Positions 1 to 64,000 of a stretch of 64,000 nt of DNA are shown in pieces. Under the pieces are notes generated by a model that ran no database searches, was not told the DNA's origin, and worked only from the letters and a program-made list of their open reading frames with translations. Within the stretch, counting starts at the first letter, position 1; each line of letters begins with the position of its first letter. This stretch comes from an uncultured Clostridia bacterium. GTDB lineage: Bacteria > Bacillota > Clostridia > Christensenellales > CAG-1252. The DNA is taken from contig CALYRM010000002.1 of assembly GCA_945482995.1 (NCBI GenBank), positions 11,355-75,354 on the forward strand, given 5' to 3'. The position numbers and the translations under genes are program-made.

Positions 1-834
1 AGCGAGATAAAAAGCGTACTCAAAGTTTCGCTTTTAGAAAAAAGTCACACCGAAATCGAACTGACTACACATTACGCATATGGAGAGGGTTACACCTTTA
101 TTTTGAAGTCGGGAGTTTTCGTTCACCAAGAAGGCTTTGACGGCAAAAAACTTAAACGCAAATTGCCACCTTTCGATATAGACAAGCTTACAGCGGGAAT
201 TTGCTACAACGGCGAAATACTTGCTTGGACCGCCCCTACCCCTCAAATACCTTACGTATTGCAGGAATTAGCTCAAAAATACAGCGTAATCAAGGTTGAA
301 AACAAACAAGTAAACAAGAGTCAAGCACTTATCGAAGAGACTGCAAACGTTGAAACTACAAAAGAGAACAAAAACAACACTCTATCGGTCAATTCAAACG
401 AAAAAGATGAGATGATAGAAACGACTATTGTAGGCAAAAAAAACGATATTCAATCCACAATAAATGAAGATGTGAATTTAGAAGATGCCGAGATAACGCA
501 AAAATCGGACGATATAAGTAAGCAGTTTAACATTTTAGAGGTTGATAACTCAACCTTTTCCCAAAATATCGAAAATGACGAACAAGAAAATTTCTTAGCA
601 AAGGAAATCGAAGAAAAATACAACACTCTAAAACACAATGAAGTGTTAGAAAAAGTATTCCCGAATTCTAAATGGATTGTAGAAGAAAATGACGATTTTT
701 CTCTGGGTCTTCTCTATAACTCAAGCTCAATAACCCATATATGCTATGCAAAAGCAGGAGAAATAGACAAGCCAATTGAGCCAAACGCAAGTTTTTACGA
801 GGGGTACTGGATAGTGTTTGAGGAATTAGATTAA
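1..834 (+). CDS. hypothetical protein, 5'-truncated by the window edge
   Basis: Frame 1 is open from nt 1, with no stop before the TTG at 103 that the ORF track uses. Stop at 832-834. Asn/Glu-rich middle, no motif I recognise. Confidence 0.5.
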   Translation, partial: SEIKSVLKVSLLEKSHTEIELTTHYAYGEGYTFILKSGVFVHQEGFDGKKLKRKLPPFDIDKLTAGICYNGEILAWTAPTPQIPYVLQELAQKYSVIKVENKQVNKSQALIEETANVETTKENKNNTLSVNSNEKDEMIETTIVGKKNDIQSTINEDVNLEDAEITQKSDDISKQFNILEVDNSTFSQNIENDEQENFLAKEIEEKYNTLKHNEVLEKVFPNSKWIVEENDDFSLGLLYNSSSITHICYAKAGEIDKPIEPNASFYEGYWIVFEELD

Positions 835-1019
835 TCGCACTGCGTTTAATCTAATTCCCAATGAGCAATGCAGGGTTTGATAACGTTTGCTATCAAACAA
901 TGAAATCTTCCCTATGGGCAGATGAAATCCACTTGTGTGGATGAAATCACTACGTAATGAGATCCGCTTTTCAAGCGGGTTGTGGATTCTTTGATTGTAT
1001 GATAAGAATGACCATCATT

Positions 1020-1679
1020 TTATGACAAATGTTTAGCGTCTCTTTTTGAAATTGGCGGTTTTTCATCTAAGTAGGTTTGCCATACGTCGAGTTTATCTTC
1101 TTCGGTTATTTCCCTTATTACCTTAGCGGGGCTACCTGCTGCAAGTACGCCTGACGGAATATCATTCAAAACCAAACTACCCGCACCGATAACAACGTTA
1201 TCACCGATAGTAACGCCGCCTACTATGGTAACGTTGGAAGCAATCCAAACATTGTTTCCAATAGTAATTGGCTTTGCGTATTCTAAATCGATTTTACCAA
1301 CCGGATAATCTTGTACGATTCTTTCTTCGTGACATAGTGGGTGCATTGGCGTTGCTAGTGTAACGTTGGGTCCTAGCATTGCATTGTCGCCAATGGTTAT
1401 TTTTGCAACGTCTAACATTATGCAATTAAAATTGGAAAAGAAATAATCACCCAAAGAAATATTTTCGCCATATTCAACTTTAAAAGGCGAAAAAACCAAT
1501 GCATTATCAGTTGAATTTGGAATAATCTTTTTCAAAAGCCTTTGACGTCTGTGTATACGTATAAACGAGGTTTTATTATATTTTTCACATAGCACAAAGG
1601 CTCTAGCATGCTTTTTGATTATTTCCCAATCTGTTCCGTTATACAATAATCCGTTACGCATTTTTTCAAATTCAGTCAT
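1020..1679 (-). CDS. maa: maltose/galactoside O-acetyltransferase (left-handed beta-helix, hexapeptide repeats)
   Basis: N-terminal MTEFEKMRNGLLYN...KYN Mac-type motif, followed by hexapeptide repeats (IGDNAMLGPNVTL, IGNNVWIASNVTIVGGVTIGDNVVIGAGSLV). Confidence 0.85.
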   Translation of the reverse strand: MTEFEKMRNGLLYNGTDWEIIKKHARAFVLCEKYNKTSFIRIHRRQRLLKKIIPNSTDNALVFSPFKVEYGENISLGDYFFSNFNCIMLDVAKITIGDNAMLGPNVTLATPMHPLCHEERIVQDYPVGKIDLEYAKPITIGNNVWIASNVTIVGGVTIGDNVVIGAGSLVLNDIPSGVLAAGSPAKVIREITEEDKLDVWQTYLDEKPPISKRDAKHLS

Positions 1680-1766
1680 AGTGGTTCGTCCTTTTTCGTT
1701 TTCTTACATTATACAAGAAAAATTTCAAAATACAAATATTTTGAACAAAAAACCGCTTGAATAAAT

Positions 1767-2483
1767 TTATTCCTGCGGTTTTTCTTTTAGTCTATTTTCA
1801 TCCGTCGGCAACTTGTTTGTGTCACCTTCGTTTATTAATGGAGTAAATATATTTTCTTCCGACGGTAAATCTGTTTCGTGTTTTTCTTCGGGTATTTCTC
1901 CGCTTGGTTCAATTTTCTTCGCTTTTACGGGAGTGAAAAACATCTTATTTAGCTTGATAAGCACTTTTGATAGCGGTGTAAATGCGAACGCAAATAACAA
2001 CAGGTTACAAACTATTTGGGTAAAGTAGAACGCCACACCACGAAGATAGTATGCCGCAAATTCTTTTATTAACGCTTGTATATTCGTATAGAAAAGTAAA
2101 TCGACTACGCTTGTCAGCACACCAAAAAAAACAGTCAAGGCAACGGCAACTGCCGTTACAATTGCCCTATGCCTTATCTTCTTTTTGCTTAGCAGCATAA
2201 AAATCAAGGCGACTAAGGGCCAATAGATAAAATACGATATTACCCAAGAGCCGAAACCCCAAATTAGCGGTTCAATCGCCACAAAAAGCGCTACGGAAAT
2301 CACTCCATAAAACCCAAAAACATAGCCGAATAGCGCGCATAAAAGAGTTACAACCTCAACATTCGGAAGGGCTGCAAGCGCAAGCTTACAGCCCTCTATC
2401 AGTGCGGTGCAAACTGCTATAAGCGCTACACGCTTAGCGCTTTTTAAAGCATATTGAGTTTTAGGAGTGGAGTTTGCCGTCAT
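1767..2483 (-). CDS. polytopic membrane protein, ECF-transporter S-component-like (possible cobalamin-related substrate-binding subunit)
   Basis: About 5-6 predicted TM helices. Lies 4 nt downstream of the DUF4430-like gene and under the cobalamin riboswitch. Long acidic C-terminal tail. Confidence 0.5.
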   Translation of the reverse strand: MTANSTPKTQYALKSAKRVALIAVCTALIEGCKLALAALPNVEVVTLLCALFGYVFGFYGVISVALFVAIEPLIWGFGSWVISYFIYWPLVALIFMLLSKKKIRHRAIVTAVAVALTVFFGVLTSVVDLLFYTNIQALIKEFAAYYLRGVAFYFTQIVCNLLLFAFAFTPLSKVLIKLNKMFFTPVKAKKIEPSGEIPEEKHETDLPSEENIFTPLINEGDTNKLPTDENRLKEKPQE

Positions 2484-2486
2484 TTA

Positions 2487-2909
2487 CTAAAATTGTGAAA
2501 TCATGAATACGTAAGTTGTACCCTCGGTCAAAGGTAGTTCATTTAAGCCCAACGTACAAGAGCCGTATGTTACGCCGTCGTACTCATATGTACCCCATGT
2601 GGAGTTGGTGTTGGCAGGGTCGTTTGAATACATCATCCAATATTCTTTTGCATTGCCGTCCGCATGACGACCATTGATCGTAACTACCATTGTTCCATCC
2701 ATTTCATAGGTCAAAAAACCCTTTTCCACAAGAACATCAAAATAGTCCCTTAGTGTTTTACCTTCGATATCAGGCATAATTTCACTGTCGAGAGGAATCA
2801 TAATGCAGGTTTCTTCCATTTGAACGGGGTTTGTTGGTTCACAGGCAACAAAGCTAAGAGCTAAAACCGCAAGAACAACAACTGTTGTAATTAATAAACT
2901 TTTCTTCAT
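2487..2909 (-). CDS. DUF4430-like (transcobalamin-like fold) lipoprotein
   Basis: Lipobox LSFVAC after a signal peptide. MVVTINGRHADGNAKEYWMMY fits the DUF4430 'sIng...W.y.vN' pattern. RBS aaaggag upstream; B12 riboswitch upstream. Confidence 0.6.
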   Translation of the reverse strand: MKKSLLITTVVVLAVLALSFVACEPTNPVQMEETCIMIPLDSEIMPDIEGKTLRDYFDVLVEKGFLTYEMDGTMVVTINGRHADGNAKEYWMMYSNDPANTNSTWGTYEYDGVTYGSCTLGLNELPLTEGTTYVFMISQF

Positions 2910-2954
2910 TGTGTATATCTCCTTTTTCGCAAAACCTTTGTTCGGTTTTGCATA

Positions 2955-3012
2955 ATATGCAATTTGACAGCCGTCAGAATGTCATCCTTCGACTTCGTTC
3001 AGGATGACGATT
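2955..3012. repeat. single copy of the GTCATYC/GACAGC modular intergenic repeat
   Basis: gacagccgtcagaatgtcatccttcgacttcgttcaggatgac matches modules seen throughout the window. It sits between the riboswitch terminator and the RBS. Confidence 0.7.
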
Positions 3013-3049
3013 GACTCAAAATGATAAATTCAGTTAAACAACCTCGACA

Positions 3050-3084
3050 TAAAAAACCGAACGAAAAAGAAAATTCGTTCGGCA
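3050..3084 (-). terminator. intrinsic terminator (riboswitch expression platform)
   Basis: Minus strand reads ccgaacgaattttctttttcgttcgg followed by tttttt. Confidence 0.65.
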
Positions 3085-3124
3085 AAAGAGAATAACAACA
3101 ATGCGTTTTACAAAAAAGCAAAAC

Positions 3125-3295
3125 CTTGCGTTCAAAGGGAGAACCCTTCGGCTTATCTCCTTTACCCGAGATGGTTGACCGAATGTTATAAGGCAGGTAT
3201 TCCGACTTTTCGGATTAAATCCGTTTACGGTAATGGCTGTTGCGATGGATTTTCACCAAGATTCCCACTGTTAATAAATTGCGAATGATTCGTTG
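3125..3295 (-). promoter_or_regulatory. cobalamin (B12) riboswitch
   Basis: Minus strand contains GTGGGAATCTTGGTGAAAATCC...GCAACAGCCATTACCGTAA and a B12-box-like AGTCGGAATACCTGCC. Followed by a terminator hairpin. Confidence 0.8.
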
Positions 3296-3341
3296 TTCAA
3301 GTGCAATTTAATCCATATAACTGTTCATATTATTTATCATA

Positions 3342-3370
3342 ATTATAATTGTCGTTTTTTAGGATGTCAA
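3342..3370 (-). promoter_or_regulatory. sigma-70/SigA-type promoter for the riboswitch operon
   Basis: Minus strand has TTGACA, a 17-nt spacer, then TATAAT (ttgacatcctaaaaaacgacaattataat). Confidence 0.6.
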
Positions 3371-3377
3371 TCCTTTA

Positions 3378-6300
3378 TCAATTAACGACATAATTTTTTA
3401 TTATTTCGACGTTTTTCTCGATGTCGTCCAAGTAGACATATTCGCCCTTATTATGCGCATTGATGGCGCCCGATGATAAAAGTATTGTCGGAACATTCAG
3501 TTCATTAGCAATAACGTTCGCATCGCTCAAACTCTTTTCAATTTCAACTCGCTTGCTCGTTGCACCTGCTTTTTCGATTGCCGATTTCAAACGAGCGATA
3601 AAATCGGAATTTTCCGTACTAAATTCATGCGCTAAGATCTTTCTTGAATTGACGGTAGCGTTTAATTCTTTTTCGTTCAAGGTTTTGATTATATCTTGTA
3701 TCTTGCGTGTAATTTCATCTTCGTTCTTACCATATAACTTCAATATAAAGGTATTGTCGCTTGTTTCGGAAAAACTTATATTCATATTTTCCAAAAACTC
3801 TTTTGCTTTCATAGGTGCAAATAGATTAACACATTCAAGTCTAGTGCCTTTGGTCGAATATACGCCTATTCTATCGTTAATATCTACAACCAAACATTCC
3901 TTGACGGTCTTAGCAAGTTCATCCTTTCTTTGTGGTGTCAAAAACTCACTAATACCCTTAGAACCACGCTCTTCTCCACCCGAAATAAGCACTACTATGT
4001 TCTTTTGTTTAGGTTTCCCCTCTTGTTCCTTTAAAGCGGATACAATTCCATAGAGAACGCACGCAACGCCTGCTAAATCGTCAGCGCCACCATACACGGA
4101 AAACGCTCTACAAGGCGTGCTGTAATCGTCAACGTAAATGGAATTATCCGACAAATCACATTTATTGCCGTTCTCGTCATAATGAGAATGTAAATCGTAG
4201 TGCATAGAAAACAGCACTGCGCTCTTTTCCTTTTTCTTTCCGTTCTCGATATTTTCGCCAATAGTGCTTGTTGGTTCAAATCTAATTGCTATCGTTGGAT
4301 ATTTACCGTTATTTACTATTTCTATAAGATACCTTGTGCTTGTCAAGCCGTTTGCGTTATAGCAGTAGGATAAGAAATTAACCAAGTCCGCATATATTTC
4401 TTCAACCGTGTTGCTATGTTTGATAAGGTCCTTATATAAAATATGACAATGATTATAAATCTTATAAATTTGCGGAATTACGTTTACAAGGTCATACGCA
4501 AAACTATATTCTGAGATATTCGCCAAAGGCAGTATAGCATTGTGCATTTTGTGTTCCTCACCTTTAACCTTGGAATATATCCAACCATGAGAAATCATAA
4601 AACGATTCCAGCGCTCGTGTTCTAAAACAACAAGTTTCCGAACGCAATCGAGATTAAGGCTATACTCTCCCTTTTCATTTCTGCAGAAATGTTTAACCGC
4701 TCTGCGCATAATACGTGAATAAACATTGCTTATGCGATTAGTTTCTTTTTTAAAGTTGGTTAGTTTAAAGTATGACAAATTATATTTGATTGAATCAATT
4801 TCAAGTTTATCCGCTTTATTTCTTTCCTCGTAGATTTTGGAGAATAATTTGTCAAGTCTCAATTCGCCATTCACGTCTCTTTCGACGCAGAATTTGTCTG
4901 ATAGAGTCGTCATTGCCAAATTAAATCTCGCCTCAAGAGTAGAATTGTTACTCTTTTTAATCTGTAACTCGTCAATTTTATGAGTCATATTGATATAATT
5001 GGTATTGTACTCATACATTGCCGAATGGTCTATGATTTTGTCAAAAGTATAGATATCTTCCTTTGAGCCGAAGGGGAATACAACAACGTTTTTAAACAAG
5101 CCGTATTTAAAATCGGTTTCATTCCAATTCAACTTACGTAAATTGTTTTTATCACGAATATTGACAGCTATACACTGTCTGCGCCTATTGTGTATTCTTT
5201 CTCCGCTATTAATTTCAAGGTACAGTTCTCTTTTTATATCGTCAATAATGGTGTTGGCAATGGCTATATTTGTGCTGTCGTTTCCTAAAGCGATAACTAT
5301 GATGTTATACTCCTTATTTTTCTTGAAGCTTTCACCGTTTGCGGCAAACTCTTTGCCTGTTTTCTCGTCGAAAAATTTAATAAAGCTTACGCTTGAACAA
5401 GAATCTCTATGGAATACAATTTTCGGGAATTGCATTTTAGAGCAGAATTCTTCATAAGAGTAGTTGCCTTTACCATCGTTTTTCAAAAATTCTTTGTAAT
5501 AGTTTTTAATTTCTTGTTCGTTCACGTCAATATCGGAACTTGAAATCGGATAGCAATGGTATAGCGGATGATTTTTGGCAAACATACCCTCTATTTCTTC
5601 AATATTAGTATCAAATACATCAGCATAAAACCCGGTAGAACTTCCATCGTCTTCAAGGTGCGGACTTGCATAATAAAGAGCATGCAAGGCATTTTGACCG
5701 TTACCGCCAAAGCCCAAAATCAAGGCCTTATATTCGCTATTTCCTTGCCATTCGTCAACCGAAGCCAAGTGTTCCCAAATACTGCTTGCGCCGAGTTTTT
5801 TATATCTTTCGTCAATTAGCGACAATGAAGAAAGATATGCTTCATTTACCAAATTAACCTGCAATATCGAATACACGTACCTTACTAATATATTTTTAAA
5901 TTCTTCATCAAAGCCTATTTTGAATAGGTCATCGTAATTCTGTTTGTTCGCTTTTATCAAATCATTTAAGGTGAAGTTCTCGTTCAAGTTATTTTCAGAC
6001 AATCCGAAAGAAGCAAAAAGATTTTTTGCCGTTCTTGCACCAAAATATGCACTAGCGGGGCGGCTCAATAGATGCTCGACAATTTTATTAACGCGCTCGT
6101 CAATTTGAGTTGAATAATATTGATAGTTGACTTCGCTTTGCGTAAGGATATATTGTTCGGTTATTGTCCAAGAAGCTTTTAATCCGATGTTATATAATAG
6201 TAAATATATTTTTTCTTCGATTTCCTTTCTTTTCAACTCACCTTTGGAAACCGTAGATTTTTTAAGCCAAGACGTATAAGAGTTTTTTAATTTTATACTG

Positions 6301-7334
6301 TTACGCTTATAGAAAAGGTCGTCGATAATCATATCGATTTCGGAAAAAGCGTCAAAGGTGTTTTTTTCCTGCATAGGCTTTTTGTATTCGTCTAAGGTAA
6401 AATAAAACTCCATTATACGCGTTCTATTTCCTTTATTCCCAAGCAGTTTTTTTGTTGTTGTATTGGGTATTTCGACGTTTTTTAGTTCGCAGTCTATGGC
6501 TTCTTGATTCAATATATTCGTTGGTTGACTCGCTAAAAGCGATAAATTCTTTCTTCCAAGATTAAGCCTTGAAAAAAGCGATTTAGTTGTATCCTTGCCC
6601 TTCATCAATGAATAATAATAGAAAGACTGGCTCATAACCTCACGACAATTCGGATCGTTTCTCGAAAAAGTCGGAATATTATTGCCTGCAAAAAGAATCA
6701 GTGCTTTACGGGGCTTTTTAAGATTAGGACTTTTGTTTTTATTATTTTTATATTCGACCAACTCCTGTTGGTGATGGGCGGCAATACTCTCGGCAAGCAA
6801 TAATGCGTCGGGAGTTAAACAATTAAAAATGTATACGTCACGTCTTCTTTTAAGAACGTTGATAATAACCAAGCTAAAAATTTCATAGCTTGCTTTTGCG
6901 GTGATTACGCTTAATACGATCAAGCCCGCTATGATGGACGAACCATAATACAAACATACTACAATTCCGCCGCTAATTGACTCCATCCCGAAAGGCAAGC
7001 CCTCGAATTGTAAACCGCCTATCATTGAGTAAATTGCGGAAAGCGAATACCCCATATACTCGACAAAACTAAAATTTTGAACGTTACCGTTTGCGTCCTC
7101 GGCAAGGAACGGCAATATAGCAAGTTTAACGCCAACACTCAACGCCATTGCTATAAGTGCAAAAATGAGTTCTATACTGTACTTAGCGCTAGGCTTTTTA
7201 CGTCTTACCACAAAGTAGGCGACCATGAGTAACAAATAAGCAGCCACGCAAATTGCAATAGCACATATTAATCCCAACACATATTCGCCTACGTTTATTG
7301 ACGATTTGCTTAATAATAGTCTAAGCGTTGTCAT
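3378..7334 (-). CDS. 1318-aa multidomain membrane protein: N-terminal TM bundle, Rossmann (TrkA-N/RCK-like), RyR domain, C-terminal M20/M28-like metallopeptidase domain
   Basis: About 5 N-terminal TM helices. GxGxxG ILGFGGNGQNAL (nt ~5689-5728) and IIVIALGNDSTNIAIAN. RyR-like LEHERWNRFMISHGWIYSKVKGEEHKMHNAILPL (nt ~4555-4630). M20-type metal motifs MHYDLH, GGADDLAGV, SGGEERGSKG, and a C-terminal NAHNKGE. Confidence 0.6.
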   Translation of the reverse strand: MTTLRLLLSKSSINVGEYVLGLICAIAICVAAYLLLMVAYFVVRRKKPSAKYSIELIFALIAMALSVGVKLAILPFLAEDANGNVQNFSFVEYMGYSLSAIYSMIGGLQFEGLPFGMESISGGIVVCLYYGSSIIAGLIVLSVITAKASYEIFSLVIINVLKRRRDVYIFNCLTPDALLLAESIAAHHQQELVEYKNNKNKSPNLKKPRKALILFAGNNIPTFSRNDPNCREVMSQSFYYYSLMKGKDTTKSLFSRLNLGRKNLSLLASQPTNILNQEAIDCELKNVEIPNTTTKKLLGNKGNRTRIMEFYFTLDEYKKPMQEKNTFDAFSEIDMIIDDLFYKRNSIKLKNSYTSWLKKSTVSKGELKRKEIEEKIYLLLYNIGLKASWTITEQYILTQSEVNYQYYSTQIDERVNKIVEHLLSRPASAYFGARTAKNLFASFGLSENNLNENFTLNDLIKANKQNYDDLFKIGFDEEFKNILVRYVYSILQVNLVNEAYLSSLSLIDERYKKLGASSIWEHLASVDEWQGNSEYKALILGFGGNGQNALHALYYASPHLEDDGSSTGFYADVFDTNIEEIEGMFAKNHPLYHCYPISSSDIDVNEQEIKNYYKEFLKNDGKGNYSYEEFCSKMQFPKIVFHRDSCSSVSFIKFFDEKTGKEFAANGESFKKNKEYNIIVIALGNDSTNIAIANTIIDDIKRELYLEINSGERIHNRRRQCIAVNIRDKNNLRKLNWNETDFKYGLFKNVVVFPFGSKEDIYTFDKIIDHSAMYEYNTNYINMTHKIDELQIKKSNNSTLEARFNLAMTTLSDKFCVERDVNGELRLDKLFSKIYEERNKADKLEIDSIKYNLSYFKLTNFKKETNRISNVYSRIMRRAVKHFCRNEKGEYSLNLDCVRKLVVLEHERWNRFMISHGWIYSKVKGEEHKMHNAILPLANISEYSFAYDLVNVIPQIYKIYNHCHILYKDLIKHSNTVEEIYADLVNFLSYCYNANGLTSTRYLIEIVNNGKYPTIAIRFEPTSTIGENIENGKKKEKSAVLFSMHYDLHSHYDENGNKCDLSDNSIYVDDYSTPCRAFSVYGGADDLAGVACVLYGIVSALKEQEGKPKQKNIVVLISGGEERGSKGISEFLTPQRKDELAKTVKECLVVDINDRIGVYSTKGTRLECVNLFAPMKAKEFLENMNISFSETSDNTFILKLYGKNEDEITRKIQDIIKTLNEKELNATVNSRKILAHEFSTENSDFIARLKSAIEKAGATSKRVEIEKSLSDANVIANELNVPTILLSSGAINAHNKGEYVYLDDIEKNVEIIKNYVVN

Positions 7335-8610
7335 TTTCGTTCTCCTTTTCTTTCAGTTTTATGTCGATTTGTTTATCAAGCAAGAGCCTTTGCTTATGAA
7401 GTTCCGCCTTGTAATCTGTATATTTATCTCGTCTTTTCTTTGCAACAAAGTATACAACGATAAGCGCTATCGATATTACCAATAAGACAATCCCCAATGC
7501 TAGCGGTGTTTCCCAACTTCCGCGCGTAGTATCGACGCCGGAGAGAGCTTCCTGCGCAGATATCCTTATAGTATCTACTTCTCTAATTGTACCTGCAAAC
7601 TCAATATCTCTTTTCGCATCCTCAATTATTTTGTCAAATTCACGACGAGCGGCTTTTGTTGCCCCGCTGTAGCTTTCGCTTGCCAAGAATGAATCCAAAA
7701 TCAAACATGCGGCTTCCTTTGCCGATTCAAGAAGCTCACTTTCGCCCGAAAATACTTTGACGTCAACTTTTTCAATCTGGGCGATTGTGCTGCTAACAAT
7801 TTGGTTATATTCATTGACGACGGCAAAAACCGACAAACTTTCAATTTTTTCAATGGCGGATTGGTGAATCATGGTTATATCCAAGGCGTTCGACTGCGAA
7901 TACCCCATACTTACAACCCTCTTAAACCATTCGTTATACAAGGTTTTATCGGCGTAGATATAGTAATTTTCGATATCATTTTCAGGTATTATTGGAAGAT
8001 TGGCTTTTTGCAAATATTCATTAACCCTTGCGACTATGCACCTATCAATTTCTTTTACTGCATTAAGGGTATTTGTCGAACGCATTTCGTCGGCTTTATC
8101 GCGATTGTCAAGTTCCCTTATTGCATTTTTGTAATCGGCATAAACTGCGTTATAGTCAGCCCCTACCGCCAAATTTTCTATTATCGTGATTGTTTGAGAA
8201 TAAAGTTCTTCAACCGCTTGCCACTGCTCGGGATAAAATAATATGGTTTTATCTTCAATTTTCACACAATATGAAGCATCATCAAGACTTTCCTTAATTT
8301 GAATCGTCAGCTTTTCGATTTCATAATAATGGCAATATTGATAAAATCTTTGTTTGCTGTCAGCATCAATCAAAGCTTCAGTACTAGCATTAGCAAGTAT
8401 CTGTTCGCCCTTGTTGATTAATCCGTAATATTCGGGCGTTACTAAATCGGAAGTATCGTTTAAGTGCTTTTGATATAAACTTTCAAGACTACTAAGCAAG
8501 GCGTTAAAGTCGTCAATTTGAGATTGGTAATCTTCGGCAGCACAACAAAAAGGAGTCATCAAACTAAACAACGAAATTATAATTAGTATGCAGATTAATG
8601 TTTTTTTCAT
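7321..8610 (-). CDS. secreted, mostly helical protein with a C-terminal TM anchor; function unknown
   Basis: Signal peptide MKKTLICILIIISLFSLMTPFCCA. C-terminal TM LALGIVLLVISIALIVVYFV followed by KKRR. Its 3' end overlaps the next gene's start by 14 nt. Confidence 0.55.
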   Translation of the reverse strand: MKKTLICILIIISLFSLMTPFCCAAEDYQSQIDDFNALLSSLESLYQKHLNDTSDLVTPEYYGLINKGEQILANASTEALIDADSKQRFYQYCHYYEIEKLTIQIKESLDDASYCVKIEDKTILFYPEQWQAVEELYSQTITIIENLAVGADYNAVYADYKNAIRELDNRDKADEMRSTNTLNAVKEIDRCIVARVNEYLQKANLPIIPENDIENYYIYADKTLYNEWFKRVVSMGYSQSNALDITMIHQSAIEKIESLSVFAVVNEYNQIVSSTIAQIEKVDVKVFSGESELLESAKEAACLILDSFLASESYSGATKAARREFDKIIEDAKRDIEFAGTIREVDTIRISAQEALSGVDTTRGSWETPLALGIVLLVISIALIVVYFVAKKRRDKYTDYKAELHKQRLLLDKQIDIKLKEKENENDNA

Positions 8611-8740
8611 TTGATTTTTCCTTTATTTTACTAGGCACATACAGGCATAGATTATAGATTAATTGCACGTTAATAAAATCACCTGTACTTTATGTATAGT
8701 ATCCGTTCAATCGTTTGTTTTAATTCATTATGGAGTTAGA

Positions 8741-8790
8741 GTCTTTGACTTCGTTACACTACGCTTAAGAATGACGTTATATATTCGCAG
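8741..8790. repeat. single copy of the modular intergenic repeat
   Basis: gagtctttgacttcgttacactacgcttaagaatgac, the same module as at 18793-18830, 52795-52835 and 63925-63965. Confidence 0.65.
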
Positions 8791-8885
8791 ATTGCGCATT
8801 TGCTAATTGTTCTATACTTAAGATATAGTATAACCATTTATAACACATAAAACCTTAAAATGTCAATATGTGCATAAAACAAAAT

Positions 8886-8922
8886 AAAAAAGGTCGAGGA
8901 TATATCACTCAACCTTTTTTAT
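8886..8922. terminator. bidirectional-looking hairpin terminator
   Basis: aaaaaaggtcgagg...ctcaacctttttt: an imperfect stem flanked by an A-run and a T-run, downstream of the 9113..10465 gene. Confidence 0.5.
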
Positions 8923-9112
8923 GATAAGGGGGAAAATTAGGTCAATATCTCTATTGACATTGATATTATAAGTTATTTGTCGAAGTTTGTCAATATGCTT
9001 TTTTAAAAAAGTTCGTACTTTGCTGTATCTAAAAAAACAGTGGTATCTTTGTTTTACAACGGATTGATATTTATGAGCTTCTTCGACTACGCTCGAAACA
9101 ACAACGTTTGGA

Positions 9113-10465
9113 TTATACGTCAATATCCATGTCGTCAATATCGGGATAATTGGCTTTTGCTAAGAAGTTCAATACATAATTATAGGAATCTTGAATAACC
9201 TGTCTTACGTCCTTATCGGTATAAGTCTTGTCTATAAGAATGCTGTACCACTTCCAATTCTCCGATTTCGGAAACTCCGATTCCTTTACGTAATCGTGTT
9301 TTGCTTTTAGCGCGTCTACGTATTTTTCGTCTGCTCTAAAAATAAGTTTTGATACGCCGTAGTTTTCGAACATGATTGCAAACATTGTTTCGCCCGCTTT
9401 CAAGATAGCCGGTCTATTGCCGACAAACTCAATTGCTGTGGGTTTTTCCTTTCCCGCCAATTTACGAGTAAAGGCGCACGCTTCGCTCTTGCCGAAATAT
9501 GCAATATTATATTTGCATTGCAGGTCTTTCACCACGGCAATAAACTGAGAATCCAAATAAGGATTATATTTGTCGGCTGCAGCCTTAACCTTATCGGAAT
9601 ACGGCGTACCTTTATAAACTATGCCTTTATCGGTTTTTTCAAATTCCTTTTGCGCGGTATACCTATAAGACAACTCGACTATATTTGTAGCGATAGCAAT
9701 AGAATTTGGGAAATCGCTCAAAATCAAGGAATACCAGTCCTCGCCAAAGTTAGGCGCTGGTTTAACCATTTCTCCTGCTTTTTCTTTTAGAGATTTATAG
9801 GTTGCTTGATGCACTCTCATAAAGACTTTCACAACCTTTTTCATAACGAAAACATATAGATATGGACAACCACCTGCGGTAACTCTAACATATGGTTCGT
9901 CTTCGGTTGGTGAAAATACCTCAATATTGATTTTATCCGATACAACACTCATTGAATAAATCTTATTTACAAGGTAATTTCTACTAACTACGGGAACTTC
10001 CGCCTTACGCTTTTCTACAAGCGCAATATAATCTTTATCTGTATTAATTACCGAGGATAACTCGCTACTTGCGCCTTTATCTAAGAGGAAATTGTCATCA
10101 ATTATATCATCGTCGATTATTTCGTCATCAATTATATCGTCAAGCAAATAGTCGTTTTCGGTGTAATCGAGAGAGGAGTTTTGAACCTTGTGCGATTCTT
10201 GACTTGTAACGTATTCTTCAAGTTGTTTACTCTCTTGGCTTGCCATTTTTTCAGCTTTCTTCTTTTGAATTTGTTTCAAAGAACTCTTAACGCCTACAAG
10301 ATAAAAAATACAAGCGCCCAAGAATAAACCGACCAAAATCGCCAAGATTACGCAAACGAAAAAAACTGCAATTTGAACGAGCGTCAAACCACCAAAAATG
10401 TCGTTTGCATTTAGTTTTGAAAAATCAATCGCATTTAATAAGTTATTCATTAACGAATCCTCCAT
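9113..10465 (-). CDS. N-terminally membrane-anchored protein with an acidic DDIIDD repeat linker and two tandem YjbR/MmcQ-like domains
   Basis: One TM (LTLVQIAVFFVCVILAILVGLFLGACIFYLVGV) followed by a Lys-rich stretch. Two internal repeats end in ...FGEDWYSLILSD and ...SENWKWYSILIDK, resembling the YjbR C-terminal pattern. Confidence 0.45.
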   Translation of the reverse strand: MEDSLMNNLLNAIDFSKLNANDIFGGLTLVQIAVFFVCVILAILVGLFLGACIFYLVGVKSSLKQIQKKKAEKMASQESKQLEEYVTSQESHKVQNSSLDYTENDYLLDDIIDDEIIDDDIIDDNFLLDKGASSELSSVINTDKDYIALVEKRKAEVPVVSRNYLVNKIYSMSVVSDKINIEVFSPTEDEPYVRVTAGGCPYLYVFVMKKVVKVFMRVHQATYKSLKEKAGEMVKPAPNFGEDWYSLILSDFPNSIAIATNIVELSYRYTAQKEFEKTDKGIVYKGTPYSDKVKAAADKYNPYLDSQFIAVVKDLQCKYNIAYFGKSEACAFTRKLAGKEKPTAIEFVGNRPAILKAGETMFAIMFENYGVSKLIFRADEKYVDALKAKHDYVKESEFPKSENWKWYSILIDKTYTDKDVRQVIQDSYNYVLNFLAKANYPDIDDMDIDV

Positions 10466-13400
10466 TTGCGTCTTAACATAGCATAAATTATGCCGAGAAT
10501 TATCAACAAAACAGCCAGTACTCCCATTGTGCCTATTCCAATATATCCCGATATTTTCAAAAGGAAGTTAGTTGCAGGTGCTTCTTTTTGTGCCTTTGGT
10601 GTGTACAATTCAAAATAAATAGGTTTGCCTGCGACGCTGTTTATTGTCGTACCGTCGGGGCTGACCATTTCGTCTATTTCCTTAACCACGTATACCCTTA
10701 TGTAATAAATGGTATCGGCTTCAATCGAGCTTATCGTTAAATTGTCCGAATATACTATTTCATTTTCGGAATTGTTGAAAACCTCGGTCAAATCAACGTC
10801 GCTATCGACCAAAGATGAAATTGTTGATTTACCGTGTTCGCCTTTAATGTAAGATAAAACGTACTTTGAGCCGTCCGATAATTCGGGAAGTTGTGTAAGA
10901 GTAATAGACGTTGAATCAAATGCAATATCTTTCTTCTTAATATCAGGTTTGGCGGCGATTGTATAAATTTCTCTTGACTGTACCTTTGATATATCCAATT
11001 CCTTATCATCTGTTCTTCGTGAAACACGAATGGTAAACGTCGTATTTGCAGTCATAGTCAAGTTATCAACGTTTTCGCTTGATAGAGAAATTGCTTTCCC
11101 CAAATCAAATATAGCATAATCAACAACCGCAGCGTCATCAGCATTATAAACTAAAGTTATGCACTCTAATGGAATATCGAAATTCAAGCCGTACTCAAAA
11201 ACGCCGTCATCTTGGATAGTTGCAAAATAATTATCGGCTTGATAATTTTTGACGTGGATAATAACATTGTCGGTATAAAGTTTATCCATAGGTTGATACC
11301 AATCGGGCGCGGTCAAGTCGGTACTAACGGATAAATCTAACAAAATATAATCTTGCCCCAAATCTAGGTAATCGTTATTCTTTGGAATGGTATATCTAAT
11401 TTCATAGTTTGTGCCTTCCAATAGAGAGGATATTTGATAACCGCCGCCAACTTTTTCAACATTGGCATCGGTAAACTCTCCGTTTATCTTATAGGTAATC
11501 ACAACCGGAATTACATTGCCCCAAAGGGTAAATTCGCTAACCGTAATAGTCTGACCTGTGGTTTTTGGATTCGCTTGACGCGCAGTAAATTTTATATCCG
11601 TTGTAACTTGTTTTAGTTTTGTTACCTCAATAGTCGCAGTTTTTGCATTGTTTGGATATTCGAACTTTATGTCGTAGTTAGCATTTTTGATATTTTTTGT
11701 TTCAATGTTATAAACGCCGGGTTTTGCGCCTTGTGCCGCAGCCGGTGAAAAAAGAGAGCCCAAAGAGTCATTACCAATAAGTCCCGTCTTGGTGCTGTCG
11801 GTTGCGTGTCTTACCGTATAGGTAGCAATGTTGCTGTTCGTTGGGTTTTTAAAATATCCTTCTGTACCAAAGGTTTTTGTGCCTTTTGATTCAACTCTTA
11901 CAATTATCGCTCTTTTTTTGATATTAAAGGTAACGTCTATATAGTTCGAATTGTTTGCAAACATATATATACTGCCGTCAACAAGCGTGATTCTTGCAGT
12001 GTATGTACCTATGTTTATAGGCGACGAAGTTAAAGCAGTTCTAAACGAAGTACCATTTGAGTATTCAACGTTGACTTCGTATGCGTTACCCTCTATGTCA
12101 CCTTCTATTATTGGGGTTACAGTCTCGCCGTCATACTCTTTGTCGCCAATGTTTACCGTAAGTTCTTTCTTATTAATTCTTATTGCAACAACCATTTGAC
12201 CGTCAACAGTCAAATCCGCAAACAAATAATTATAGTTATCGGCAACTATGCTTGTCGCGCGATATATGCCGGGGGTTACGTTATTCAATGAATCATGATT
12301 GAACTTGATATCAAAAGCAAACCTAACACTGAAAGTTATCGGATCGGGAAGCATACTATCATTTTCGCCAATTTCTTCCGGAAGTCGCTTTGCAAAGTTC
12401 AAATCGACCGTGGAATAATCGGAACTTGGTGTGCCATATGCGTAACTGTTTATCACATATAAGCCATCAACCACGTCAACGGTGTTTATAAATTCGTTTG
12501 CGCTTAATAAGTCCGAGAGCAACAGTTCCTTAGCGGTAACTGTGTAGTGCAAACTTTCGTGAATGGTTGCGTTATATCTAAAATCTTCGATGGTTTCGGG
12601 ATCGATTGCATATTCGCCCTTGTTTAGGATAACTTTTCCGTCAATGTTATAAAAATTCGGATTTGCAAGGTAGGTTTGGAATTCCTTTATTCTAAAAGGT
12701 ATCGTAATATCAGAATCCAAAACGTCATCGCCATTGGTATCGATACGAACGGTTGTGGTGCTTCTTTCGCTGTATGCCTTGCCATATGGATGTGAAAACG
12801 CATCGGTCGAAACAGCAATAAGGCTTACACCATCCTGTGGCTCGATACTAATCTCGGTGTTTTCGGCGTAGAGCATTATAGTCTTTTTGTCGATTTTAAA
12901 TGTGGACAAATTGTCTTGTCTTATTTCAAAATTGGAGTTATCTAAAATTGCATTGTTATAAATGACCTTGTTTAATATCGGAGAACAGGTATAGTTATCG
13001 GCAACATATAAAGAATAAACGCTTACGTCGTCGCTCAACATAGGGAAGAGTGCGTCCAAAGTTGTGTTGATGCTATAACTGTATTCAACCTGCAGATCGC
13101 TGTTTTTATAAACCGTTCCTTCATAGAAATAGTGAATTAAATTTTCATTGCCAAACATTTCAGAGTTATTCGATCCAGACTTAAAGTTTATCAAGTCGTA
13201 ATCGGAAATCGGAACGGAAACATTATCTCCGTCAATCACAAGGTTTTCCTTTAAAATACAGTCTTGCTTGTAAATACTTTCAAAGTCATAGGTTGGCGCA
13301 ACGATGATAAGTTTGTTTATGGTGAGCTTAATTTTATACTTCGAGGACACTTTATAATACGAAGTTACGTCAGTTTCGCCCAACACTATTTTTATATTGT

Positions 13401-14163
13401 CATTGGTGAAAATAAATTCGGGATATTCGCCCACATTTTCATAAGCATTGAACGTAAAATCAGAAAATTGGTGATTGAAAACCAAATTGTTTCCTTCGCT
13501 AATAACAAGCTTCAAAGCCGAATTGATAGAATATGTACGACTTAACGACAAAGTATCGTTTTCAACGCTCGAAACAAAACCAAAGGAATTAGCCAAGTCA
13601 ACGTCTACAGTGATTGTTCTTTGCTTAACTTTAACTGTCAAAATTTGAGAAGAATATCTTTCCAAATAAATAACCTCAGCGGTTTCTTCACCGCTTGCAT
13701 TTATTGCGGTCAACGTGGCGAAAGCGCCCTTTTGTTTTGTGTAACCGGCGCCTATTGTATAGGTTTTGTTAGGAGCAACGTTGCACAATCCATTTTTATC
13801 ATATGGCTTAGAAAACTTATTTGAACCGCTTTGAGCTTCTAACTCGCCATTAGGATCGACTATATACAAATTAAGCCTGCACTTATATTGATAATATTCG
13901 CCATTCGAATTGCTTGAAATCGTGCTTGTCGGCGTAAATGCCCCTGCCTCAATGTTGCCATACGAAACAAAAACATCGTTAGTCGAATCATACACCCACT
14001 GCGCCTCGTTCAAGATAAAATCGCCGTACTCGACTTCAAAGCTGTCTCCTAGCGACAACGACGGCACGTCGGCAAAAGCCTCGGAGGGAGAACCAACCGC
14101 AAACAACACCACGGTCAGTAACGCAACAACAGGTATTAAAAACAACAATTTTTTAATTCGCAT
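10450..14163 (-). CDS. large cell-surface protein with MBG (YDG-motif) repeats and a C-terminal TM anchor
   Basis: Signal peptide ending SEAFA. KEYDGETVTP and related Ig-like repeats. C-terminal TM plus RRKWRIR. Overlaps the downstream gene by 16 nt. Confidence 0.6.
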   Translation of the reverse strand: MRIKKLLFLIPVVALLTVVLFAVGSPSEAFADVPSLSLGDSFEVEYGDFILNEAQWVYDSTNDVFVSYGNIEAGAFTPTSTISSNSNGEYYQYKCRLNLYIVDPNGELEAQSGSNKFSKPYDKNGLCNVAPNKTYTIGAGYTKQKGAFATLTAINASGEETAEVIYLERYSSQILTVKVKQRTITVDVDLANSFGFVSSVENDTLSLSRTYSINSALKLVISEGNNLVFNHQFSDFTFNAYENVGEYPEFIFTNDNIKIVLGETDVTSYYKVSSKYKIKLTINKLIIVAPTYDFESIYKQDCILKENLVIDGDNVSVPISDYDLINFKSGSNNSEMFGNENLIHYFYEGTVYKNSDLQVEYSYSINTTLDALFPMLSDDVSVYSLYVADNYTCSPILNKVIYNNAILDNSNFEIRQDNLSTFKIDKKTIMLYAENTEISIEPQDGVSLIAVSTDAFSHPYGKAYSERSTTTVRIDTNGDDVLDSDITIPFRIKEFQTYLANPNFYNIDGKVILNKGEYAIDPETIEDFRYNATIHESLHYTVTAKELLLSDLLSANEFINTVDVVDGLYVINSYAYGTPSSDYSTVDLNFAKRLPEEIGENDSMLPDPITFSVRFAFDIKFNHDSLNNVTPGIYRATSIVADNYNYLFADLTVDGQMVVAIRINKKELTVNIGDKEYDGETVTPIIEGDIEGNAYEVNVEYSNGTSFRTALTSSPINIGTYTARITLVDGSIYMFANNSNYIDVTFNIKKRAIIVRVESKGTKTFGTEGYFKNPTNSNIATYTVRHATDSTKTGLIGNDSLGSLFSPAAAQGAKPGVYNIETKNIKNANYDIKFEYPNNAKTATIEVTKLKQVTTDIKFTARQANPKTTGQTITVSEFTLWGNVIPVVITYKINGEFTDANVEKVGGGYQISSLLEGTNYEIRYTIPKNNDYLDLGQDYILLDLSVSTDLTAPDWYQPMDKLYTDNVIIHVKNYQADNYFATIQDDGVFEYGLNFDIPLECITLVYNADDAAVVDYAIFDLGKAISLSSENVDNLTMTANTTFTIRVSRRTDDKELDISKVQSREIYTIAAKPDIKKKDIAFDSTSITLTQLPELSDGSKYVLSYIKGEHGKSTISSLVDSDVDLTEVFNNSENEIVYSDNLTISSIEADTIYYIRVYVVKEIDEMVSPDGTTINSVAGKPIYFELYTPKAQKEAPATNFLLKISGYIGIGTMGVLAVLLIILGIIYAMLRRKWRIR

Positions 14164-14310
14164 TATAGCACCTCTCAGCTTTGGATAATTCGTATATAGC
14201 TATACTCCTATATATTATAGTACATTTATATTGTAAAATCAATAGCAAATTTTTAATAGAACAATTTTGATTGGGAATAAATCGAAGATCAACTCAATAA
14301 AATATCGTAA

Positions 14311-15270
14311 ATGGAAGAATTTGCAGGATATTTATTCATAATCGGCGGAATTTGTATGTTCTTTTGGGGAATGAAGTATTTTTCGTCGGGCGTTGGTTCA
14401 ATAGTCGGGTCAAAAGGTATTTTTACAAAAAACAAAAAACCACTCAAAAAAGGGGGCTATTATTTGGTTGGAGTGGTTACGACTGCCATTATTCAATCAT
14501 CAGACGCGACCACTATTTTGTCTATGAATATGGCGAAGGATAAACTTGTAACAAAGGAAAACGCCCTTTCAATTGCTTTGGGGGCAAGACTCGGAACAAC
14601 AATTACCGCGCTTATTGCGTCACTTGGAAAATTTCAAATATCACCTATTATTCTATCCATTTCGCTTGCCGTGTCGCTTTTGTTGCCAAAGGAAAGGAAA
14701 CTGGCAAAAGAATCACTTTTGGGCTTGGGACTCTTTTTCGGCGGACTTACCATTCTCGACTTTGGCGTCGACATGGTAAACGGTAGCCTTCAAGCCTTAT
14801 TTCAAGGTCAATCAAGTTTCTTTTTGCTCTTCGTTATGGGGTTGCTTATTACGGCGATTTTTCAATCATCATCAGCGGTTACGAGCGTTCTTGCCATACT
14901 TACCGCAGCTAACTCAATTGGAATTGAAAAAGCCATATTTGTACTATTAGGCGCGACAATCGGAACAACCGCCACACCGCTATTGGCAAGCATAAAAATG
15001 GATAGTGTATCAAAATATATAGCCGTTACCTATGTTTTGATGACATTTTTGATAGGAGTCGTCGGATTTATTATTTGTCGCATTTTTGTAAAGCCCATAG
15101 TAGGATTATTATCAATAATTCCGAATACGCTACAACTTGCCGTATTCGGAATTATATATGGGTTTATTTCGTCTTTTTGTTGTCTACTTCTTCAAACGCC
15201 TTTGGAAAAATTGTTTAAAGGTGTGTTGGGAAAAATTAAGTTCTGCAAAAACTTATTTGCAAAATCGTAA
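14311..15270 (+). CDS. Na+/phosphate cotransporter family protein (NptA/PF02690-like)
   Basis: Duplicated motif IIQSSDATTILSM / IFQSSSAVTSVLAIL; polytopic. Confidence 0.75.
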   Translation: MEEFAGYLFIIGGICMFFWGMKYFSSGVGSIVGSKGIFTKNKKPLKKGGYYLVGVVTTAIIQSSDATTILSMNMAKDKLVTKENALSIALGARLGTTITALIASLGKFQISPIILSISLAVSLLLPKERKLAKESLLGLGLFFGGLTILDFGVDMVNGSLQALFQGQSSFFLLFVMGLLITAIFQSSSAVTSVLAILTAANSIGIEKAIFVLLGATIGTTATPLLASIKMDSVSKYIAVTYVLMTFLIGVVGFIICRIFVKPIVGLLSIIPNTLQLAVFGIIYGFISSFCCLLLQTPLEKLFKGVLGKIKFCKNLFAKS

Positions 15271-15298
15271 TCATCTGCAAACTATTGCAGATTTCATT

Positions 15299-15322
15299 GT
15301 AGGATAGCAAACGCTATCCTAC
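15299..15322. terminator. hairpin between convergent genes; member of the second (GCTATC...CAATGRAATCT) hairpin repeat family
   Basis: gtaggatagc-aaac-gctatcctac, with flanks matching the copies at 875-908 and 59823-59866. Confidence 0.5.
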
Positions 15323-18003
15323 CTTATCTCTACTTCTCCGTTAGATACGACGATACCGTCAATTTGTTTTTCGGATAATTCTTCGAGACTAGAAACAATG
15401 CCATCATTGTTCGGATATAATATTGGCATATTGGGCATACCCTCTTGGGTGTAGATTAAGTTTCCATTTTCGTCAACCGATGAATCGTAATCGTTATAAG
15501 CAACGAAGCCATCAATAGCAATTGCATAACAGTTTTCAACCGACGAAATACCATTTTTTAAGTTGATTAACGCAAACAATAATGCTTGTGTGTTTCCGTT
15601 TGATGTTATCTTACCAACTGAAACGGAAGAATAAACCTTGCTATCGGCAGCTTCTCCTATTAAACCTGCGATATAATTCCTTGTTTCTATTCCGTTCTTT
15701 ACGCTTTCAATTTCACCCTTATTAAGGCATGAACGCAGTTCGCTTTGAATGGTACCGCCAACTATTCCGCCCAAAACGAAAGAATATGTCGTATGAGTAT
15801 ACGTCGATATCTTACCTGTATTTGTACATTTTGTAATATTGGTATTTATCGCACTACCCGCGATACCACCCAAATAGCTTCCGTTTTTTACGTTACCGCT
15901 ATTAGAAGAATTTTCAATTAACAAAAGATTATCATCCTTTTCTGCTATGCTTCTACCGACGATACCGCCCAAATACGGATAGCCCTGCTTCGCCCCGTCT
16001 ATATCGGCGCTATTATTTGAAGATATAATTTTACCGTAAGTTCTTTTTGCCGACAAGCCAACTATGCCACCGACATAAGAGATATACTCGCTTTGCGTTA
16101 TGACGATATCACCTGTTTGGGTGTTTTCACAATTTTCGATTTCACCGTCTGAGTAACCGGCTATTCCACCGAGATAGCTAGTCATACCTTTTGTACTAAG
16201 AGTGATTTTGCCACTGTTTTTACAGTCGGTTATTCTTCCTATTTCGCTTTCCTTTCCGTTTACCGATACCACGTTATTTGCAGCAATACCGCCACCCCCG
16301 CACTGAATTTTATCAATATTTTCGTTAAGTGCATTCATATTGCCATAAATGAATAGGTTGGACAAATTATTAGACAATGTAATTTCACCGCTATTGTAGC
16401 CTACAATTGACGCAAAACCACCATTCCAAATATTGACTCTATACGTTGCGTCCGAGGTACAAGATTCCACTTTTCCTGTGTTTGCCCCTGCTAATCCCGC
16501 GGAATAGCTGACCGTAGGGTAAACCGACATAATATCAATATATAAGTTACCGCTAACTGTGCAATCTTTGATAACGCCCGAGCTACTTCCTACAAGTCCA
16601 CCGACCGAAGTTATTGCTTTGTCCGAGGTTATCTTGATAGTATTTGAGCCTTCACCGGAACCTGCAAAATTAATATTCACATTGTTTATTTCTCCAAAGT
16701 TGATTGCTACCAACACGCCGAACTTATCAACCGAATAATCGTTTAGTTCGATATCAGTTTTGACTAATATATTCAAGTCGGAAACGCTTGCCCCCTTGTC
16801 AAGTCTTAGGAATATTGGCATACTACTTCCTTCCACAATAACCCTACGAGAATTACCAATCAACGTGCCTTTAAATCCCTTTGAATAACTCGAAAACATG
16901 CCTACAGGTATATAATTTTTGTTAAAAACTAGTCCGTCTGCGAACGTAAAGAAGCCTTCTTGCTCGGACAAATAAAGCATATCTTCGGGCTTGGTTATCT
17001 CATACGGATTGCTTTCGGAATTATCGCTAAAATCCACAAACTTTGGTGTAAGCGTTAGATTTTTTTTAAATATATTATCATTCGCTAAACTGCCGTTCTC
17101 ATCATACCAACCTACAAAAAGCTTTCCTGTAATTTTGGGAATAGGCATAATAATTTTTGTCCCATAATCGGCAGTGCGTATTACTTCAAATTCGTTTTCA
17201 ATTTCATAGCCCGAGATATCGAAACTTACGGTATACTGATTTATTTTCCAGCCTGCGTATAGGTTTGCGTCCTTTTCGGGAAGTTTGCCATTAGCCGAAA
17301 TTGTCAGCAGTTCGTCATAGAACCACCCCAAGAAAGTAAAGCCTTCCTTTTCGGGATTTTCAATGGTGATATCGCCACCACGTACGCCGTCCTCTTTGCC
17401 GTAATGTGTGAGTCCGTCATAATAATTTACGGTAACGTTGATACAAGCCAAAACGATCATTGGGATAGAAAGAGCAAGCATACAAGCGATTATAGCCGTA
17501 AATAAAAGGATTTTAAATCTACCACTGCGTTTATTGCGGATCTTGACTATTCCATATGAATTGCCGTTATTTTGTAGTTTGTATCCGACATCATTTAACA
17601 GTGTTTCCATTCGGTTTTTTGACGTAATTGTTTTTAGACCTGTAACTTTTATTATCGTATCGGCAAAAGTGGCATCTAAAACAACGAACGCGACCTCACA
17701 TGGCTCGATAAATCTTGCGGTTTGAAAAACCAATGAATATTTACTAAACGCTTGCAATTGTTTTTCAAGAAGTAGTGACGGTGCGTCATGCTCGGAAAAT
17801 ACATTTTGACTTTTATAGATTGGCAACAAATACTCGATAATAGTTCTTGAATTAAAAAGAATTGCCACGCTAACTAGTGGCATATTCCCCATTTTATAGT
17901 TTAATAATTCGCCGTTATTCTGAATTTCGATTTTAAATGCGGCGATATCGTCATTAACTATCAAATCAAGTATCTTTTTACAGTATTCCGCCTCGTTTTC
18001 CAT
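15319..18003 (-). CDS. membrane-anchored surface protein with InlB B-repeat (Listeria-Bacteroides repeat) and GLUG-motif repeats
   Basis: TM near aa 165-190. GWFYDE...LYAGWKINQYTVSF and VGWYDENG B-repeats. Many GG(I/L)(A/V)G GLUG-like repeats. Confidence 0.6.
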   Translation of the reverse strand: MENEAEYCKKILDLIVNDDIAAFKIEIQNNGELLNYKMGNMPLVSVAILFNSRTIIEYLLPIYKSQNVFSEHDAPSLLLEKQLQAFSKYSLVFQTARFIEPCEVAFVVLDATFADTIIKVTGLKTITSKNRMETLLNDVGYKLQNNGNSYGIVKIRNKRSGRFKILLFTAIIACMLALSIPMIVLACINVTVNYYDGLTHYGKEDGVRGGDITIENPEKEGFTFLGWFYDELLTISANGKLPEKDANLYAGWKINQYTVSFDISGYEIENEFEVIRTADYGTKIIMPIPKITGKLFVGWYDENGSLANDNIFKKNLTLTPKFVDFSDNSESNPYEITKPEDMLYLSEQEGFFTFADGLVFNKNYIPVGMFSSYSKGFKGTLIGNSRRVIVEGSSMPIFLRLDKGASVSDLNILVKTDIELNDYSVDKFGVLVAINFGEINNVNINFAGSGEGSNTIKITSDKAITSVGGLVGSSSGVIKDCTVSGNLYIDIMSVYPTVSYSAGLAGANTGKVESCTSDATYRVNIWNGGFASIVGYNSGEITLSNNLSNLFIYGNMNALNENIDKIQCGGGGIAANNVVSVNGKESEIGRITDCKNSGKITLSTKGMTSYLGGIAGYSDGEIENCENTQTGDIVITQSEYISYVGGIVGLSAKRTYGKIISSNNSADIDGAKQGYPYLGGIVGRSIAEKDDNLLLIENSSNSGNVKNGSYLGGIAGSAINTNITKCTNTGKISTYTHTTYSFVLGGIVGGTIQSELRSCLNKGEIESVKNGIETRNYIAGLIGEAADSKVYSSVSVGKITSNGNTQALLFALINLKNGISSVENCYAIAIDGFVAYNDYDSSVDENGNLIYTQEGMPNMPILYPNNDGIVSSLEELSEKQIDGIVVSNGEVEIR

Positions 18004-18029
18004 AAAAGTTTTACTCCTTAAATTAGCGT

Positions 18030-18287
18030 TTAATCAGCAATATTTTCAACCGTCAACTTTGTAAAATCTATAGGTTCGATAAAATCTCTTTCCTTATATT
18101 CTGTGATATTAAAACGCACCAAGCTATTGAAGTGCATGCTTAGAGTAATCGGAGTAGATAAATCGAGTTTATGACACACTTCCGACAACGTGCTTTCGTA
18201 GTTATCCGTATTTAATGGAAGTTCATTCTGGACAACAACGTTTTGCAATATTTTTTCTTCTTTAATTACCTTAATCCAAAGTTTCAT
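18030..18287 (-). CDS. small hypothetical protein (85 aa), probably co-transcribed with the GLUG protein
   Basis: ORF ends 26 nt upstream of the next gene on the same strand. No recognisable motif. Confidence 0.4.
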   Translation of the reverse strand: MKLWIKVIKEEKILQNVVVQNELPLNTDNYESTLSEVCHKLDLSTPITLSMHFNSLVRFNITEYKERDFIEPIDFTKLTVENIAD

Positions 18288-18792
18288 AGTTTTAAATGCT
18301 TATAGTGATTTATGTTATTTTAGGCATTACCAATTGATTTAATCCTTACTTTCATTCTGAAAACGGCGTTTTAAGGATTATTTATAATTTATCCCAAAGT
18401 ATTAGTGCCGGCTTTTATTATAACATACATTTATCAAAAATCAAACTAAATAGCGGCTAAGAATAGTTAAAGCATTCGGCTTGAATCATGTGCAACGTAA
18501 AATTGCGGATTATTTTATTGGTATGGCTACATTTTTTAGACGCTCATATTACGTTTTTCCGACGATCTTTTGTTCTATCACTACACTTTTACCAACGAAC
18601 CTTTGGCTTTTACCACACTTTTTCGGACGAACCATAAAAGATAGATTATATCATTCTTAATCATTGCCGAGCGATATTTTCTTATTTATAAAAGTATTTT
18701 AGCTCAAAAATCGTTTTTTTGTTGAATTATCAAAAATACAGTGTTATTATATTAAAAGGGTAGCTAAAACTCAAGATTTTGCAATTGTGCCT

Positions 18793-19100
18793 AACAAGGA
18801 TTAGATTCTTCGACTGCGCTTAAGAATGACAAAGCGGATGAGATTTCTCCACTTCGGTCGAAATGACGATTAGTTGTAATGGCTGTACACTTGCCTTGCA
18901 ATGAATCAGTGCTAGTAGTGAGATTCCTCCACGTTGGTCGGAATGACAAACAAGGATAAGGTCCCTCGACTACGCTTTCAGGATGACAGCCCTGCTGTCA
19001 ATTCACCTTCGACTTCGTTTCACTACACTTAAGAATGACAATTGCTATGGCTCAAAATGACATAATGACTCAAAATGACATTTTAGCTCAAAATGATAAA
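18793..19100. repeat. mosaic array of the modular repeat plus a CTCAAAATGA micro-tandem
   Basis: Successive ...aagaatgac / ...gaaatgac / ...ggaatgac / ...aggatgacagccctgctgtc modules, then gctcaaaatgac repeated 3-4 times. Confidence 0.8.
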
Positions 19101-19136
19101 TGTAATAACAATTTCAAAGGAGAATATATAAATTTT

Positions 19137-20498
19137 ATGGATTTAACTTACAAGAAAACAAATGTTTATAAGGTTGCAGACAAAAAATTGCTTGACGAAA
19201 TCTCCGCTTATGGCGAAGGCTATAAGAAATTTTTGGATAACAGCAAAACCGAAAGAGAAGCTGTCGAAACAACCGTAAAAATGGTTGAAGCCAAAGGCTA
19301 CAAGCCCTTAGTTTTGGGTACAAAAATCAAAAAGGGGGATAAACTCTACTACAATAACAGAGGTAAAAACTTATTATTGTTAAAGGTTGGCTCTGCGAAT
19401 ATCGCCGAAAATGGTATTCGTATTTTAGTTGCTCACGTAGATAGCCCACGTCTTGACTTAAAACAAGTACCGATTTTTGAAAAATCATCCATAGCATATG
19501 CTAAGACGCACTACTACGGCGGTATCAAAAAATACCAATGGTTGACAATTCCGCTCGCACTACATGGCGTTGTAGTTCTTCAAGACGGAACAAAAGTTAG
19601 CGTCAATATCGGTGAGGACGATTCGGATCCTATATTCTATATCACCGATCTTCTACCACACCTTTCTCAAGAGATCAACGAAAAGCCTGTATCTAAGGCA
19701 TTCCCTGCCGAAAATCTCAACTTGATTTTAGGCTCAATCCCCATGGAAAACAACGATAAGGACGCTGTTAAACTCAATGTTTTACGCATACTAAACGAAA
19801 AGTACGGTATCACCGAAGAGGACTTTTTAAGCGCAGAATTAGAGGCTGTACCTCAAGTTAAAGCAAAGGACGTTGGTTTAGATCGCTCATTCATTGCCGG
19901 CTACGGTCATGACGATAGAGTTTGTGCTTATCCCGAAATAACCGCAACGTTAGAGACTGAAACCGAACAAACCGTTTTGACAGTATTAGCAGATAAGGAA
20001 GAAATCGGAAGCGAGGGCAACACAGGTATGCAATCGATTATTATCGCAGATATCATCGATCAAGTCGCACAATCCTTTGGTGTAAGTAGCGCATTAGTTA
20101 GATCTAAGTCAATGTGCTTGTCCGCAGACGTTACCGCAGGATTTGATCCACACTTTGCATCCGCATTTGAAGAGAAAAACGCTTCATATATGAATTTTGG
20201 CGTTACAATGAATAAGTTTACAGGTTCAAGAGGTAAATCCGGTTCAAACGACGCCTCCGCAGAGTATATCGGTCACCTTCGCCAAGTTTTTGCTAAGGAT
20301 AACGTAATTTGGCAAACAAGTGAATTGGGCAGAGTCGACTTAGGTGGCGGTGGAACTGTAGCGAAGTTCTTAGCTTCCTTGAATATCGATACCGTTGACT
20401 TGGGTGTACCTGTTTTATCAATGCACGCCCCCTACGAATTGATTTCAAAGGCGGATATTTACCAAGCACATAAGGCATTCAGTGCGTTCATTAAATAA
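19137..20498 (+). CDS. M18 family aminopeptidase
   Basis: HVDSPRLDLK, GHDDRVC, DKEEIGSEG and SMHAPYE motifs. ATG at 19137 is preceded by aaaggaga; the ORF-track start at 19035 lies inside the repeat array. Confidence 0.85.
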   Translation: MDLTYKKTNVYKVADKKLLDEISAYGEGYKKFLDNSKTEREAVETTVKMVEAKGYKPLVLGTKIKKGDKLYYNNRGKNLLLLKVGSANIAENGIRILVAHVDSPRLDLKQVPIFEKSSIAYAKTHYYGGIKKYQWLTIPLALHGVVVLQDGTKVSVNIGEDDSDPIFYITDLLPHLSQEINEKPVSKAFPAENLNLILGSIPMENNDKDAVKLNVLRILNEKYGITEEDFLSAELEAVPQVKAKDVGLDRSFIAGYGHDDRVCAYPEITATLETETEQTVLTVLADKEEIGSEGNTGMQSIIIADIIDQVAQSFGVSSALVRSKSMCLSADVTAGFDPHFASAFEEKNASYMNFGVTMNKFTGSRGKSGSNDASAEYIGHLRQVFAKDNVIWQTSELGRVDLGGGGTVAKFLASLNIDTVDLGVPVLSMHAPYELISKADIYQAHKAFSAFIK

Positions 20499-20675
20499 CG
20501 AATGCACCAAGTGAAATGAATTGCAGTCGTTAGGCTGCAATTCAATTCACAGAGTGCAACGCACGAGAATTAACAAAACCAACGGTTTCAATTCACGACG
20601 GCATAGCCGTCAAATCACTTTTATTATGGTTCATTATTAACACATAATAAAAAATACTATGATGGAGTTTATTTA

Positions 20676-22580
20676 ATGAAAAATGGATTCGTAAAAGTTT
20701 GTGCATATTCGCCAGACGTAAAAATTGCAGATACCGATTACAACAAAAAACAAATTATCGAAGCAATGGAAAAAGCCAAAGATGACGAAGTTAAACTTTT
20801 GGTTCTGCCCGAACTTTCAATTACAGGCTACACCTTGGGAGACTTGTTCTACCAAGACGTTTTGTTGAATTCGGCTTTGTCCGCGCTTGAAGATATTGTC
20901 AAGGCTTCTAAAGGCTTGGATATGCTTGTATTTGTAGGTATGCCTTTAAAGCATCAATCAAATATCTATAATGTGGCGGTTGCAATTTTTGATGGTAATA
21001 TTTTGGGAGTTGTTCCTAAAACCTACTTGCCAAACTACAATGAATTTTACGAAAAAAGACAGTTCACACCTGCTGAGAAGGATACAATCCATATTACCCT
21101 TTGCAATCAGGTAGTCCCTTTCGGTACAAAGTTAATTTTTGCCGACAAGGAAATGAAGTCCTTTAAGGTTGCTTGCGAAATATGCGAGGATATTTGGGTT
21201 ATGAATTCTCCCTCAACTTCCCACGCATTAGCAGGTGCAACTATTATCGTAAATTTATCCGCAAGCAACGAGCTTATCGGCAAGGCAAGTTTCCGTAGAT
21301 CCATGATTTCTCAACATTCATCAAAGCTTATTGCGGGATATGTTTACACAAGCGCAGGAATGGGCGAAAGTACCGCCGAAACGGTATATGCAGGTCATAA
21401 GATAATTGCTGAAGACGGCTATATTTTGGCAGAATCCAAGTTATTTGTCGAAGATAATATAACCAGCGAAATTGACGTTGACAGTTTGGAATATGAAAGA
21501 AGTAAGATTGCAGACTGCATTAAGGATAACCCCGAATATCAAGTTATCGAGTTTAATACTAAGAAAACCGAGTGCAAACTCTCAAGAAGATATTCGAAAA
21601 CTCCGTTCGTTCCTACAAAAGATAACTATAACGAAAGGTGCGATCTTGTCTTAAATATTCAAGCCTACGCTTTGGCAAAAAGAATAGAACGCTCACACTC
21701 GTCTACCGTTGTTTTAGGTATAAGTGGCGGACTTGACAGCACGCTTGCTCTTGTTGTAGCAGTTAGAGCCATGGATATTTTAAAGCGTGGCAAAGAGAAT
21801 GTTATCGGTGTTACGATGCCATGCTTCGGCACTTCAAATAGAACGCTTCACAATGCCGAACATCTAATGGAATTGTTGGGAATCACATCAATGAAAATCG
21901 ATATCAAACAAGCCGTTTTGCAACACTTCAAAGATATCGGACACGAAAACGACTCATATGATATCACCTACGAAAACTGTCAAGCAAGAGAACGCACACA
22001 AATCTTGATGGATTTAGCAAACAAACACAACGGTTTAGTAATCGGTACAGGCGACTTGTCAGAGTCCGCTCTCGGTTGGTGTACCTACAACGGCGATCAT
22101 ATGTCGATGTACAGCGTTAATTGTGGCGTTCCGAAAACCCTTGTTGCTCACTTGATTAAATATCAAGCGACCATTTCCGAGGGTGAATTAAAGGACATTT
22201 TGACGGATATTGCAAATACCGATATAAGCCCCGAATTGCTTCCACCTGATAGCAAGGGCAATATTCAACAAAAAACAGAAGATAAGGTTGGTCCCTACAT
22301 TCTTCACGACTTTTTCCTTTTCTACCTTATTCGTAAAGGAATGGCGCCGTCTAAGGTTTATCGCTTGGCAAACTACGTTTTTGACGAATTTGACGGCGAA
22401 ACAATTAAGAAATGGCTTACCGTATTTATCAAGAGATTTTTCACTCAACAGTTTAAACGTGATTGCGTGCCTAACGGCGTTAAGGTAGGGACCGTTTCAC
22501 TTTCACCTCGTGCAGATTGGAGAATGCCAAGTGACGCAACCGCAACATTGTGGTTAAAGGAATTAGAAGAAAATATATGA
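20676..22580 (+). CDS. nadE: glutamine-dependent NAD+ synthetase (CN-hydrolase + NAD synthase domains)
   Basis: N-terminal nitrilase-like domain (LLVLPELSITGY, ACEICEDIW) and a PP-loop (GISGGLDST). Confidence 0.9.
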   Translation: MKNGFVKVCAYSPDVKIADTDYNKKQIIEAMEKAKDDEVKLLVLPELSITGYTLGDLFYQDVLLNSALSALEDIVKASKGLDMLVFVGMPLKHQSNIYNVAVAIFDGNILGVVPKTYLPNYNEFYEKRQFTPAEKDTIHITLCNQVVPFGTKLIFADKEMKSFKVACEICEDIWVMNSPSTSHALAGATIIVNLSASNELIGKASFRRSMISQHSSKLIAGYVYTSAGMGESTAETVYAGHKIIAEDGYILAESKLFVEDNITSEIDVDSLEYERSKIADCIKDNPEYQVIEFNTKKTECKLSRRYSKTPFVPTKDNYNERCDLVLNIQAYALAKRIERSHSSTVVLGISGGLDSTLALVVAVRAMDILKRGKENVIGVTMPCFGTSNRTLHNAEHLMELLGITSMKIDIKQAVLQHFKDIGHENDSYDITYENCQARERTQILMDLANKHNGLVIGTGDLSESALGWCTYNGDHMSMYSVNCGVPKTLVAHLIKYQATISEGELKDILTDIANTDISPELLPPDSKGNIQQKTEDKVGPYILHDFFLFYLIRKGMAPSKVYRLANYVFDEFDGETIKKWLTVFIKRFFTQQFKRDCVPNGVKVGTVSLSPRADWRMPSDATATLWLKELEENI

Positions 22581-23317
22581 ACAACGAACAAATGCTAACA
22601 AAAATTCAAAATTACATTCAAAACGGACTTAACAAAGAAAGTTTTGTAGAAATACTCAACATGATTGGAGCTAATACGGGCGAATCCAATCCAACCGAAT
22701 ACAAACTTTGGGGCGATTATCTACCCTTAGGAGTAGAAAATCCCTACACCGACGAACAAAGATACCTGCATATCTTATGGGAAACTATCGATAAAGTAGC
22801 ACTTGGAATCAATATCGACTTTACAATTCCATTCAGAAGAATGATTGCGAAGAAACTTTTCAAAAAATGCGGAAAAGGCTTTATTGCAAACGAGGGTTGT
22901 AGATTTAATTACGGACAAAATATCGAGGTTGGCGACTTTGTTACTTGGAATCATTGCTGTTTCATCGACGCAAAAGGCGGCGTAACGTTTGAAGATTATA
23001 GCGTTATTACCGAATATTCAAAGATATTCACTCACGGACACAGTGAAAGCGACCATACGCAAAGAACTTATAAGCCTGTCAAATTAGGAAAATATGCTAA
23101 GGTATACACAGCTTGCACACTGCTTCCGGGAGTAACCGTTGGCGAGGGTGCTATTGTCGCAACAGGTGCAATAGTAACCAAAAGTGTAGAACCCAAAAGC
23201 GTAGTTGCAGGTATTCCTGCTAAACCCGTTCGTGTACGCCGTGATGAAGGCAAAGAAATGCAGGAGTTCAATCACTACTGTTTTGACGAACGAAAGTTCC
23301 AAACCGAGAATGATTAA
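22577..23317 (+). CDS. hexapeptide-repeat acyl/acetyltransferase
   Basis: LPGVTVGEGAIVATGAIVTKSV...VVAGIPAKPV. The ATG at 22577 overlaps the nadE stop (ATGA). Confidence 0.7.
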   Translation: MNNEQMLTKIQNYIQNGLNKESFVEILNMIGANTGESNPTEYKLWGDYLPLGVENPYTDEQRYLHILWETIDKVALGINIDFTIPFRRMIAKKLFKKCGKGFIANEGCRFNYGQNIEVGDFVTWNHCCFIDAKGGVTFEDYSVITEYSKIFTHGHSESDHTQRTYKPVKLGKYAKVYTACTLLPGVTVGEGAIVATGAIVTKSVEPKSVVAGIPAKPVRVRRDEGKEMQEFNHYCFDERKFQTEND

Positions 23318-23405
23318 CGCTCTATAGATATAGTTCTTGATGATAGCGTAATCAATCATGTAAATTGTACGACGAAGGAATAAAAAAGAAAAAAGACAAA
23401 TTATG

Positions 23406-23445
23406 AGATGTCGCAAGTTAATACAACTTGCGACATATTTTTACC
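23406..23445 (+). terminator. intrinsic terminator
   Basis: gatgtcgcaagtt-aataca-acttgcgacat followed by attttt. Confidence 0.65.
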
Positions 23446-23514
23446 CAATTTGAACCAATTTTTGGAATAACGAACATTCTTTATATTGAAAAAATAAAGG
23501 TACCCCCCGTACCT

Positions 23515-25200
23515 TTATTCTTCTACTTCTTCCATTTCAATTGTTAGGAACAGAAACTCATTGATAAATTTTAGGTTTTTTACTCCCCAAAGGTCTTCGC
23601 CAAGCGTCATCATTATATATGGCTCGATTCCCCTATAATTGCCAACGTATACGGCTTCAAAGCCGCCTTCAACGGTTAGCGAATCGATATGCTTAAGCTC
23701 ATACGGCTGCGACAAGGTAAAATAAATTTCATCGGGTAGTTCTATTTTTTCGGGTAGTTTTCCTGTATTTAATAGTGAATCGGTAATGGTCTTTATATTC
23801 GGATCGTTATAATCTAAGCCCTTAACGGAAATGCCCAAGGTATTTTCAATAGCTTTTAGTAGTTCCTCGATTCGGTCAATACTTTTACCCGGGAATAATT
23901 CTTGAATATAAGCGTCAAAGAAAGATAAATCTAAAACCGAAGCGTCTAAGCCTGATACAATGCTTTTTAGTAGATTGTAGATTTTTTCGTTAATGTGTAC
24001 TTCCATTGTTAGCATACCGTCTGCACCAAGTTTTACGAAAGACTTTTTGCTATCAATCAATGATTGAATTGGTAAATTCTCGTTTATTCCGCCACTGAAC
24101 GACGCATAGACTAATGAAAATGTTGTATCTTCGTCCATTAAACGCTTATTCTCGGTGCTTACCAGTTCATTTGTTTTATGGTTATAGTTCGGAATAACTC
24201 CCTTAACACCGCCAAAATACACTCTATTAACTTCATCAAAGCTCTTAGCCGCATTTATTTGTTCGGTAACTCCGTTCAAATCAACTGTGGTGGAAGTATA
24301 TAGTCTATTTAATCTATCACTTACAAGCTTCTTATAGTTTTTGAGTGCATTTTTTGAAGCATAGCCCAATTCTTCTAATTTTGCTTGAAGTGTGCTTGCG
24401 ATATAGGCGTGTCCTTCGTTTGACGGGTGAACACCGTCTTTATATATCAAGGTTTTTATGTGCTCGTGGTCGGCATTATATAGATCTTCAAACTTTTTGT
24501 TGACGTCAACTATTTCAATTGAGTCGGGGTGCTTTTCAAGTTGCGTGTATAGCGTTTGATTTAATTGATCCAACAATTTATCACCCAATTCATAGAGGGA
24601 ATCTCCATAAATATTGTATTCATCTTTTAGCACGTCGTAAGTCTCTTTTAAAAGAATGTTGCTATCCTGATAAATAGGATTATAGAGCGATTGCCACAAA
24701 ATTTTTGCGTTAGGACTAAGCTCTTTAAGTCTATTGACAATAAGCTCGATATTTGTTTGAACGGTATTTAAAACCTTGTCCCTTAAGTCGGATTTATTCT
24801 TTGCCGCTTCGAGTATAAGTTTGTTAAGATCGCTCCAAATATAGTCATTGCCGAACATGGAAATTACAATAATATCAGCTTGCTTAATGTGTGTAATATG
24901 AGTATAAGCGGATTCGTCCGTTTCCTTGGATATGTAGTCGAGCATTTGAAAGGTTTGATATCCCGAAATTGAACGATTATGGTAGTTAATACCGTTAATT
25001 TGTCCTACGATACTGCCATAGGTGTGGTCTTCTCTTTCCGAGATTGGAGAAGGTCCTAATATACCTTCGGCAATTGAATCACCCAAAATAACCATATTAT
25101 ATTGAGGTTCTTCCGGAATTTGATTTTCGTCACAAGCGACAAAACCAAGCATACTAAAAAGGAAAACGACGATTAACGCGATTAACAACCATTTTTTCAT
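23515..25200 (-). CDS. SGNH/GDSL hydrolase-family lipoprotein with a C-terminal extension
   Basis: Lipobox LGFVAC; block I VILGDSIAEG; DGVHPSNEGH block V. Confidence 0.7.
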   Translation of the reverse strand: MKKWLLIALIVVFLFSMLGFVACDENQIPEEPQYNMVILGDSIAEGILGPSPISEREDHTYGSIVGQINGINYHNRSISGYQTFQMLDYISKETDESAYTHITHIKQADIIVISMFGNDYIWSDLNKLILEAAKNKSDLRDKVLNTVQTNIELIVNRLKELSPNAKILWQSLYNPIYQDSNILLKETYDVLKDEYNIYGDSLYELGDKLLDQLNQTLYTQLEKHPDSIEIVDVNKKFEDLYNADHEHIKTLIYKDGVHPSNEGHAYIASTLQAKLEELGYASKNALKNYKKLVSDRLNRLYTSTTVDLNGVTEQINAAKSFDEVNRVYFGGVKGVIPNYNHKTNELVSTENKRLMDEDTTFSLVYASFSGGINENLPIQSLIDSKKSFVKLGADGMLTMEVHINEKIYNLLKSIVSGLDASVLDLSFFDAYIQELFPGKSIDRIEELLKAIENTLGISVKGLDYNDPNIKTITDSLLNTGKLPEKIELPDEIYFTLSQPYELKHIDSLTVEGGFEAVYVGNYRGIEPYIMMTLGEDLWGVKNLKFINEFLFLTIEMEEVEE

Positions 25201-25440
25201 AACAAACCCAACCTTTTTGATTATAAACTATCGAATAGCCGATATCATATTATATAATACTTAGTATTCTAAAAACAAGGGGGAAAGAAGAAATAGTTTA
25301 TCAAAATTTTCGCAGAATGACGGTAAAAAAGAATTTTTTACAATCTCTTGCATTTATATAAATAAAATGTTACACTATAAATAGTTTGTCTGGTTGACAA
25401 TATACTTTCTCACGAAAATAAAGGACAAAAAGGATAACCT

Positions 25441-27660
25441 ATGAAAAAATTTTTATTTACCATAAGCTTTGATTCAAATTGGATGTCTAAACACTGCGAT
25501 GATACACTCAAACCAAGTACTTTTATTATAGATAATCTTGTGAACACCGGCTTAGAATTTATATCTTCTTCGGATACGGAAATAGTTATGTCTTTTGACT
25601 CCCATATGTATAATGAAGAAGACGTTAATAATTTAGTAAAAGAAGTTTATCAAGAATTGGGAACGAATGAAGATTTCGAAAAAGTTATCAAAATCTCATA
25701 TAAAAAAGATACTCAGGAAGTTAATGTAGGCGCCGATAGTGTAGAAAATAAGAATGAAACAACATCGTCGGAATCTGATATAGTTGATACTGTTGCTTTG
25801 GAACAACATTACAAACAAGCCATGGATGCTCTTGAAAAAATAAGAGAACTCAACGTTTCGTTTGAGGACGAAGACGAGGATTATGATGAAGAGGATTCCG
25901 AAATTGACGAAGAAGAATTATCAGATTCAAACTCAGAAGCGGATTTAGAGAAAAATGAAAACACATCTTTTTTCTCAAGGTTCCTAAAAAGTCAAGAAAA
26001 AAACAGTAAGAGTATGGAAGAAGAAATTCAAGAAATAAATAAGCGGATTGATAGCTTAGTTGGTGCAGAAGATTTTAAAAAGCTTGCGAGAGAAATCATC
26101 AAGGTTGCGCCCCAACTCAAAAAAACCAACACGCTTGACTCTTTTACAAACCAATGTTACATATTTTCAATAGGCGACGGTTGCGGTCTAACAACATATT
26201 TGAATATACTTGCTGACATTATTGAAAAAACAAAGTTGTCTATGATGTCATATACTCGTGTTGCGGAATGCGCTTTGGATCACTACGAGGAAAGTCTAAA
26301 ACCTTTTACCGATGCGATAGATATATTAGAGAGCGGATTGGATAACAAGTTGACCGTTTTATGCGTTGATTTTAGTGAATGGATGGAATACACCAAAAAC
26401 AGAAATTTCAAGAATTTCCTAAGGATTGTTGAAAAGCACGCAAACGAATTTATTGTGATATTCCGCATTCCTTTTGTCGATCAAGATATGCTCTCAAAGC
26501 TAAAATTTTCGCTTTCCGATTTACTCACAGTTAGAGTGGTCTCTTTCCCACCGCTTGGAGAACAAGAATTGCGCAAATTTGCAAAACAGGAATTAGCAAA
26601 TAGAGGATTCCACATTTCCCAAAAGGCGTGGCAATATTTTGACGCTCGTATTTCGGAAGAAAAGGCCGACGGTAAATTTTACGGCTTGAACACTGTAAAC
26701 AAAGTTATTAAGGAAATAATATACAAAAAAGAGGTTAGTAACTCATTCAAAAATACAACTTCAACTCTTTTGACTGTAAACGATTTAAAGGGTATTTGCA
26801 GAGGCGTCCGTGACAGGGAATTGACCGGAGAGGAAGAGCTTAACGCACTTGTAGGCGGAGCACCGATTAAGCAAAAAATACAAGAGATTATTGCGCAAAT
26901 TCAGCTTGCGAAAAAACAAGATTCCTCAAACGTTCCTTGCATACATATGCGATTTTTAGGCAACCCCGGCACGGGTAAAACCACGGTTGCAAGAATCGTC
27001 GGAAAGATGTTCAGAGAAGCCGGCATTTTGAGAGTAGGCAATTTTTATGAGTGCGCAGGAAGAGAATTTTGCGGTAGATATATAGGCGAAACTGCGCCAA
27101 AGACTGCAAGCATATGTAGAGACGCGTTGGGCTCGGTATTATTTATAGACGAGGCTTATTCGCTGTATAGGGGCAATGGCGACACAAAGGATTTTGGTAA
27201 AGAAGCGCTTGACACACTTATTGCCGAAATGGAAAATCATAGAGACGATCTTGTTGTCATATTTGCAGGCTACACCGACGAAATGAATATTCTTATGCAA
27301 GGCAATTCGGGCTTGGAAAGTCGTGTTCCGTATACTATCGATTTCCCAAACTTTACAAGAGACGAGCTGTATGAGATTTTCGTATCGAAATTCAACAAGA
27401 AAATTAAACATGACGACTTGATTTTAGACTCCGTAAGAAAATATTTTACCGAGTTACCTGATGCAGTGCTTAACTCAAAGACTTTTAGCAATGCAAGATT
27501 TGTCAGAAACCTATTTGAAAGAACTTGGGCTAAGGCGGCTTTGCGTTGCCAAATTGATAGGAGTACAAATATCATAATGACCGCAAGCGACTTTGAAAAG
27601 GCTATAAACGAAAAAGAATTTAACTTCAAGGTTAATTCGAGACCAACAATTGGATTTTAA
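25441..27660 (+). CDS. SpoVK/CbxX-type AAA+ ATPase with a long N-terminal extension
   Basis: Walker A GNPGTGKTTVAR, Walker B LFIDEAYSL, preceded by a degenerate AAA-like module and an acidic linker. Confidence 0.75.
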   Translation: MKKFLFTISFDSNWMSKHCDDTLKPSTFIIDNLVNTGLEFISSSDTEIVMSFDSHMYNEEDVNNLVKEVYQELGTNEDFEKVIKISYKKDTQEVNVGADSVENKNETTSSESDIVDTVALEQHYKQAMDALEKIRELNVSFEDEDEDYDEEDSEIDEEELSDSNSEADLEKNENTSFFSRFLKSQEKNSKSMEEEIQEINKRIDSLVGAEDFKKLAREIIKVAPQLKKTNTLDSFTNQCYIFSIGDGCGLTTYLNILADIIEKTKLSMMSYTRVAECALDHYEESLKPFTDAIDILESGLDNKLTVLCVDFSEWMEYTKNRNFKNFLRIVEKHANEFIVIFRIPFVDQDMLSKLKFSLSDLLTVRVVSFPPLGEQELRKFAKQELANRGFHISQKAWQYFDARISEEKADGKFYGLNTVNKVIKEIIYKKEVSNSFKNTTSTLLTVNDLKGICRGVRDRELTGEEELNALVGGAPIKQKIQEIIAQIQLAKKQDSSNVPCIHMRFLGNPGTGKTTVARIVGKMFREAGILRVGNFYECAGREFCGRYIGETAPKTASICRDALGSVLFIDEAYSLYRGNGDTKDFGKEALDTLIAEMENHRDDLVVIFAGYTDEMNILMQGNSGLESRVPYTIDFPNFTRDELYEIFVSKFNKKIKHDDLILDSVRKYFTELPDAVLNSKTFSNARFVRNLFERTWAKAALRCQIDRSTNIIMTASDFEKAINEKEFNFKVNSRPTIGF

Positions 27661-27813
27661 TTGGCTAGAGCGCTATCCAATTTAAATCCAATATTCAACG
27701 TGCAACCTAAAATGATATTTTGAGCAATGTTGAAGAATTACAAGCCAAAGCACAAAGCTTTTGCTCGTGCAATGTGTAATGTTGGATTTTTAGTTTAATT
27801 ATTTATAAAGCAC

Positions 27814-27844
27814 ATCACTATACATAATGTATAGTGATTTTTTA
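27814..27844 (+). terminator. intrinsic terminator
   Basis: atcactataca-taa-tgtatagtgat followed by tttttt. Confidence 0.7.
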
Positions 27845-27976
27845 CAATATGCATTTGTCACATTATTCTATTTACTTGCAGTAAAACGCAAATGTTTTAT
27901 TAAATTGTCAAAACATATTCACCGCCAAAACTTCCTCTCTTCGTTGCTTGATTTATCAAACAACTTCATTTATAAA

Positions 27977-28006
27977 TTGACATTCGCCTTTATACACTGT
28001 TATAAT
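27977..28006 (+). promoter_or_regulatory. SigA-type promoter upstream of relA
   Basis: TTGACA, an 18-nt spacer, then TATAAT. Confidence 0.5.
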
Positions 28007-28115
28007 TGATTTAGATATTTAATTAAGCGTACTGTAGCACAAATAAAAAGTATGCCATCTAATCAGAAATCCACATTTAAAAGCCAATGGGGTGGCTTTT
28101 ATTCGAGGGTAGGCT

Positions 28116-30296
28116 ATGGAAGAAAAATATGAACAAATTATAAGTGACCTTTTCACAAGAATAGAAACGGTTTTCGGCAAAGAACAAGCCGAGAGCATAA
28201 GAGATGTCTACGAATATGCTTATAAGAAGCACGACGGTGTAAAGAGAGAGTCGGGCGAACCTTATATTATGCATCCTGTAAGCGTCGTCAAAATACTTTT
28301 GGATTTAGGTATGGACTCGGCAAGCATCAAGGCTGGCTTTTTGCATGACGTCTTAGAGGACACCGATACCACAAGGGAAGAATTGCAAAGTTTGTTTGGC
28401 GAAGAGGTTACAAACATAGTTGAGGGTTTGACAAAGCTTAAGCTCAAAAAGAATGGGAACATTATCTTGGACGACGGTGAAGCGGTGTTTACCGTGGAAC
28501 AAGCCGAGAATTTGCGTAAGCTTATTCTTGCTATGTGCAACGACGTAAGAATAATAATCATAAAGTTGTCAGATAGACTGCACAACATGAGAACGTTAGC
28601 GAGCAAGGATAGAGCTAAGCAAATAGTCAAAGCCAAGGAAACCTTGGAAATATTTGCTCCACTTGCCGCAAGGCTTGGTATTATGCAAATCAAGGGCGAA
28701 CTAGAAGATTTATGTTTTTACTATCTATACCCCGAAGAATATGAAAAAGTAAAAAAGATGATGGATTCAATCCCCGTCAACGTCACCGATATTGTAAACG
28801 AAGTCAAATCAAAACTCACGCCGAGCTTTAAGGAATGTGGTATCAAATTTGAAATCAGCGGTAGAAAAAAGCATTTGTACAGCGTTTATCGCAAGATGAA
28901 TCGTACAGGACACGCTTTCAACGAGATTTACGATCTTATAGCCGTACGTTTGATTTTAAACGGTGATAAAACTCAATGTTATGAGGCGTTAGGCTATGTA
29001 CACCAAGCCTGGAAGCCAATGCCCGACAGAATGAAAGATTATATCAGCCGTCCAAAGGAAAACAGCTACAGCTCGCTTCACACCACAGTATATAGTGACG
29101 CAGGTTATCCTTTTGAGGTTCAAATCCGTACAATAGAAATGCACCGTATCGCCGAGTATGGTATCGCCGCTCACTGGAAATACAAGGACGGCAAAACCGA
29201 TGCGGAATTAGACAGCAAAATCAGTTGGCTACGCAAGGTGATGGAAGAAGAAAGAGACGACGCCGACTCCGCAGAATTTTTGGCAGCATTAAGGTCAAGC
29301 CTTTTCAGTGACGAGGTATACGTCTATGCACCTGACGGCAAAGTATTCAAGCTACCATATGGCGCAACCGTTGTCGACTTTGCCTATGCCGTTCACTCAG
29401 AGGTAGGTAATCATTGTAGCGGAGCGTTTGTAAACGGTCAGTTTATGCCCATTACCACAATGCTCAAAAACGGCGATCAGGTAAAGATTCAAACAAAAGG
29501 AAAGCATCCGTCTAGAGATTGGCTAAAAATAGTCAAAACGAACGGCGCAAGAAATAAAATAAAACAATATTTCAAAAAGCTTAACCGTGAAGATAATATT
29601 AGACTTGGCAAGTCGATGCTTGAAAACGAAATCCGTAAAAAGCACTTTAAACCTACCGAAGTTATAATTCCCGATGCGGTGAAGGAAGCTTTAACAAAGT
29701 ACGCTTTAAGCGTAGAGGACGACCTTTATGCGGGAATTGGTGCAGGCTCAATTCGTACCGAAAGTTTAGCTCAATTCTTTACGCATAGATATCTCGAAAG
29801 CATAAAGGAAGAAACAAAGGAAACAGTTATACACGCCCCCACACGCGCTTCTTCCGGCGGCGTTCTCGTAGAGGGAGACAGCGGAATGCTTTTCCGCTTG
29901 GCGAAGTGCTGTTCACCTGTTCCCGGGGACGCGATAATAGGCTATATTTCGCGGGGACGTGGTATCATTATTCACAGATGCGACTGCCCTAATATGCAAA
30001 GCGCAGAAAAAGAAAGACTTTGCCGTACCGAGTGGGCAAGCGTATCTCAAGGTTCAAGCTTTTCGGTTTCTTTGACAATCATTGCCCTAAACAGAAAGAA
30101 CTTGGCTTCCGATGTTTGCCAAGTACTCAACAGTTTAGATAAGGTAAAACTTGTTGGAATCAGCGCCAATCCGTATAGAAATTCGGACAAGGCAATAATT
30201 ATGGTAGGACTTGAAGTTGATAGCGTTGCCACATTGGAATCGGTCAAGAGAACGCTTAAAGGCATTAAAGACGTTATTGAAGTAAAAAGGAGTTAA
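28116..30296 (+). CDS. relA: bifunctional (p)ppGpp synthetase/hydrolase (RSH)
   Basis: HD domain (HDVLEDT), RelA/SpoT synthetase domain (YSSLHTTV, FEVQIRT), and TGS and ACT regions. Confidence 0.92.
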   Translation: MEEKYEQIISDLFTRIETVFGKEQAESIRDVYEYAYKKHDGVKRESGEPYIMHPVSVVKILLDLGMDSASIKAGFLHDVLEDTDTTREELQSLFGEEVTNIVEGLTKLKLKKNGNIILDDGEAVFTVEQAENLRKLILAMCNDVRIIIIKLSDRLHNMRTLASKDRAKQIVKAKETLEIFAPLAARLGIMQIKGELEDLCFYYLYPEEYEKVKKMMDSIPVNVTDIVNEVKSKLTPSFKECGIKFEISGRKKHLYSVYRKMNRTGHAFNEIYDLIAVRLILNGDKTQCYEALGYVHQAWKPMPDRMKDYISRPKENSYSSLHTTVYSDAGYPFEVQIRTIEMHRIAEYGIAAHWKYKDGKTDAELDSKISWLRKVMEEERDDADSAEFLAALRSSLFSDEVYVYAPDGKVFKLPYGATVVDFAYAVHSEVGNHCSGAFVNGQFMPITTMLKNGDQVKIQTKGKHPSRDWLKIVKTNGARNKIKQYFKKLNREDNIRLGKSMLENEIRKKHFKPTEVIIPDAVKEALTKYALSVEDDLYAGIGAGSIRTESLAQFFTHRYLESIKEETKETVIHAPTRASSGGVLVEGDSGMLFRLAKCCSPVPGDAIIGYISRGRGIIIHRCDCPNMQSAEKERLCRTEWASVSQGSSFSVSLTIIALNRKNLASDVCQVLNSLDKVKLVGISANPYRNSDKAIIMVGLEVDSVATLESVKRTLKGIKDVIEVKRS

Positions 30297-30297
30297 T

Positions 30298-30909
30298 ATG
30301 GAAAAACGTAGAGGTAAGTTTATAGTATTCGAGGGTCTTGATGGTTGCGGTAAAACCTTTCATTGCAAGGTATTATGCGAGTATCTTAATTCAATAGGAA
30401 TTAAATCCATACAAACTTGCGAACCTACAAAAGACGAAATGGGCAAGCTACTTCGTCGTTATCTGAGCGGCGAAATAGAAACCTCTCCGGAGGGTATCGC
30501 AGGCTTATTTATAGCGGATAGATTGGATCATATCACAAAAAAAGGCGGTCTTTTGGAGTTGCTCGATAACGGCGTAAACATAATCTGCGATAGATATTAT
30601 TTGAGTTCGATTGCCTACAATGCTCAAAATCATTCCACAGAATGGGTCTATAACCTAAACAAAACCGCAATAGATTTGCTAACTCCCGATTTAGTAGTAT
30701 TTTTGGATATTCCGTCATTCAAAGAAGATAGAATCTCCTCTCGTGGCGAAAAGGAAATTTACGAAACACAGGAATATCAACAAATGGTTAAACAGCGTTA
30801 CGAAGAAGCTTTATCGATGCACAAGGGGGCGTATGTGAAAATAAGCTCGAATCGTGATAAAAAGGACGTTGTAAAAGACGTCAGAAACGAAGTACTTAAA
30901 TTATTTTAA
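30298..30909 (+). CDS. tmk: dTMP kinase
   Basis: FIVFEGLDGCGKT P-loop and the DRY motif; starts 1 nt after the relA stop. Confidence 0.88.
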   Translation: MEKRRGKFIVFEGLDGCGKTFHCKVLCEYLNSIGIKSIQTCEPTKDEMGKLLRRYLSGEIETSPEGIAGLFIADRLDHITKKGGLLELLDNGVNIICDRYYLSSIAYNAQNHSTEWVYNLNKTAIDLLTPDLVVFLDIPSFKEDRISSRGEKEIYETQEYQQMVKQRYEEALSMHKGAYVKISSNRDKKDVVKDVRNEVLKLF

Positions 30910-30919
30910 AGCAAAATGT

Positions 30920-31015
30920 AACCGTCATTCTAAGCGGAGTGCAACGTAGTCGAAAATGACAAGTTGTGAAATAGCGTAATATAGGCAATATTTTTAGAAC
31001 AACGCTTAAGGATGA
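30920..31015. repeat. copies of the modular intergenic repeat
   Basis: gtcattctaagcggagtgcaacgtagtcgaaaatgac ... cgcttaaggatgac. Confidence 0.6.
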
Positions 31016-31032
31016 CAGGAGGTTAAAACTCT

Positions 31033-31281
31033 ATGAGAATAGATAAATTTTTAAAAGTAAGCCGTTTAATAAAGAGACGCAGCGTTGCAAAAGATGTTTG
31101 TGGCGACGAAAGAATTTTCATAAACGGTAAACCTGTAAAACCATCAAAAGAAGTTAAAGTCGGCGATATAGTGACAATTCAATTCGGCAATCGTTCGCTA
31201 TCAGTGAAAGTTCTTTCAACCGAAGCTATAGTAACAAAAGCCCAAGCAAGCGAGTGTTATGAAATTCTCGAAGAAAGTTAG
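31033..31281 (+). CDS. S4-domain RNA-binding protein (YabO/Hsp15-like)
   Basis: MRIDKFLKVSRLIKRRSVAK...INGKPVKPSKEVKVGD. Confidence 0.75.
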   Translation: MRIDKFLKVSRLIKRRSVAKDVCGDERIFINGKPVKPSKEVKVGDIVTIQFGNRSLSVKVLSTEAIVTKAQASECYEILEES

Positions 31282-32401
31282 CGCCGTTATTTTGGCGGCA
31301 GGGGACGGTATTAGATTTGGTGAAAATAAGATTTTTGTCAATATCGACTCCACACCTCTTATCGTCAAGACTCTTCGACCTTTTATCGCTTGTCAAATGA
31401 TTGACGAAATAGTTATTTGCGTCAAAAGCGAAGATAAGAAAAAGGTTGAAGAACTTTTTTCTTGTGAAAAGAAAGCTATCAAGGTAGTCGAAGGGGGCAA
31501 TTCTCGCCATCAAAGTAGCTTTATCGGAATAAACTCAACCGATAGCGACTATGTGCTTATCCATGACGGCGCAAGATGCAACGTAAGCGTATTGTTAATT
31601 GAAAGAATAATCGAAGCGTTAGATTCAAGTTCGGGAGTTATTCCAACTGTACCATTGACCGACAGCGTGATTGAAAATAAAGGCAACAGTATCAAATATT
31701 TGAATCGTGATGATATAAATAGGATACAAACGCCCCAAGGTTTTCCGCGCCAAAAGCTTATTGAAGTTTATAGCGAGCTAATGTCTAAGCAACAATGCGA
31801 TATAGAAAAATATACCGACAACGGTAGCGTATGGGCAACCGCCTACCAATTAAAGGTAGTAGACGGTGATAATGGAAATATCAAAGTTACTTATCCTGAA
31901 GATATTAAGAATTCTCAGAACATCAGAGTGGGTAACGGCTACGATTTACACCGATTAGTGGGGGGACGTAGCCTTGTTTTAGGCGGAATCGAGATACCGC
32001 ACGACAAGGGTTTGTTGGGGCATAGTGACGCCGATTGTGTGCTACACGCATTAATGGATGCGCTGTTGTCATCGGTCAGTTTACCCGATATAGGCAACCA
32101 ATTTCCCGATACAGATCCAAGCTTCAAGGATATTAATAGCACTATATTGCTTGAAAAAACAATGAAACTGCTTGAACAAAAACAAGCCAAGCCAATTTCG
32201 GTTTCATTGACGATTTTAGCGGAAAAACCAAAACTATCCCCATTTGTACCCCGGATGAAAGAAAAAATTTCCAAGCTTTTGGGAATTGGTAGCGAAAAAA
32301 TCGGTATAACCGCAACAACAACCGAAGGGATAGGCACTATTGGTAGAGAAGAAGGAATCGCTTGTTACGCAAGCGCATTGATTGAGTGCTTTGACGCTTA
32401 A
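31259..32401 (+). CDS. ispDF: bifunctional MEP cytidylyltransferase / MEcPP synthase
   Basis: N-terminal AVILAAGDGIRFG (IspD). C-terminal GNGYDLHRL...GHSDADCVLHA (IspF). Overlaps the S4 gene by 23 nt. Confidence 0.88.
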   Translation: MKFSKKVSAVILAAGDGIRFGENKIFVNIDSTPLIVKTLRPFIACQMIDEIVICVKSEDKKKVEELFSCEKKAIKVVEGGNSRHQSSFIGINSTDSDYVLIHDGARCNVSVLLIERIIEALDSSSGVIPTVPLTDSVIENKGNSIKYLNRDDINRIQTPQGFPRQKLIEVYSELMSKQQCDIEKYTDNGSVWATAYQLKVVDGDNGNIKVTYPEDIKNSQNIRVGNGYDLHRLVGGRSLVLGGIEIPHDKGLLGHSDADCVLHALMDALLSSVSLPDIGNQFPDTDPSFKDINSTILLEKTMKLLEQKQAKPISVSLTILAEKPKLSPFVPRMKEKISKLLGIGSEKIGITATTTEGIGTIGREEGIACYASALIECFDA

Positions 32402-32454
32402 TCAAATGTGCAATATGCAATGTGCAATTGTGAATAAATTGTTGGTATGGTGTC

Positions 32455-32610
32455 CGTTCGCCATATCGACCATCAAAATCGTCATTCCGACCAACGTGGA
32501 GGGTGAATTGACAGCAGGGCTGTCATCCTGAAAGCGTTGTTCGAGGGACCTCATTAGCACCGACTTATTTCAAAGCTTTGTACAGTCACTAATTTGATAA
32601 TTGCACATTT
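32455..32610. repeat. composite copy of the modular repeat, including the GACAGC palindrome module and the terminal module
   Basis: gtcattccgaccaacgtggagggtgaattgacagcagggctgtcatcctgaaagcg...cctcattagcaccgactt... is the reverse complement of the arrangement at 46240-46320. Confidence 0.7.
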
Positions 32611-32684
32611 AACAAAATTGTTTTTTGTTATGGTTGGAATTACAATTATAGATAAACAGATATGACGAATATAAAACAGAAATT

Positions 32685-33518
32685 ATGGCAAATTATATTA
32701 AATCAGGCGAAATAAAATATATAAGTATTAGCGATGTTCTGCCTAATCATAGCCAGCCACGCTCGATTTTTAACGATAAGCCACTTGCCGAGCTTGCCGA
32801 TAGTATTCGTACGCACGGAGTGTTGGAGCCGGTCTTGGTTGTAAAAGAAGGTTTATTTTATAAGATAATAGCAGGAGAACGCCGATATAGAGCTGCACGT
32901 ATGGCAGGACTTTTAAAAATACCTGCAATTATCATTTCAGCATCTCCCGAACAGCTTTCTGAAATAGCGATTATCGAAAACTCTCACAGACAACAACTTA
33001 ATCCTATGGAAGAAGCCAAAGCAATTAAAGCTCTAATGGAAAGAAGCTCATTGACTCAAGAACAAGTGGCGTTAGGATTAGGACGATCCCGTCCTGCGGT
33101 TGCAAATTTATTAAGACTATTAAGCTTACCCGAGCCAATACAAAATATGGTCAGAGAAGGAAAACTAAGTCAAGGACACGCAAGAGTATTATTGTCGATT
33201 AAGGACGAAAAGTCGATGATTGTTTTTGCCGAAAAATGTATTGAAAACAAGTGGAGCGTATATGCATTAACGCAAGAAATAGAAAAATCGGCGACAGCTA
33301 ATTCAAAGCCCAAGAAGAGTAATGAAAAACACAAGACAGTAGAAAAACCGAAAAGGGTTTCTCCCGAACTTGAAAACATGGTTTTGGATATGGAGAGAAT
33401 TTTCCAAATGCCTATAAAACTCTCAGGCAACGACAAAAAAGGCAAATTGGTTTTGGAGTATTCATCCGAAGAAGAATTAGAAGTAATTTACGATATTATT
33501 CAAAAATTAAAAAAATAA
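32685..33518 (+). CDS. parB: ParB/Spo0J family chromosome-partitioning protein
   Basis: GVLEPVLV, IIAGERRYRAARMAG, and an HTH (LTQEQVALGLGRSRPAVANLLRLL). Confidence 0.88.
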   Translation: MANYIKSGEIKYISISDVLPNHSQPRSIFNDKPLAELADSIRTHGVLEPVLVVKEGLFYKIIAGERRYRAARMAGLLKIPAIIISASPEQLSEIAIIENSHRQQLNPMEEAKAIKALMERSSLTQEQVALGLGRSRPAVANLLRLLSLPEPIQNMVREGKLSQGHARVLLSIKDEKSMIVFAEKCIENKWSVYALTQEIEKSATANSKPKKSNEKHKTVEKPKRVSPELENMVLDMERIFQMPIKLSGNDKKGKLVLEYSSEEELEVIYDIIQKLKK

Positions 33519-33597
33519 TATCTTTAAATTGTTTCCCCTACTGTCATCCCTAGTGCAGTTGGGAAATGACGAAAAATAGGATAGTTACACAATAGAT

Positions 33598-33620
33598 AAA
33601 GCCGTGCTTTCGGCTTTTTT
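33598..33620 (+). terminator. intrinsic terminator
   Basis: aaagccg-tgcttt-cggcttt followed by ttt. Confidence 0.6.
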
Positions 33621-33776
33621 AATTATCCAAAGATTTTTTAGTTATAGCATTACTTTTTTTTGATGAATAGTTTTATCTCTATTGCATTTTACCTATATTA
33701 GTAGTAAAATAATAATAGAAGGTATGGTGAGAAATGTTTCTATTTTACCTTGTGCCGAGATTGAGGGAGAATATTT

Positions 33777-34535
33777 ATGCGAAACATAATGAAAGGGTTA
33801 GTTTTAGCAATAATAATTTGCGGATTATTAACGACCTTTTGTGCTTGTGATGAGAATAATATCTCGATTACTAGGGATACGTACTCCCCCGCTTTGGTGC
33901 TATCGGGTGATGTTGAAGAATTGTCAAAAGTTCGCCTTATCGACGACAACTCTAACGATTTGAGGTTGGATGCCGTAGAATTGAGCGACTTAGTTTCAAA
34001 AGCAAAAATCGTGGGCGAGCTTGACGGAATAATGATACTGACCCACGGAAACAAAGCGATATATATAAATTCCGCTTCGATTAGTGAATACTATTTTGTG
34101 GTTAATTCGTCCGGTGTAATTAGGATGTTTAGCAGATTAGAAACACTATCAACTATAGCAGATTTACCTTTAAATAGCGTCAGTGAGCTTGTTTTTTGCG
34201 CAAAAGACTCAACCGATAGGTGCATAAAATGGGATTATAAGGAGAAAAATGATAAAATAAGCCATAAACTACTTTTTAGAGCGTACGGTTTGTTTATAAG
34301 GGCTTCGGACGCAGTCGAAAATGATAAATATTCGATTACGACTTTCAATAAGTCAACAGTAAAATTATCGGTATTTTTAAACGACGAAAAAAGCGGTAAG
34401 GTAGAACTCGATGACGGTAGAATAATAAATTTCGATAGTAATTCGGAATATACCGCTTATTGGAATAATGGAGGATTATACTTAACGGAAAAAGAGTATA
34501 GACTCAACTACATAGTCAAGATAATTATAGATTAA
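33777..34535 (+). CDS. hypothetical lipoprotein
   Basis: Signal peptide with the lipobox TTFCAC; no other motif. Confidence 0.5.
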   Translation: MRNIMKGLVLAIIICGLLTTFCACDENNISITRDTYSPALVLSGDVEELSKVRLIDDNSNDLRLDAVELSDLVSKAKIVGELDGIMILTHGNKAIYINSASISEYYFVVNSSGVIRMFSRLETLSTIADLPLNSVSELVFCAKDSTDRCIKWDYKEKNDKISHKLLFRAYGLFIRASDAVENDKYSITTFNKSTVKLSVFLNDEKSGKVELDDGRIINFDSNSEYTAYWNNGGLYLTEKEYRLNYIVKIIID

Positions 34536-34676
34536 GCGATGCGAAAAAGGTGTGGAAAACATTTATTTAAGGTGCAATCCATACTGCATCTTGAAGCTAG
34601 TCTAAGGATCTAACATTTGCACTTTGCATATTAAACTAAAGCCTTAGTTTTATTTACAGTTTGGAGGGTGTGTTTT

Positions 34677-35321
34677 ATGGAAGGATATCGTGAAATTGAA
34701 AGATTTAATGAAAAAAGCGTAAAAATCTCTATTGTCGAGAACGTTACGAACAAGATTAGAAACATTATCAAGCTTTACCCAAACCACGCAATTTTGGAAA
34801 TAGAAGTGCGGTGGCTTCAAAAATTTGCTAAAAGTACTACGGTAAGAGTACCAAAAGTTATAAGGTCGGAAGATAGAGAACTTTTATTGGAGTACATCAG
34901 TGGTCGTACCCTTTTACAGGAATTGATTGACGGCGCAATGTTTAAGGTTAATATGATGGCTGGTGCGCTTGCAAGATATTTAAAAGCGTTTTATGTCGAG
35001 AGCAAGGGATATGTTTTTGATGAAATGAACTTGCATGGCTACGTAATGCGTGGCGGTTTGCTTTCGGGCATGGATTTTGTCACGGCAAGACCGGGAAGCG
35101 AGGACGAACTTGCCGCCGAAACAATAGCAAGCGTGCTTGTAGATACAAGAATTTCGGACGTTAGAAAACAGCTGTTTATCCGTGAATTTTTGAGAATATT
35201 CGGCGGTACGGTGCTTCAATACAAGACGCATACACAAGAACTTATGGCAGATAAAATCAAGAGATACGACATAAAAGGCACTACTCTTGAAGAATTATAT
35301 AAAATTATAGGAAAGGTATAA
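34677..35321 (+). CDS. small protein-kinase-fold-like protein, probably catalytically degenerate
   Basis: ELLLEYISG hinge-like motif. LHGYVMRGGLLSGMDF sits where HGDxxxxN...DF is expected. ATG at 34677 lies 8 nt after GGAGGG. Confidence 0.4.
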   Translation: MEGYREIERFNEKSVKISIVENVTNKIRNIIKLYPNHAILEIEVRWLQKFAKSTTVRVPKVIRSEDRELLLEYISGRTLLQELIDGAMFKVNMMAGALARYLKAFYVESKGYVFDEMNLHGYVMRGGLLSGMDFVTARPGSEDELAAETIASVLVDTRISDVRKQLFIREFLRIFGGTVLQYKTHTQELMADKIKRYDIKGTTLEELYKIIGKV

Positions 35322-35361
35322 AAGCTATTAGAAAATAGCATATTGTATTCAAGGAAACAAA

Positions 35362-37008
35362 ATGGAATCAAGATATTTAACACCGGTTCAATTATGGCAA
35401 AATTTTAATCCAAGAAGAGATCCGTTAAGGGTATCCGTTCTCGAAAATACCGAGAAAGACGGCTTTATATGGCGCTCCTTGTTTTTTACTGCGCTAACCG
35501 ACGGCGATAATGAATTGAGAGCCTATGCAAGAATAGTATCGCCCGTAAACCAAAAGAATAAGCAAAAATTTATTCTTTATATTCCCGATATAAAAATAAA
35601 CTACGACTTGGACGAAGTGATTATGGATTTTGCTTCAAGAGATTACACCGTCGCTTACGTTGACTTGTCGGGTGAGGGTAATAAGCACACCATTTACCCG
35701 GGAATATTTGAATACGGAAAATTTGCGCTTGCGAAAGACAATTTACATAATTGTACACCATCCGCCGAAGCTTCGCCTATGTTTTTGTGGGCGAGAATTT
35801 TAAGACGCTTTTTGTCGGTAGTAGAGGAATACTATCCAAAAATGAAACCCGTTTGCGTAGCCGAAAGAGGCGGAAACGAAATACTTTGGCAGCTTGTTGC
35901 TTTCGATAGCAGAATTTACGGCGGAATGACTATCTTGGGTAGCGGTTTAGGAAGTTTTTTGGGATTTAACAAGCCCACCATTGCCGAAAATGACGACAAC
36001 GCTCATAAATGGGAAATGGCGCTTTCACCGCAAGCATATGTAAAATTTACAATTTGCCCCATTCTCATTGTAACCTGTGCTAATCACGAAAGTGGCGAAT
36101 TTGATAAATTGGATAACCTTGTAAGATTGCTTCCCGAACAATCGCTATGCTCGACAATCGTTTCAAACAGACTTTCAAAGCAAATAACCGAAACTTCGTT
36201 CGCTTCTATGTGGCGGTGGCTCGAAGGTAGATATTCGGCAAAAAAAGAGCTTCCAAAGTCTCCGGATTTGGCATTTACCGTTGAAAGTGGAAAACTTGTA
36301 ATTGACGTTGTCCCCGATGAAACCGATAAAAAGGTTTCAAAAGTTAGCTTGTACTATTCGTATGACGAGCCAAACCCCGAATATCGAAATTGGCACTGCA
36401 TAATGGGTAAAAACGAAACCGACTATAAATTTACCCTTGCCGTTTCCGAAAGAGATCACGAGTTATACACATACGCAAACGTACAATATCGTGACGGAGT
36501 TGAAATAGCGTCTACACCTATAAAAATCGACTTAGACAGTCTGAATATCACAAGACGAAGAATAACGCCTATAAAGCTTCTTTACGATACCGATATGGAA
36601 TTGTCTTTCTTTGCGCAAACAGACGACGTCGTGTTAAGAGACGGCACTTGTACGATAAAGAAAGACAAAGACGGTTTGCCCGGTGTAACCGTCGACAAGG
36701 GAATATTAGTAAGCTTTAGCGTCAACGAAAAAAGAAAACTCTCTGCCGAGGGAATTTTGCAGATATCTGCATATTCGATTACCCAAAAGACAATCACTAT
36801 ACGTTTAACTATTCTTGAAAACGACAATTATAAAGAATATACTGCCGAAGCTTACCTAAGCGGCGGTTTTAATTGGCAAAAACTAAAATTTCAGTCCGAT
36901 GATTTTAGAGATAATAAGCACATAGGACTTGATAACTGGGATAACTTGAAAAAAATAGAAATAATTAATGCCGAGGGCGTACTTTTCAATAATATGCTTT
37001 GGGTATAA
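35362..37008 (+). CDS. hypothetical protein with an acetyl-xylan-esterase/alpha-beta-hydrolase-like N-terminal half (nucleophile motif not evident) and a beta-rich C-terminal half
   Basis: N-terminal similarity in pattern only. AERGGN sits where GxSxG would be expected. Confidence 0.35.
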   Translation: MESRYLTPVQLWQNFNPRRDPLRVSVLENTEKDGFIWRSLFFTALTDGDNELRAYARIVSPVNQKNKQKFILYIPDIKINYDLDEVIMDFASRDYTVAYVDLSGEGNKHTIYPGIFEYGKFALAKDNLHNCTPSAEASPMFLWARILRRFLSVVEEYYPKMKPVCVAERGGNEILWQLVAFDSRIYGGMTILGSGLGSFLGFNKPTIAENDDNAHKWEMALSPQAYVKFTICPILIVTCANHESGEFDKLDNLVRLLPEQSLCSTIVSNRLSKQITETSFASMWRWLEGRYSAKKELPKSPDLAFTVESGKLVIDVVPDETDKKVSKVSLYYSYDEPNPEYRNWHCIMGKNETDYKFTLAVSERDHELYTYANVQYRDGVEIASTPIKIDLDSLNITRRRITPIKLLYDTDMELSFFAQTDDVVLRDGTCTIKKDKDGLPGVTVDKGILVSFSVNEKRKLSAEGILQISAYSITQKTITIRLTILENDNYKEYTAEAYLSGGFNWQKLKFQSDDFRDNKHIGLDNWDNLKKIEIINAEGVLFNNMLWV

Positions 37009-37017
37009 AGGTGAAAT

Positions 37018-37683
37018 ATGGCAAAAAAAGAAGATTCTCCTATGACTCCCAAAAAACTGTTTATTATAATAGTTGAAATAATTTTGGTGTTTATGTTAGC
37101 ACTTGTTATAGTAGGCTTATTGCAACAGTTCGTAATAGCGCCCATCCGAGTTTCGGGTAGCAGTATGGCTCCTACAATAAGGGACAGTGGCGATAAAGTT
37201 TATGTATATAGGAAAGCAAAAGAATATAATATCGGAGATGTGATAGTATTTTATAAACCGATACAAGGCGAAAATGACGAAAGCCTTAACCCGTCGAGTA
37301 AAAAAACTTCTTTTACCGACTTTTTAAGAGCATTACCGATAGTTGGATCGAGAATTCACGCAAATGAAGCGGATAACGAAGAAACCGGCGGATATAAAGC
37401 TATAATCAAAAGAATAGTCGCTTGTCCCGGCGACACCGTGAGCTTCGTAAACGGTGAGCTTTATGTGAATGGGGACAAAGAAACACGCTTTGCTTATAAA
37501 TTTAATACAGTAGGCGTTGGTGATAACTATCAACACACCATGCAAAAAGACGAATATTTTGTTATGGGCGATAATAGAGGCGATAGTATAGATAGCGAAG
37601 ACTATGGACCGATACATCTAAATATGATTTACGGCAAAGCTGTGCTATTAATCACCGAAGGCGAACCAAAAGTAGACTTCTAA
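37018..37683 (+). CDS. lepB: signal peptidase I
   Basis: VSGSSMAPTI (catalytic Ser box), KRIVACPGD, GDNRGDSIDS. Confidence 0.88.
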   Translation: MAKKEDSPMTPKKLFIIIVEIILVFMLALVIVGLLQQFVIAPIRVSGSSMAPTIRDSGDKVYVYRKAKEYNIGDVIVFYKPIQGENDESLNPSSKKTSFTDFLRALPIVGSRIHANEADNEETGGYKAIIKRIVACPGDTVSFVNGELYVNGDKETRFAYKFNTVGVGDNYQHTMQKDEYFVMGDNRGDSIDSEDYGPIHLNMIYGKAVLLITEGEPKVDF

Positions 37684-37709
37684 AAAAGCCGACGATTGTC
37701 GGCTTTTTA
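37683..37709 (+). terminator. intrinsic terminator
   Basis: aaaaagccgac-gatt-gtcggcttttt. Confidence 0.7.
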
Positions 37710-37746
37710 AGATTAAGCATTAGTCGAAAGAGTTAAATATTGTTAC

Positions 37747-38215
37747 GTCATGTCGACCAACACAAATGTCATTCCGAGCGTAGTCGAGGAATCTAATCAA
37801 ATCGTCATTTCGACCGAAGTGGAGAAATCTCATCCTTGTCTGTCATTCCGAGCCATCCGCACCGTCATTCCGAGCCATCCGCACCGTCATGTCGACCGTA
37901 GTGGAGACATCTCATCCGCTTTGTCATTCCGAGCGTAGTCGAGGAATCTCATCCGCTTTCATCATTCATTACCATCCCACGTCATTCCGAGCGTAGTCGA
38001 GGAATCTCATCCGCTTTGTCATTTCGACCGAAGTGGAGAAATCTAATTAAATCGTCATTCCGAACGTAGTCGAGGAATCTCATCCTTGTTTGTCATTCCG
38101 ACCAACACAAATGTCATTTCGACCGAAGTGGAGAAATCTCATCCGCATCGTCATTCTTAAGCGTAAATCCCTTCACGTTGGTCGGGTTGACTTAGCCCAC
38201 CATACAAATCACGAA
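37747..38215 (+). repeat. mosaic tandem array of GTCATKYCGA modules (long ~37 bp and short ~22 bp)
   Basis: About 14 consecutive modules, for example gtcattccgagcgtagtcgaggaatctcatccgcttt, gtcatttcgaccgaagtggagaaatctcatcc and gtcattccgagccatccgcacc. Confidence 0.9.
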
Positions 38216-38327
38216 GTCCAAAATTGTGCTTTGCATAAGGCTTTGCCTTTTGCTACAACCTTTCAAATTGATGAATCCATTAGAATACAAAAGAGAAGAC
38301 GAATTGTTTGTTAAGAAACAAAAATTT

Positions 38328-39767
38328 ATGGTAACAAGACCGTTGCCAATTATTTTGCTTTTCTTTATTTTTGGCTTGATTGCTTGCTTTTTCTTGTATC
38401 AATACATCATTTGGATATATGTTGGTTTGGCATTGTTGGCGGTAGCAATGTTTTTATTGGGCGCATTCGACAAGAAGTTGCTATTTGCTTGTATTTTTAT
38501 TTTGGTTTTGTCACTTGAAGGGCTTTTATACCTATACTCTTTCAATAAAAAAGACTATTTAAAGGACGGATATTATTCGGGAGAAGCCTATGTCGAATCC
38601 GTACACAGTTCGGGAAAGGTTGTGCTTGAAAACGTTGTTTTAGAGGGTGAAAAACTTAATGGCAAGGTTATTGCAAATTATGCCGACGTAAAAGTGGGAG
38701 ATTACATCAAATTTGCGGGAACGTTATCTACATTTGATTACCACGAGTCATACGGATTGCACCGTATTGCCGGTGGCATATACTATGAAATGGACTTAAG
38801 TTTTTACCGTTTTGAATATACCACGTCCCCATCATTTAGAAATAGAATTATTTTCTTTGTTAAGGATGGTTTGACAAGAGCTGCAGGTGAAACCACCGCA
38901 GATTATTTGGCAAGTATATTGTTTGGTGAATCTGAGTATCTATCCTATGAAATGAAGTCAAGTTTTACTGCAATAGGTGCGGCTCACGTATTCGCAGTAT
39001 CGGGATTGCACATTGGCGTATTAAGCTCGGTTTTGTCATTTCTGTTGAGAAAGCTAAAGCTTTCTAATAATGCGATACCATTTGTAATGCTCCCCATTTT
39101 CGGCTTTTACGCATATCTTTGCGATTTTTCACCATCGGTACTTCGAGCCTCGATTATGTTTTTGACTGCAAGCTTTTTAACAAACGGCAAATTTTGTTCG
39201 GACAAGCCCTCAGTGCTGTGTTTTTCCGCCCTTATATCCTTGATTGCAAAGCCAATATGGATAGGTGATTTAAGTTTTGCTCTTAGCTATGGCGCAATAT
39301 TAGGGATTTATTTATTATATCCAATTATGAAAAAACCGTTTTCCGAACTAGGCAAATTAGGAAAGATAGGAGATGTATTGGCACTCAACCTTTCGGTTAC
39401 AATTTCGTTAATTCCCTTGAGCTGTCTATTCTTTTCAAGTTTTTCACCATTGGCAATGATAGCTAGTTTTTTGATAATACCAATAACGTCTGTCTTATAT
39501 GTTTTAACTCTAATATGCCTGCCACTTATTGCATTATCTTTTCTAATCAAACCGGTTGCGTTAGCTGCCAAATACTTAGTATTATTATCAAGCTTTATAT
39601 CCAAAACGATATCAAACGTCAACGTCCCCATAACTTTAAGAATAACGCCATATTCCCTGCTTTTTTGGTATGCAGGGCTATTTATATTGTCGGAATACAA
39701 TTCACTCTCCCCTCGCAAAAAAGGCTTGTTGGCAATTGGTTTTATCGGACTAACGTTTTTAATTTAA
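38328..39767 (+). CDS. comEC: ComEC/Rec2 family DNA internalisation channel protein (no beta-lactamase-like C-terminal domain evident)
   Basis: Polytopic; competence motif GAAHVFAVSGLHIGVL. The start is uncertain (38226, 38271 or 38328); upstream codons run out of the repeat array. Confidence 0.8.
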   Translation: MVTRPLPIILLFFIFGLIACFFLYQYIIWIYVGLALLAVAMFLLGAFDKKLLFACIFILVLSLEGLLYLYSFNKKDYLKDGYYSGEAYVESVHSSGKVVLENVVLEGEKLNGKVIANYADVKVGDYIKFAGTLSTFDYHESYGLHRIAGGIYYEMDLSFYRFEYTTSPSFRNRIIFFVKDGLTRAAGETTADYLASILFGESEYLSYEMKSSFTAIGAAHVFAVSGLHIGVLSSVLSFLLRKLKLSNNAIPFVMLPIFGFYAYLCDFSPSVLRASIMFLTASFLTNGKFCSDKPSVLCFSALISLIAKPIWIGDLSFALSYGAILGIYLLYPIMKKPFSELGKLGKIGDVLALNLSVTISLIPLSCLFFSSFSPLAMIASFLIIPITSVLYVLTLICLPLIALSFLIKPVALAAKYLVLLSSFISKTISNVNVPITLRITPYSLLFWYAGLFILSEYNSLSPRKKGLLAIGFIGLTFLI

Positions 39768-39773
39768 CTATAA

Positions 39774-40650
39774 TGTCATTTCGACCGAAGTGGAGAAATC
39801 TCATCCGCTTTGTCATTTCGACCGAAGTGGAGAAATCTAATCAAATCGTCATTCCGAGCCATCCAATTCGTCATTTCGACCGAAGTGGAGAAATCTCATC
39901 CTTGTTTGTCATTTCGACCGCAGTGGAGAAATCTCATCCTTGTTTGTCATTTCGACCGTAGTGGAGAAATCTCATCCGCTTTGTCATTCCGATCCATCCG
40001 CTTTGTCATTCCGATCCATCCAATTCGTCATTTCGACCGAAGTGGAGAAATCTAATCCTTGTTTGTCATTTCGACCGAAGTGGAGAAATCTCGTCCGCTT
40101 TGTCATTCCGATCCATCCAATTCGTCATTCCGAGCGAAGTCGAGGAATCTCATCCGCTTAGTCATTCCGAGCCATCCGTTTTGTCATTCTGACCAATACA
40201 AATGTCATTCCGAGCGCAGTCGAGGAATCTCATCCTTGTTCGTCATGTCGACCGAAGTGGAGAAATCTCCCTACTAGCACAAAAACCCTGTGAAACAGAC
40301 AAACAATCGTAATGTATAATTACACATTATTAAAAAGGTTCTATTTTTATTGAACGCTTAAGTTTTATTCACAAGAATGCTTTTGTACCCCATTTTAGAG
40401 ATCCCTCCACGTTGGTCGGGATGACTTAGCCCACCGTCATTCCGAGCCATCCAATTCGTCATTCCGAGCGAAGTGGAGAAATCTCATCCACATCGTCATT
40501 CTGAGCCATCCAATTCGTCATTCCGACCAACACAAACGTCATTTCGACCGAAGTGGAGAAATCTCATCCTTATTCCGTCATTCCGAGCAAAGTCGAGGAA
40601 TCTCATCCTTATTCCGTCATTCCGACCGAAGTCGAGGGATAACAAATTAC
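39774..40650 (+). repeat. two mosaic arrays of the same modules, separated by a ~95-bp element
   Basis: 16 modules are readable in 39774-40270 and about 8 more in 40383-40645. Inverted modules and a terminal module (ctccctactagcac) lie at the junctions. Confidence 0.9.
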
Positions 40651-40653
40651 AAT

Positions 40654-40701
40654 CAAAAAGTGGTCTGCCGTCGGGTTAACCCCAAAAACGTAGACCACTT
40701 A
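40654..40701 (-). terminator. compound hairpin with a T-run on the minus strand, downstream of the sipW operon
   Basis: aagtggtct...agaccactt outer stem with an inner GGGTTAACCC palindrome. The minus strand continues with tttttg. Confidence 0.45.
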
Positions 40702-40907
40702 TTTAGTTTTTTGGTTTTGTTTAGATTCTTAAGCGGAAGTTCCGCGTTCCCCTTACGTTTTGGAACGATAAAAAAACTCTTGTTTTATCGGTTAAAATCA
40801 AAACTTTTTTGTAAAATACAAAAGTTTTGTTACTTCTTAATAAAAACCTTAGTTATTTGACGCATTTTGCCTCAATAAGCGAGTGTATTGGAAGATTTTG
40901 CCTAAGT

Positions 40908-41408
40908 TTACGTCATTGAAACTACTGTTTGTCCCCAGCTATAATTACTAGCATTTACACAAACATATATTAACTCACCTGATGTAGGAGCAACCAAATT
41001 ATCACCAGATGCTGTAACACCACCTTCGCCATCTCCATATTTGTCTACTGCTGCGATTCCATTGCTCTTTTCAATCTGATACCATGTTATATCTCCAACT
41101 CCATTGTACCTAACGCACTTGAATTGCGTACCGGCAGGAATTTCACCATACCATTCAGCCAAATTGCCAGAGCCTTGAGGTAGAGTAGTCATTTTAATTG
41201 AATTTTCATTCACAGACCAACCACCAAGCTGTTCACCTACAATATAATAACCACCGACTTCAGGTTCCCATGAAATTATCGGCTCGGCACTAAAACTAAT
41301 TTCAAGTCGATCAGCGTTTACAACATAAAGAGCATACGCACCGCTAATTAGCGAAACGCAAATCATAAAAGTAAATATTAGGATAAATGCTTTTATAGTT
41401 TTCTTCAT
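40908..41408 (-). CDS. secreted protein with a SipW-type-looking signal peptide and a CBM-like beta-sandwich domain
   Basis: N-terminus MKKTIKAFILIFTFMICVSLISGAYALY. The domain W.PEVGGYYIVGE..GGW...FKCV..W...YVCVN..W is shared with the 42540..43400 protein. Confidence 0.55.
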   Translation of the reverse strand: MKKTIKAFILIFTFMICVSLISGAYALYVVNADRLEISFSAEPIISWEPEVGGYYIVGEQLGGWSVNENSIKMTTLPQGSGNLAEWYGEIPAGTQFKCVRYNGVGDITWYQIEKSNGIAAVDKYGDGEGGVTASGDNLVAPTSGELIYVCVNASNYSWGQTVVSMT

Positions 41409-41446
41409 TGCTCTTTATATTTTGTCCTTTATTGCAGTTATTGTTT

Positions 41447-41780
41447 TGATTAGATTCTTCGACAAGCTCAGAATGACATTAGTAGGTTAGTCGTTCTCTA
41501 CCGATTTTGTTGACTCTTCCGCTGCGTTATCGTCACAAGGATGAGATTCTTCGACAAGCTCAGAATGACTATGCAGATGAGATTTCTCCACTTCGGTCGA
41601 AATGACGATTTGATTAGATTCTTCGACAGGCTCAGAATGACAAGGCGGATTAGATTCCTCGACTTCGCTCGGAATGACATTTGGATTTAGATCCTTACGA
41701 CTACGCTTCGCTTCGCTCAGGATGACATTATGGCTCGGAATGACGATGTGGCGAGATTCTTCGGCTTCGCTCAAACTGAC
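41447..41780 (-). repeat. array of modular repeats overlapping the 3' end of sipW
   Basis: gattcttcgacaagctcagaatgac, gatttctccacttcggtcgaaatgac, gattcctcgacttcgctcggaatgac, and others. Confidence 0.85.
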
Positions 41781-42464
41781 GGTATTTGATTGGTCGGGTT
41801 CTTTTTGTGCTTCGTTTTGTTTCTTATTGGAAGTCTTAGCGGACTCGTTCTCGGGTTTCTTTTTAAGGTAATTCAATATTAGCGAAGTAATGGCTATAAT
41901 TGTCAAGCATGCAATCAATGCAATTATTCCATAACTGCTTTTGAAAAATTTGACTACTACTCCAAACTGTCCCATTGAGAAACAATAAATACCTGTGATA
42001 TCCTCTATTTTTTTTGGTGAATCACTTTTGGGTGCAGCGTCACCACGAGTAACGTACAATTTTTCGCCTGTAACTGCATCATACTTTATTTCAACCACAC
42101 GATGAATGACCGTTTCGTTTCCTATCTTAAAGGTTACTATATCATATACGTCAGGCTCTTCGCCGTCCTTTAACCGTCTTGTAAACACAAAATCATTGAT
42201 TTTAAATTGTTCGTCGTGTCCCTCTAAAAATTCCTTGTAATCTTCATATTTAAAGGACATACTTCCCGATTTAACAATCATTCCTCTATAACCAAAGAAC
42301 GGATAAATATCCTTTCCCGAAATCTTTTCTACCAAGGAAAAAATCAATACGGCAATAAAGATAACCATAATGAGATAGAATATTACATTTAGTATAATTC
42401 TACCCACACTTTTTTTCTTTTTATTTTCCGATTTTTTATTCCCGTATTGACTTTGTTTTTCCAT
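41487..42464 (-). CDS. sipW: SipW-type (archaeal/ER-type) signal peptidase I with a repeat-encoded C-terminal tail
   Basis: N-terminal TM; KSGSMSF (Ser box), VIHRVV (His box), TRGDAAPKSD; a second TM. The last ~90 aa are translated from repeat modules. Confidence 0.7.
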   Translation of the reverse strand: MEKQSQYGNKKSENKKKKSVGRIILNVIFYLIMVIFIAVLIFSLVEKISGKDIYPFFGYRGMIVKSGSMSFKYEDYKEFLEGHDEQFKINDFVFTRRLKDGEEPDVYDIVTFKIGNETVIHRVVEIKYDAVTGEKLYVTRGDAAPKSDSPKKIEDITGIYCFSMGQFGVVVKFFKSSYGIIALIACLTIIAITSLILNYLKKKPENESAKTSNKKQNEAQKEPDQSNTVSLSEAEESRHIVIPSHNVILSEAKRSRKDLNPNVIPSEVEESNPPCHSEPVEESNQIVISTEVEKSHLHSHSELVEESHPCDDNAAEESTKSVEND

Positions 42465-42484
42465 TTTCTTTAAAATAAGTGGTT

Positions 42485-42510
42485 TACGGTCGGGTTTTAC
42501 CCCGACCGTA
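42485..42510 (-). promoter_or_regulatory. intercistronic GC-rich hairpin between the 286-aa gene and sipW
   Basis: tacggtcggg-ttttac-cccgaccgta, a perfect 10-bp stem with no clear T-run. Confidence 0.5.
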
Positions 42511-42539
42511 TCTCACAAATTGAGTTTTAGTTAGTTTGA

Positions 42540-43400
42540 TTATTTACCAATAGTGCTTACAGGTTGAATCCAAAGTTGATTATCTTTATTAACGCAAATG
42601 AAATAATCATCGTCAGCGTTTGGTGATATATTGTTTCGATCTTCAGGAAGTATCGTAACACCCTTTGATTTTGGATCAAATGTTGCAGCATCCCAATTGA
42701 TTCCCCCATCTCTTGTCCACTGAACAACTTTAAACTTTTCGCCTTGCTTCAAATGAACGCTTTCAATGGCAGCTTTGTCAGTTTCACCTGATGACATCTT
42801 TTTATCAAGCAAAATCGCATCTTTATTTACACCCCAAGCAGAATGTTCACCTACGATATAATAGCCACCCTCTACAGGTGCCCAATCAATAGCTTCCCAA
42901 GTAACTGAAATGCTTGCAGATTTATTGGAATTTTGTGCAAACGTAGCATCGCCTGCATCAACTAAAGTTGCTGTTAGAGTAAGAACTTCTGGTAATTGAT
43001 CTAACGGCAAAGTCAACGAAATTACATAGTTTGAAGCGTTAAGATTTTTTGGTGTTTCACCATCTAAATAACTAGCTGTTAATAAAATAGCATCTTTTAG
43101 TGCTCCATCAAGTGTAACCGTCAATTGACCACTCAAACCTGCCAATGCCTCGGTATTGGGAGTATTAACGTTAAGGGTGATTTCTTGAGTTGCTGTTGGT
43201 GTAGCAGGAGACAATTTAGCACCATTAAAATTAAGTTTTCCTGTACTTCCACCAACTGATGTCGTCAAGGTAACTGCTTGTTCGCTACCGAAAGTAATCT
43301 CAAGCTTCTCAGCGTCTTTATGATAAAGTGCGAAACAACCGCCTACTACTGCAAGACAAAGTATAACCGATAAAATAATAACAATCAATTTCTTAGTCAT
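42540..43400 (-). CDS. secreted protein: Ig-like N-terminal half plus a CBM-like C-terminal domain
   Basis: N-terminus MTKKLIVIILSVILCLAVVGGCFALY. The C-terminal domain is homologous to the 40908..41408 protein. Confidence 0.55.
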   Translation of the reverse strand: MTKKLIVIILSVILCLAVVGGCFALYHKDAEKLEITFGSEQAVTLTTSVGGSTGKLNFNGAKLSPATPTATQEITLNVNTPNTEALAGLSGQLTVTLDGALKDAILLTASYLDGETPKNLNASNYVISLTLPLDQLPEVLTLTATLVDAGDATFAQNSNKSASISVTWEAIDWAPVEGGYYIVGEHSAWGVNKDAILLDKKMSSGETDKAAIESVHLKQGEKFKVVQWTRDGGINWDAATFDPKSKGVTILPEDRNNISPNADDDYFICVNKDNQLWIQPVSTIGK

Positions 43401-43415
43401 AGTTCACCTCCACGA

Positions 43416-43922
43416 TTAAGCAGCCTTAGCAAACGTACATGTTAATATGCCGTTTGTTGCGTTTACTTGTTGTTCTGTTGCATCTGCACTGAGTAATAAT
43501 TTAACATAAACCGTTTGACCTGCTGTGATTCCTGTCATTGTGATAGTTTTGCCAGAAACGGCTACGCCTTCAATTGGAGTATTACCTTCACGATCGGAAC
43601 AAAGAGTAATTGTTACGTTTTCGATGCTTTTACCCTCACCATTTGCTCTTGCATCGATTGTCAATGTAGCTGTGCCCCAATTTGGTGTACCTTCAGCACC
43701 CGTTTGGTTAGACTCAACGCCCAATACAATAGGAAGAACTTGAGCAACACCTTTAGTTAAAGTGATTGCCGTACCTCTTGAAGAGTTCATTGTCAAATAC
43801 AAGTATGTATCTGTACCAATAGAACCATTTTGTTCAGGTGCATCATAAACTGCGATTGCCAATACCGAACCGATAACTGCAACACAGAGAACCATGCAAA
43901 TTAATACAATAAGTTTTTTCAT
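43416..43922 (-). CDS. small secreted beta-rich protein (candidate major subunit or first gene of the sipW operon)
   Basis: N-terminus MKKLIVLICMVLCVAVIGSVLAIAVY. Thr/Gly/Ala-rich beta-strand pattern. RBS ggaggt upstream. Confidence 0.55.
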   Translation of the reverse strand: MKKLIVLICMVLCVAVIGSVLAIAVYDAPEQNGSIGTDTYLYLTMNSSRGTAITLTKGVAQVLPIVLGVESNQTGAEGTPNWGTATLTIDARANGEGKSIENVTITLCSDREGNTPIEGVAVSGKTITMTGITAGQTVYVKLLLSADATEQQVNATNGILTCTFAKAA

Positions 43923-44172
43923 TATTTAGTTCTACCTCCTAAAAATTTTATACAAATAAAAATGGTCAACAAAAAGAATGCAAAACTCTTCTTAGCTGAC
44001 AGTAATATTTTATACTCTTTCTAATTGTATAGTAAATATAAAAAATGCATTTTTAATCAAAATTTAATACTGAAACCATACAAAAGTCGGCATAATAACC
44101 TTTGACTTATGCTTGTTTGATAAGGCAAACAGTTATATTTTCGTCAATAGTAATAGCGTTATTTTGATAGAT

Positions 44173-44832
44173 TCAAAGCGTTAGTCCGAGATATTTTTCA
44201 AAATGCTCAAAAAATTCATATACTTTGGTAGCAGGGTCATTGTTTGCTGGAGTTTTTTTGTCATCAAGTAGCGATTTAGCATTTTCAACTGCTTTTAGTA
44301 GATTACCGCCTTTTGCTAAAACTTTATCAAAAATATCTTTATCATTTTTTTCATAATGCTCCTGCAAATATTTTTTAAGTTTTTGTATGTACGCTTTCCG
44401 ACTTATTGAGGCTGTTAAATTAATAAAATTCAATAAGAGCCACAACTCGAAACATTGATTTGACCATAGTGCATGATATTTCGTTTGTTCGTTAGTCGTA
44501 TTCTGAATCTTATTTATCGCATTATTAAAATTTTCATGCGAAAAATCATCTTTATCAAACAGGACCCACACATGGTCTATTTTGCAGTTATTTTTCTTTT
44601 CGATAGTTCGCGTCTTAACTAAAACATTGTTTGCCATAGTCATTGGATCGACAGCATCTACTTCGATATAAAATTTTAAAAGCATATTTTTTTCTTGGTT
44701 TTTGAAAAATTTTACAACCCCGTCAAAATAGTTCTTTTCTGTTTCTGCACCACAACAGACAATAAGATGACTTGTTGCAATAGGAATTTTTGCAGAGCTT
44801 CTGTCTCCGTACCAATTCTTTCCCTTGCCCAT
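44173..44832 (-). CDS. RloB-like protein (AbiLii-like, TOPRIM-related)
   Basis: HLIVCCGAETEKNYF matches the RloB signature ivcEGekTEpnYF. Starts 3 nt after the AAA gene's stop. Confidence 0.7.
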   Translation of the reverse strand: MGKGKNWYGDRSSAKIPIATSHLIVCCGAETEKNYFDGVVKFFKNQEKNMLLKFYIEVDAVDPMTMANNVLVKTRTIEKKNNCKIDHVWVLFDKDDFSHENFNNAINKIQNTTNEQTKYHALWSNQCFELWLLLNFINLTASISRKAYIQKLKKYLQEHYEKNDKDIFDKVLAKGGNLLKAVENAKSLLDDKKTPANNDPATKVYEFFEHFEKYLGLTL

Positions 44833-44835
44833 AAC

Positions 44836-46077
44836 CTAAATCTCCCAATGCTTGATTTTAATTAAATAGGGGTCAGCACCATAGCGACCTTCAATATATT
44901 GTTTGTTGTACGCAGCATCATTACGCACAAGTTCACCAGACTCTGTACGAATATCTATAAGCGAATAAAAAACAGAATACTCTTTTTCACACATTGCCAT
45001 AAACCAAATTTCATCACGTCTAAACACATCTCTTGTCATAGTCGTTAAATCGTGAGAGGTAAAAATTAGTTGTGCGCCTTTTGTATTTGTAACCTTGTTT
45101 GTAAATAACTCTATGATAAACTTTAACAATTGCGGGTGCATTTTTGCGTCAAGTTCATCTATTATAACTGTTCGACCTTCAGCCAAGGCAACAACAAATA
45201 CCGGTAGAAGTCCGAAAACCTTTTTTGTACCATTTGACTCTTCACGTAAATCTAACTCATATGATAAACCGCCTACTTTATGTTTTGTTGTTATTTTAAT
45301 TGCACTCTGGTTAGGTTTTACGTCAACCTTTTCCGCACGATAAGACACTATATTTAAGTCCATACGACGTAACAAATCAAGCGTCATCTCCTTTATTTTA
45401 TTTGAGCGTGCATCATTTTCCAATTCTAATTGCAAAATAAAACTGAGCAATAATTCATCTTGAAAGGGTACATTGTAATCTACGCAAAATGTAGACATAA
45501 ACCAATGAATAAGCTTTGAGATTTGTTCAACCTTATAAACCATTCCTATCCAAGACAAAACCGGCATACCATCTGCGATATTTCCGGCGAGCTTAACTTC
45601 ACTTTTTATACTATCGCCTAAAACAATGTCACTGCCTTGTCGAGTAAAGATTTCCGTTATTCTCTGTTTACCAACTTTTCTGATATATAGCGATTCATCA
45701 ACGATTTTGTTATTTAATATAGTAATATAGTATTTATATTCTATTTCGTCAATTTCAACGAAAATTTCAAATTCGGTTGGCATATTAGCACACTCTGAAT
45801 CGAATTTAAAAGGAACGATGTTAACACCTACAACAGGTTCAATCTGATTCATTTCACCAACAACATTAAAATAACGAGATATCAAAACTTTTAATGCGAA
45901 AAGAGCTTTTAATAATGTACTTTTTCCACCACCATTAGGTCCGTAAATAGCGGCAATAGGCAACAATCTATTATCTATAAGAGATTCTTTATGTTCCGAT
46001 AAAGCAATCGAGCGCATATCAAGTGTTGCTTTCTCTTTAATACACTGGAAATTTGTTACAGAAAATTGTACAAGCAT
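44836..46077 (-). CDS. AAA_21/COG1106-type ATPase (AbiLi/RloA-like)
   Basis: N-terminal FSVTNFQCIK, Walker A GPNGGGKST, Walker B VIIDELDAKMHP, FTSHD. Confidence 0.75.
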   Translation of the reverse strand: MLVQFSVTNFQCIKEKATLDMRSIALSEHKESLIDNRLLPIAAIYGPNGGGKSTLLKALFALKVLISRYFNVVGEMNQIEPVVGVNIVPFKFDSECANMPTEFEIFVEIDEIEYKYYITILNNKIVDESLYIRKVGKQRITEIFTRQGSDIVLGDSIKSEVKLAGNIADGMPVLSWIGMVYKVEQISKLIHWFMSTFCVDYNVPFQDELLLSFILQLELENDARSNKIKEMTLDLLRRMDLNIVSYRAEKVDVKPNQSAIKITTKHKVGGLSYELDLREESNGTKKVFGLLPVFVVALAEGRTVIIDELDAKMHPQLLKFIIELFTNKVTNTKGAQLIFTSHDLTTMTRDVFRRDEIWFMAMCEKEYSVFYSLIDIRTESGELVRNDAAYNKQYIEGRYGADPYLIKIKHWEI

Positions 46078-46239
46078 AACTCACCTCCATATTAAGTATT
46101 ACAATTATAGCCTATTTTATGCCTAAAATCAATATTTTGCGAGACTTTTTCTCGTAAATTAATGATTTTTCATCGACTTTTTTTAAAATTTAATGTTTTT
46201 GTGGATTTTCAATATCTATCCGACTGTTTGTATGCCTCA

Positions 46240-46660
46240 CAAAGAGTCGGTGCTAATGAGGTCCCTCGAACAACGCTTTCAGGATGACAGCAGAGCTGTC
46301 AATTCACCCTCCACGTTGGTCGGAATGACAAAGTGGATGAGATTCCTCGACTTCGTTGCACTTCGCTCGGAATGACATTTTTGGTCGGAATGACGAATTG
46401 GATGGCTCGGAATGACATTTTTGGTCGGAATGACAAAGCGGATGAGATGTCTCGACTACGCTCGACATGACAAAGCGGATGAGATGTCTCGACTTCGTTG
46501 CACAACGCTTAAGAATGACAATTAGTTGTAATGGCTGTATATCTGCTTCGCAAGAAGTCGGTGCTAGTAGGGAGATGTCTCGACTACGCTCGACATGACG
46601 GAACAAGGATAGTTCCTTTGGCTGAGCTCAGGATGACAGCCCTACAGCTGTCACTTCACC
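46240..46660 (-). repeat. composite repeat array: modules, GACAGC palindromes and terminal modules
   Basis: Runs from gagtcggtgctaatgaggtccctcgaac...aggatgacagcagagctgtcaattcaccc to ttagttgtaatggctgtatatctgc...gtgctagtagggag and ggatgacagccctacagctgtcacttcacc. Confidence 0.85.
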
Positions 46661-48049
46661 ATTGAGCCAAGCTCGAAGAGTAGCGGAATCGTTTTTAAAG
46701 ACTATTTCTTCTACGTCTTTTTCGGTAGCGATTTTGTTTTCAAAGAGGGTTGCGTATTCTTTAAGTCTATCGGTTAAGGTCGGTCCAATTATCGAATAAT
46801 AAGTTATCCACATAGTAGAACCTAAGGTGTATACGCAAGCGGAATAATCGTCCGACGTGAAGTCGTTGACACAACCTTTTATACTTAATCGTTTATTTTC
46901 AATAAGGCGGTTTTCAAGCTCTTTTAGTCCTCTTTGTCTAAACAGTTCAAACATCTTGCCGTTGCCGTTATCCAAATAGTAAAGCGCGGTGCTAAATTCC
47001 GCCAGGCTCTCGTCAAGCCATGGCGAATAGTATTCGTCACTGCCAACTTTCATAAACCACCACATATGAGCAATTTCATGAGCAATTACCTCTTCACGGC
47101 TTTGTTCTTTTAGCGAGTCGCTGACTACCACAACTTCAGAATATTCCATTCCGCCAAACGGGAAAGGGGCTAACACTAAGGATAAATTTTTGTGTCCGTA
47201 TTCCCCGAATAGTTTTTCAAATGTAGCTGTCGCTGTTTTCATTATTTCAATTTCGTCAAAAGGCGTGGAATCCTTTTGATAATAATACCTAAAATTTATT
47301 CCGTTTTCGGTACTTGAACGCATTGTGACGTTTTTTGAATACATTATGGCAAAATCACGCACATTGTTTGCTTGCAAGTGATAGGTATCAATCTTATTTT
47401 CGGTTGTTTTGTTTATTTCCTCGCCCGTATGGATAAGCACGTAGTTGTTTGATATGCTGACGCTGACGTTAAAAGATGAAGTATGCAAAAGCTCGCTTTC
47501 TCCAATTTTAGAGTATTCTCTTACCGAATATTCGCCATCGACTATCGGGCAAACATACGGATAAAAAGAACAAAGACTATAAAAAGAATTGTAATAGCCT
47601 AAGCGGTGTTTTAAATTGGCTAATTTAAGTTTATAACAAATTTTTATTCTTGTGTTTCTTCCATATTCCACGGGGGAATAAACGATTATTGAAGAATTTT
47701 CGCTATTAACCATATATTCGCAAATCTTTTCGTCTACCGAAATAGATTCAATATAGGTTTTGCCAAAATTGACTCCGTTTGGATATGTTTCTTCAATATA
47801 TTCTTCGTCCACTACGGCTTTTTGATAGGATATAGAATAACATTGTAAAATAATAAAATTGCTCGTGATATTAGAAGTATAGTCAATCGATACCGAGCAA
47901 TCGACGTTTTCTTCATCAATTTTAAGGCTAATGTCATATTTAGGATAGTAATCGACGATATCCTTTTTTTCGTTATCTTTACAGGCAAATAGGCAAAAAA
48001 TACAACAGCATAAATAGATAGGTATTAAAAATAATGAAAATTCTTTCAT
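46628..48049 (-). CDS. M1-family (gluzincin) metallopeptidase lipoprotein
   Basis: HEIAHMWWF and WLDESLAEF motifs. Lipobox CLFAC. The last ~10 codons lie in a repeat module. Confidence 0.8.
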   Translation of the reverse strand: MKEFSLFLIPIYLCCCIFCLFACKDNEKKDIVDYYPKYDISLKIDEENVDCSVSIDYTSNITSNFIILQCYSISYQKAVVDEEYIEETYPNGVNFGKTYIESISVDEKICEYMVNSENSSIIVYSPVEYGRNTRIKICYKLKLANLKHRLGYYNSFYSLCSFYPYVCPIVDGEYSVREYSKIGESELLHTSSFNVSVSISNNYVLIHTGEEINKTTENKIDTYHLQANNVRDFAIMYSKNVTMRSSTENGINFRYYYQKDSTPFDEIEIMKTATATFEKLFGEYGHKNLSLVLAPFPFGGMEYSEVVVVSDSLKEQSREEVIAHEIAHMWWFMKVGSDEYYSPWLDESLAEFSTALYYLDNGNGKMFELFRQRGLKELENRLIENKRLSIKGCVNDFTSDDYSACVYTLGSTMWITYYSIIGPTLTDRLKEYATLFENKIATEKDVEEIVFKNDSATLRAWLNGEVTAVGLSS

Positions 48050-48169
48050 AAAAATATTTATGCCGTTGGTTGATGATTAATTCGTCATATATTGCAAATT
48101 ACACATTAGAATAAGGTTCTTTTTTTTAAACGCTTGATATTCATTCACAAAAAAATTACACCCCATTTT

Positions 48170-48262
48170 GGAGATTCCTCGACTGCGCTCGGAATGACAT
48201 TTCCGCAGCGGAATGACATTTCCACGACGGGATGAAATTTCCACGGCAGGATGACGAAAAAA
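48170..48262. repeat. short array of repeat modules
   Basis: ggagattcctcgactgcgctcggaatgacatttccgcagcggaatgacatttccacgacgggatgaaatttccacggcaggatgac. Confidence 0.75.
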
Positions 48263-48361
48263 GTCGTAAAAATGAATTTTTACCTAATTTTTCTCAAGTA
48301 TGTTGACATTGATTTGAATAAAATCTATCATAATAGTATATCGTAAAGGAGGAGTGTATTT

Positions 48362-48943
48362 ATGGAGTTTTGGACAGACTTTTCTTTGCTTGCAAAAATA
48401 CTGTTTTGCACAGGATTAGCTTCTACTGCTGTTCTTTTAATCCAAATTATACTTTTGATTATCGGTTTTGCCGCAGGTTCATTTGATGTGGACGGCGTAG
48501 ATACAGATTTTGACGGCGATGTTTCTGCTGACGATCTTAGTGGTTCGGGAGTAGGTTGGTTTACCGTCAAGGGGTTGGTTGCGTTCTTCTCAATCGGCAG
48601 CTGGACGGGCTTTGCAATGGACGTATCGGGTTGTCACGAAGCATTGACAATTTGTATTTCTATATTGACGGGTGTTATTGCTCTTGTTTGCGTTGGCTTA
48701 TTGTATAGAGCAATGAACAAGCTTCAATCAAATGGTATTTTGAATTTAAAGAATGCTATAGGCAAGGAAGCCGAGGTTTATTTGACAATACCTGCAAATA
48801 ATTCGGGTGTAGGCAAGGTTACTCTTGAGATACAAGATAGACTAATCGAGGCTAATGCACGCACAAACAAAGAGTCTTCTATACCTACAGGAAGTACGGT
48901 AAAAGTAATATCCGTTTCAAACGGCGAACTAATAGTTGAATAA
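48362..48943 (+). CDS. NfeD/YqiJ-like membrane protein
   Basis: TM segments plus a C-terminal OB-fold-like GKEAEVYLTIP...GKVTLEIQDRLIEANA; immediately upstream of flotillin. Confidence 0.7.
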   Translation: MEFWTDFSLLAKILFCTGLASTAVLLIQIILLIIGFAAGSFDVDGVDTDFDGDVSADDLSGSGVGWFTVKGLVAFFSIGSWTGFAMDVSGCHEALTICISILTGVIALVCVGLLYRAMNKLQSNGILNLKNAIGKEAEVYLTIPANNSGVGKVTLEIQDRLIEANARTNKESSIPTGSTVKVISVSNGELIVE

Positions 48944-48962
48944 TTTTTAGGAGGAATTATAA

Positions 48963-50387
48963 ATGGCTAATCTTATATTATCTATATCGGGTGGAGCTAT
49001 TGCCGGTATTATTGTCGCAATCGTTCTTATTTTAACATCAATTATTTTGATGTTCCTCACCAGATATAAAAAGTGTCCTTCCGACAAAATCATGGTTATC
49101 TATGGTAAAATCGGTAAGAACAGCGACGGTACGTCTAGAAGTGCTAAGTGTATACACGGTGGCGCTGCATTCGTTATTCCCGTCATTCAAGCACACGCAT
49201 TTTTGGATTTGACGCCTATCTCAATTAGTGTTGACCTTAAAAATGCACTTTCAAAACAAAATATCAGAGTTGACGTTCCAAGTAGATTCACCGTCGGTAT
49301 TTCAACCGAATCGGGCGTAATGCAAAACGCAGCCGAAAGACTTTTGGGACTTTCTCTTAGCGAAATCCAAGAATTGGCTAAGGATATCATCTTAGGACAA
49401 CTTCGTTTGGTTATCGCTACAATGGAAATCGAGGAAATCAACAACGACAGAGATAAATTTCTTGAAGCTGTTTCAAGAAACGTTGAATCTGAATTGAAGA
49501 AAATCGGTTTAAGACTTATCAACGTTAACGTAACCGATATTAGCGATGAATCGGGCTACATCAGCGCTTTGGGTAAAGAAGCTGCTGCGAAGGCAATTAA
49601 CGCTGCTAAAATTTCTGTTGCCGAGGCGGACAAAGAGGGTTCTATCGGTGCGGCAAACGCATTGAAAGAACAAAGAATCAACGTATCCCAAGCCGAAGCT
49701 GACGCAATCAAGGGTGAAAATGAAGCAAAAGCCGAAATCGCAAACGCTCAAGCAACCTTGAGAGAAAAGGAAGCAGAAGCAACAAAGATTGCAACCGTTG
49801 CAGAAAAGACAAAGAACGCAGAAGCGTTAGAGGCATCATATTCAGCAGAGAAACTTGCTGAAACCGCAAGAGCCGATCGTGAACAAGCTACTTTGGTTGC
49901 CGACGTAATTGTTAAAACCGACATCGAGAAGAGACGCAAGGAAATTGAAGCTGAAGCCGAGGCTGAGCAAATCCGTAGACGTGCAAAGGGTGAAGCTGAC
50001 GCCATCTACGCTAAATTAGAAGCTCAAGCTCGTGGTATTAAAGCAATGTTGGATAACCAAGCACAAGGTTATGCTGAAATCGTAAAGGCAGCCGGTGGCG
50101 ACGCTAATGCGGCTATGAGATTGATGATTACTGACAAAATGGAAAATCTTGTTAAAGCACAAGTTGAAGCTATCAAGAATGTTAAGATTGACAAGATTAC
50201 AGTTTGGGATTCAGGCAACAACTCCGACGGTAAAACCTCAACCGCTAACTTTTTGTCGGGTTTAATGAAGAGCTTACCGCCACTTACAGATTTATTCGAT
50301 ATGGCAGGATTGCAATTACCCGAAATACTTAACACTGAAAAGAAAACCGAAGCTGTCGACACGTCAGACGAAGCAACGGCAAAATAG
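48963..50387 (+). CDS. floT: flotillin (SPFH domain) protein
   Basis: N-terminal TM, SPFH core, and a long Ala/Glu-rich coiled region (EAEAEAEQIRRRAKGEADA). Confidence 0.85.
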   Translation: MANLILSISGGAIAGIIVAIVLILTSIILMFLTRYKKCPSDKIMVIYGKIGKNSDGTSRSAKCIHGGAAFVIPVIQAHAFLDLTPISISVDLKNALSKQNIRVDVPSRFTVGISTESGVMQNAAERLLGLSLSEIQELAKDIILGQLRLVIATMEIEEINNDRDKFLEAVSRNVESELKKIGLRLINVNVTDISDESGYISALGKEAAAKAINAAKISVAEADKEGSIGAANALKEQRINVSQAEADAIKGENEAKAEIANAQATLREKEAEATKIATVAEKTKNAEALEASYSAEKLAETARADREQATLVADVIVKTDIEKRRKEIEAEAEAEQIRRRAKGEADAIYAKLEAQARGIKAMLDNQAQGYAEIVKAAGGDANAAMRLMITDKMENLVKAQVEAIKNVKIDKITVWDSGNNSDGKTSTANFLSGLMKSLPPLTDLFDMAGLQLPEILNTEKKTEAVDTSDEATAK

Positions 50388-50401
50388 TTTATAGACTAAA
50401 C

Positions 50402-50434
50402 AAAAAAAATTCCGCTAGATAGCGGATTTTTTTT
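50402..50434. terminator. bidirectional intrinsic terminator
   Basis: aaaaaaaattccgct-agat-agcggatttttttt. Confidence 0.7.
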
Positions 50435-50493
50435 ATTTACTTAATCATGTGTGTAACGTTTAGTTTTGAATAATTTCTAATCTAAAACTTTAT

Positions 50494-51018
50494 TTATATC
50501 CCAAACTTACCATTTAAAGGATCTTTAAATATACATATATGGGGTGGAAAAAAGGTGAATAAGACAAATAAAACGGCTATTACGCATAAAGCGATAAAAG
50601 GGAAGAGTTGTCCATTAAATTTGGTTTTTGGATATTTTAATTGTTTTGCTTCATATAAGAACGCTACGCCTAACGCTGTAAAGAATATCAATATATTTAT
50701 CCAACCGGGTGGCGTCCCGATTACTCCGCCGTACGTATAAAACAAAACGGGAATTAACGCTAATGCTATAAGCGTTCCTTTAAGCTTTACTAACCAAAAA
50801 TTACCATAGTTTTTAAAGAAAAAACTTTCAATTATTGCAAACAAGAACATAGGATAAAAAGCAAGTTTCATATGTTCCCATGTCGATTCATTTACCGCGG
50901 AAAATCCTGCAACCCACACTGAACTGTTAGTCCACTCGTAAATATAATGCAGTAGAGATCCTGCTAAAGCGGTTACTCCAAATCCAATCATTTGCCATAG
51001 CACAATTGACCTTTTCAT
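50494..51018 (-). CDS. small polytopic membrane protein (DUF6512-like by pattern)
   Basis: Five TM segments; LLHYIYEW...AVNESTWEHMKL motif. Confidence 0.5.
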   Translation of the reverse strand: MKRSIVLWQMIGFGVTALAGSLLHYIYEWTNSSVWVAGFSAVNESTWEHMKLAFYPMFLFAIIESFFFKNYGNFWLVKLKGTLIALALIPVLFYTYGGVIGTPPGWINILIFFTALGVAFLYEAKQLKYPKTKFNGQLFPFIALCVIAVLFVLFTFFPPHICIFKDPLNGKFGI

Positions 51019-51330
51019 ATTTCACCTCAAAATATTCTTTTCAATATGAATTTTATTCCCATAATTTTGTTTCTATACCATTAAAAAATATGGCTCTACT
51101 TCGGTAGAAATAACGGTAAGGTGCGAGCCTTACTTTATGCTTATTTGTGGATTTCATTAAACCTTGCGACTTAATTATTCAATTTAATGTGGATTAGATT
51201 TTTCGACGTCGCTCATTCTTGACGTAATAAATGGAGTATGTAGATAACGAAAATTGTAAATATTTTGCATATTTGGGGAAATTTACAATAAAACTTTTTG
51301 TAATTATGTGGAAATGCTACTAAAAAAATA

Positions 51331-51359
51331 TTGTATTTTATGTATTTTTATGATATAAT
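51331..51359 (+). promoter_or_regulatory. SigA-type promoter with an extended -10
   Basis: TTGTAT, a 17-nt spacer, then TATAAT preceded by TG. Confidence 0.5.
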
Positions 51360-51394
51360 TAAGCATGGAAGAAACCATATACGGGAGTTAAATT

Positions 51395-52723
51395 ATGGTA
51401 TTTAAGCGCAAAATCTATGACAAACTATTAGACTGGAAAGCTAATTGGGCAGGGGAAAGAGCTTTACTTATTCAAGGCGCAAGACGAATCGGCAAATCAA
51501 CCATTGTCGAAGAGTTTGCAAAAAATGAGTATGACACCTATATCCTTATTAATTTTCAAACGGATTTAAGCAAGGTAGAAGAACTTTTTAAAAATGATAT
51601 TTCCGAGCTTGATACATTCTTTCGTAACTTATCTCTTATATACGGAAAAAGGCTGATTGAAAGAAAATCTTTGATTATTTTTGACGAGGTTCAACTCTAC
51701 CCAACAGCTCGTCAATCGATAAAACAGCTTGTTGCGGATGGAAGATATGATTATATTGAAACAGGTTCGCTAATAACCCTAAAACAAAATGTTGAAAAGA
51801 TTCTTATTCCTAGCGAAGAAAAATCAATTAATATGTACCCTCTGGATTTTGAAGAATTTCTATGGGCAAAGGGTGATTTCGTTACCGCAGAGATTTTGCG
51901 TGATTGTTTTTCGAATCTAAAGCCACTAGGTCAGACTGCTCACCGCAAGGTTTTAAAGGATTATATGCTATATGTAGCTGTTGGGGGTATGCCTCAAGCT
52001 ATTGTCGAGCTACTTGAGACAAACGATTTTTCACGTGTTGACGAAGTAAAAAGAGATATATTAAGGTTATATAGAGACGATTTGAAAAAGCTTGACTCAA
52101 AATATAAGTTTTCGACATCGCTCATTCTTGACTCAATTCCGTCTGAATTATCAACTCAAAGTAAACTGTTTCGCTCGGTAGTTTTGGGAAAGAATAGCAG
52201 AGCCTCAAAGACTTACAGCTCTTACGAAGCAATAAAAGATTCAATGATTGTCAACATTGCAAACAACTGTACCGATCCGAGCGTAGGAATGAATAGGACA
52301 AAAGATTTTGTAAAACAAAAAATTTATATGGGTGATACGGGACTTTTGGTAACACAAATTTTTGCAGATTCAAAAGAACCGATAGAACAGTCTATTTACA
52401 AACAGTTGATAATCGATAAACTAGGTGTCAATATGGGTATGGTTATGGAAAATGCCGTTGCGCAAGCACTTGTTATGTCGGGTTATGAATTGTTTTTCCA
52501 TAAGTTTGATAGGTACGAAGTGGATTTTTTGCTTGCTTCGGGAAAGAAGCTATTGCCGATAGAAGTAAAATCCTCGTCGTACAGCTCTCATAAATCCTTA
52601 GACGAATTTCAGTCTAAATATTCCGACCGAATAAAATGCTCATATGTCATATACAGCAAGGATTTAAAAAGAGAAGGCAATATAACATATATACCTTTTT
52701 ATATGACTATGTTCTTACACTAA
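51395..52723 (+). CDS. AAA_14 + DUF4143-type ATPase
   Basis: LLIQGARRIGKST Walker A, IIFDEVQ Walker B, and a C-terminal restriction-endonuclease-like EVDFLL...PIEVKSS. Confidence 0.75.
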   Translation: MVFKRKIYDKLLDWKANWAGERALLIQGARRIGKSTIVEEFAKNEYDTYILINFQTDLSKVEELFKNDISELDTFFRNLSLIYGKRLIERKSLIIFDEVQLYPTARQSIKQLVADGRYDYIETGSLITLKQNVEKILIPSEEKSINMYPLDFEEFLWAKGDFVTAEILRDCFSNLKPLGQTAHRKVLKDYMLYVAVGGMPQAIVELLETNDFSRVDEVKRDILRLYRDDLKKLDSKYKFSTSLILDSIPSELSTQSKLFRSVVLGKNSRASKTYSSYEAIKDSMIVNIANNCTDPSVGMNRTKDFVKQKIYMGDTGLLVTQIFADSKEPIEQSIYKQLIIDKLGVNMGMVMENAVAQALVMSGYELFFHKFDRYEVDFLLASGKKLLPIEVKSSSYSSHKSLDEFQSKYSDRIKCSYVIYSKDLKREGNITYIPFYMTMFLH

Positions 52724-52794
52724 TGGCTAAAATGTGAGACTTTTTAGCCTAATTTGCAACGTTTAATTGTGGATTTTTTTCTTCATTTATCATT

Positions 52795-52895
52795 ATTTTT
52801 CGACTCCGTTACACTACGCTCCGAATGACATTTATAGGTTCATAATGACTTTTGCATTCAAGATGACAGCCCAATGGCTGTCACTTTTATATACG
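52795..52895. repeat. repeat modules including a GACAGC palindrome
   Basis: tttttcgactccgttacactacgctccgaatgac ... agatgacagcccaatggctgtcac. Confidence 0.7.
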
Positions 52896-52930
52896 GCTGT
52901 AACTTTTATATAATATTAATATATTCTTAG

Positions 52931-52959
52931 TTGCAATATTATTATTTTTGTTATATAAT
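52931..52959 (+). promoter_or_regulatory. SigA-type promoter for the giant gene
   Basis: TTGCAA, a 17-nt spacer, then TATAAT. Confidence 0.5.
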
Positions 52960-53030
52960 TAATATATCCCTTACTTTAGGTTTATGATTCATTAATTAGC
53001 CATGTTTGCGGATTTAAGGAGGATTAGATT

Positions 53031-56000
53031 ATGTCAAGAGTTAAAGAAGGAAGATCTAAAAGAATGCCTTGGTGCGTTTCCTGTCTTATTGCTTGTCTTG
53101 TAATTGTAGTAGTATTTGTTGTTGGAATAATTATTGCAGCAAACGTTACATTTAATAAATTTGTCAGTCCTATGATTGGCGGAATCAAATTGGGAGAATG
53201 CACTAAGCTTTTAACAGGCGCATTGAATTCTAATCGTGATAAAATAGTAACAAACGAATATACAGCTGATGATTTAGATGATTTTTATTTCACTCTAAAC
53301 TCAATGCTTTATCAAAAAGAATTGACCGACGAAGAATATCAGGCAAGATATGACGCTTTGTCGGAAGAAGAAAAAGCCGAATATCCAACTGTAGAAGCAT
53401 ACAAAGAAGCGCACCCTTATCGTATCGATATTGATTCGCTTATCTCTTCTATTAAATTAGACGAGTTGATTGGTGGAAAACAAGAGACACCCACTGATGG
53501 CGAAGTTAGCGCAGCAGGTGAAGATGAAAACAATTCTTCAAGCGGTGGTTCTAATGTCGATAACACCGATAATGAGCAACTACAAGAGTTATTTAAGCAG
53601 TTAGCTTTTGATTTTGGCGTATTAAAAAAATATCCATACACAAATACCGAAGAAGATTTATCCTACACCACATTCCAAATTACAGGCAACCAAATGGCAG
53701 CGGTTGTCAACGAAATTGCGTCTGTTGTGATGAAAAGCATTAATTTAGGAAACACAATGCCTGAATTAGAGGGCGTGGATTTTTCTAAATATGCAAGTGT
53801 TCCACAAATAACAGCAAGCGACGTACAATATGAAGATTCAAATGGAAACACACTAACCAAGCCGATGCTCAGTATCGTGGTAGAGTTAAAAACTCGAAAA
53901 CTTATCGAAGAAGCATTTGTACCAATGCTCGAAAAGCAAGGTGTTCCTAAGTTTGCGTTAAACGTTATAAAAATCTTATTGCCAAAGAATTTCTTTGTTT
54001 CACTTGAAACATATCCGACCGATAAGGACAGCGACGTAAATATTAAAATAAACAATATGAATGACAAAGCGTGCGAAAGCTTGAAAACTATTGTCAATTC
54101 CTTAGCGGAAAAGTTTAATTTCAGTTTATTCCCAAAGGATGGCGAGGGGCAACCTGACCAAGATGCAAGCACCGATCAAACACAAGAAAAAACAACTATT
54201 TTCAATGAAATCAACACAATGGTTGTCAACGTTTTCACAAAAATTAACGAGTTTGTTCCCGTTCAATTTGTAAGCAATGAACAAGGTAGTGTTTCACTTA
54301 GAGTTGCTCACATTCAAGGCTTACTTAAAGTCATGGGATTATTTGACGAAAACGACCTTGAAAACAGCGTTACACCGCATATGTTTTTGACAACTCTACG
54401 TTGTCTATTCGACGAGGCAACACCTGAAAACAACAAAGCGGAATTAGCCGATCTTTATACGCAGTTAGATGCTAAGTACGGAATCGATCAAAGCTATTGG
54501 AATGACAAGAGTCTATTAGACGCCGAAGCTTTGGAAAATATAACCGAAGCTATCAACATAACCGAGGTTGAATTTAAAACAAACGAGGATATGAGGGTAA
54601 ATTTAAAAGACGGCGAGCTTGCAACCCTTATTGACGAAGCTATTAAAAAGGGTACTTTTGGCAGTGGCAACGAAACACCTCTATCTATGGCAGGTGAAGG
54701 CGGAGATAATCAGCTACTTGATATGGTAAACTTTGAAGCCGTCAATATTAAGTACATAGAAAGCGTTAATCAAAACAATTATTCCTATATTGACGAGAGT
54801 GGCGTCGAAAGCGAAAAAATCAACGCCTTGATTAAAAAGTATACATTTAAAGCCACTGTAAGCGTATCCATTGCAGATTTATTAACGTCGCAAACAGGTG
54901 AGGGTGAAGAAGCAAGCGGTGTTCAACCTATCATAGATTCTTTAAAATCCGCTTTACCCGAAAAACTTTGTTTGGCGTTAGTTTTACATATCGACGACGT
55001 ATATAATACCCAAGACGGCAAATTATTCAATAGAGTTATCGCAGGCGTTGCAGGCGACACAACCTTTAAGATTAACAAGTTTGACGAAAACTACTCTTCA
55101 AAAGTTTTGGATATGATTCAAAAACTTGTAAATAAGTTCTCATCAAACGGCTCAGGCGAAACGCAAGAAACCGAAAATTCTACTTTCGATATTTCTTCCA
55201 TTTCTACTCAAATAAGCGACGCTCTATCAACCACGCTAAAACAATTAAAGGACAGCTTATATTGTGATTTATTGATTGAAGACAAATCACTTATACTACC
55301 TAGCGTTTACGAATTGGTATACGGAATGGGTAAAAAACAAGTAGAAATAAACGTAAATTTAACTGAGGACGATTTAATCTCTATTGCGGAAATCAAGGAT
55401 TTATTCGTTCAAGTTTACAACACCGACTTCTACATTGTAGAAAACGACGGCGTTACACCATCTAACCCCGAGGATTACGATAAAATTCTTTATAGATATA
55501 ATCAAGATGCAGGCGATACTTTCTTGAGTATATTATCAAGCAAATACTATATGTCATCACCAATTACAACCGACGAGATTTTAGGTGAAAAAGGGTTGAC
55601 TATATCAACCAATCGCTTGAACTTTAAGGGTGAAAACGGTCTCTATTACGACCAAACCACAACCGACTCTTTGGATGTATTCGTTTCCGGCGACGCTTTA
55701 GCTTCTCTTATTGCCAATAGCGGTAAACTTAATTCCTTAACTGAGACCGCCAATAACGATTTTATATCGAATTTGTCTATAATCACCGCCGAATTTGATT
55801 GGCAAGATAGCGAATTGTATTTGAATTTCGATTTTGAAGCAAACATTAATCCGTCCGTAAGCAGTGAAACCGAGGGTATAAATATAAGCGCCTTTATTCC
55901 GAACAATGCTTTCATTACCGCTAAAATCGCAATGAAAACCGATGATGAAGCTAATTTATACTCAACCGATTTATTACTTAATAACAGTTCGATAAACAAT

Positions 56001-59000
56001 CTCGTCAAACTTTTGAATCTATTTTCAAATGAAAAAATAGATAACTCTACAATTACAAACGAGATTAAAACTTCTATATCCGACGTATTCGATACAATTA
56101 ACGAAAACGTTAACTTAAAATACAACAATGCTAATGAGCAAGAGGCTTTGGCGTTTAAAAACATTTTCAACACCATAAACAAGCTCTCTCATAAAAATGA
56201 CTTAGAATATGTAAGCAGTGATGAGGATGACGAAAAATTGAGATCATTACTCAAAGAATTCGGCAGAGCTCCCAAGTTTACAACAAACGAAGAAAATGTT
56301 ATTAATAACGTTACCGATGTTCGTTATTTTTCTAATTCCGTAGACGATATCTATAAGATTTCCGACTCTGACAGTTTCTTTGAAGAATTAAACAAAAACT
56401 TTTATATTTCAGACGATAATCTTATCACCGTTGATAGCTTGTCGACCCTAACTACGGTTGACTCGGATTTTATCGATTTTAATAAACTTTATACCGACGT
56501 TAGAACCATTGACGAAATAGAAACAAAGCTCACGTCCAATAGGTTCACTTCCTTAGCAAACAAGCTTATGGGAACAGTTAATCTCGAAGATGGTATAGGC
56601 GAAGCTAAAATCATTCAATCGAGAATTAAAAACGACGGCGTAACCAAGTCTCTTGACGCTGTGGCTTACGTTACTTTCTCTGCGTTAGATCCGTCTGTTG
56701 TAGCATTACTTCCTTCTCACGTATTTATTACCGCTACCGTGGACTTAACTAGCGTTGATGAATTGGGGAACAAAACGTATCAAACCGATTTATTCATTAA
56801 CGACTTTACATCTGAAGAAACTAACGATTTATTCAATAGAATTTCATTGCTTGAATCTTCCTTGAGTCTTAACTTCAATATCTCATTAGATACACTTAAA
56901 ACAACTATAAGAGATGAAATTAAGGGTATTTTCGATGGCGACATGACTATGTTTGGCGAACCTGTAATCGAGAACGGATTTATTGATATTCCAAATATCT
57001 TCGATTATATCACCGGCGGTACGATTGAAGGCTCGGTTTACAATCAAAATAAACCGCTATTTGAGAAATCAAAGCTTTCTCTATCCGGCGACAACTACGG
57101 TATTAACGAGGACGGCAAAGCAGGATATTACGACAACGGAAACTTCATAGTTTTGGGCGACGCTCAAAAAGTGAACAATCTTTGGGGTTACTATGATGGT
57201 GAAAACTTTGTTACTATACAAACCACTCCCGAACAGTTAATGCACAACCTAAGAGTATTCGGCAATAAGCCTACAGAAGAAACGATTAAGATTACTTCGA
57301 CAGATACACTTGGCTATAGTATATTGGGATATAATAACACCGTTGAAACTAAATCATACCAAGCAGGTAAAAATATAACCGTTTATGGTAATATAGGTAT
57401 CAATCTACAAAACTTTGAAGACGGATTCTATTTCTACGATCAAGAAAAAGGCTACTACTTCGATACACAAGCGCATTTCTTCGATATGGTAAACACAAAT
57501 TACTATATTACGGGAGAGGGAAAAATAAACGCAAATACAGTCAATTCGGGTACGTTCGTTATTGGAAATGATCTCTTTAATTTCTATGAGTTATATAACG
57601 ATAAGAGAAGCTTTGAAGATACCAAAATCAAAGTAAACGGCAATACATTTGCAGCCTTAGCCGAAGAATTCTATGAAGGCGGAATAAAGCTTTCCGAAAC
57701 AAACTCGGCAAAAATTATTCAAATGCACCTTTACACCAAGGATAAAACCGAAAATTCCGATCACTTAATCGACAATTATTCAACCTTAAAGACGATTGTA
57801 AGAGTTAGCTTAACCGATTCTACCGATAAGTCGAATGTTCTCCCCGAATACTTGTATATGGTTTGTTACACCATAATCGATCCAGATGCAGGCACTCGAA
57901 GATTTGATTCGGAATTCATTATCAATAACTTTGGCTTCGATTATGTTGACGTTAAAGATTATTCGGGCATTTACGGACAAATTGAAGAAACTCAAAACTT
58001 TATAGATAGACTTAATACCCTAAAGGAATCATTTGGTTTAACGTTTACTTTCGAATTGTCCGATATCAAGAATACAATCAAAGAAACCTTTAGAAGTATT
58101 TTTGAAGATAAACTTTCGACTTTCGGCGATATTAAGTATGAAAACGATTCGTTTATCGTTCCTAATATTTTCCAATACTTAACCGACGGTCAATTAGTCG
58201 GTAGCAGTGAAAGTTTGAACTACGACACTACAATAAAAATGAAGGAATTTGACGGTATTACTCTAACCGAACCCGAGGTATTAAGAAACAGACTTCAAGA
58301 ATTAGGTACAGGAGTTAAGTATACCGAATCGATAACCGCTTGGAATGGTGATATCTACAATGATAACCGCTTCACTGAAAGTGATTTAGACAACTTCTTT
58401 ACCGATATGCAAGCTTATTATTTCTTGAATAAAAAGCCAACGTCGGATAACCTAATGGGCGGTAGCTTCTTTACCGATTTAACAGGCGAAAGTTTTGAAC
58501 AAACTTTCAACTTAAAAGGCTTAACTACAAGCGAAATTGGTATTAGAGGCGAATACATTTCAAAGGGCTTATTTAACTATACGGGATCTCAACAATCGCT
58601 AAAACTATCCGACAAGGCATTAGCAGGCTTAATCAACTCTCAAAACGCTATTAATATTGATAGTATCGGTAGCGTAGGCAGTGTGAAAATAACCTCTATC
58701 AAGCTCGAGTACATAAGCGAAAGCTCGATAAGTATCGAGATTACAATCAAGGTTACAACACAAGAACAGGCTGGTAAAGTAAACGCAATGCCTGAGGTGT
58801 TCTATTTGACGACAAAAACTACAAGAAACGTTTTATCGGGAGTTCCTTCTTATAGTACAACTATTGCAGTCAACGCATTCAACCCTGAAGAATTGGATAA
58901 CCTATTGGCTAACCTCAACCATATCGAAGAAAATACAAGTTTCGGTATCAAAAACAATCTTGATACGGAGTCATTAAAAACTTCGGTAGAGAACGCTATA

Positions 59001-59795
59001 AAAGAATTGTTTGACGGCAAACTAAAAGATTATTCAACCGGCTTCGGTAGCTACGAAAATGCGGAAAACGGTATCGGTTATATACAATTCCCGAATATCT
59101 ACTCCAAAATTTACGAAACTACGGGCGCAACTAAGGGTAACGAGGTTGATTTACAAAACGTTATCGTCAAGCTAAATAACAAAAATCAAACTCTTGAAAA
59201 GAATAAGTACGATCCTTCGTCAGACAATATCTCCATATCTTATCCGCTACCAAAGTATTTGACAGATAGACAATTTGCTTACTTGCTAAACGGCATATTT
59301 AAGGTAGATAGTAGTTATAGCTATATTGCGGTAGAACAAGTAGTTATTTTCAAAGGTGAAAGCGATAAATATGCAGAATTTGAAAAATTAATTCAAAACG
59401 TCAATCCAAGCTTCACGTTCGATCCTATTGCAGGCGGTTACTACTTTATTACGGTATCAATTGACACCTCTAATTTGAGCTGTAATATGGCAATAGCCCC
59501 CGAAAAGATTTATTTGACTTTAGTAGTCGATAACGAGGGTAACCTTGTAAAATACACAAATGATGACGGTGTGTTGACAAGTACAAAATTCGCTCAAGAT
59601 TTCACAACAAACGAATTGGATTTATTCCTAAGCATTTTCACAGATAACAATAACAAGCTAGATTTCGACCAAAAGCTAGAAGACAACATCAAGAGCGTAA
59701 TGACATACGTAACAGACAAGTCTCTACATCAAAATGCTAACCTTAATGAGGCTGATTTCAATGGCTACTACGGATACGTAGGCACGATGGAATAA
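53031..59795 (+). CDS. 2254-aa protein with an N-terminal signal anchor and at least 7 divergent ~110-aa internal repeats; function unknown
   Basis: RBS aaggagg. One TM (WCVSCLIACLVIVVVFVVGIIIAANV). Recurrent pattern ...ALAxLI...I(T/Q)...P(E)xxY(L/I)T...YxTxLxINxF...L, plus recurring (F/I)PNIFxY motifs. Confidence 0.7.
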   Translation: MSRVKEGRSKRMPWCVSCLIACLVIVVVFVVGIIIAANVTFNKFVSPMIGGIKLGECTKLLTGALNSNRDKIVTNEYTADDLDDFYFTLNSMLYQKELTDEEYQARYDALSEEEKAEYPTVEAYKEAHPYRIDIDSLISSIKLDELIGGKQETPTDGEVSAAGEDENNSSSGGSNVDNTDNEQLQELFKQLAFDFGVLKKYPYTNTEEDLSYTTFQITGNQMAAVVNEIASVVMKSINLGNTMPELEGVDFSKYASVPQITASDVQYEDSNGNTLTKPMLSIVVELKTRKLIEEAFVPMLEKQGVPKFALNVIKILLPKNFFVSLETYPTDKDSDVNIKINNMNDKACESLKTIVNSLAEKFNFSLFPKDGEGQPDQDASTDQTQEKTTIFNEINTMVVNVFTKINEFVPVQFVSNEQGSVSLRVAHIQGLLKVMGLFDENDLENSVTPHMFLTTLRCLFDEATPENNKAELADLYTQLDAKYGIDQSYWNDKSLLDAEALENITEAINITEVEFKTNEDMRVNLKDGELATLIDEAIKKGTFGSGNETPLSMAGEGGDNQLLDMVNFEAVNIKYIESVNQNNYSYIDESGVESEKINALIKKYTFKATVSVSIADLLTSQTGEGEEASGVQPIIDSLKSALPEKLCLALVLHIDDVYNTQDGKLFNRVIAGVAGDTTFKINKFDENYSSKVLDMIQKLVNKFSSNGSGETQETENSTFDISSISTQISDALSTTLKQLKDSLYCDLLIEDKSLILPSVYELVYGMGKKQVEINVNLTEDDLISIAEIKDLFVQVYNTDFYIVENDGVTPSNPEDYDKILYRYNQDAGDTFLSILSSKYYMSSPITTDEILGEKGLTISTNRLNFKGENGLYYDQTTTDSLDVFVSGDALASLIANSGKLNSLTETANNDFISNLSIITAEFDWQDSELYLNFDFEANINPSVSSETEGINISAFIPNNAFITAKIAMKTDDEANLYSTDLLLNNSSINNLVKLLNLFSNEKIDNSTITNEIKTSISDVFDTINENVNLKYNNANEQEALAFKNIFNTINKLSHKNDLEYVSSDEDDEKLRSLLKEFGRAPKFTTNEENVINNVTDVRYFSNSVDDIYKISDSDSFFEELNKNFYISDDNLITVDSLSTLTTVDSDFIDFNKLYTDVRTIDEIETKLTSNRFTSLANKLMGTVNLEDGIGEAKIIQSRIKNDGVTKSLDAVAYVTFSALDPSVVALLPSHVFITATVDLTSVDELGNKTYQTDLFINDFTSEETNDLFNRISLLESSLSLNFNISLDTLKTTIRDEIKGIFDGDMTMFGEPVIENGFIDIPNIFDYITGGTIEGSVYNQNKPLFEKSKLSLSGDNYGINEDGKAGYYDNGNFIVLGDAQKVNNLWGYYDGENFVTIQTTPEQLMHNLRVFGNKPTEETIKITSTDTLGYSILGYNNTVETKSYQAGKNITVYGNIGINLQNFEDGFYFYDQEKGYYFDTQAHFFDMVNTNYYITGEGKINANTVNSGTFVIGNDLFNFYELYNDKRSFEDTKIKVNGNTFAALAEEFYEGGIKLSETNSAKIIQMHLYTKDKTENSDHLIDNYSTLKTIVRVSLTDSTDKSNVLPEYLYMVCYTIIDPDAGTRRFDSEFIINNFGFDYVDVKDYSGIYGQIEETQNFIDRLNTLKESFGLTFTFELSDIKNTIKETFRSIFEDKLSTFGDIKYENDSFIVPNIFQYLTDGQLVGSSESLNYDTTIKMKEFDGITLTEPEVLRNRLQELGTGVKYTESITAWNGDIYNDNRFTESDLDNFFTDMQAYYFLNKKPTSDNLMGGSFFTDLTGESFEQTFNLKGLTTSEIGIRGEYISKGLFNYTGSQQSLKLSDKALAGLINSQNAINIDSIGSVGSVKITSIKLEYISESSISIEITIKVTTQEQAGKVNAMPEVFYLTTKTTRNVLSGVPSYSTTIAVNAFNPEELDNLLANLNHIEENTSFGIKNNLDTESLKTSVENAIKELFDGKLKDYSTGFGSYENAENGIGYIQFPNIYSKIYETTGATKGNEVDLQNVIVKLNNKNQTLEKNKYDPSSDNISISYPLPKYLTDRQFAYLLNGIFKVDSSYSYIAVEQVVIFKGESDKYAEFEKLIQNVNPSFTFDPIAGGYYFITVSIDTSNLSCNMAIAPEKIYLTLVVDNEGNLVKYTNDDGVLTSTKFAQDFTTNELDLFLSIFTDNNNKLDFDQKLEDNIKSVMTYVTDKSLHQNANLNEADFNGYYGYVGTME

Positions 59796-59822
59796 ATTCA
59801 AGACAATTAAACCACGTACAAT

Positions 59823-59856
59823 CCATTGTTTGATAGTAAATGCTATCAAACAATGG
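59823..59856 (+). terminator. perfect 14-bp hairpin after the giant gene (second repeat family); weak T-run
   Basis: ccattgtttgatag-taaatg-ctatcaaacaatgg. Confidence 0.5.
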
Positions 59857-59925
59857 AATCTACTTCTATTGGAATAACAATTAATATTAATTAAGAAATA
59901 AGAATTAATCGGGAATATACATACT

Positions 59926-61278
59926 ATGATAAGCTTACAAGATACAAATAGAATATGGGCAAAAATAAGCGATAAACTTTCGATATCGATATCTATGGTC
60001 GCTTACTGCGTATATTTTAAAAATATAATTCCTTATACAGTCAGAGATACTACTTTAATTCTTTTGGCTCCTTTGGAATCGCATAGAAACGTAATTAACA
60101 ATAATTACCGTCAAAGTCTTCTAACGGCATTCAAGGCTTGCGACGCACCTTTTGATGATTTTATGATTATTCTCGATTCCGAAAAGGATTCCTTTGCTCC
60201 ATTGCAAGATAAAGAAGCGGCGGCGGAAACTGTGGAATTAAGCGAATCTATGACATTTATCAAGGAATACACATTCCAATCCTTTGTTATTGGCGATAGC
60301 AACAAATTGGCAGCAATGGCTGCTTTGGCAGTTGCGGACAAACCGGGTAGCATATATAATCCTTTATTTATATATAGTCGTCCGGGACTAGGTAAAACCC
60401 ACCTTTTGAACGCAATCGGTAACTTTATAAAAGATTGCAGAAAGGACTTGGAAATAATGTACGTTACCGCCGAAAATTTTACAAACGACTATATTTACAG
60501 CATTAGGAATAATAAAAACGCAGACTTTATGAAATCCTTTAATGAAAAATATAGAGGTAAAGACGTATTAATGATTGACGATATACAATTTTTGGAAAAA
60601 GCCGAAAAAACTCAAGAGGCTCTTTTCCATATATTCAACGATCTTTACGCTAAAAATAAGCAAATTATCATTTCTTCAGATAGACCTATTAAGAATTTGA
60701 CGTTCTTAGACGAAAGGTTAGCATCTCGCTTTGCCAGCGGTATCACTGTAGATATTCAACCGCCGTCATTCGAGGATAGAGTTGCGATCCTTTTACATAA
60801 ATCTCACCAATACAATTTCAATATCAGCGAAAAAGTACTTTACTATTTGGCAGATTTGGAAAAATCAAATATAAGAGTGCTTGAAGGTATGCTCAAAACC
60901 ATAGGTATTTACAGCAAACTCAAAGAACCGGTCGACTCTATTGATTTTGTAAACGAGGCACTAAGGACAGCCACAACAACCGAAAACAACGTTACTATCG
61001 ATTCCATTACAAAAGCTACCGCCGACTACTTCAACGTTAAAATGGAAGATATCTTAGGATCTCGCCGAACCAAAGATGTGGTTCTTCCAAGACAGTTCGC
61101 TATATATCTAGTATCGGTTATGCTTCCTGATAGGCCATTGTCAAATATGGTCGAATATTTTAAGAGAGATCATAGCACAATTATTAGTGCAAGAGACAAA
61201 ATCGGTAGCAAATACGAGAGCGACGAACATGTACGGACAATGCTTGACGATATTAAGAATATAGTTTTAAATAAATAA
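59926..61278 (+). CDS. dnaA: chromosomal replication initiator DnaA
   Basis: GLGKTHLL Walker A, LMIDDIQFL, sensor motifs, and a C-terminal DNA-binding domain (RQFAIYL...DHSTI). Confidence 0.95.
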   Translation: MISLQDTNRIWAKISDKLSISISMVAYCVYFKNIIPYTVRDTTLILLAPLESHRNVINNNYRQSLLTAFKACDAPFDDFMIILDSEKDSFAPLQDKEAAAETVELSESMTFIKEYTFQSFVIGDSNKLAAMAALAVADKPGSIYNPLFIYSRPGLGKTHLLNAIGNFIKDCRKDLEIMYVTAENFTNDYIYSIRNNKNADFMKSFNEKYRGKDVLMIDDIQFLEKAEKTQEALFHIFNDLYAKNKQIIISSDRPIKNLTFLDERLASRFASGITVDIQPPSFEDRVAILLHKSHQYNFNISEKVLYYLADLEKSNIRVLEGMLKTIGIYSKLKEPVDSIDFVNEALRTATTTENNVTIDSITKATADYFNVKMEDILGSRRTKDVVLPRQFAIYLVSVMLPDRPLSNMVEYFKRDHSTIISARDKIGSKYESDEHVRTMLDDIKNIVLNK

Positions 61279-61325
61279 CAGCATAGTCAATTCATGCAAC
61301 AGTTAGGTTTCAATTCATTAATAAA

Positions 61326-61530
61326 TGTTGATAATTTACTGATAACTTTGCGACTTATCAACATTCATCCATAGTGGTTATCCACTATACAAAACGTGAT
61401 TGTAACACTATATATTGTGGTTAAATCGTAAATATATCGGTAAATATCGGCATACAAACCATTTATCCACTTTTCAACATCCGTTATTATTTATTATTAC
61501 GATTAAATTAGAACATAAATATAAACTAAA
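61326..61530 (+). promoter_or_regulatory. oriC: DnaA-box cluster plus an AT-rich unwinding region
   Basis: Five boxes, each with 1 mismatch to TTATCCACA: tgttgataa 61326-34, ttatcaaca 61355-63, ttatccact 61378-86, tgtggttaa 61416-24, ttatccact 61463-71. AT-rich stretch at 61483-61530. Confidence 0.7.
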
Positions 61531-61543
61531 GGAGCGTTTGCTT

Positions 61544-62650
61544 ATGAAATTAAAATGCGATGGTTTGGCTTTATCCGAAGCTATTTTTAAGGTTATTAAA
61601 GCTATACCTATTAAGAAAAATAACAGCGTCTTAGAAGGTATTAAACTAAAAGCACAAGATGGTTATTTAACACTAACGGCTACAGACTTAGAGCTTACTA
61701 TAACAAAGAGAATTACCGCCGATATTAAAATTGAAGGTGAAGTTCTTATTAACGGTAAGTTTTTCTCCGAATTCGTAAGAAGCATTAGTCACAAAGAAAT
61801 CGACTTAGAATGTACAGATTCCGACGTTTTACGTATTGGTTACGGAGAAAACAAAAGTGACGTTAAATGTATGAATTTATCCGATTATCCGCTCATCGAT
61901 AACGTTGTTGCTGTAAACACATTGGAAATTCAAAAAGATGAATTTAAGGATTTAATTTACAAAACCAATTTTTCAGCATCCGTTGAGGACGGTAGACCTA
62001 TATTGAAAGGCTGTTTATTTGAGGTTAACGGCAAAGAACTTACAGTTGTTTCTCTTGATGGGTACAGATTATCCTTAGCAAGAAAGGAGCTTATTTCAAG
62101 TGACGCCGAAAATAAGAAATTTGTAATACCGGCAAGGAGTTTAAATGAAATTGTTAAATTTGCAGACGAAGCTGAAGATACAATCAAATTAGTATTCGAT
62201 AAGGACAAGCTATTGGTTAATATAAACAATACAGTAGTTATCTCAAGACTTATTACAAGCGAGTTTATCAATTATAGAAACATTATTACAACAGCTTTCA
62301 ATACAAAAGTCACATTTAATAAAAAAGAGTTCTACGATAGCATTTACCGCGCTACAATTATGACTAAGACAGGCAAAAACAATCTTGTTAAGCTTGACGT
62401 TAAAGATAATTGTATTTTGATTGAAGCTAATTCTGATTTTGGCGTAGTAAACGAAACAATTCCGGCTTCCGTTGAAGGTAAAGAAACTATTATTTGTTTT
62501 AATGGCAAATATTTGTTGGACTTCTTGAGCGTAATTGACGAAGAATTCATTTCAATGAATATAAAAACAAATAATGCTCCTTGTATATTCACTCAAGTTG
62601 AAGGTAACGATTATCTGTTCTTAGTATTGCCAATGAAAGTAACTTACTAA
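61544..62650 (+). CDS. dnaN: DNA polymerase III beta sliding clamp
   Basis: MKLKCDG... start preceded by aaaggag. Three-domain clamp pattern and the C-terminal LVLPMKV. The ORF-track start at 61415 lies in oriC. Confidence 0.93.
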   Translation: MKLKCDGLALSEAIFKVIKAIPIKKNNSVLEGIKLKAQDGYLTLTATDLELTITKRITADIKIEGEVLINGKFFSEFVRSISHKEIDLECTDSDVLRIGYGENKSDVKCMNLSDYPLIDNVVAVNTLEIQKDEFKDLIYKTNFSASVEDGRPILKGCLFEVNGKELTVVSLDGYRLSLARKELISSDAENKKFVIPARSLNEIVKFADEAEDTIKLVFDKDKLLVNINNTVVISRLITSEFINYRNIITTAFNTKVTFNKKEFYDSIYRATIMTKTGKNNLVKLDVKDNCILIEANSDFGVVNETIPASVEGKETIICFNGKYLLDFLSVIDEEFISMNIKTNNAPCIFTQVEGNDYLFLVLPMKVTY

Positions 62651-62803
62651 ATGATTAGGGTTTATCTCTACTCATTTAGTAAATCCTTGTTTGTCAGTTT
62701 TGAGCGTAGTCGAAGAGTATCTATACAATCACCGACTATTTTTTAAAGCAAGCAAAATATATGCCAATTACAGCTTTGCACATTGCACGTTGTAGGTTAT
62801 TAT

Positions 62804-63871
62804 ATGTATGTAGATAGTATTCGTTTAGAAAATTTCAGAAGTTATTCCCTTCAAGAGTTTTCCTTTGCAAATGGAATCAACGTTATTGAGGGAGCAAATG
62901 CCGTCGGTAAAACCAATTTGGTTGAGGCGGTATATTTTTGTGCTGTGGGCAAAAGTCCTCGAACGAATAGAGATAAGGAATTGATTAAATGGAATACCGA
63001 TCATGCAAAACTATCGATAAAAATCGTCAATAAATATCGTTTATCCAAAATAACTGCTTTGCTTACCAAAAACGGCGAAAAAAGAATTGCAATCGACGGT
63101 GCGGGTATAACGAGAATGGGCGAACTAATTGGCAGAATGGGCGTTGTTTTCTTTTCTCCCGACGAACTTAAAATGATTAAGGAAACGCCTCAGGAAAGGC
63201 GTAGATTTATGGATATAAGCCTATCGCAGCAAAGCAGAGCGTATTTTTACAATCTACAAAACTATACCAAGATTTTAACTAATAGAAATAATCTTCTTAA
63301 AGAAAATTATAAACAAAATTATTTCGAACAAACTCTTCCCGTTTGGGATATTCAATTAGCAAAAGAAGGAGCTGAAATTATCCGCAAACGGCGTGAATTT
63401 ATTGATTTTTTATCTCCCATAGTTGATGAGCGTCATAAGTCGATTGCAGGTAAGGAAAACGGCTTAAAAGTGGAATACGAAACAGCGGTTAATAGCGAAG
63501 ATATAGAAAACGAGCTTTTGAAACTATTAGAAACAAATAGAGAAAAGGATATAAGACTAGGCTATACCACCATAGGACCACATAGAGACGATATGCTGAT
63601 TACTTCAAACGGCATTGATTTGAGAAATTATGGTTCGCAAGGACAACAGCGCACAGCGGCATTATCCTTAAAACTTGCCGAAGCCGATTGTATAGAAATA
63701 AGAACCAAAGAACGCCCGATTTTAATATTGGATGATGTTCTTTCCGAACTTGACCCAAAACGGCGTCAAGAACTCCTAAAACAGGCTCAAAAACAACAAA
63801 CCTTATTAACTTGCACCGATTATACCGAAGATAAAAGCATAGTAGATAAACTTATAAAAATTGAGAAATAA
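62804..63871 (+). CDS. recF: DNA replication and repair protein RecF
   Basis: MYVDSIRLENFRSY..., Walker A GANAVGKTN, signature GSQGQQRT, Walker B ILILDDV. Confidence 0.93.
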   Translation: MYVDSIRLENFRSYSLQEFSFANGINVIEGANAVGKTNLVEAVYFCAVGKSPRTNRDKELIKWNTDHAKLSIKIVNKYRLSKITALLTKNGEKRIAIDGAGITRMGELIGRMGVVFFSPDELKMIKETPQERRRFMDISLSQQSRAYFYNLQNYTKILTNRNNLLKENYKQNYFEQTLPVWDIQLAKEGAEIIRKRREFIDFLSPIVDERHKSIAGKENGLKVEYETAVNSEDIENELLKLLETNREKDIRLGYTTIGPHRDDMLITSNGIDLRNYGSQGQQRTAALSLKLAEADCIEIRTKERPILILDDVLSELDPKRRQELLKQAQKQQTLLTCTDYTEDKSIVDKLIKIEK

Positions 63872-63903
63872 TAGAGTGTTAATCCGTTATTTCTCATTTT
63901 TTT
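63863..63903 (+). terminator. intrinsic terminator overlapping the recF stop
   Basis: gagaaataa...ttatttctc followed by attttttt. Confidence 0.6.
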
Positions 63904-64000
63904 ATATGCAGTATACCATATCAATCGCCATTTTTCGACTGCGTTACACAACGCTTAAAATGAAAATATGAATAGTCGAAATGAGAATAGGTTCGATATA

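Follow-up and report, generated by a model that had tools for sequence, protein, structure and literature searches.

The 64,000-nt stretch of DNA analyzed here (the window) carries a gene in which membrane, regulatory and catalytic modules appear to have been joined, and it raises the question of whether this fusion is real, what its parts are, and what it could do together with the gene that overlaps its start. A sequence-only reading had described the gene as an unusual 1318-aa fusion of about five N-terminal TM helices, an RCK-like Rossmann segment, an RyR domain and an M20-like metallopeptidase. The frame proved to be real, and every motif quoted for it was recovered in the translation, namely KALILGFGGNGQNALHAL (residues 536-553), NIIVIALGNDSTNIAIANTII (677-697), VVLEHERWNRF...ISEY (starting at residue 902), MHYDLH (1044-1049), GGADDLAGV (1082-1090), SGGEERGSKG (1118-1127) and NAHNKGEYV (1292-1300). 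It is preceded by GGAG 8 nt upstream of the ATG, is present as a single copy in its genome, and encodes, in this order, a membrane module, a pair of Rossmann-like domains, a single RyR repeat and an M20 hydrolase; the gene apart from its M20 part is referred to below as the core gene. The features of the locus are:

8965..8993, minus strand: sigma-70-like promoter TTGACA-17-TATAAT upstream of the partner gene (pattern scan, consensus match only)
7321..8610, minus strand: partner gene, 429 aa (translation)
7321..7334, minus strand: overlap of 14 nt between the partner stop and the large-ORF start (coordinates)
3378..7334, minus strand: large ORF, 1318 aa, ATG start (ORF list and translation)
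6852..7334, minus strand: membrane module, residues 1-161 (hydropathy, charge distribution and AF2 helices)
6996..7037, minus strand: AIYSMIGGLQFEGL motif, residues 100-113 (conserved across 19 family members)
5775..6842, minus strand: Rossmann-like domain 1, residues about 165-520 (AF2 beta-alpha pattern)
5025..5738, minus strand: Rossmann domain 2, residues 533-770 (GxGxxG, AF2 and Foldseek)
4470..4802, minus strand: single RyR Repeat12-type repeat, residues about 845-955 (family profile against the PDB)
3381..4460, minus strand: PepT-like M20 dinuclear-metal hydrolase, residues 959-1318 (Pfam and PepT 3gb0)

Such a frame could also arise from a stop codon lost between adjacent genes by sequencing or assembly error, or belong to a decaying pseudogene; a sister lineage indeed carries core and M20 as separate genes overlapping by 8 nt, so that one frameshift could join them. 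However, the fused frame recurs in independent assemblies, in clusters that are 98 % (P0002, 15 member sequences), 50 % (P0003, 9 member sequences) and 39 % (P0004) identical to the window protein, and the fusion is therefore not an assembly artefact. With the linker and every catalytic motif conserved as well, and internal stops absent from the large ORF, an artefactual or decayed origin is extremely improbable. The fusion with M20 was found in these three clusters beside the window's own among 5.8 billion proteins, and a literature search returned no description of an RyR-peptidase fusion, in agreement with its having been called unusual. The wider large-ORF family resides mostly in Christensenellaceae gut MAGs.

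In place of the about five N-terminal TM helices initially proposed, hydropathy indicated three strongly hydrophobic segments (residues 19-43, 54-77 and 120-161), predicted to be TM helices, and a conserved, mildly hydrophobic amphipathic helix (residues 93-113) between hydrophobic segments. Acidic loops flank this amphipathic helix, and the loops on the opposite side are rich in K/R; from hydropathy and charge we infer that the N-terminus lies outside and the C-terminus inside. A topology of TM, re-entrant helix and TM fits both properties; the AF2 model of this part consists of helices at low confidence (pLDDT < 50). The membrane module is the best-conserved part of the family and holds polar residues inside its helices. 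Its AIYSMIGGLQFEGL motif (IGGLxFEGL) is located where a K+ channel filter would be, between two acidic loops, and the TVGYGD selectivity filter is absent from the large ORF; we regard AIYSMIGGLQFEGL as a candidate re-entrant pore loop that may replace TVGYGD. Comparison of the membrane part with K+ pores gave no significant similarity (hhalign probability 0.1 %), and it had no match in the PDB. Pfam Ion_trans aligned over its pore region at E 0.019 and 14.6 bits, short of the cut-off of 25, a match that stands among other membrane-protein noise.

Two Rossmann-like modules follow. The first begins directly after the last TM helix and is degenerate, lacking GxGxxG and carrying long variable inserts; its VYIFNCLT..LLLAESI stretch aligns with WYVFSE..LA of K+ channel-RyR proteins (hhalign 86 %, E 5.5e-6), a stretch that lies after the inner helix in those proteins. 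The second presents G541-x-G543-x-x-G546, its three glycines being invariant across the family alignment, and a nearly invariant D575 where strand 2 ends. The AF2 model of residues 525-965 reached a pLDDT of 81 and a pTM of 0.84, and the top-probability Foldseek matches of Rossmann 2 were RCK domains (MthK 4l75/2aem, 0.97; CASTOR, 0.90), at weak E-values of 0.03-0.09 and TM-scores of 0.3-0.4, with dehydrogenase Rossmann folds scoring similarly. The window protein had no match to TrkA_N (PF02254) at E <= 0.1, and matches were obtained in 3/23 relatives, all at E >= 0.04. The RCK-like assignment is thus weakly supported: the best structural probability, the GxGxxG and D575 speak for it, the TrkA_N profile and the E-values against it. 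Nucleotide-binding RCK/KTN domains (KtrA/TrkA) carry a GxGxxG and an acidic residue, a pattern also present in Rossmann 2. The large ORF resembles RCK-gated channels (MthK, BK/Slo1 and CASTOR gating rings, TrkA/KtrA) in having a Rossmann regulatory domain directly after the presumed inner helix and in its tandem Rossmann modules; it differs from them in having neither a TrkA_N match nor a K+ filter, and its RyR and M20 modules are additional.

The RyR domain was confirmed at the level of the family. On the single sequence, PF02026 scored 16.0 bits (fragment 17.6), below the gathering score of 27.4; the family profile matched R12 structures in the PDB with E-values down to 6.2e-20 (6uhi), including RyR3 R12 (6uha, 2e-10), and the bacterial 3nrt/4n05 at about 2.5e-9. 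PF02026 was matched by 19/23 relatives (best E 4.4e-6), and structural matches to RyR domains had weak E-values. Four residues of the repeat, H906, W909, H931 and D948, show conservation of 90 % or more, up to full invariance, across the family, and their offsets (0/+3/+25/+42) are identical to those of the pocket residues H75, W78, H100 and D117 of the phage protein RyDEP, whose H/D pair is a catalytic dyad (PMC13232231) that is also kept in the large ORF. The repeat retains the four residues that hold adenine-nucleotide/ADP-ribose-type ligands in RyDEP and in animal RyR R12. Profile match and ligand-residue spacing are shared with Repeat12 domains in general (animal RyR R12, B. thetaiotaomicron 3NRT and phage RyDEP), whereas the present domain is a single repeat that ends the core of a large membrane protein, in contrast to a small soluble dimer and to the tandem repeat inside a 5000-aa channel.

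The closest architectural kin are bacterial K+ channel-RyR proteins, for example those of about 515 aa from Butyrivibrio, Lachnospiraceae and Solobacterium (loci L030, L034 and L060), which carry TTVGYGD and match Pfam Ion_trans_2 and RyR; a literature search found no experimental characterization of such proteins. The large protein aligned with them over the end of Rossmann 2 and the RyR repeat (hhalign 98.7 %, E 1.5e-16). Both have the same order of membrane part, degenerate Rossmann, GxGxxG-type Rossmann and RyR, as well as the pocket EHERW..F...GW.Y....H..L.P...YD. The kin proteins possess the canonical TTVGYGD with two TM helices, whereas the large ORF has IGGLxFEGL, an extra N-terminal TM helix, long inserts, a dedicated type-I partner and, in one clade, the M20 module. 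These alignments place the large protein as a divergent relative of the bacterial channel proteins composed of K+ pore, two Rossmann domains and RyR.

The claim of an M20-like metallopeptidase with intact metal ligands also held. Pfam M20 (PF01546) matched residues 1082-1316 (E 8.8e-11), its 42.5 bits exceeding the cut-off of 24.6, M28 matched at E 2.9e-6, and the profile comparison with PepT 3gb0 gave E 3.6e-8. The putative metal ligands are H1045, D1085/D1086 (GGADD), E1122, D1151/D1154 (VVDIND) and H1294, the H-x-D being formed by H1045 and D1047, and E1121 is the putative catalytic residue. These metal and catalytic motifs align with those of PepT and are invariant in both fused and separate forms of the module, with a lid-sized insert between motifs four and five, so the M20 part carries a complete putative metal site. 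The HxD, GxDD, xEE, D and C-terminal H motifs are common to Peptidase T/M20B, DapE and ArgE, from which the module differs in being fused to, or overlapping, the gene of a membrane protein. A named equivalog among Peptidase T, DapE and ArgE was rejected: the best NCBIfam similarities, to DapE (PRK08651, 46 bits, cut-off 381) and to a PepT-like model (43.5 bits, cut-off 274), are, like the others, far below every curated cut-off, and therefore the substrate cannot be inferred.

In loci L001, L087 and L088, the module is a separate gene of 351-354 aa that shares an 8-nt overlap with the core gene. Free-standing members of this M20 lineage amounted to three clusters in 5.8 billion proteins, each directly downstream of a core gene; 27 further genomes of the family yielded none, and fused and split forms fell into one clade of the tree. 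In the proteins searched, the lineage thus occurs only fused to, or overlapping, the core gene. Most members of the large-ORF family lack M20, and therefore the hydrolase would be dispensable for core function; in distant relatives, other small genes (of about 290 or 150 aa) overlap the 3' end of the core gene at the M20 position.

The partner is a predicted type-I membrane protein: a signal peptide and an extracytoplasmic helical domain of about 340 aa are followed by a single C-terminal TM helix and a cytoplasmic tail that is short and basic. It matched no Pfam, NCBIfam or PADLOC family. It is conserved upstream of the core gene in closer relatives (L001, L004, L006, L007, L009, L069, L087 and L088); L068 has a 187-aa short form reduced to the final helical hairpin plus the TM helix. 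By coordinates, partner and large ORF overlap by exactly 14 nt, as reported from sequence alone, and since overlaps of 11-17 nt are kept in L001, L004, L006 and L069, the suggested translational coupling of partner and core is plausible. The candidate promoter is followed by a hairpin at 8886-8922 and, near 8867, by another TTGACA. The gene pair encodes a predicted two-protein membrane complex.

What this complex does can be read in several ways. In one, it would act as the effector in an immune or signaling pathway that is TIR-based and Thoeris-like: TIRs encoded elsewhere in the genome would produce a signal from NAD, the RyR pocket would bind it or, because the catalytic H/D dyad of RyDEP is kept, might cleave it, the membrane part would then depolarize the cell, and M20 would be an added effector or signal-processing enzyme. 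RyR domains do bind cADPR-type signals (PMC13232231), and Thoeris type X pairs a TIR protein, ThsB, with an 'ion channel' effector, ThsK, in a paper in which 'RyR' occurs 0 times (10.64898/2025.12.03.692087); the likeness is one of concept, an ion-channel-type membrane protein downstream of TIR enzymes. TIR-domain genes were present, unlinked, in 15/15 sampled family-bearing genomes against a base rate of about 30 % (an unplanned test). Within the family, TIR_2 was found in 13/13 core-bearing genomes and 3/15 lacking the core (Fisher p 1.5e-5, kinship ignored), within one genus the core/TIR counts were 5/0/1/8 (p 0.003, kinship ignored), and at the order level, with two other families included, 9/9 core-bearing genomes were TIR-positive against 76/251 overall; the controls Cas1 and HsdS showed no comparable co-occurrence. 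These statistics nevertheless ignore phylogeny, and no single TIR orthologue was found to track the core gene. No TIR gene adjoins it in any locus examined, the window operon included, nor, unlike in Thoeris type X, is there one on its contig, the TIR genes of this genome lying on contigs C12, C97 and C1. PADLOC returned no match for the large ORF or five neighbors, and the surroundings are housekeeping genes (Spo0A, tRNA synthetases, ClpP) that are syntenic between species, not a defense island. We therefore consider a role as TIR effector improbable.

A membrane-anchored sensor and enzyme, rather than a channel, is a tentative alternative that we regard as somewhat unlikely. Here, a transmembrane signaling unit would consist of the partner together with the three TM helices of the large protein, the outside helical domain of the partner would sense, the Rossmann and RyR domains would be allosteric nucleotide sensors, and the output would be the M20 hydrolase or, in M20-less relatives, another protein bound to the cytoplasmic part. 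The membrane part without significant similarity to any pore family, the large extracytoplasmic domain and short cytoplasmic tail of the partner, as in receptor-accessory pairs, and the other small genes placed at the M20 position in distant relatives are all consistent with it. It accounts less readily for a module order collinear with that of true K+ channel-RyR proteins, down to the Rossmann strand that immediately follows the final TM helix, for membrane helices that are best conserved and hold polar residues beyond the needs of an anchor, and for a topology that needs a non-spanning helix between TM2 and TM3. As regards a channel, the missing K+ pore similarity and canonical filter, the low AF2 confidence of the membrane part, the weak RCK and RyR structural E-values, and the lack of M20 in most family members count against it.

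The explanation that we favor, and hold to be about evenly poised between right and wrong, is that the gene pair encodes a channel-like membrane complex that is regulated by nucleotides and carries a tethered, predicted active hydrolase. In such a complex, the unit of TM, re-entrant helix and TM in the N-out/C-in large protein would form a conductance with IGGLxFEGL as a non-canonical filter, and the single-pass partner would serve as an outside-facing auxiliary or sensor subunit. The pockets of Rossmann 2 and RyR would bind nucleotide and thereby gate the membrane part, and the tethered M20 would work at the cytoplasmic face of the channel on a peptide or amide substrate, being either controlled by the same ligand or supplying or removing a ligand. 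The exclusive association of the M20 lineage with the core gene suggests that the fusion marks two proteins working together, and in this rare, uncharacterized family of Clostridia the core protein and the hydrolase probably do so.

The ORF list and its translation placed the 1318-aa frame on the minus strand, which confirmed the fusion ORF noticed in the sequence-only reading and corrected its strand. The sequence motifs quoted there were all found in place, and the start of this frame overlaps by exactly 14 nt the stop of the gene that precedes it (7321..8610, minus strand; hereafter the partner). A GGAG lies 8 nt 5' of the ATG, and in its own genome the ORF is present as a single copy with zero internal stops. 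Fused full-length relatives with 98%, 50% and 39% identity (the protein clusters P0002, comprising 15 member sequences, P0003 and P0004) were recovered from independent assemblies, a recurrence which argues that the fused frame is not an assembly accident.

Features of the region surrounding the fusion ORF
8993-8965, minus strand: consensus promoter upstream of the partner gene, with a hairpin and another TTGACA after it
3378..7334, minus strand: the 1318-aa ORF
3370-3342, minus strand: perfect TTGACA-17-TATAAT promoter, immediately past the stop of the 1318-aa ORF
3332-3175, minus strand: cobalamin-riboswitch-like element, sub-threshold (22.5 bits against an Rfam gathering score of 31.5, E 0.0011)
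3083-3056, minus strand: terminator-like hairpin preceding the DUF4430 gene
2487-2909: DUF4430 lipoprotein gene, 3' of the promoter, riboswitch-like element and hairpin
1767-2483: 238-aa gene, likewise 3' of these elements

The DUF4430 and 238-aa genes were rejected as operon members, since their own consensus promoter, the sub-threshold cobalamin riboswitch and the terminator-like hairpin rule against it; the transcription unit would therefore comprise two genes (8610-3378). The upstream 450-aa and 1237-aa genes, which adjoin the core gene (the membrane-Rossmann-Rossmann-RyR portion without the M20 domain) in none of the related loci, were likewise discarded. Scanning the whole window against Rfam at the gathering threshold returned zero matches, and PADLOC gave no match on the 1318-aa ORF and its neighbors. 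Within about 45 nt 3' of the consensus promoter upstream of the partner gene stands a strong, T-run-bearing hairpin (8922-8886, minus strand), ahead of the second TTGACA box; it may serve as a leader/attenuator or as the terminator of the upstream gene, overlapping a promoter region. In six loci (window 1767-2909; L001 14135-15284; L006 14400-15527; L068 5105-5560; L087 7482-8711; L088 7207-8436), a lipoprotein gene of DUF4430 type, usually together with a 239-266-aa gene, comes just 3' of the core gene; one subfamily without M20 is among those with this adjacency, which may reflect retained synteny or a functional link.

The C-terminal region (residues 1033-1316) matched Pfam Peptidase_M20 with 42.5 bits (cut-off 24.6; E 8.8e-11) and M28 at E 2.9e-6, and its closest solved structure by profile was Peptidase T (3gb0, E 3.6e-8). 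The HxD, GGADD, GxEE, VVDIND and NAH motifs, with the residues H1045/D1047, D1085-D1086, E1121-E1122, D1151/D1154 and H1294, exhibited zero variation across the aligned fused and separate forms, whereas NCBIfam scores of the domain lay far under every equivalog cut-off. The above-threshold Pfam score, the 3gb0 match and the invariant motifs uphold the M20 assignment proposed earlier, and the region is a divergent M20 domain with an apparently complete dinuclear-metal site. This domain is fused to the core in the window, P0003 and P0004, and forms a separate gene of 351-354 aa in three related loci (L001, L087 and L088), where it overlaps a core gene of 882-888 aa by 8 nt. In the core tree, the fused (window, P0003) and split forms constitute one clade with an M20-less clade as its sister, and fused P0004 branches below, indicating that the association of M20 and core is old in this clade and that fission and loss came later. 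As a free-standing protein, this M20 lineage was detected in three clusters among 5.8 billion proteins, all adjoining a core gene, and none turned up when a further 27 genomes from the window's family were searched. On the basis of this exclusive association, the strongest functional statement that the data allow is that the predicted hydrolase would work with the membrane protein. Because the majority of family members have no M20, the domain is an accessory one.

For the RyR domain, the window sequence alone scored 16 bits against the RyR Pfam model, below the cut-off of 27.4. A profile built from residues 525-965 and 22 relatives retrieved the Repeat12 domains in the PDB, namely an RyR1 chimera (6.2e-20), human RyR3 R12 (2e-10) and a Bacteroides 'putative ryanodine receptor' (3nrt/4n05, ~2.5e-9), and PF02026 was matched individually by 19 of the 23 relatives. 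Bacterial RyR-domain proteins gained a biochemical meaning only recently, through the phage protein RyDEP, which binds or cleaves cyclic ADP-ribose signals (PMC13232231). In this glycosidase, ADPR is held by H75, W78, H100 and D117, of which H75 and D117 are the catalytic dyad (2026 preprint, PMC13232231). The window protein carries H906, W909, H931 and D948 at identical offsets (0, +3, +25 and +42), each of them conserved across the family at 90% or more, up to invariance. From the family profile and the retained pocket residues, with the single sequence remaining sub-threshold, we conclude that the RyR assignment made in the sequence-only reading is right, and the predicted pocket is probably functional.

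Two Rossmann-like modules separate the membrane part from the RyR domain.

Rossmann-like modules of the window protein
Residues ~165-520: module 1, starting directly past the last membrane helix; degenerate, without GxGxxG and with long variable inserts
Residues 533-770: module 2, carrying G541-x-G543-x-x-G546; D575 marks where strand 2 ends

The multi-domain model of residues 1-965 was too poor (pLDDT 66.8) and yielded nothing below E 0.09 in Foldseek searches of the PDB, with RyR3 R12 at E 0.4; residues 525-965 were therefore re-modelled. The resulting AF2 model was good (pLDDT 81, pTM 0.84), and its Foldseek matches of highest probability were RCK domains (MthK 4l75 and 2aem, 0.97; the CASTOR gating ring, 0.90; BK, 0.57), at E-values of only 0.03-0.09 and with dehydrogenase Rossmann folds scoring alike. 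Against viral structures, the same model placed a phage RyR-domain protein only sixth, at E 0.23, too weak a match to use. Pfam TrkA_N had no match on the window protein and weak ones in 3 of the 23 relatives. The GxGxxG motif and the structural matches favor the earlier label 'RCK-like' for module 2, and the missing TrkA_N match and weak E-values count against it, leaving the label plausible but not established. The earlier interpretation as a whole is partly supported; its M20 and RyR parts stood and the five membrane helices did not.

Hydropathy delineated three segments of strong hydrophobicity (19-43, 54-77 and 120-161), in place of the approximately five TM helices first proposed, plus one conserved and mildly hydrophobic helix (93-113, AIYSMIGGLQFEGL) between TM2 and TM3, the flanking loops of which are acidic and carry no Lys or Arg. 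Loop charges amount to +5 in 44-53 and +4 in 162-175, so that the positive-inside rule predicts an N-out/C-in topology with helix 93-113 non-spanning. Hydropathy and charge thus suggest a TM-re-entrant helix-TM arrangement like that of pore-loop channels. Across the whole family, conservation is highest in the membrane part. The AF2 model of this part was poor (pLDDT < 50). Its comparison with K+ pores by hhalign gave no significant match, the PDB zero matches, and Pfam Ion_trans only E 0.019, over the S5-P-S6 region and amid other TM noise; what speaks for a pore is therefore its architecture and topology alone.

Close relatives amounted to only 16 clusters among 5.8 billion proteins, and an exhaustive profile search yielded 1221 representative clusters at E < 1e-3, of which 188 fell at E < 1e-30. 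Among species genomes, the full-length relatives come from gut MAGs of Christensenellaceae, Christensenellales or unclassified Clostridia; within the window's family, 13 of 28 genomes carry the core, and at the level of the order 9 of 251 do (4 of 136 genera). The weaker matches are proteins of ~515 aa from Lachnospiraceae, Butyrivibrio and Solobacterium with a canonical TTVGYGD K+ pore (Ion_trans_2), a GxGxxA Rossmann fold and RyR. Profile-profile comparison linked the window family to these K+ channel-RyR proteins over the end of Rossmann 2 and RyR (98.7%, E 1.5e-16) and, a second time, over the strand-helix past the last membrane helix (86%, E 5.5e-6). Both groups arrange their modules in the same order; the K+ signature of the K+ channel-RyR proteins is lost in the window protein. 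Given these links and this shared order, the window protein is best regarded as a diverged branch of a pore-Rossmann-Rossmann-RyR superfamily. We infer the mechanism of a ligand-gated channel, with an RCK-type architecture and an RyR nucleotide module. What sets it apart from the known channel architecture is the non-canonical membrane part, the dedicated partner and the obligately associated M20 hydrolase. The canonical K+ channel-Rossmann-RyR genes of Lachnospiraceae/Solobacterium are usually paired, often with overlapping ends, with a gene of ~610-640 aa that has its own Rossmann and RyR module and no Pfam-detectable pore (L030 6981-12099 and ~20 similar loci: L028, L031, L033, L036, L039, L046, L048, L049, L053, L055, L056, L058, L059, L062-L064, L066 and L067). 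Some family members from the representative search (the proteins P0105, P0106 and P0135) reach ~1500 aa and have ~70 additional N-terminal residues as well as a long extra region; zero Pfam matches in them point to further unknown modules attached to the family scaffold.

In the 429-aa partner, a signal peptide precedes a helical extracytoplasmic domain (~340 aa), and a single TM helix leads into a short basic tail. Its homologues lie directly 5' of the core gene in eight related loci (L001, L004, L006, L007, L009, L069, L087 and L088), stop and start usually overlapping. In L068, the partner is cut down to the last helical hairpin and the TM helix, which, as its sole remainder, would represent the conserved contact part. 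In more distant relatives, which lack the partner, the neighbors are two ClpP genes 5' of the core or small overlapping genes 3' of it. In the distant ClpP-linked subfamily (~850-aa cores; L010 3964-5075, L011 3015-4099, L014 8707-9975, L017 8896-9984), the two tandem ClpP protease genes stand directly 5' of the core gene, another protease association, and a gene of ~290 aa overlaps its 3' end. The downstream overlapping genes of the distant relatives (~290 and ~150 aa) had no similarity in Pfam, NCBIfam and the PDB, comparisons that leave an enzyme at the 3' end unsupported as a general family feature.

No TIR gene was found in the window operon or the related loci, and co-occurrence was therefore tested genome-wide.

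Co-occurrence of core and TIR genes (Fisher tests, which ignore phylogeny)
Window's family, 28 genomes: core+TIR+ 13, core+TIR- 0, core-TIR+ 3, core-TIR- 12; p 1.5e-5
One genus within the window's family: core+TIR+ 5, core+TIR- 0, core-TIR+ 1, core-TIR- 8; p 0.003

In the order sample of 251 genomes, TIR genes occurred in 9/9 core-bearing genomes (two of these nine from other families) versus 76 overall, and all 15 genomes bearing the protein family had them, at a base rate of ~30%. The Cas1 and HsdS controls did not exhibit this pattern. The TIR proteins are diverse and unlinked to the core, and no single TIR orthologue tracks it; the TIR-PP2C protein of the window's own genome has a full-length relative only in one other genome (G022). 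That protein (contig C12:15894-18404, L082) is an 837-aa helical-TIR-PP2C phosphatase fusion, and a second one from the same genome (contig C97, L083; ~820 aa) comprises a zinc-ribbon, TIR, a coiled/TPR-like region and four C-terminal TM helices. We consider the association between TIR and core real but unexplained, its statistic ignoring phylogeny, and a TIR-signal reading of the family unlikely. Spelled out, such members would be chromosomal RyR-gated cation channels answering an NAD-derived (ADPR/cADPR-type) messenger made by TIR proteins from other places in the genome, with the physically coupled M20 amidohydrolase of the window's clade providing an activity that is part of the response. 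The pocket is intact down to the H/D pair that is catalytic in RyDEP, and this and the TIR genes in all 15 genomes are compatible with such a channel, which we nonetheless put forward as a doubtful proposal.

If true, it would provide a bacterial counterpart of the link from cADPR to the ryanodine receptor, itself disputed, and, in bacteria, a 'chanzyme', a channel that is gated by a ligand and carries its own enzyme. The TIR co-occurrence, if upheld after phylogenetic correction, would tie the family to NAD-derived signalling beyond classical defence islands. Should the channel, TIR and hydrolase readings all fail, the domain fusion itself, a rare one from an uncultured gut lineage, would still stand. 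As predicted from its sequence, the gene pair would offer a compact test case, uniting a channel-like membrane protein whose RyR pocket is intact, a further nucleotide site, a dedicated outside-facing partner and, uniquely, a metallohydrolase in obligate association. The pattern of fusion and fission constitutes Rosetta-stone evidence that hydrolase and membrane protein act jointly, and an enzyme assay of the M20 domain would directly probe what the family as a whole senses or processes.

Follow-up and report, generated by a model that had tools for sequence, protein, structure and literature searches.

Compensated hairpin modules in mosaic arrays of a Clostridia genome, a probable G·A-clamp variant of Ssn-related motifs

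Downstream of lepB, in the window analysed here (the whole stretch of 64,000 nucleotides), short repeats stand head to tail and their two arms appear to change together. This raises the question whether a secondary structure has been maintained in them by selection and, if so, whether it acts as DNA or as RNA and which protein reads it. An earlier note on this array had listed three mutually compensated versions of the outer stem, two further copies of the third version in reverse orientation, and one mismatched exception in which the arm ATGTC stands with GAAAT. All of them exist (Table 1): the three versions lie exactly where they had been described, the reverse-strand copies could be given their exact positions in array D, and the mismatched module starts a few bases away from where it had been placed. 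The units of the array region (37747-38215) follow the pattern YGTC-A-T-N-N-C-GA-N-C-NNN-G-T-N-GA-G-N-N-A-T-C of 26 nt, called the module in the following. When its variable positions were left open, 30 modules were found in the window and none in 100 shuffles. The array is no assembly artefact, because its region is identical (100% over 6.7 kb) in the ENA assemblies ERZ11474004 and ERZ11474005, which come from separate samples. The comEC gene is bracketed by two of the five largest arrays of the genome, and the first 16 units of array B (to 40242) form its largest unit cluster. Apart from the arrays, the genes of the window are ordinary chromosomal genes. A comparison within the same genus for an empty site downstream of lepB found the synteny not conserved, and the contig of the closest relative stops 73 nt past lepB.

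Table 1. Modules, arrays and neighbouring features in the window.
Feature	Position	Strand	Remarks
Module pair	18842-18947	-	
Module fused to another small palindrome	32481-32506	+	3' arm replaced by GGGTGAATTGACAGC...
Signal peptidase I gene lepB (Peptidase_S26)	37018-37683	+	upstream neighbour of array A
Canonical terminator hairpin GCCGAC-GATT-GTCGGC, then T-run	37684-37710	+	just past the lepB stop codon, upstream of array A; terminator-like sRNA model matches
Array A	37747-38171	+	13 head-to-tail units, every start YGTCAT: 8 hairpin modules of full length (26 nt), 4 half-units (21-22 nt), degenerate last unit (38150)
Module of array A	37768-37793	+	outer stem ATTCC/GGAAT, inner pair G-C, loop GTA
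Module of array A	37804-37829	+	outer stem ATTTC/GAAAT, inner pair C-G, loop GAA
Two identical 22-nt half-units GTCATTCCGAGC+CATCCGCACC	37842-37885	+	in each, the 5' arm directly joins the tail
Module of array A	37886-37911	+	outer stem ATGTC/GACAT, inner pair C-G, loop GTA
comEC-type competence channel gene	38226-39767	+	between arrays A and B, both oriented as comEC
Array B	39775-40641	+	27 plus-strand units; one minus-strand module at 40400-40425
Mismatched chimera	40242-40267	+	5' arm ATGTC with 3' arm GAAAT
Second chimera	40458-40483	+	TTCC/GAGC 5' half with GTGG/AGAAAT 3' half, two pairs broken
Array C	41452-41744	-	mix of 25-nt (loop TTG/CTG), 26-nt and 36-nt (GCGAAGCGAAGCGTA) modules; within the 3' end of ORF 41487-42464
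Array D	46304-46637	-	holds two reverse-strand ATGTC/GACAT modules, 46446-46471 and 46574-46599
Single module	48173-48198	-	

The complete genome assembly (2.12 Mb in 163 contigs) was searched with an anchor made only of bases for which no pairing is proposed (GTCA, G9-A10, C12, G16-T17 and G19-A20), while the stem positions under test were left free. This search returned 518 modules where 0.6 were expected, and the constancy of the anchor bases across these 518 is therefore fixed by the search itself. The free positions pair to a very high degree. Position 6 with 23 is T-A in 212 modules, G-C in 132 and C-G in 116 (89% Watson-Crick), 7 with 22 is C-G in 280 and T-A in 209 (94%), 8 with 21 is C-G in 430 and T-A in 60 (95%), and the inner pair 11-18 is G-C in 269 and C-G in 219 (94%). 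Within the module and its flanks, the three position pairs with the highest mutual information are all predicted base pairs, namely 6-23 (1.05 bit), 11-18 (0.85) and 7-22 (0.73); the value for pair 8-21 is 0.37, and that for the adjacent positions 8 and 7 is 0.07. The two outer arms match each other in 426 of the 518 modules, compared to 96.7 expected if arms combined freely and a maximum of 125 in 2000 permutations, so that mismatched combinations are far from being as common as matched ones. The result does not depend on copy number: when each of the 150 distinct sequences was counted once, 87.9% of the cells were paired (74.4 +/- 0.7 in shuffles), double-sided changes numbered 173 (59 +/- 12) and the covariation score was 0.437 (0.193), values reached in 0 of 500 shuffles. 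Controls in which the pairing register was slid gave only 25-50% paired. All five tested pairs (5-8 with 21-24, plus 11-18) are retained in 79% of the modules, while the loops vary freely (GTA 152, GAA 141, AAC 99, GCA 75). Moreover, each of the four commonest outer stems occurs with both types of inner pair; hence, the linkage follows the hairpin and not the descent of subfamilies. The repeat is a real hairpin held intact by compensatory base changes, and the view of the earlier note that these changes mark a selected secondary structure is borne out by mutual information, shuffles and slid controls alike.

Two details of that earlier description need to be changed, and one point of interpretation must be mentioned. 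The bases next to the loop had been regarded as conserved, but position 11 flips together with 18 (gaGc..gtCga versus gaCc..gtGga) and thus forms a further compensated pair, which is nearly independent of the outer stem (at most 0.17 bit with every outer-stem position). The two reverse-strand copies at 46.4 kb differ from the module at 37886 exactly at this pair. The CTCATCC tail, also taken as conserved, is indeed common; however, it is not invariant, since TCTAATCAAATC and others occur in its place. Furthermore, the stem variants CC/GG, TC/GA, TT/AA, GT/AC and CT/AG recur across phyla, and much of the 'covariation' thus reflects an old allelic series common to the family rather than compensation that arose within array A.

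Read along the strand that carries GTCA, the module starts with the tag Y-G-T-C, followed by the pairs A4-T25 and T5-A24, three Watson-Crick pairs of free identity, a tandem G·A/A·G mismatch (9-20 and 10-19) and one free G-C or C-G pair. At the apex, the pair C12-G16 closes a GNA or ANC triloop and is followed by a bulged T17, and a C stands directly past the stem. The 5' arm is pyrimidine-rich, with T, C or G at position 6 and C or T at positions 7 and 8. Several positions that the anchor had left free turned out to be strongly constrained: position -1 is a pyrimidine in 97% (T 60%, C 37%), position 26 is C in 93% and position 27 is T in 93%. The triloop is GNA in 72% and ANC in 22%, with covariation of its first and third bases (0.62 bit). 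The same 5' arm also opens other classes of units, i.e. 25-nt units whose loop has two bases (GAGC-TT-GTCGA), 36-nt units with the apex GCGAAGCGTAGCGTA, which amounts to tandem GCGNAGC heptamers, classes with an extra apical stem, and half-units.

Altogether, 998 such 5' arms, or about 1,000 units, were counted in the genome (23 in a shuffled genome), and the units occupy 340 loci, together 48.6 kb or 2.3% of the genome. With a combined pattern for the 25- and 26-nt modules, 472 were found here and 41 in the next genome of a 150-genome sample of the order, which makes the present load the highest in the order by far. The spacing of units peaks at 18-22, 36-39 and 47-51 nt. Neighbouring units carry the same stem type in only 24% of cases (11% expected), so the arrays are mosaics and not simple tandem duplications. 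Most of them are direct repeats; both orientations are present in only 27 of the 131 multi-unit arrays. A module lies within 150 nt of 20% of the contig ends, compared to 6% of the genome. Such arrays fragment short-read assemblies and give spurious ORFs.

Neither Rfam, at gathering and at relaxed thresholds, nor a literature search by the literal module sequence returned anything relevant to the modules. A kinship is nevertheless suggested by the Ssn/SRM system described in 2025 (Chenal et al., Nat Commun 2025; PMC11893778). The nuclease SsnA consists of 94 aa with GIY-YIG as its single domain, and ssn genes are typically flanked by SRM motifs. For NmSsnA, the Neisseria NTS hairpin CGTCATTCCCGCGMAVGCGGGAATCYRG is a ligand solely in single-stranded form and on one strand only; the enzyme shows no RNA binding and cleaves a few nucleotides 5' of the motif. 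Cutting depends on the three bases in front of the palindrome, and binding on the C after it, the base most critical for this step (PMC11893778). The modules share with SRM/NTS the Y-GTC tag directly 5' of a short palindrome and the C immediately after it. The consensus outer stem here, ATTCC/GGAAT, is also the start and the end of the Neisseria NTS (CGTCATTCCC...GGGAATC), and in both systems hundreds of mostly intergenic copies are grouped around particular genes. A further likeness is offered by the dRS3/NIME elements of Neisseria, arrays of a 20-26-nt palindrome (ATTCCC-N8-GGGAAT) that alternates with short linker families, many of them bracketing specific genes; they belong to another organism, the linkers here measure only 10-13 nt, and the inner part of the hairpin differs.

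The link to the nuclease comes from relatives. GIY-YIG genes coding for 94-131 aa are found at 16-80 nt from modules in genomes of the same genus or family (G006, G010, G013, G015, G016) as well as in contigs of Kiritimatiellae (L007) and Flavobacteriales (L037). Five of the module-flanking proteins were scanned and matched PF01541 with E-values from 2e-11 to 9e-19. The relatives' nucleases count as Ssn-type by Pfam GIY-YIG, size and single-domain architecture, and a structure search matched no solved structure to them. In G015, ssn stands between a module(+) and a module(-), with GTCATCCCGACCGAAGTGGAGGGATC located 34 nt upstream of ssn; this exact 26-mer is present six times in the genome analysed here. 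In the order sample, the Ssn clade (E <= 1e-30) was detected in all four other genomes with three or more modules, compared to 7 of the 146 without modules, and the Fisher test computed from these counts gives about 2e-5. The 26-mer pattern is by no means restricted to this order. A scan of one genome per species found it in Verrucomicrobiota, Acidobacteriota, Bacteroidota, Clostridia, CPR, Chloroflexota, Planctomycetota, Proteobacteria and others, in dozens of phyla. There it often stands in inverted pairs, its three free pairs are 95-99% Watson-Crick with the same stem series, and position -1 is T in 73% and C in 17%.

Since the hairpin directly flanks small GIY-YIG genes in relatives, we classify the modules, as far as sequence can tell, as a G·A-clamp variant of Ssn-related motifs (SRM/NTS), i.e. 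as a known kind of element that here reaches exceptional density in mosaic arrays. Several differences to the described motifs must be mentioned. In the module, an invariant tandem G·A/A·G splits the stem, and the cap is a C-GNA-G triloop accompanied by a bulged T. This one genome harbours six outer stems and two kinds of inner pair, its units line up in long mosaic arrays of one orientation with half-units among them, and the present assembly is without an ssn gene. Also, the modules fall outside the published search pattern HGTCWYN(0-2)YYVSBRHN(0-5)WNVSBRGN(0-2)RNCYNB: it matches the NTS but 0 of 4 representative modules, and its 2 matches in the whole genome are unrelated to modules and lie within the range of shuffled sequences (0-6). 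The pattern misses the modules because the tandem G·A interrupts the stem.

Whether the hairpin acts as DNA or as RNA can be approached from its predicted stability, its strand asymmetry and its surroundings. The earlier note had offered two kinds of function, a DNA or RNA hairpin recognised by a transposition or processing protein, or an element of RNA stability or termination. An RNA-level role would place the modules in transcribed 3' or 5' UTRs, as terminators, stability hairpins or protein-binding RNA motifs. The orientation of the arrays seems to speak for it, since between co-directional genes 75 arrays are sense and 22 antisense (binomial p = 6e-8), and the upstream gene is sense to the array in 116 of 160 classifiable cases; tandem G·A pairs are known from structured RNAs as well. 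However, such a bias is equally expected for a single-stranded DNA element on the lagging-strand template, and it fits transcription as well as lagging-strand placement because gene orientation and replication direction are confounded in this assembly (163 contigs; the GC skew follows gene orientation). Folding predicts only marginal hairpins, with minimum free energies of -5 to -8 kcal/mol as RNA (-1.6 to -3.5 as DNA) and z-scores from -1.0 to +0.4. We did not count these weak z-scores against structure as such, because nearest-neighbour models miss GNA mini-hairpins and tandem G·A. The stem is followed by the tail TCTCATCC and not by a T-run, and a terminator scan of the modules stayed at background; a canonical terminator already lies between the lepB stop codon and array A. 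In addition, Rfam gave no match, and the enzyme family that flanks these hairpins shows no RNA binding. An RNA-level function is hence judged highly unlikely, and of the functions proposed in the earlier note it is the DNA hairpin recognised by a processing protein that fits best, given that the hairpin flanks Ssn-type GIY-YIG genes in relatives.

The apex of the module points to DNA as well. A GNA triloop closed by C-G forms a DNA mini-hairpin that melts at 70-76 C in DNA but at 39 C in RNA, and it is not captured by nearest-neighbour models (PMC13037366). The module resembles the d(GCGNAGC) mini-hairpin of Hirao and colleagues (PMC13037366) in its C-G-closed GNA triloop with a sheared G·A pair, and the 36-nt class even holds perfect GCGAAGC and GCGTAGC heptamers. 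It differs from this model in the bulged T between the two closing pairs of the 26-nt class, and about a quarter of the loops are ANC. The core is asymmetric with respect to the strands, as the complementary strand would have C·T/T·C where the GTCA strand has G·A. Taken together, a strand-specific structure in single-stranded DNA is favoured because of the marginal nearest-neighbour folds, the absence of a T-run, the separate lepB terminator, the DNA-type GNA mini-hairpin and the asymmetric G·A core. We infer that the module acts as single-stranded DNA which is bound and cut by an Ssn.

A working model can be proposed on this basis. Whenever DNA becomes single-stranded, as in the lagging-strand template, in incoming transforming DNA or in repair intermediates, the GTCA strand would fold. 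A single-domain GIY-YIG Ssn nuclease of about 95 aa would then bind the folded strand and nick it a few nucleotides 5' of the tag, reading the invariant bases plus the shape. The variable stem positions would need only to pair, and for this reason compensated changes would be found at them. In the present genome the units have accumulated into mosaic arrays of one orientation. It must be mentioned that changing the stem sequence of the NTS with its structure kept abolished the activity of NmSsnA (PMC11893778); therefore, the six coexisting stems would need either a shape-reading enzyme or several enzymes. Overall, we regard it as probable that each module represents one strand of an SRM/NTS-class DNA hairpin, in a G·A-clamp version, that is read by an Ssn-family nuclease.

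One difficulty is related to the nuclease itself. The present assembly was searched with an Ssn query from the same family, with a profile of 9 rows and with a relaxed tblastn panel, and no Ssn-type gene or fragment was found; the PF01541 search gave only UvrC and, in addition, two larger proteins which no modules flank. Nevertheless, this absence counts for little, because the MAG is 94% complete with a smallest contig of 2.6 kb, contig ends are enriched at modules, and the ssn genes of relatives are themselves located at contig ends in G003 and G032 and, in G015, on a contig of 1.7 kb. The organism presumably has or recently had an Ssn nuclease, possibly on a short contig that escaped binning. 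It is rather unlikely that it truly does without Ssn while it carries the densest known load of G·A-clamp hairpins (~1,000 units, 2.3% of the genome, ~80% perfectly paired). If this were true, the hairpins would be maintained and expanded into mosaic arrays without a cognate enzyme, driven either by an unknown shape-reading protein or by slippage and template switching at ultra-stable GNA mini-hairpins, and the arrays that bracket comEC could act directly on transactions of single-stranded DNA, e.g. transformation or replication.

A related reading regards the modules as orphan relics that propagate themselves, with the nuclease truly gone and the pairing kept by processes other than selection, such as intrastrand templated correction of quasi-palindromes, gene conversion among the ~1,000 copies, or slippage at the ultra-stable mini-hairpins. 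The absence of an own ssn, in a sample where every other module-bearing genome has one, would be in line with it. The chimeric modules at 40242 and 40458, together with the excess of stem sharing between neighbours, point to local recombination or duplication, and the tandem GCGAAGC/GCGTAGC heptamers of the long class resemble slippage products. However, the retention of all five pairs in most modules next to freely varying loops argues against the loss of selection, and the G-C/C-G flip at 11-18 requires two transversions and passes through no wobble intermediate, yet both forms are found on four different outer stems. With the assembly gap described above also taken into account, orphan relics appear very improbable to us.

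The arrays could also belong to a REP/BIME-like system with another enzyme, be it a transposase of the RAYT or another HUH type, a recombinase of the IS110 kind or a protein not yet described, in which case the resemblance to SRM would be convergent. The arrays resemble BIMEs: REP/BIME-RAYT systems likewise consist of short intergenic palindromes in hundreds of copies and mosaic clusters, whose single-stranded DNA hairpins are thought to be read by a small nuclease with its gene between two copies. The missing ssn and one Y1 transposase gene (contig C31, 12643-12999) could be added in its favour. However, this sole Y1 gene (PF01797) has the features of a classical IS200 TnpA with no module within 5 kb, so no RAYT is present; an IS110 DEDD domain was not found in the genome, and between inverted module pairs no gene recurs, only unrelated housekeeping ORFs. 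Moreover, the tag is YGTC and not GTAG, the arrays are mostly direct repeats and not inverted REPIN doublets, and the gene adjacent to the hairpins of relatives is consistently a small GIY-YIG and not a HUH/Y1 enzyme. We therefore give very little credence to an enzyme of this kind. Finally, a guide array like those of CRISPR or TIGR-Tas, or else a translated peptide repeat, can practically be dismissed despite the regular period of 36-39 nt and the minus-strand ORF that reads through array C, as the guide array is refuted by the dispersed distribution over 340 loci and by 'spacers' that lack diversity, being a few linkers which occur again and again, no Nop-domain (Tas) protein is encoded in the genome, and periods of 37 and 38 nt break any frame in arrays that lie in both orientations relative to genes.

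If the modules belong to the SRM/NTS class as proposed, the finding has consequences for the whole family. The SRM search motif published in 2025 misses the G·A-clamp hairpin, although this hairpin occurs across many bacterial phyla. The ~1,000 units of the present genome amount to a natural mutagenesis table, in which the invariant parts stand out (tag, basal A-T/T-A pairs, tandem G·A, closing C-G plus bulged T, 3' C), as do the positions that need only to pair. Such a table may be used for the design of Ssn substrates and for a better SRM detector. Furthermore, the present genome offers a test case for the question whether these repeats depend on a resident nuclease.

Among all 26-nt modules, the first and third loop bases of the hairpin (positions 13 and 15) covary in a non-Watson-Crick manner, with 0.62 bit. 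The two positions are G..A in 371 modules and A..C in 115, which suggests that an A·C pair is able to stand in for the sheared G·A that closes the module triloop.

The family also includes shortened units, in which the 5' arm is joined directly to the tail. These half-units are one-sided truncations; the 5' arm (GTCATNNCGANC) is retained in every one of them and is followed at once by either AACACAAAT or the tail CATCC. Lengths of 18-22 nt are frequent among units genome-wide, where approximately 100 spacings of that length were found. Furthermore, some modules carry GGGTGAATTGACAGC-N3-5-GCTGTCAT in place of the 3' arm. The substituting sequence is a 7-bp palindrome, TGACAGC/GCTGTCA, the 3' arm of which provides the following module with its TGTCAT tag, and the continuation ATTGACA follows 19 modules across the genome. 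This palindrome is another small repeat that has become fused with the module family.

Variant units in the window
Feature	Positions	Strand
Half-units	37842-37885, 39848, 39983-40026, 40102, 40161, 40436, 40495, others	
Modules with substituted 3' arm	32481-32535	
Modules with substituted 3' arm	46275-46329	-

The genome encodes one IS200-type Y1 transposase, located outside the window (contig C31, 12643-12999), which has its own hairpins on its flanks; no repeat module was found within 5 kb of this gene. Of the 326 contig ends, 66 lie at most 150 nt from a repeat unit, compared to 6% of the genome; the repeats are thus one of the main reasons why this assembly is fragmented.

An ORF of 325 aa (41487-42464, minus strand) without any Pfam match runs at its 3' end through approximately 85 codons of the repeat array at 41452-41744, which encode ...VIPSHNVILSEAKRS...VIPSEVEES...VISTEVEKS.... 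Here, the C-terminus of the gene may have been lengthened or substituted by the repeats, or the repeats may give rise to a spurious extension.

The competence-channel gene comEC (38226-39767) is bracketed by two unit clusters that rank among the five largest of the genome, one of 12 units in the array at 37747-38171 and one of 16 units in the first part (to 40242) of the array at 39775-40641, both oriented in the same way as comEC. With comEC placed between two repeat clusters, this is the 'repeat-gene-repeat' layout, which in Neisseria has been tied to lower transformation of the enclosed gene (Chenal et al., 2025; PMC11893778).

Follow-up and report, generated by a model that had tools for sequence, protein, structure and literature searches.

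Head-to-tail arrays of a hairpin repeat with the signature of CGTC-tagged REPs and Neisseria NTS elements flank a comEC-like gene in an uncultured Clostridia bacterium

The window analyzed here is a 64-kb stretch (64,000 nucleotides) of an 83.8-kb metagenomic contig from an uncultured Clostridia bacterium. Homologs of its GyrB belong to "Clostridia bacterium" and "Candidatus Faecicola" (69% identity), and the source of a related strain is the pig gut. A comEC-like gene (38250-39767, plus strand), encoding a protein of 505 amino acids with a Competence domain only, has an array of short repeat modules on each side, and these two arrays are the largest of the window. The upstream array (37747-38225, plus strand) comprises 13 modules of three kinds and lies between a terminator-like hairpin 3' of an S26 signal-peptidase gene and the start of the comEC-like gene; at its 3' end, a half unit is followed by a decayed inverted unit (~38166-38201). 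The downstream array, here called array A (39775-40300, plus strand), begins 7 nt past the comEC-like stop codon and contains 16 head-to-tail modules, each opening with GTCAT, with a 119-bp higher-order duplication (93% matches) in its interior. Both the string of 16 modules and the matching upstream array had been recognized in a preliminary description of this DNA and are borne out. That description had all 16 modules beginning with GTCATT(C/T)CGA, which is exact for 14 of them, the other two being one base off each (GTCATTCTGA at 40183 and GTCATGTCGA at 40242). It also placed a second downstream block in the orientation of comEC. This holds for the seven plus-strand modules of block B (40395-40670, plus strand) but not for its first unit, which is inverted (40401-40425, minus strand). 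The sole terminator-like hairpin seen downstream of array A (~40655-40710) is GC-rich, carries a T run, and lies 3' of block B.

The modules are of three kinds. Long modules measure 36 to 39 nt, short modules of 22 nt correspond to a long module that lacks 15 nt (GAAGTCGAGGAATCT), and a third kind has 21 nt (GTCATTCCGACCAACACAAAT). Two kinds had been distinguished earlier, the short one as a long module lacking its central 16 bp; the deletion relation stands, while the deleted length is 15 nt and the 21-nt kind had been overlooked. Both truncated kinds retain the 12-nt 5' half of the long module and diverge at or just after the hairpin loop described below. The modules abut without spacers and are joined through variable tails of 5 to 6 nt; the GTCAT start is preceded by C or T in every case, and neighboring units in the window are nearly all head-to-tail. 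Including the 5'-half modules, the head-to-tail arrays near comEC reach 13 to 23 modules. The string GTCATTYCGA occurs 42 times in the window (0.38 expected; 0/100 shuffles reach 42), and head motifs number 72, compared with 3.6 in shuffles. A coding reading of the arrays was rejected, because the periods of 21, 22, and 36 to 38 nt are mostly not multiples of 3 and the frame drifts from one module to the next.

Related units are present at many other sites in the window. An array on the minus strand (41447-41790; 7-8 units) overlaps the 3' end of a SipW-like ORF, and another (46245-46640, minus strand; 10-12 units) lies between an AAA_21 gene and an M1-peptidase gene. The latter includes an 85-bp composite end element (46245-46329), and a composite two-hairpin element at 32481-32565 (plus strand) is 96.5% identical to 46329-46245. 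A strain-variable array of 5-7 units and an RS-like spacer (18793-19096, minus strand) is located upstream of an M18 aminopeptidase gene; RS-like unique spacers are common to this array and that near the AAA_21 gene (18798-19007 vs 46440-46660). One full unit at 48165-48260 (minus strand) is accompanied by three mini-modules of 19 nt (e.g., GTCATTCCGCTGCGGAAAT). Single units include a palindromic one at 2981-3008 (no strand assigned; GTCATCCT...AGGATGAC), a decayed one at 8740-8775 (minus strand), one with an inverted end (GTCAT...ATGAC; 30924-30960, plus strand), and a small one at the junction of the ParB gene and a 252-aa gene (33543-33570, plus strand). Up to three decayed, ATGAC-ending units at 52790-52871 (minus strand) mark the only co-directional gene pair with antisense units. 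A unit or decayed unit is present at all 13 further sites that had been listed previously. The statement that units occur in nearly every intergenic region was too strong, since well-kept full hairpins are found in 8 of 31 intergenic regions and a unit or some remnant, judged by eye, in ~17 of 31. All matches to the full-unit profile (35/35) are intergenic, with intergenic DNA making up 8.8 of the 64 kb.

The full module can be written as YGTC + ATTYC-GA-S-C(GNA)G-T-S'-GA-GRAAT + C. Its hairpin consists of the pairs A-T, T-A, T-A, Y-R, and C-G, followed by a tandem G.A/A.G and the pair S-S', and is topped by a C-G pair closing a GNA triloop, plus a bulged T. The 3' flank is a C and, in the lineage of the window, TCATCC with the variable tail of 5 to 6 nt. 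Versions of the long module covary, with ATTTC...GAAAT accompanying GAC...GTGGA and ATTCC...GGAAT accompanying GAG...GTCGA; ATGTC...GACAT is rarer. A scan of one genome per species with a pattern that leaves Y/R and S/S' free gave at least 119 loci. Across the 119 genome loci, Y and R are paired in 122/124 units (Fisher 4e-33) and S and S' likewise in 122/124 (Fisher 2e-21), the two pairs vary independently of each other, and the loop is G-N-A with any N. A formal count over 46 distinct units found 89.4% of cells paired, compared with 76.9% in shuffles (0/500), and 43 double-change cells vs 17.8; every slid register scores lower. The base 5' of GTC is a pyrimidine in 211 and the base 3' of the palindrome a C in 177 of 220 distinct units. 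The profile was built from 26 full window units, all with ATCT at the palindrome end because the selection pattern demanded it; the remaining long modules near comEC are likewise ATCT-ended, bar three array-end units. The hairpin is under selection. However, nearest-neighbor folding as RNA and as DNA does not favor it over shuffles (z -2.2 to +0.4), the preferred alternative pairing the CATCC tail with the 3' arm. We set this result aside because the models score GNA triloops and tandem G.A pairs poorly, although the unfavorable scores remain a point against the hairpin reading. The 22-nt and 21-nt modules cannot form the fold.

Comparison with other assemblies indicates that the arrays are genuine and variable. 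An assembly from a second sample (L133) is 100% identical over 12.7 kb spanning all three arrays, which are therefore no one-off assembly artefact. In three strains that are ~98.5-99% identical, the arrays occupy the same comEC sites, while their interiors are shuffled in number and order. Downstream of comEC, the window has 23 modules, L135 has 12, and L138 has 9; on the upstream side, the window and L135 have 13 each, ordered differently. The array that precedes the M18 peptidase gene also varies between strains, through an additional short module and a recombinant unit. Terminal modules bordering unique DNA are conserved between strains, so the proposed modular mosaic with variable interior and conserved ends is confirmed by the three-strain comparison.

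Gene order in the window was compared, post hoc, with that of one relative (L126; RelA 85% identical). Relative to L126, comEC has moved, two blocks are inverted, and six genes are extra, namely those for a 166-aa protein, a SipW-like peptidase, proteins of 286 and 168 aa, RloB, and an AAA_21 ATPase. In this single post hoc comparison, units or arrays are present at 5/5 synteny breakpoints (33.5, 37.7, 39.8-40.7, 46.3, and 48.2 kb). The preliminary description had entertained a role for the arrays that is specific to comEC. Against such a role stand arrays of 7-10 head motifs adjoining unrelated genes at 18.8, 41.5, and 46.3 kb, and relatives L125-L128 (ComEC 52-57% identical), whose comEC has no modules nearby. 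The arrays near comEC are lineage-specific. Because all five breakpoints carry units and unrelated genes are array-flanked as well, the bracketing of comEC is better explained by its position in a rearranged segment prone to insertions, of which it is a by-product, than by a comEC-specific function.

The orientation of the units follows that of the genes. At co-directional gene pairs, GTCAT reads on the sense strand in 5/5 well-kept sites and in 9/10 sites judged by eye, and unit orientation flips with gene blocks. With dnaA, dnaN, and recF located at its right end, the window falls almost entirely to one side of the presumed origin; GC skew tracks gene orientation and did not locate the origin. 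The flips with gene blocks leave room for a rival reading, an effect at the RNA level or coupled to transcription. The arrays would then be transcribed in the UTRs of comEC and its neighbors, where the hairpins would stabilize mRNA, attenuate, or insulate, as proposed for classical REPs. Besides the sense-strand bias, and the flips within a window mostly on one side of dnaA, this explanation is favored by the start of array A only 7 nt past a stop codon, the one terminator-like hairpin seen lying after block B. However, we consider it rather unlikely. Rfam returned nothing at the gathering threshold for the whole window, nor at E<=1 for 37600-41900, most modules fold with energies no better than shuffles, wobble pairs are not in excess on the sense strand, and the short and 21-nt modules are unable to fold. 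Further, SsnA, the nuclease partner characterized for a related Neisseria repeat, binds neither RNA nor the reverse strand (PMC11893778).

The hairpin subtype of the window is found in at least 11 phyla, and its exact 27-nt pattern in at least 119 loci. These loci belong to Bacteroidota, Verrucomicrobiota, Planctomycetota, Kiritimatiellia, Bacillota (Clostridia, Christensenellaceae, and Dialister), Chloroflexota, Patescibacteria, Acidobacteriota, Gemmatimonadota, Pseudomonadota, and Spirochaetota. The usual layout among the 119 loci is an inverted pair 20-100 nt apart (neighbors are inverted in 52 cases vs 10 on the same strand), and the largest cluster in ~1 Mb of other loci has four units. 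Units consisting of the 5' half occur upstream of a full unit in other phyla too (e.g., L040, L052, and L013). In three loci (L002, L052, and L013), the hairpin flanks a GIY-YIG gene of ~95 aa. This hairpin-GIY-YIG-hairpin layout, which was seen before the literature match was made, is the same as the published NTS-ssnA-NTS layout. Neither a GIY-YIG gene nor a RAYT or transposase gene was found in the window or the rest of the 84-kb contig. A metagenome scan with a lineage-specific 32-mer returned 22 single-unit loci from other organisms, with no GIY-YIG gene, and blastn against plasmids gave no match. A phage feature was rejected, because only four loci on viral contigs match.

The modules carry the signature of repeats described in two bodies of work. 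In CGTC-tagged REPs, an unpaired terminal tag (CGTC or TGTC) accompanies a stem of 8-9 bp that opens with the pairs A-T and T-A; the loop has 4-5 nt and the 3-nt tail is CCA (Di Nocera 2013, BMC Genomics 14:522, PMC3733652). They form families CGTC-1 to -4, which include Neisseria dRS3, clustered in mosaic intergenic regions, and Rickettsia RPE-4/-6; inverted dimers predominate and head-to-tail dimers are "negligible" (PMC3733652). The oriented Neisseria repeat has been described as NTS (CGTCATTCCCGCGMAVGCGGGAATCYRG), with relatives in many phyla termed Ssn-related motifs (SRMs), which flank ssnA, a gene for a 94-aa single-domain GIY-YIG nuclease (Chenal 2025, Nat Commun 16:2388, PMC11893778). 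SsnA binds one strand of the motif, as ssDNA only, and cuts a few nt upstream; binding depends critically on the C 3' of the palindrome, and cutting on the 3 nt upstream (PMC11893778). Ssn homologs have been reported mostly from Gram-negatives, and ssDNA-only binding and cutting has been characterized just for the Neisseria and Wolbachia enzymes (PMC11893778).

By their sequence, the window modules belong to this CGTC-REP/Neisseria dRS3-NTS/SRM superfamily. Like NTS and SRMs, they combine YGTC 5' of an oriented hairpin, the stem ATTCC...GGAAT, and a following C, they are high-copy, intergenic, and clustered around genes, and in other phyla their hairpin subtype is found on either side of small GIY-YIG genes. 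They differ in the inner stem (GA-S-C(GNA)G-T-S'-GA, compared with CGCG(MAV)GCG in NTS), in their Clostridia host, long head-to-tail arrays, and half modules, and in that no ssnA gene was found on the 84-kb contig. With CGTC-tagged REPs they share the unpaired CGTC/TGTC tag, a stem opening with A-T and T-A, a small loop and short tail, occurrence in several phyla, and the lack of a transposase alongside. In contrast to the 8-9 perfect pairs of CGTC-tagged REPs, their stem has five pairs, the tandem G.A, and one or two further pairs; the GNA triloop with the T bulge can be read as a 5-6-nt loop (4-5 nt in those REPs), the tail is CTC(ATCC) rather than CCA, and same-orientation arrays dominate where inverted dimers do in the published families. 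NIMEs, in which dRS3 is interleaved with RS elements, are similar as intergenic mosaic arrays of hairpin repeats, with some shared RS-like spacers here, and in their location beside variable genes and recombination sites. However, modules in the window mostly abut through 5-6-nt tails, with periods of 36-38 or 21-22 nt, whereas the RS segments of NIMEs measure 50-150 bp. An older view held dRS3 repeats to be recombination sites (PMC11893778), which the reading of the arrays as junctions fits. REP/BIME/REPIN elements with their RAYTs are likewise short extragenic hairpins that form clusters, expand in a lineage-specific manner, and are recognized as ssDNA by a single-copy domesticated nuclease, but their tag is GTAG, their enzyme is an HUH tyrosine transposase, and their replicating unit is an inverted doublet.

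The published SRM search string (HGTCWYN(0-2)YYVSBRHN(0-5)WNVSBRGN(0-2)RNCYNB) matches the NTS consensus, but both types of long module fail it. It has no match in the window, nor across the whole GIY-YIG-bearing loci L002, L052, and L013; the GA/GA hairpin is therefore a subtype that this string misses. An example of a pattern admitting it is YGTCATNNCGASCGNAGYSGAGNNATC. The preliminary description did not recognize the repeat as a named family, and while the Rfam search is blank and querying the literature with a sequence string brought up nothing but an unrelated miRNA paper, the published signatures of CGTC-tagged REPs (PMC3733652) and NTS/SRM (PMC11893778) are both present. The claim of novelty falls because the modules carry the defining signature of a described family. 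What is new is a variant of it, with a Clostridia host, a subtype outside the published string, half modules, and head-to-tail arrays far longer than any in ~1 Mb of other loci.

The architecture of the arrays had been likened to that of pneumococcal BOX elements. BOX elements have the structure boxA-boxB(n)-boxC, with modules of ~59, 45, and 50 bp. The likeness stands as far as the intergenic modular layout, variable-copy interior, and conserved ends are concerned, and these features could also be read as a member of the BOX family or as a CRISPR-like array lacking spacers. Such an assignment is scarcely credible, since the modules of 21, 22, and 36-39 nt abut without spacers, have the CGTC/NTS signature, and are accompanied by no cas genes; the distinction from BOX was drawn on sizes and signature. 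A CRISPR reading proper was rejected for the absence of spacers.

The two largest arrays flanking a comEC-like gene had also raised the idea of a DNA uptake sequence, that is, of an abundant genome-specific motif read by the competence machinery and enriched at comEC. We regard this as very improbable. The exact 27-nt pattern is not genome-specific, given its spread over at least 119 loci and at least 11 phyla, and the units are 100% intergenic, whereas Neisseria DUS often lie inside genes (PMC11893778). The related NTS has the opposite effect, transformation by NTS-bearing DNA being ~5-fold lower through SsnA (PMC11893778). Competence is the sole domain of the ComEC-like protein, the window contains no further competence gene, and in L125-L128 no modules lie near comEC. 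What survives of the idea is that the repeat family has been tied experimentally to natural transformation, and for this reason the adjacency to comEC is still of interest at genome scale.

Taken together, we find it fairly probable that the arrays consist of clustered, oriented hairpins of the SRM superfamily on which an Ssn-type nuclease acts in ssDNA, and that they sit at rearrangement junctions. By analogy with the Neisseria and Wolbachia members, the GTCAT strand would fold when the DNA becomes single-stranded, and the folded strand would be bound by a GIY-YIG nuclease of the Ssn type whose gene lies elsewhere in the genome. A cut a few nt upstream would then fall in the variable 5-6-nt tail between modules. 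In this way, ssDNA may break and recombine at the arrays, and, on the same analogy, breakage could limit or redirect homologous exchange of the genes that they flank. Slippage or unequal recombination between modules would probably make the arrays grow and reshuffle them, breaks at the hairpin loop or immediately after it may have given rise to the 5'-half modules, and the arrays on both sides of comEC would reflect the rearranged, insertion-prone segment. With the 84-kb contig lacking an Ssn gene, we infer the link to a nuclease rather than observe it. Besides this absence of GIY-YIG, RAYT, and transposase genes, several results count against this combined reading, namely the zero matches of the published SRM string in the window, the folding scores (z -2.2 to +0.4), and the atypical head-to-tail arrangement (such dimers are "negligible" in PMC3733652, and clusters elsewhere in ~1 Mb have at most four units). 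In addition, a pure ssDNA-nuclease model does not predict that orientation follows the genes, and the coincidence with breakpoints is post hoc and involves one relative.

The same absence of a nuclease or transposase on the 84-kb contig is consistent with an orphan selfish or neutral repeat. In that case the modules would be decaying REP/MITE-like DNA lacking a partner nuclease, in arrays that lengthen and shorten by replication slippage and unequal crossing-over only, and the flanked genes would be unaffected. Many units are decayed, array A contains the 119-bp higher-order duplication, modules have been gained, lost, and recombined between strains, and no dedicated transposase or enzyme has been found for CGTC-tagged REPs (PMC3733652), all of which agrees with this explanation. 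Nevertheless, it appears to us unlikely, if a serious competitor, since most long modules retain the hairpin pairs together with YGTC and C, as do units from at least 11 phyla. The conservation of these features argues for a conserved partner, and of the genomes that exceed 200 SRMs, 81% have an Ssn homolog (PMC11893778).

A more specific version of the nuclease reading is quite unlikely. It would have an unrecognized SRM subtype (GA/GA loop, GNA triloop, at least 11 phyla) amplified, in this gut Clostridia lineage, into head-to-tail "fences", that is, nuclease-remodeled boundaries of ssDNA restriction and recombination that divide up a variable island with the comEC-like gene and an RloB/AAA_21 defence pair. 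Remodeling might proceed via nuclease-linked breaks at the hairpin loop and the inter-module tail. If this were true, the comEC-like gene itself would be shielded from, or mobilized by, transformation-driven exchange.

The published SRM string misses the GA/GA subtype, though it occurs in at least 11 phyla and beside small GIY-YIG genes, and the true reach of Ssn/SRM systems may therefore exceed the published estimate. The same may apply to the range of ssDNA specificities that could be used as tools. The extreme array formation seen here, with 13-23 modules, half modules, and an order that varies between strains at ~99% identity, could show how repeats are amplified and how they shape gene order. 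There is also a practical effect, in that the arrays break short-read assemblies of the species of the window; in many of them, the comEC gene is found alone on a contig of ~1.7 kb.

The repeat arrays of GTCAT-headed hairpin modules run into a called reading frame at one place in the window and appear to do so at a second. The final ~100 codons of an ORF for a SipW-like signal peptidase (41487-42464, minus strand) are a repeat array in translation (…VIPSHNVILSEAKRS…VISTEVEKSH…). As called in three strains, this gene encodes 325, 298, and 365 aa, and the C-terminus therefore varies along with the array. An 18-nt sequence (ATGGCTCAAAATGACATA) is tandemly repeated at 19047-19096, within the 5' end of the M18 aminopeptidase gene as annotated, and these repeats look like decayed short modules. 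Depending on the assembly and the choice of start, the aminopeptidase ORF is 453, 483, 487, or 500 aa long.

Composite and shortened forms of the module are also present. An 85-bp composite, consisting of two hairpin units and a fixed spacer, occurs three times (32481-32565, 46245-46329, and 18959-19013; 93% to 96% identity). Two of these copies terminate arrays and the other is solitary, and therefore the composite acts like an end module. Mini-modules of 19 nt (GTCATTCCGCTGCGGAAAT) are located at 48190-48255, and their near-perfect short palindrome is more similar to Neisseria dRS3 than is the main module.

Outside the window, several metagenome contigs (L141, L143, L144, L148, L149, L155, L157, and L159) hold the hairpin at one conserved spot, with the same divergent gene pair on either side and the context …gcaaagataat…tttt(t/c)-GTCAT…CATCC-aaaaaa…t(a/c)tttgca…. 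Our impression is that the flanks are Bacteroidales-like. The hairpin at this spot looks like a fixed copy, and has possibly been co-opted.

The gene bracketed by the largest arrays (38250-39767, plus strand) encodes a "comEC" product of 505 aa with the Competence domain (PF03772) only, whereas longer ComEC homologs also have DUF4131 and a metallo-beta-lactamase domain. Its top NCBIfam match, to the MAG0480 family ComEC-like protein, is under the cut-off. An RloB-like protein and an AAA_21 ATPase are paired at 44173-46077 (minus strand), within a segment that is missing from a relative whose RelA is 85% identical (L126), and an array at 46.3 kb bounds the pair. Judging by the two Pfam domains, this pair looks like an anti-phage defence system.

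The right end of the window contains dnaA, dnaN, and recF (59926-63871), with gyrB and gyrA next on the contig beyond the window (14206-18734 in L164, a contig extension), and this segment is presumed to be the chromosomal origin region. GC skew across the window has no clean switch and tracks gene orientation. No Pfam domain was identified in two very large ORFs of 2254 aa (53031-59795, plus strand) and 1237 aa (10450-14163, minus strand), or in those of 429 aa (7321-8610, minus strand) and 450 aa (9113-10465, minus strand). Relative to window positions 15271-15274, a related strain (L129, 4566-4625) has an insertion of ~60-64 nt between the Na/Pi-cotransporter gene and an 894-aa gene, with a sequence unrelated to the modules. 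The lysyl-tRNA synthetase encoded on a further contig extension (L162, 14582-16606) is of class I (tRNA-synt_1f) and carries a fused tRNA_bind domain, which is unusual in Bacillota.

Follow-up and report, generated by a model that had tools for sequence, protein, structure and literature searches.

What is a SipW-like signal peptidase doing between genes for three small proteins that carry signal peptides, two of which end in a module resembling starch-binding domains? The locus that raises this question lies on the minus strand of a 64,000-nucleotide window, the whole stretch of an uncultured gut Clostridia genome that was analysed and to which all positions refer. Four genes make up the cassette, and their observation is confirmed. 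From the list of open reading frames (ORFs), g1 (p168; 168 aa, 43416-43922) encodes a signal peptide and a domain here called D1; g2 (p286; 286 aa, 42540-43400) encodes a signal, a short N-terminal segment (Nte), D1 and a second domain, D2; and g4 (p166; 166 aa, 40908-41408) encodes a signal, Nte and D2, but lacks D1. The SipW-like signal peptidase (325 aa, 41487-42464), assigned from its ORF and TIGR02228 score, lies between g2 and g4.

An earlier interpretation made from the letters alone, the sequence-only reading, had described four tightly packed minus-strand genes. Strand and ORFs stand, but the gaps along the cassette are 15, 75 and 78 nt, and only g1 and g2 truly abut. The interspersed repeat of the genome occurs once in the 78-nt gap between sipW and g4, and the 75-nt gap between g2 and sipW contains a strong RNA hairpin with a 10-bp GC-rich stem (42485..42510, minus strand), identified by folding against shuffles: the 81-nt stretch has a minimum free energy of -23.3 kcal/mol (z = -4.7), and none of 200 shuffles folds as well. 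Having no clean U-tract, and uncalled by the terminator scan, the hairpin is a possible partial terminator or stabiliser within the operon. Before g1 stands a strong ribosome-binding site, AGGAGG. Further 5' lies a sigma-70-like promoter candidate, TTTACT-18-TAAAAT (44007..44036, minus strand; 9/12 matches in a consensus scan), which is weak evidence because promoter-like sites in the region are no more numerous than in shuffled sequence.

The sequence of the 325-aa protein indicates an archaeal/ER-type signal peptidase. It matches TIGR02228 with E 1.8e-13 and 50.7 bits, just below the 51.85 cut-off; for a paralogue on contig C3 the score is 82.3 bits. As in the archaeal/ER-type signal peptidase I (S26B), there are a catalytic Ser and His without a Lys dyad, together with the Asp of the GD box, and S68 (SGSM), H121 (HR), D142 (GD) and D148 are invariant across 12 aligned homologues, including a SipW encoded beside TasA-like genes. 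With NF046067, the Bacillus SipW equivalog model, the score is 38.5 bits (cut-off 190 bits), so the enzyme is SipW-like but no orthologue of Bacillus SipW; a solved-structure search with it gave no match. The core (about aa 1-215) has a hydrophobic helix at its N-terminal and at its C-terminal end. Interspersed-repeat modules encode the tail (about aa 235-325, 41487-41762), which varies or is missing in relatives, where the whole protein measures 208-378 aa. The genome, 94% complete, also encodes two ordinary LepB-type peptidases outside the cassette.

The predicted cleavage sites of the three non-enzyme proteins are unusual in their aromatic residues at P2 and P2'. The N-terminal sequences quoted in the sequence-only reading are correct, and it had placed them with SipW-dependent signals rather than AxA Sec signals. 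That opposition has to be given up: the sites are AxA-like because they obey the small -3/-1 rule (C-F-A, A-Y-A, and A-I-A or V-L-A). The resemblance to the SipW-dependent class survives in part. In g2 and g4 the orthologues share G-(G/T/S)-(C/A)-(F/Y)-A|L-Y, with an h-region rich in Gly at its end, small residues at -3 and -1 and aromatic flanks at P2 and P2' as in TasA, but TIGR04088, the model proposed as a check (34 positions, cut-off 19 bits), matched none of the three proteins at E <= 1 and nothing in the six-frame genome even at E <= 10, while control genomes do match. TasA-like proteins of other Clostridia carry GG(A)T-x-A-(W/Y)-F-T-D. The pattern is followed less well by g1, whose predicted site is ambiguous (after A22 or A24) because the conserved small-x-small motif of its orthologues, (A/V)-(L/I)-A, lies two residues earlier. 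In the forms searched, the cleavage-region motif of the cassette matches only g1, g2 and g4 among the genome's 5071 ORFs. The TasA site, TWA|AF, is cleaved poorly by LepB and is cleaved by SipW (PMC10269814). A literature search on SipW with carbohydrate-binding modules, and on TIGR04088, found nothing relevant.

D1 represents a new family of beta-sandwiches, for which neither Pfam nor NCBIfam has a model. All 23 homologues of g1 lack a name or Pfam domain; PF26120 was precomputed for one cassette-protein homologue. The AF2 model of g1 (pLDDT 79) has a helix at residues 2-26 followed by nine strands. In g2 (pLDDT 71.5; helix at aa 3-20), the signal occupies aa 1-24, Nte about aa 25-40, D1 the stretch to about aa 167, and D2 aa 168-286 (42543-42899). 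The N-terminal half of g2 is homologous to the whole of g1 (hhalign 96%, E 2.6e-9), a relationship missed in the sequence-only reading. By Foldseek, the best matches to D1 in the g1 model are ColG collagen-binding/PPC and CUB/GOLD-type sandwiches (E about 1e-4, TM 0.5 by target), and the CPE C-terminal domain is also among the best.

The same reading had seen no obvious TasA (M73) signature by eye, and PF12389 (Peptidase_M73) indeed matches none of the cassette proteins, nor anything in the whole genome. A possible TasA or camelysin identity of D1, raised there as something to check, is rejected by Pfam and by two further sequence comparisons, and a fold search gave it no clear support. Aligned by hhalign with eight Clostridia M73 proteins, g1 reached 11% and g2 37%, with only the signal and first strands aligned; a PDB sequence search of D1 returned no TasA/camelysin match; and in Foldseek the AbpA pilin (7ueg) came at rank 40 (E 0.023, TM 0.32), with TasA absent from the top 50. 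D1-only g1 is a candidate major or scaffold subunit outside the recognisable TasA families.

The C-terminal domain described as common to g2 and g4 is indeed shared (BLASTP E 9e-13, 27% identity), and the signal regions of the two proteins match separately (E 3e-10). In g4, the signal covers aa 1-26, followed by Nte and by D2 from about aa 40 to 166 (40911-41291). D2 itself falls below every Pfam cut-off. For g4, CBM_20 gave E 0.0019 and 18.4 bits (cut-off 23.3), and homologues of g2 gave 14-19 bits with SusF_SusE (cut-off 27.5); the D2 profile matched SusF (PDB 4fe9, residues 149-245) with E 0.025. The same profile matches residues 133-201 of protein P0087 (E 7e-10) and 142-209 of P0161 (E 2e-4), and overlapping residues of these proteins pass the Pfam cut-offs, with CBM_20 at 25.4 bits against 23.3 and SusF_SusE at 39.4 against 27.5. 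Such intermediates tie D2 to CBM20 and to the SusE/SusF domains. CBM26 is also present in 15 of 57 remote D2-containing proteins, others of which carry dockerin, GH13, X25, CBM20 or SusE/F domains, and in two sister species (G004 and G005) the gene at the g4 position encodes three CBM26 copies (E 1e-40 and 5e-42). Together, these matches uphold the earlier suggestion of a CBM-like shared domain.

D2 was also considered as a divergent CBM26, and this was rejected when hhalign set it against the g4-position proteins of G004 and G005 that bear CBM26 (probability 2%); D2 is a different module in the same slot. Foldseek of the two-domain g2 model is uninformative on D2, because its compact matches (CUB, ColG-CBD and PliG) repeat those of D1. 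At the level of sequence profiles, D2 is a new starch-binding-like module, with no Pfam or NCBIfam model. The genome has five GH13 matches, an unremarkable number.

After the signal, g2 and g4 start with the same short predicted beta-strand, with a conserved Asn/Asp in this segment, and the N-terminus of g1 differs. Nte identity is 5.8/14 between g2 and g4 within a genome and 3.6/14 between genomes for orthologues of either (permutation p about 5e-5). This co-variation gives indirect support to strand complementation, but the likeness could also have arisen by gene conversion, with no common binding partner behind it.

We consider it moderately probable that the locus works as a self-contained cassette for the secretion and display of SipW-processed starch-binding surface proteins, built from a D1 scaffold and strand-docked D2 modules. 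The three pre-proteins would be exported through Sec, and their signal peptides would probably be removed by the co-encoded SipW-like Ser-His peptidase, not by the two LepB-type enzymes. The mature proteins would offer D1 as scaffold in g1 and g2 and D2 as a putative alpha-glucan-binding module in g2 and g4. Nte of g2 and g4 could then dock onto D1, in the manner of the N-terminal donor strand of TasA, TapA, BsaA and archaeal Abp filaments, and g1 subunits could polymerise into a cell-associated fibre or complex. In such an assembly, g2 would be the strand-accepting and glycan-binding subunit and g4 a donor-only cap. The cassette is probably a TasA-like but sequence-unrelated kit for the display of starch-binding modules, with fibre formation proposed by analogy.

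The strongest competitor, which retains a substantial though lesser chance, is that the proteins are independent secreted or membrane-proximal starch binders that form no polymer. SipW would then be needed only because the aromatic-flanked sites suit LepB poorly, D1 would be a spacer or second binding domain, and Nte a recognition element on the P' side of the cleavage site. Binding domains do head the structural matches of D1 (ColG collagen-binding/PPC, CUB and the CPE C-terminal domain), the searches gave D1 no homologue in the TasA superfamily, aromatic P2' sites are handled poorly by LepB (PMC10269814), and a conserved post-cleavage segment could co-evolve with the peptidase, explaining the co-variation of Nte within genomes. 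However, such binders leave unexplained why D1-only g1 always comes first with the best ribosome-binding site, and why it lacks the strand common to g2 and g4. Moreover, no cell-wall anchor or retention domain is present in any of the proteins, and enzyme-free starch-binding modules set loose in this way would be of little obvious use.

Much less probable is that the N-terminal segments are uncleaved signal anchors, with the SipW-like gene serving other substrates or a non-proteolytic role. The long helices of the AF2 models (g1, aa 2-26; g2, aa 3-20) would suit an anchor, and the tail of Bacillus SipW is reported to have a second, non-proteolytic role. Nevertheless, all three gene families keep small -3/-1 residues where the h-region ends in the cassette loci that were compared, sipW is strictly syntenic with its presumed substrates, the catalytic residues of the peptidase are invariant, and the motif occurs in no other ORF of the genome.

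Conservation of the locus gives further weight to treating the four genes as one unit. Nine related genomes, in a family comprising 28 species genomes, have the order g1-g2-sipW-g4, as does one additional assembly; a short metagenome contig shows g1-g2-sipW and then ends. No related locus with sufficient sequence departs from this order, and the proposed check that sipW should lie beside these genes in relatives thus came out in favour of the cassette wherever the locus sequence suffices. D1 was found in 10 of the 28 species genomes, and in 9 of the 14 of high quality. A profile search of genome contigs found a single locus with the g1 alignment, labelled 'uncultured Christensenellaceae bacterium', and no locus with that of g2. 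The g4 position varies among related loci, carrying D2, CBM26, Big_3 or other domains, and in a strain variant the g2 gene bears a g4-type D2 (62% identity), a module swap. That unrelated small ORFs have come together here by chance, or were mis-called, might be suggested by the lack of annotation of g1, g2 and g4 in public sources, but it is already refuted by synteny across three genera, and homologues with open reading frames down to 24-35% identity and confident AF2 models also contradict it.

To our knowledge, the starch attachment of Gram-positive gut anaerobes is known for few models: amylosomes, sortase-anchored amylases and, in Bacteroides, Sus-like lipoproteins. If true, the display cassette would add a route in which a private SipW-type peptidase and a new scaffold serve to export, and probably to display, starch-binding modules that are non-catalytic. 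Two protein families for which Pfam and NCBIfam have no model, D1 and D2, are defined by the cassette as well, and it would extend the rule of a dedicated ER-type peptidase with cognate substrates to substrates that have no detectable TasA homology. A bolder version, which we regard as doubtful, is a hitherto unrecognised surface fibre of Christensenellaceae-like gut Clostridia, made without sortase or chaperone, with a D1 shaft, SipW-exposed N-terminal strands and interchangeable starch-binding tips (D2, CBM26 and others) that plug in by way of this strand. Such a fibre would give Gram-positive gut bacteria a new means of holding on to starch granules, and would be either independent in origin of the TasA superfamily or diverged from it beyond recognition. 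Three substrates and one peptidase form a compact set, testable in a laboratory host.

The module content confirms that the composition of the cassette, as had been proposed, is unlike that of tapA-sipW-tasA and sipW-bsaABC. With tapA-sipW-tasA of Bacillus subtilis it shares an aromatic-flanked c-region (TWA|AF in TasA, (F/Y)A|LY here), a small major protein with accessory proteins that share an N-terminal strand, and a peptidase with two membrane helices. However, D1 is not Peptidase_M73/TasA by HMM, profile-profile or clear fold match, TIGR04088 is unmatched, and the accessory proteins bear starch-binding-type modules rather than a TapA domain. The gene order also differs, and TasA forms donor-strand fibres, a property proposed here for the cassette.

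Similarly, sipW-bsaA-bsaB-bsaC of Clostridium perfringens comes from the Clostridia and joins sipW to genes for several secreted substrates in one operon. BsaA fibres are locked by isopeptide bonds, and in the proposed model a disordered N-terminal strand inserts into the next subunit, with SipW acting in assembly (PMC11580942). A further likeness is the Asn/Asp conserved in g2 and g4 in the segment that follows the signal. In contrast, BsaA and BsaB are remote TasA homologues, D1 is not detectably one, and the cassette has no von Willebrand A protein. More widely, the filament subunit of TasA-superfamily loci is accompanied by a dedicated SPase I and by tip or minor components that vary (bioRxiv 10.64898/2026.01.04.697558; PMC9245690; PMC11580942). 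In AbpX/AbpA/Tafi-type loci, the filament gene lies beside a TIGR02228-type SPase I, and their lineage-variable tip or minor folds correspond to the variable g4 position here. The AbpX-linked peptidase, however, is described with ten transmembrane helices instead of two, the SPI-accessory protein is absent from the cassette, and the AbpA pilin ranks no higher than 40th among the Foldseek matches of D1.

For the starch-binding side, the nearest likeness is to SusE/SusF of Bacteroides, with which D2 shares its GYYIVG-x-x-x-W start as well as the match to SusF; the cassette proteins are likewise non-catalytic, with binding modules only. The CBM26/dockerin proteins of resistant-starch degraders are also comparable, since remote relatives of D2 occur in CBM26-, dockerin- and GH13-containing proteins. 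None of the cassette proteins is a lipoprotein or bears a dockerin or a sortase signal, and their display would rely instead on the SipW-type peptidase and D1.

Four minus-strand ORFs form the cassette and agree in position and order with their description in the sequence-only reading: g1 (43416-43922, 168 aa), g2 (42540-43400, 286 aa), sipW, encoding a SipW-like peptidase (41487-42464, 325 aa), and g4 (40908-41408, 166 aa). The window corresponds to contig C2:11355-75354 of a 2.12-Mb MAG that is 94% complete. Only 15 nt separate g1 from g2, both of which have good Shine-Dalgarno sequences, whereas 75 nt lie between g2 and sipW and include a strong GC-rich hairpin with a 10-bp stem (42485-42510, minus strand) and no clean U-tract; the 81-nt stretch that was folded has an MFE of -23.3 kcal/mol (z = -4.7 against shuffles). 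The hairpin might act as an attenuator or stabilise the mRNA. Within the 78 nt separating sipW from g4 there is a single module of a hairpin repeat that is interspersed through the genome and also forms dense arrays on both flanks (39800-40700 and 46200-46600), where it generates numerous spurious ORFs (SFRPKWRNL / VISTEVEKS type). Directly upstream lies an unrelated minus-strand gene pair (44173-46077) encoding RloB (PF13707, E 1e-33) and AAA_21 (E 5e-33) proteins, an AbiL/OLD-like defence-type pair kept at the same position in other strains (L019-L021).

The three non-enzyme proteins are built from a small set of shared parts. The C-terminus of g2 matches g4 (BLASTP E 9e-13), the N-termini of these two proteins give a separate match (E 3e-10), and g2 residues 2-177 are homologous to all of g1 (profile-profile comparison, 96%, E 2.6e-9). 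From these matches, g1 reads as signal-D1, g2 as signal-Nte-D1-D2 and g4 as signal-Nte-D2, where D1 is a beta-sandwich module, D2 a starch-binding-like module and Nte a short post-signal strand. None of the three, nor any of their 39 close homologues, carries a name or a curated family.

The arrangement is conserved. When the four proteins were compared by BLAST with the ORFs of ten related loci, nine genomes showed the same succession of g1-like, g2-like and sipW-like genes, always with a fourth gene of the same signal class after sipW. An exhaustive search added two more distant loci of the same order (L022, and L023, which runs g1-g2-sipW up to the contig end). In the tenth locus (L018:6325-12657, G010:C6), no adjacent sipW was found, and the g1-like gene is followed by a 1942-aa protein that resembles g2 over its first ~180 residues (signal, strand, D1) and contains metallo-beta-lactamase domains in the remainder; D1 can apparently carry very large cargo. 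D1 occurs in 10 of the 28 species genomes of the family (9 of the 14 high-quality ones) and was found in none of 16 other families of the order.

The peptidase matches TIGR02228 (archaeal-type signal peptidase I) at E 1.8e-13, with a score slightly below the curated cut-off (50.7 bits; cut-off 51.85), and falls far short of the cut-off of the equivalog model for Bacillus SipW. S68 (SGSM), H121-R122, G141-D142 and D148 are invariant across 12 aligned homologues, one of them a SipW that adjoins TasA-like genes in a different Clostridia genome; they correspond to the Ser-His(-Asp) set known from ER-type peptidases (PMC10269814). Cassette peptidases have in common an insertion of ~18 residues past the Ser motif, and their C-terminal tails are variable and acidic/basic, for total lengths of 208-378 aa. 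Here the last ~90 codons (41487-41762, minus strand) are translated copies of the interspersed repeat (VIPSEVEES / VISTEVEKS type). Tail length is strain-dependent: the protein measures 325 aa in this genome and 365 aa in L019, and some relatives lack the tail altogether (208 aa).

Two LepB-type peptidases are encoded in the genome as well, which makes the SipW-like enzyme an extra and probably dedicated one. One LepB gene (37081-37653, plus strand; TIGR02227, 108 bits) lies only ~3.3 kb past the end of g4, across a comEC-like gene. Outside the window, on contig C3 (C3:27592-42702; L045:593-15703), a second SipW-type peptidase of 316 aa scores above the TIGR02228 cut-off (82.3 bits) and adjoins a membrane protein of 607 aa that matches AAA_5 weakly. 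In its vicinity, three proteins share another motif, ...GF(A/S)AW(L/M/V)I..., and a giant protein of 2577 aa contains MBG_2 and Flg_new repeats. The genome thus seems to carry two private sets of peptidase and substrates, each with a signal motif of its own.

Orthologues of g2 and g4 have a K-rich n-region, an h-region of 16-18 residues and the motif (V/I)-G-(G/T/S)-(C/A)-(F/Y)-A|L-Y-x-x-(N/D)-A, after which comes an alternating beta-strand (e.g. LEITF, IDITF, VVSIS), and g1 orthologues have G-(S/T/G)-(A/V)-(L/I)-A|(I/V/L)-x-x-(Y/F/N)-(D/N/S). Among the genome's 5071 ORFs, the searched forms of the motif occur in g1, g2 and g4 only. All three predicted sites obey the -3/-1 rule, and in g2 and g4 the predicted scissile bond is flanked by aromatic residues at P2 and P2', a feature that in TasA (TWA|AF) hinders LepB and permits SipW cleavage (PMC10269814). 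TasA-like proteins of other Clostridia have sites of the same architecture, GG-(A)T-x-A-(W/Y)-F-T-D.

Starch binding by D2 is suggested by several direct matches, weak yet consistent: CBM_20 to g4 (E 0.0019), SusF_SusE to four g2 homologues (E 0.002-0.05) and SusF itself (PDB 4fe9, residues 149-245) to the D2 family profile (E 0.025), with a common GYYIVG-x-x-x-W start. Run exhaustively with HMMER, the g2/g4 profile returned 138 cluster representatives, ~45 of them full-length g2-like and the rest matching through D2 only, often repeatedly, inside proteins of 300-2500 aa. Domains co-occurring in 57 D2-only proteins were CBM26 (15), dockerin (6), CBM_20 (3), GH13 (2), pullulanase X25 (2) and SusF_SusE (2), and in two remote relatives (P0087, P0161) the D2 match coincides in part with residues assigned by Pfam, above its cut-offs, to CBM_20 and SusF_SusE. 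D2 as a CBM26 itself was rejected (hhalign only 2%). In two sister species (G004, G005), the product of the gene that follows sipW opens with the same signal and N-terminal strand and continues with three bona fide CBM26 modules (E 1e-40, 5e-42), the strongest context evidence for the predicted role; other relatives have weak CBM26, X25 or Big_3 matches there. Furthermore, a strain variant of g2 (P0009) carries a g4-type D2, 62% identical to that of P0036, whereas g2 and g4 of the window share only 27%, which indicates recombination of putative binding modules between the g2 and g4 slots.

The AlphaFold2 model of g1 consists of a signal helix and a confident nine-strand sandwich (pLDDT 79, >85 across most of the core). 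In a Foldseek search of the PDB the top match was the ColG collagen-binding/PPC domain (E 1e-4, TM ~0.53 by target), and CUB, GOLD, PliG, FlhE and the C. perfringens enterotoxin (C-terminal domain) came next; AbpA, the archaeal bundling pilin, stood only at rank 40 (E 0.023) and TasA was not among the top 50. Peptidase_M73 matched neither g1, g2, g4 nor anything else in the genome, and hhalign against eight M73/TasA-like proteins of other Clostridia gave 11% for g1 and 37% for g2, aligning the signal and first strands only. Placement of D1 in the TasA superfamily is thus unsupported, and D1 is best regarded as a new beta-sandwich family. Of the sequence-only interpretation, the peptidase-centred, CBM-bearing secreted set is retained, and TasA-type membership is set aside together with the TIGR04088 signal class, whose model has no match in the three proteins or the genome.

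Over the 14 residues past L-Y, g2 and g4 of the same genome average 5.8 identities (BLOSUM62 score 23.2), against 3.0 (score 9.1) for pairs from different genomes and 3.6 identities between orthologues (permutation p ~5e-5), so the two strands are kept alike within each genome. This likeness could reflect either one common partner (a D1 groove or the peptidase) or homogenisation by gene conversion. It would fit donor-strand complementation of the kind published for TasA/TapA, BsaA and AbpA, though it is no proof of it. In the proposed scheme, Sec would export three pre-proteins and the SipW-like enzyme would cleave them, as synteny, the restriction of the motif and the TasA precedent suggest. 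The g1 protein may serve as bulk or scaffold, to which g2 (acceptor D1 plus D2) and g4 would attach via the common strand and present starch-binding-like modules; comprising only strand and D2, g4 could donate a strand but not accept one. Speculatively, the hairpin after g2 may reduce read-through into sipW/g4, favouring the structural subunits. In the main rival reading, the three are starch-binding proteins that do not polymerise and simply need this peptidase for their unusual cleavage sites. Judged from its sequence, the cassette extends the known theme of a dedicated SipW-type peptidase with cognate substrates, here predicted to be built from two undescribed domain families, D1 and D2.
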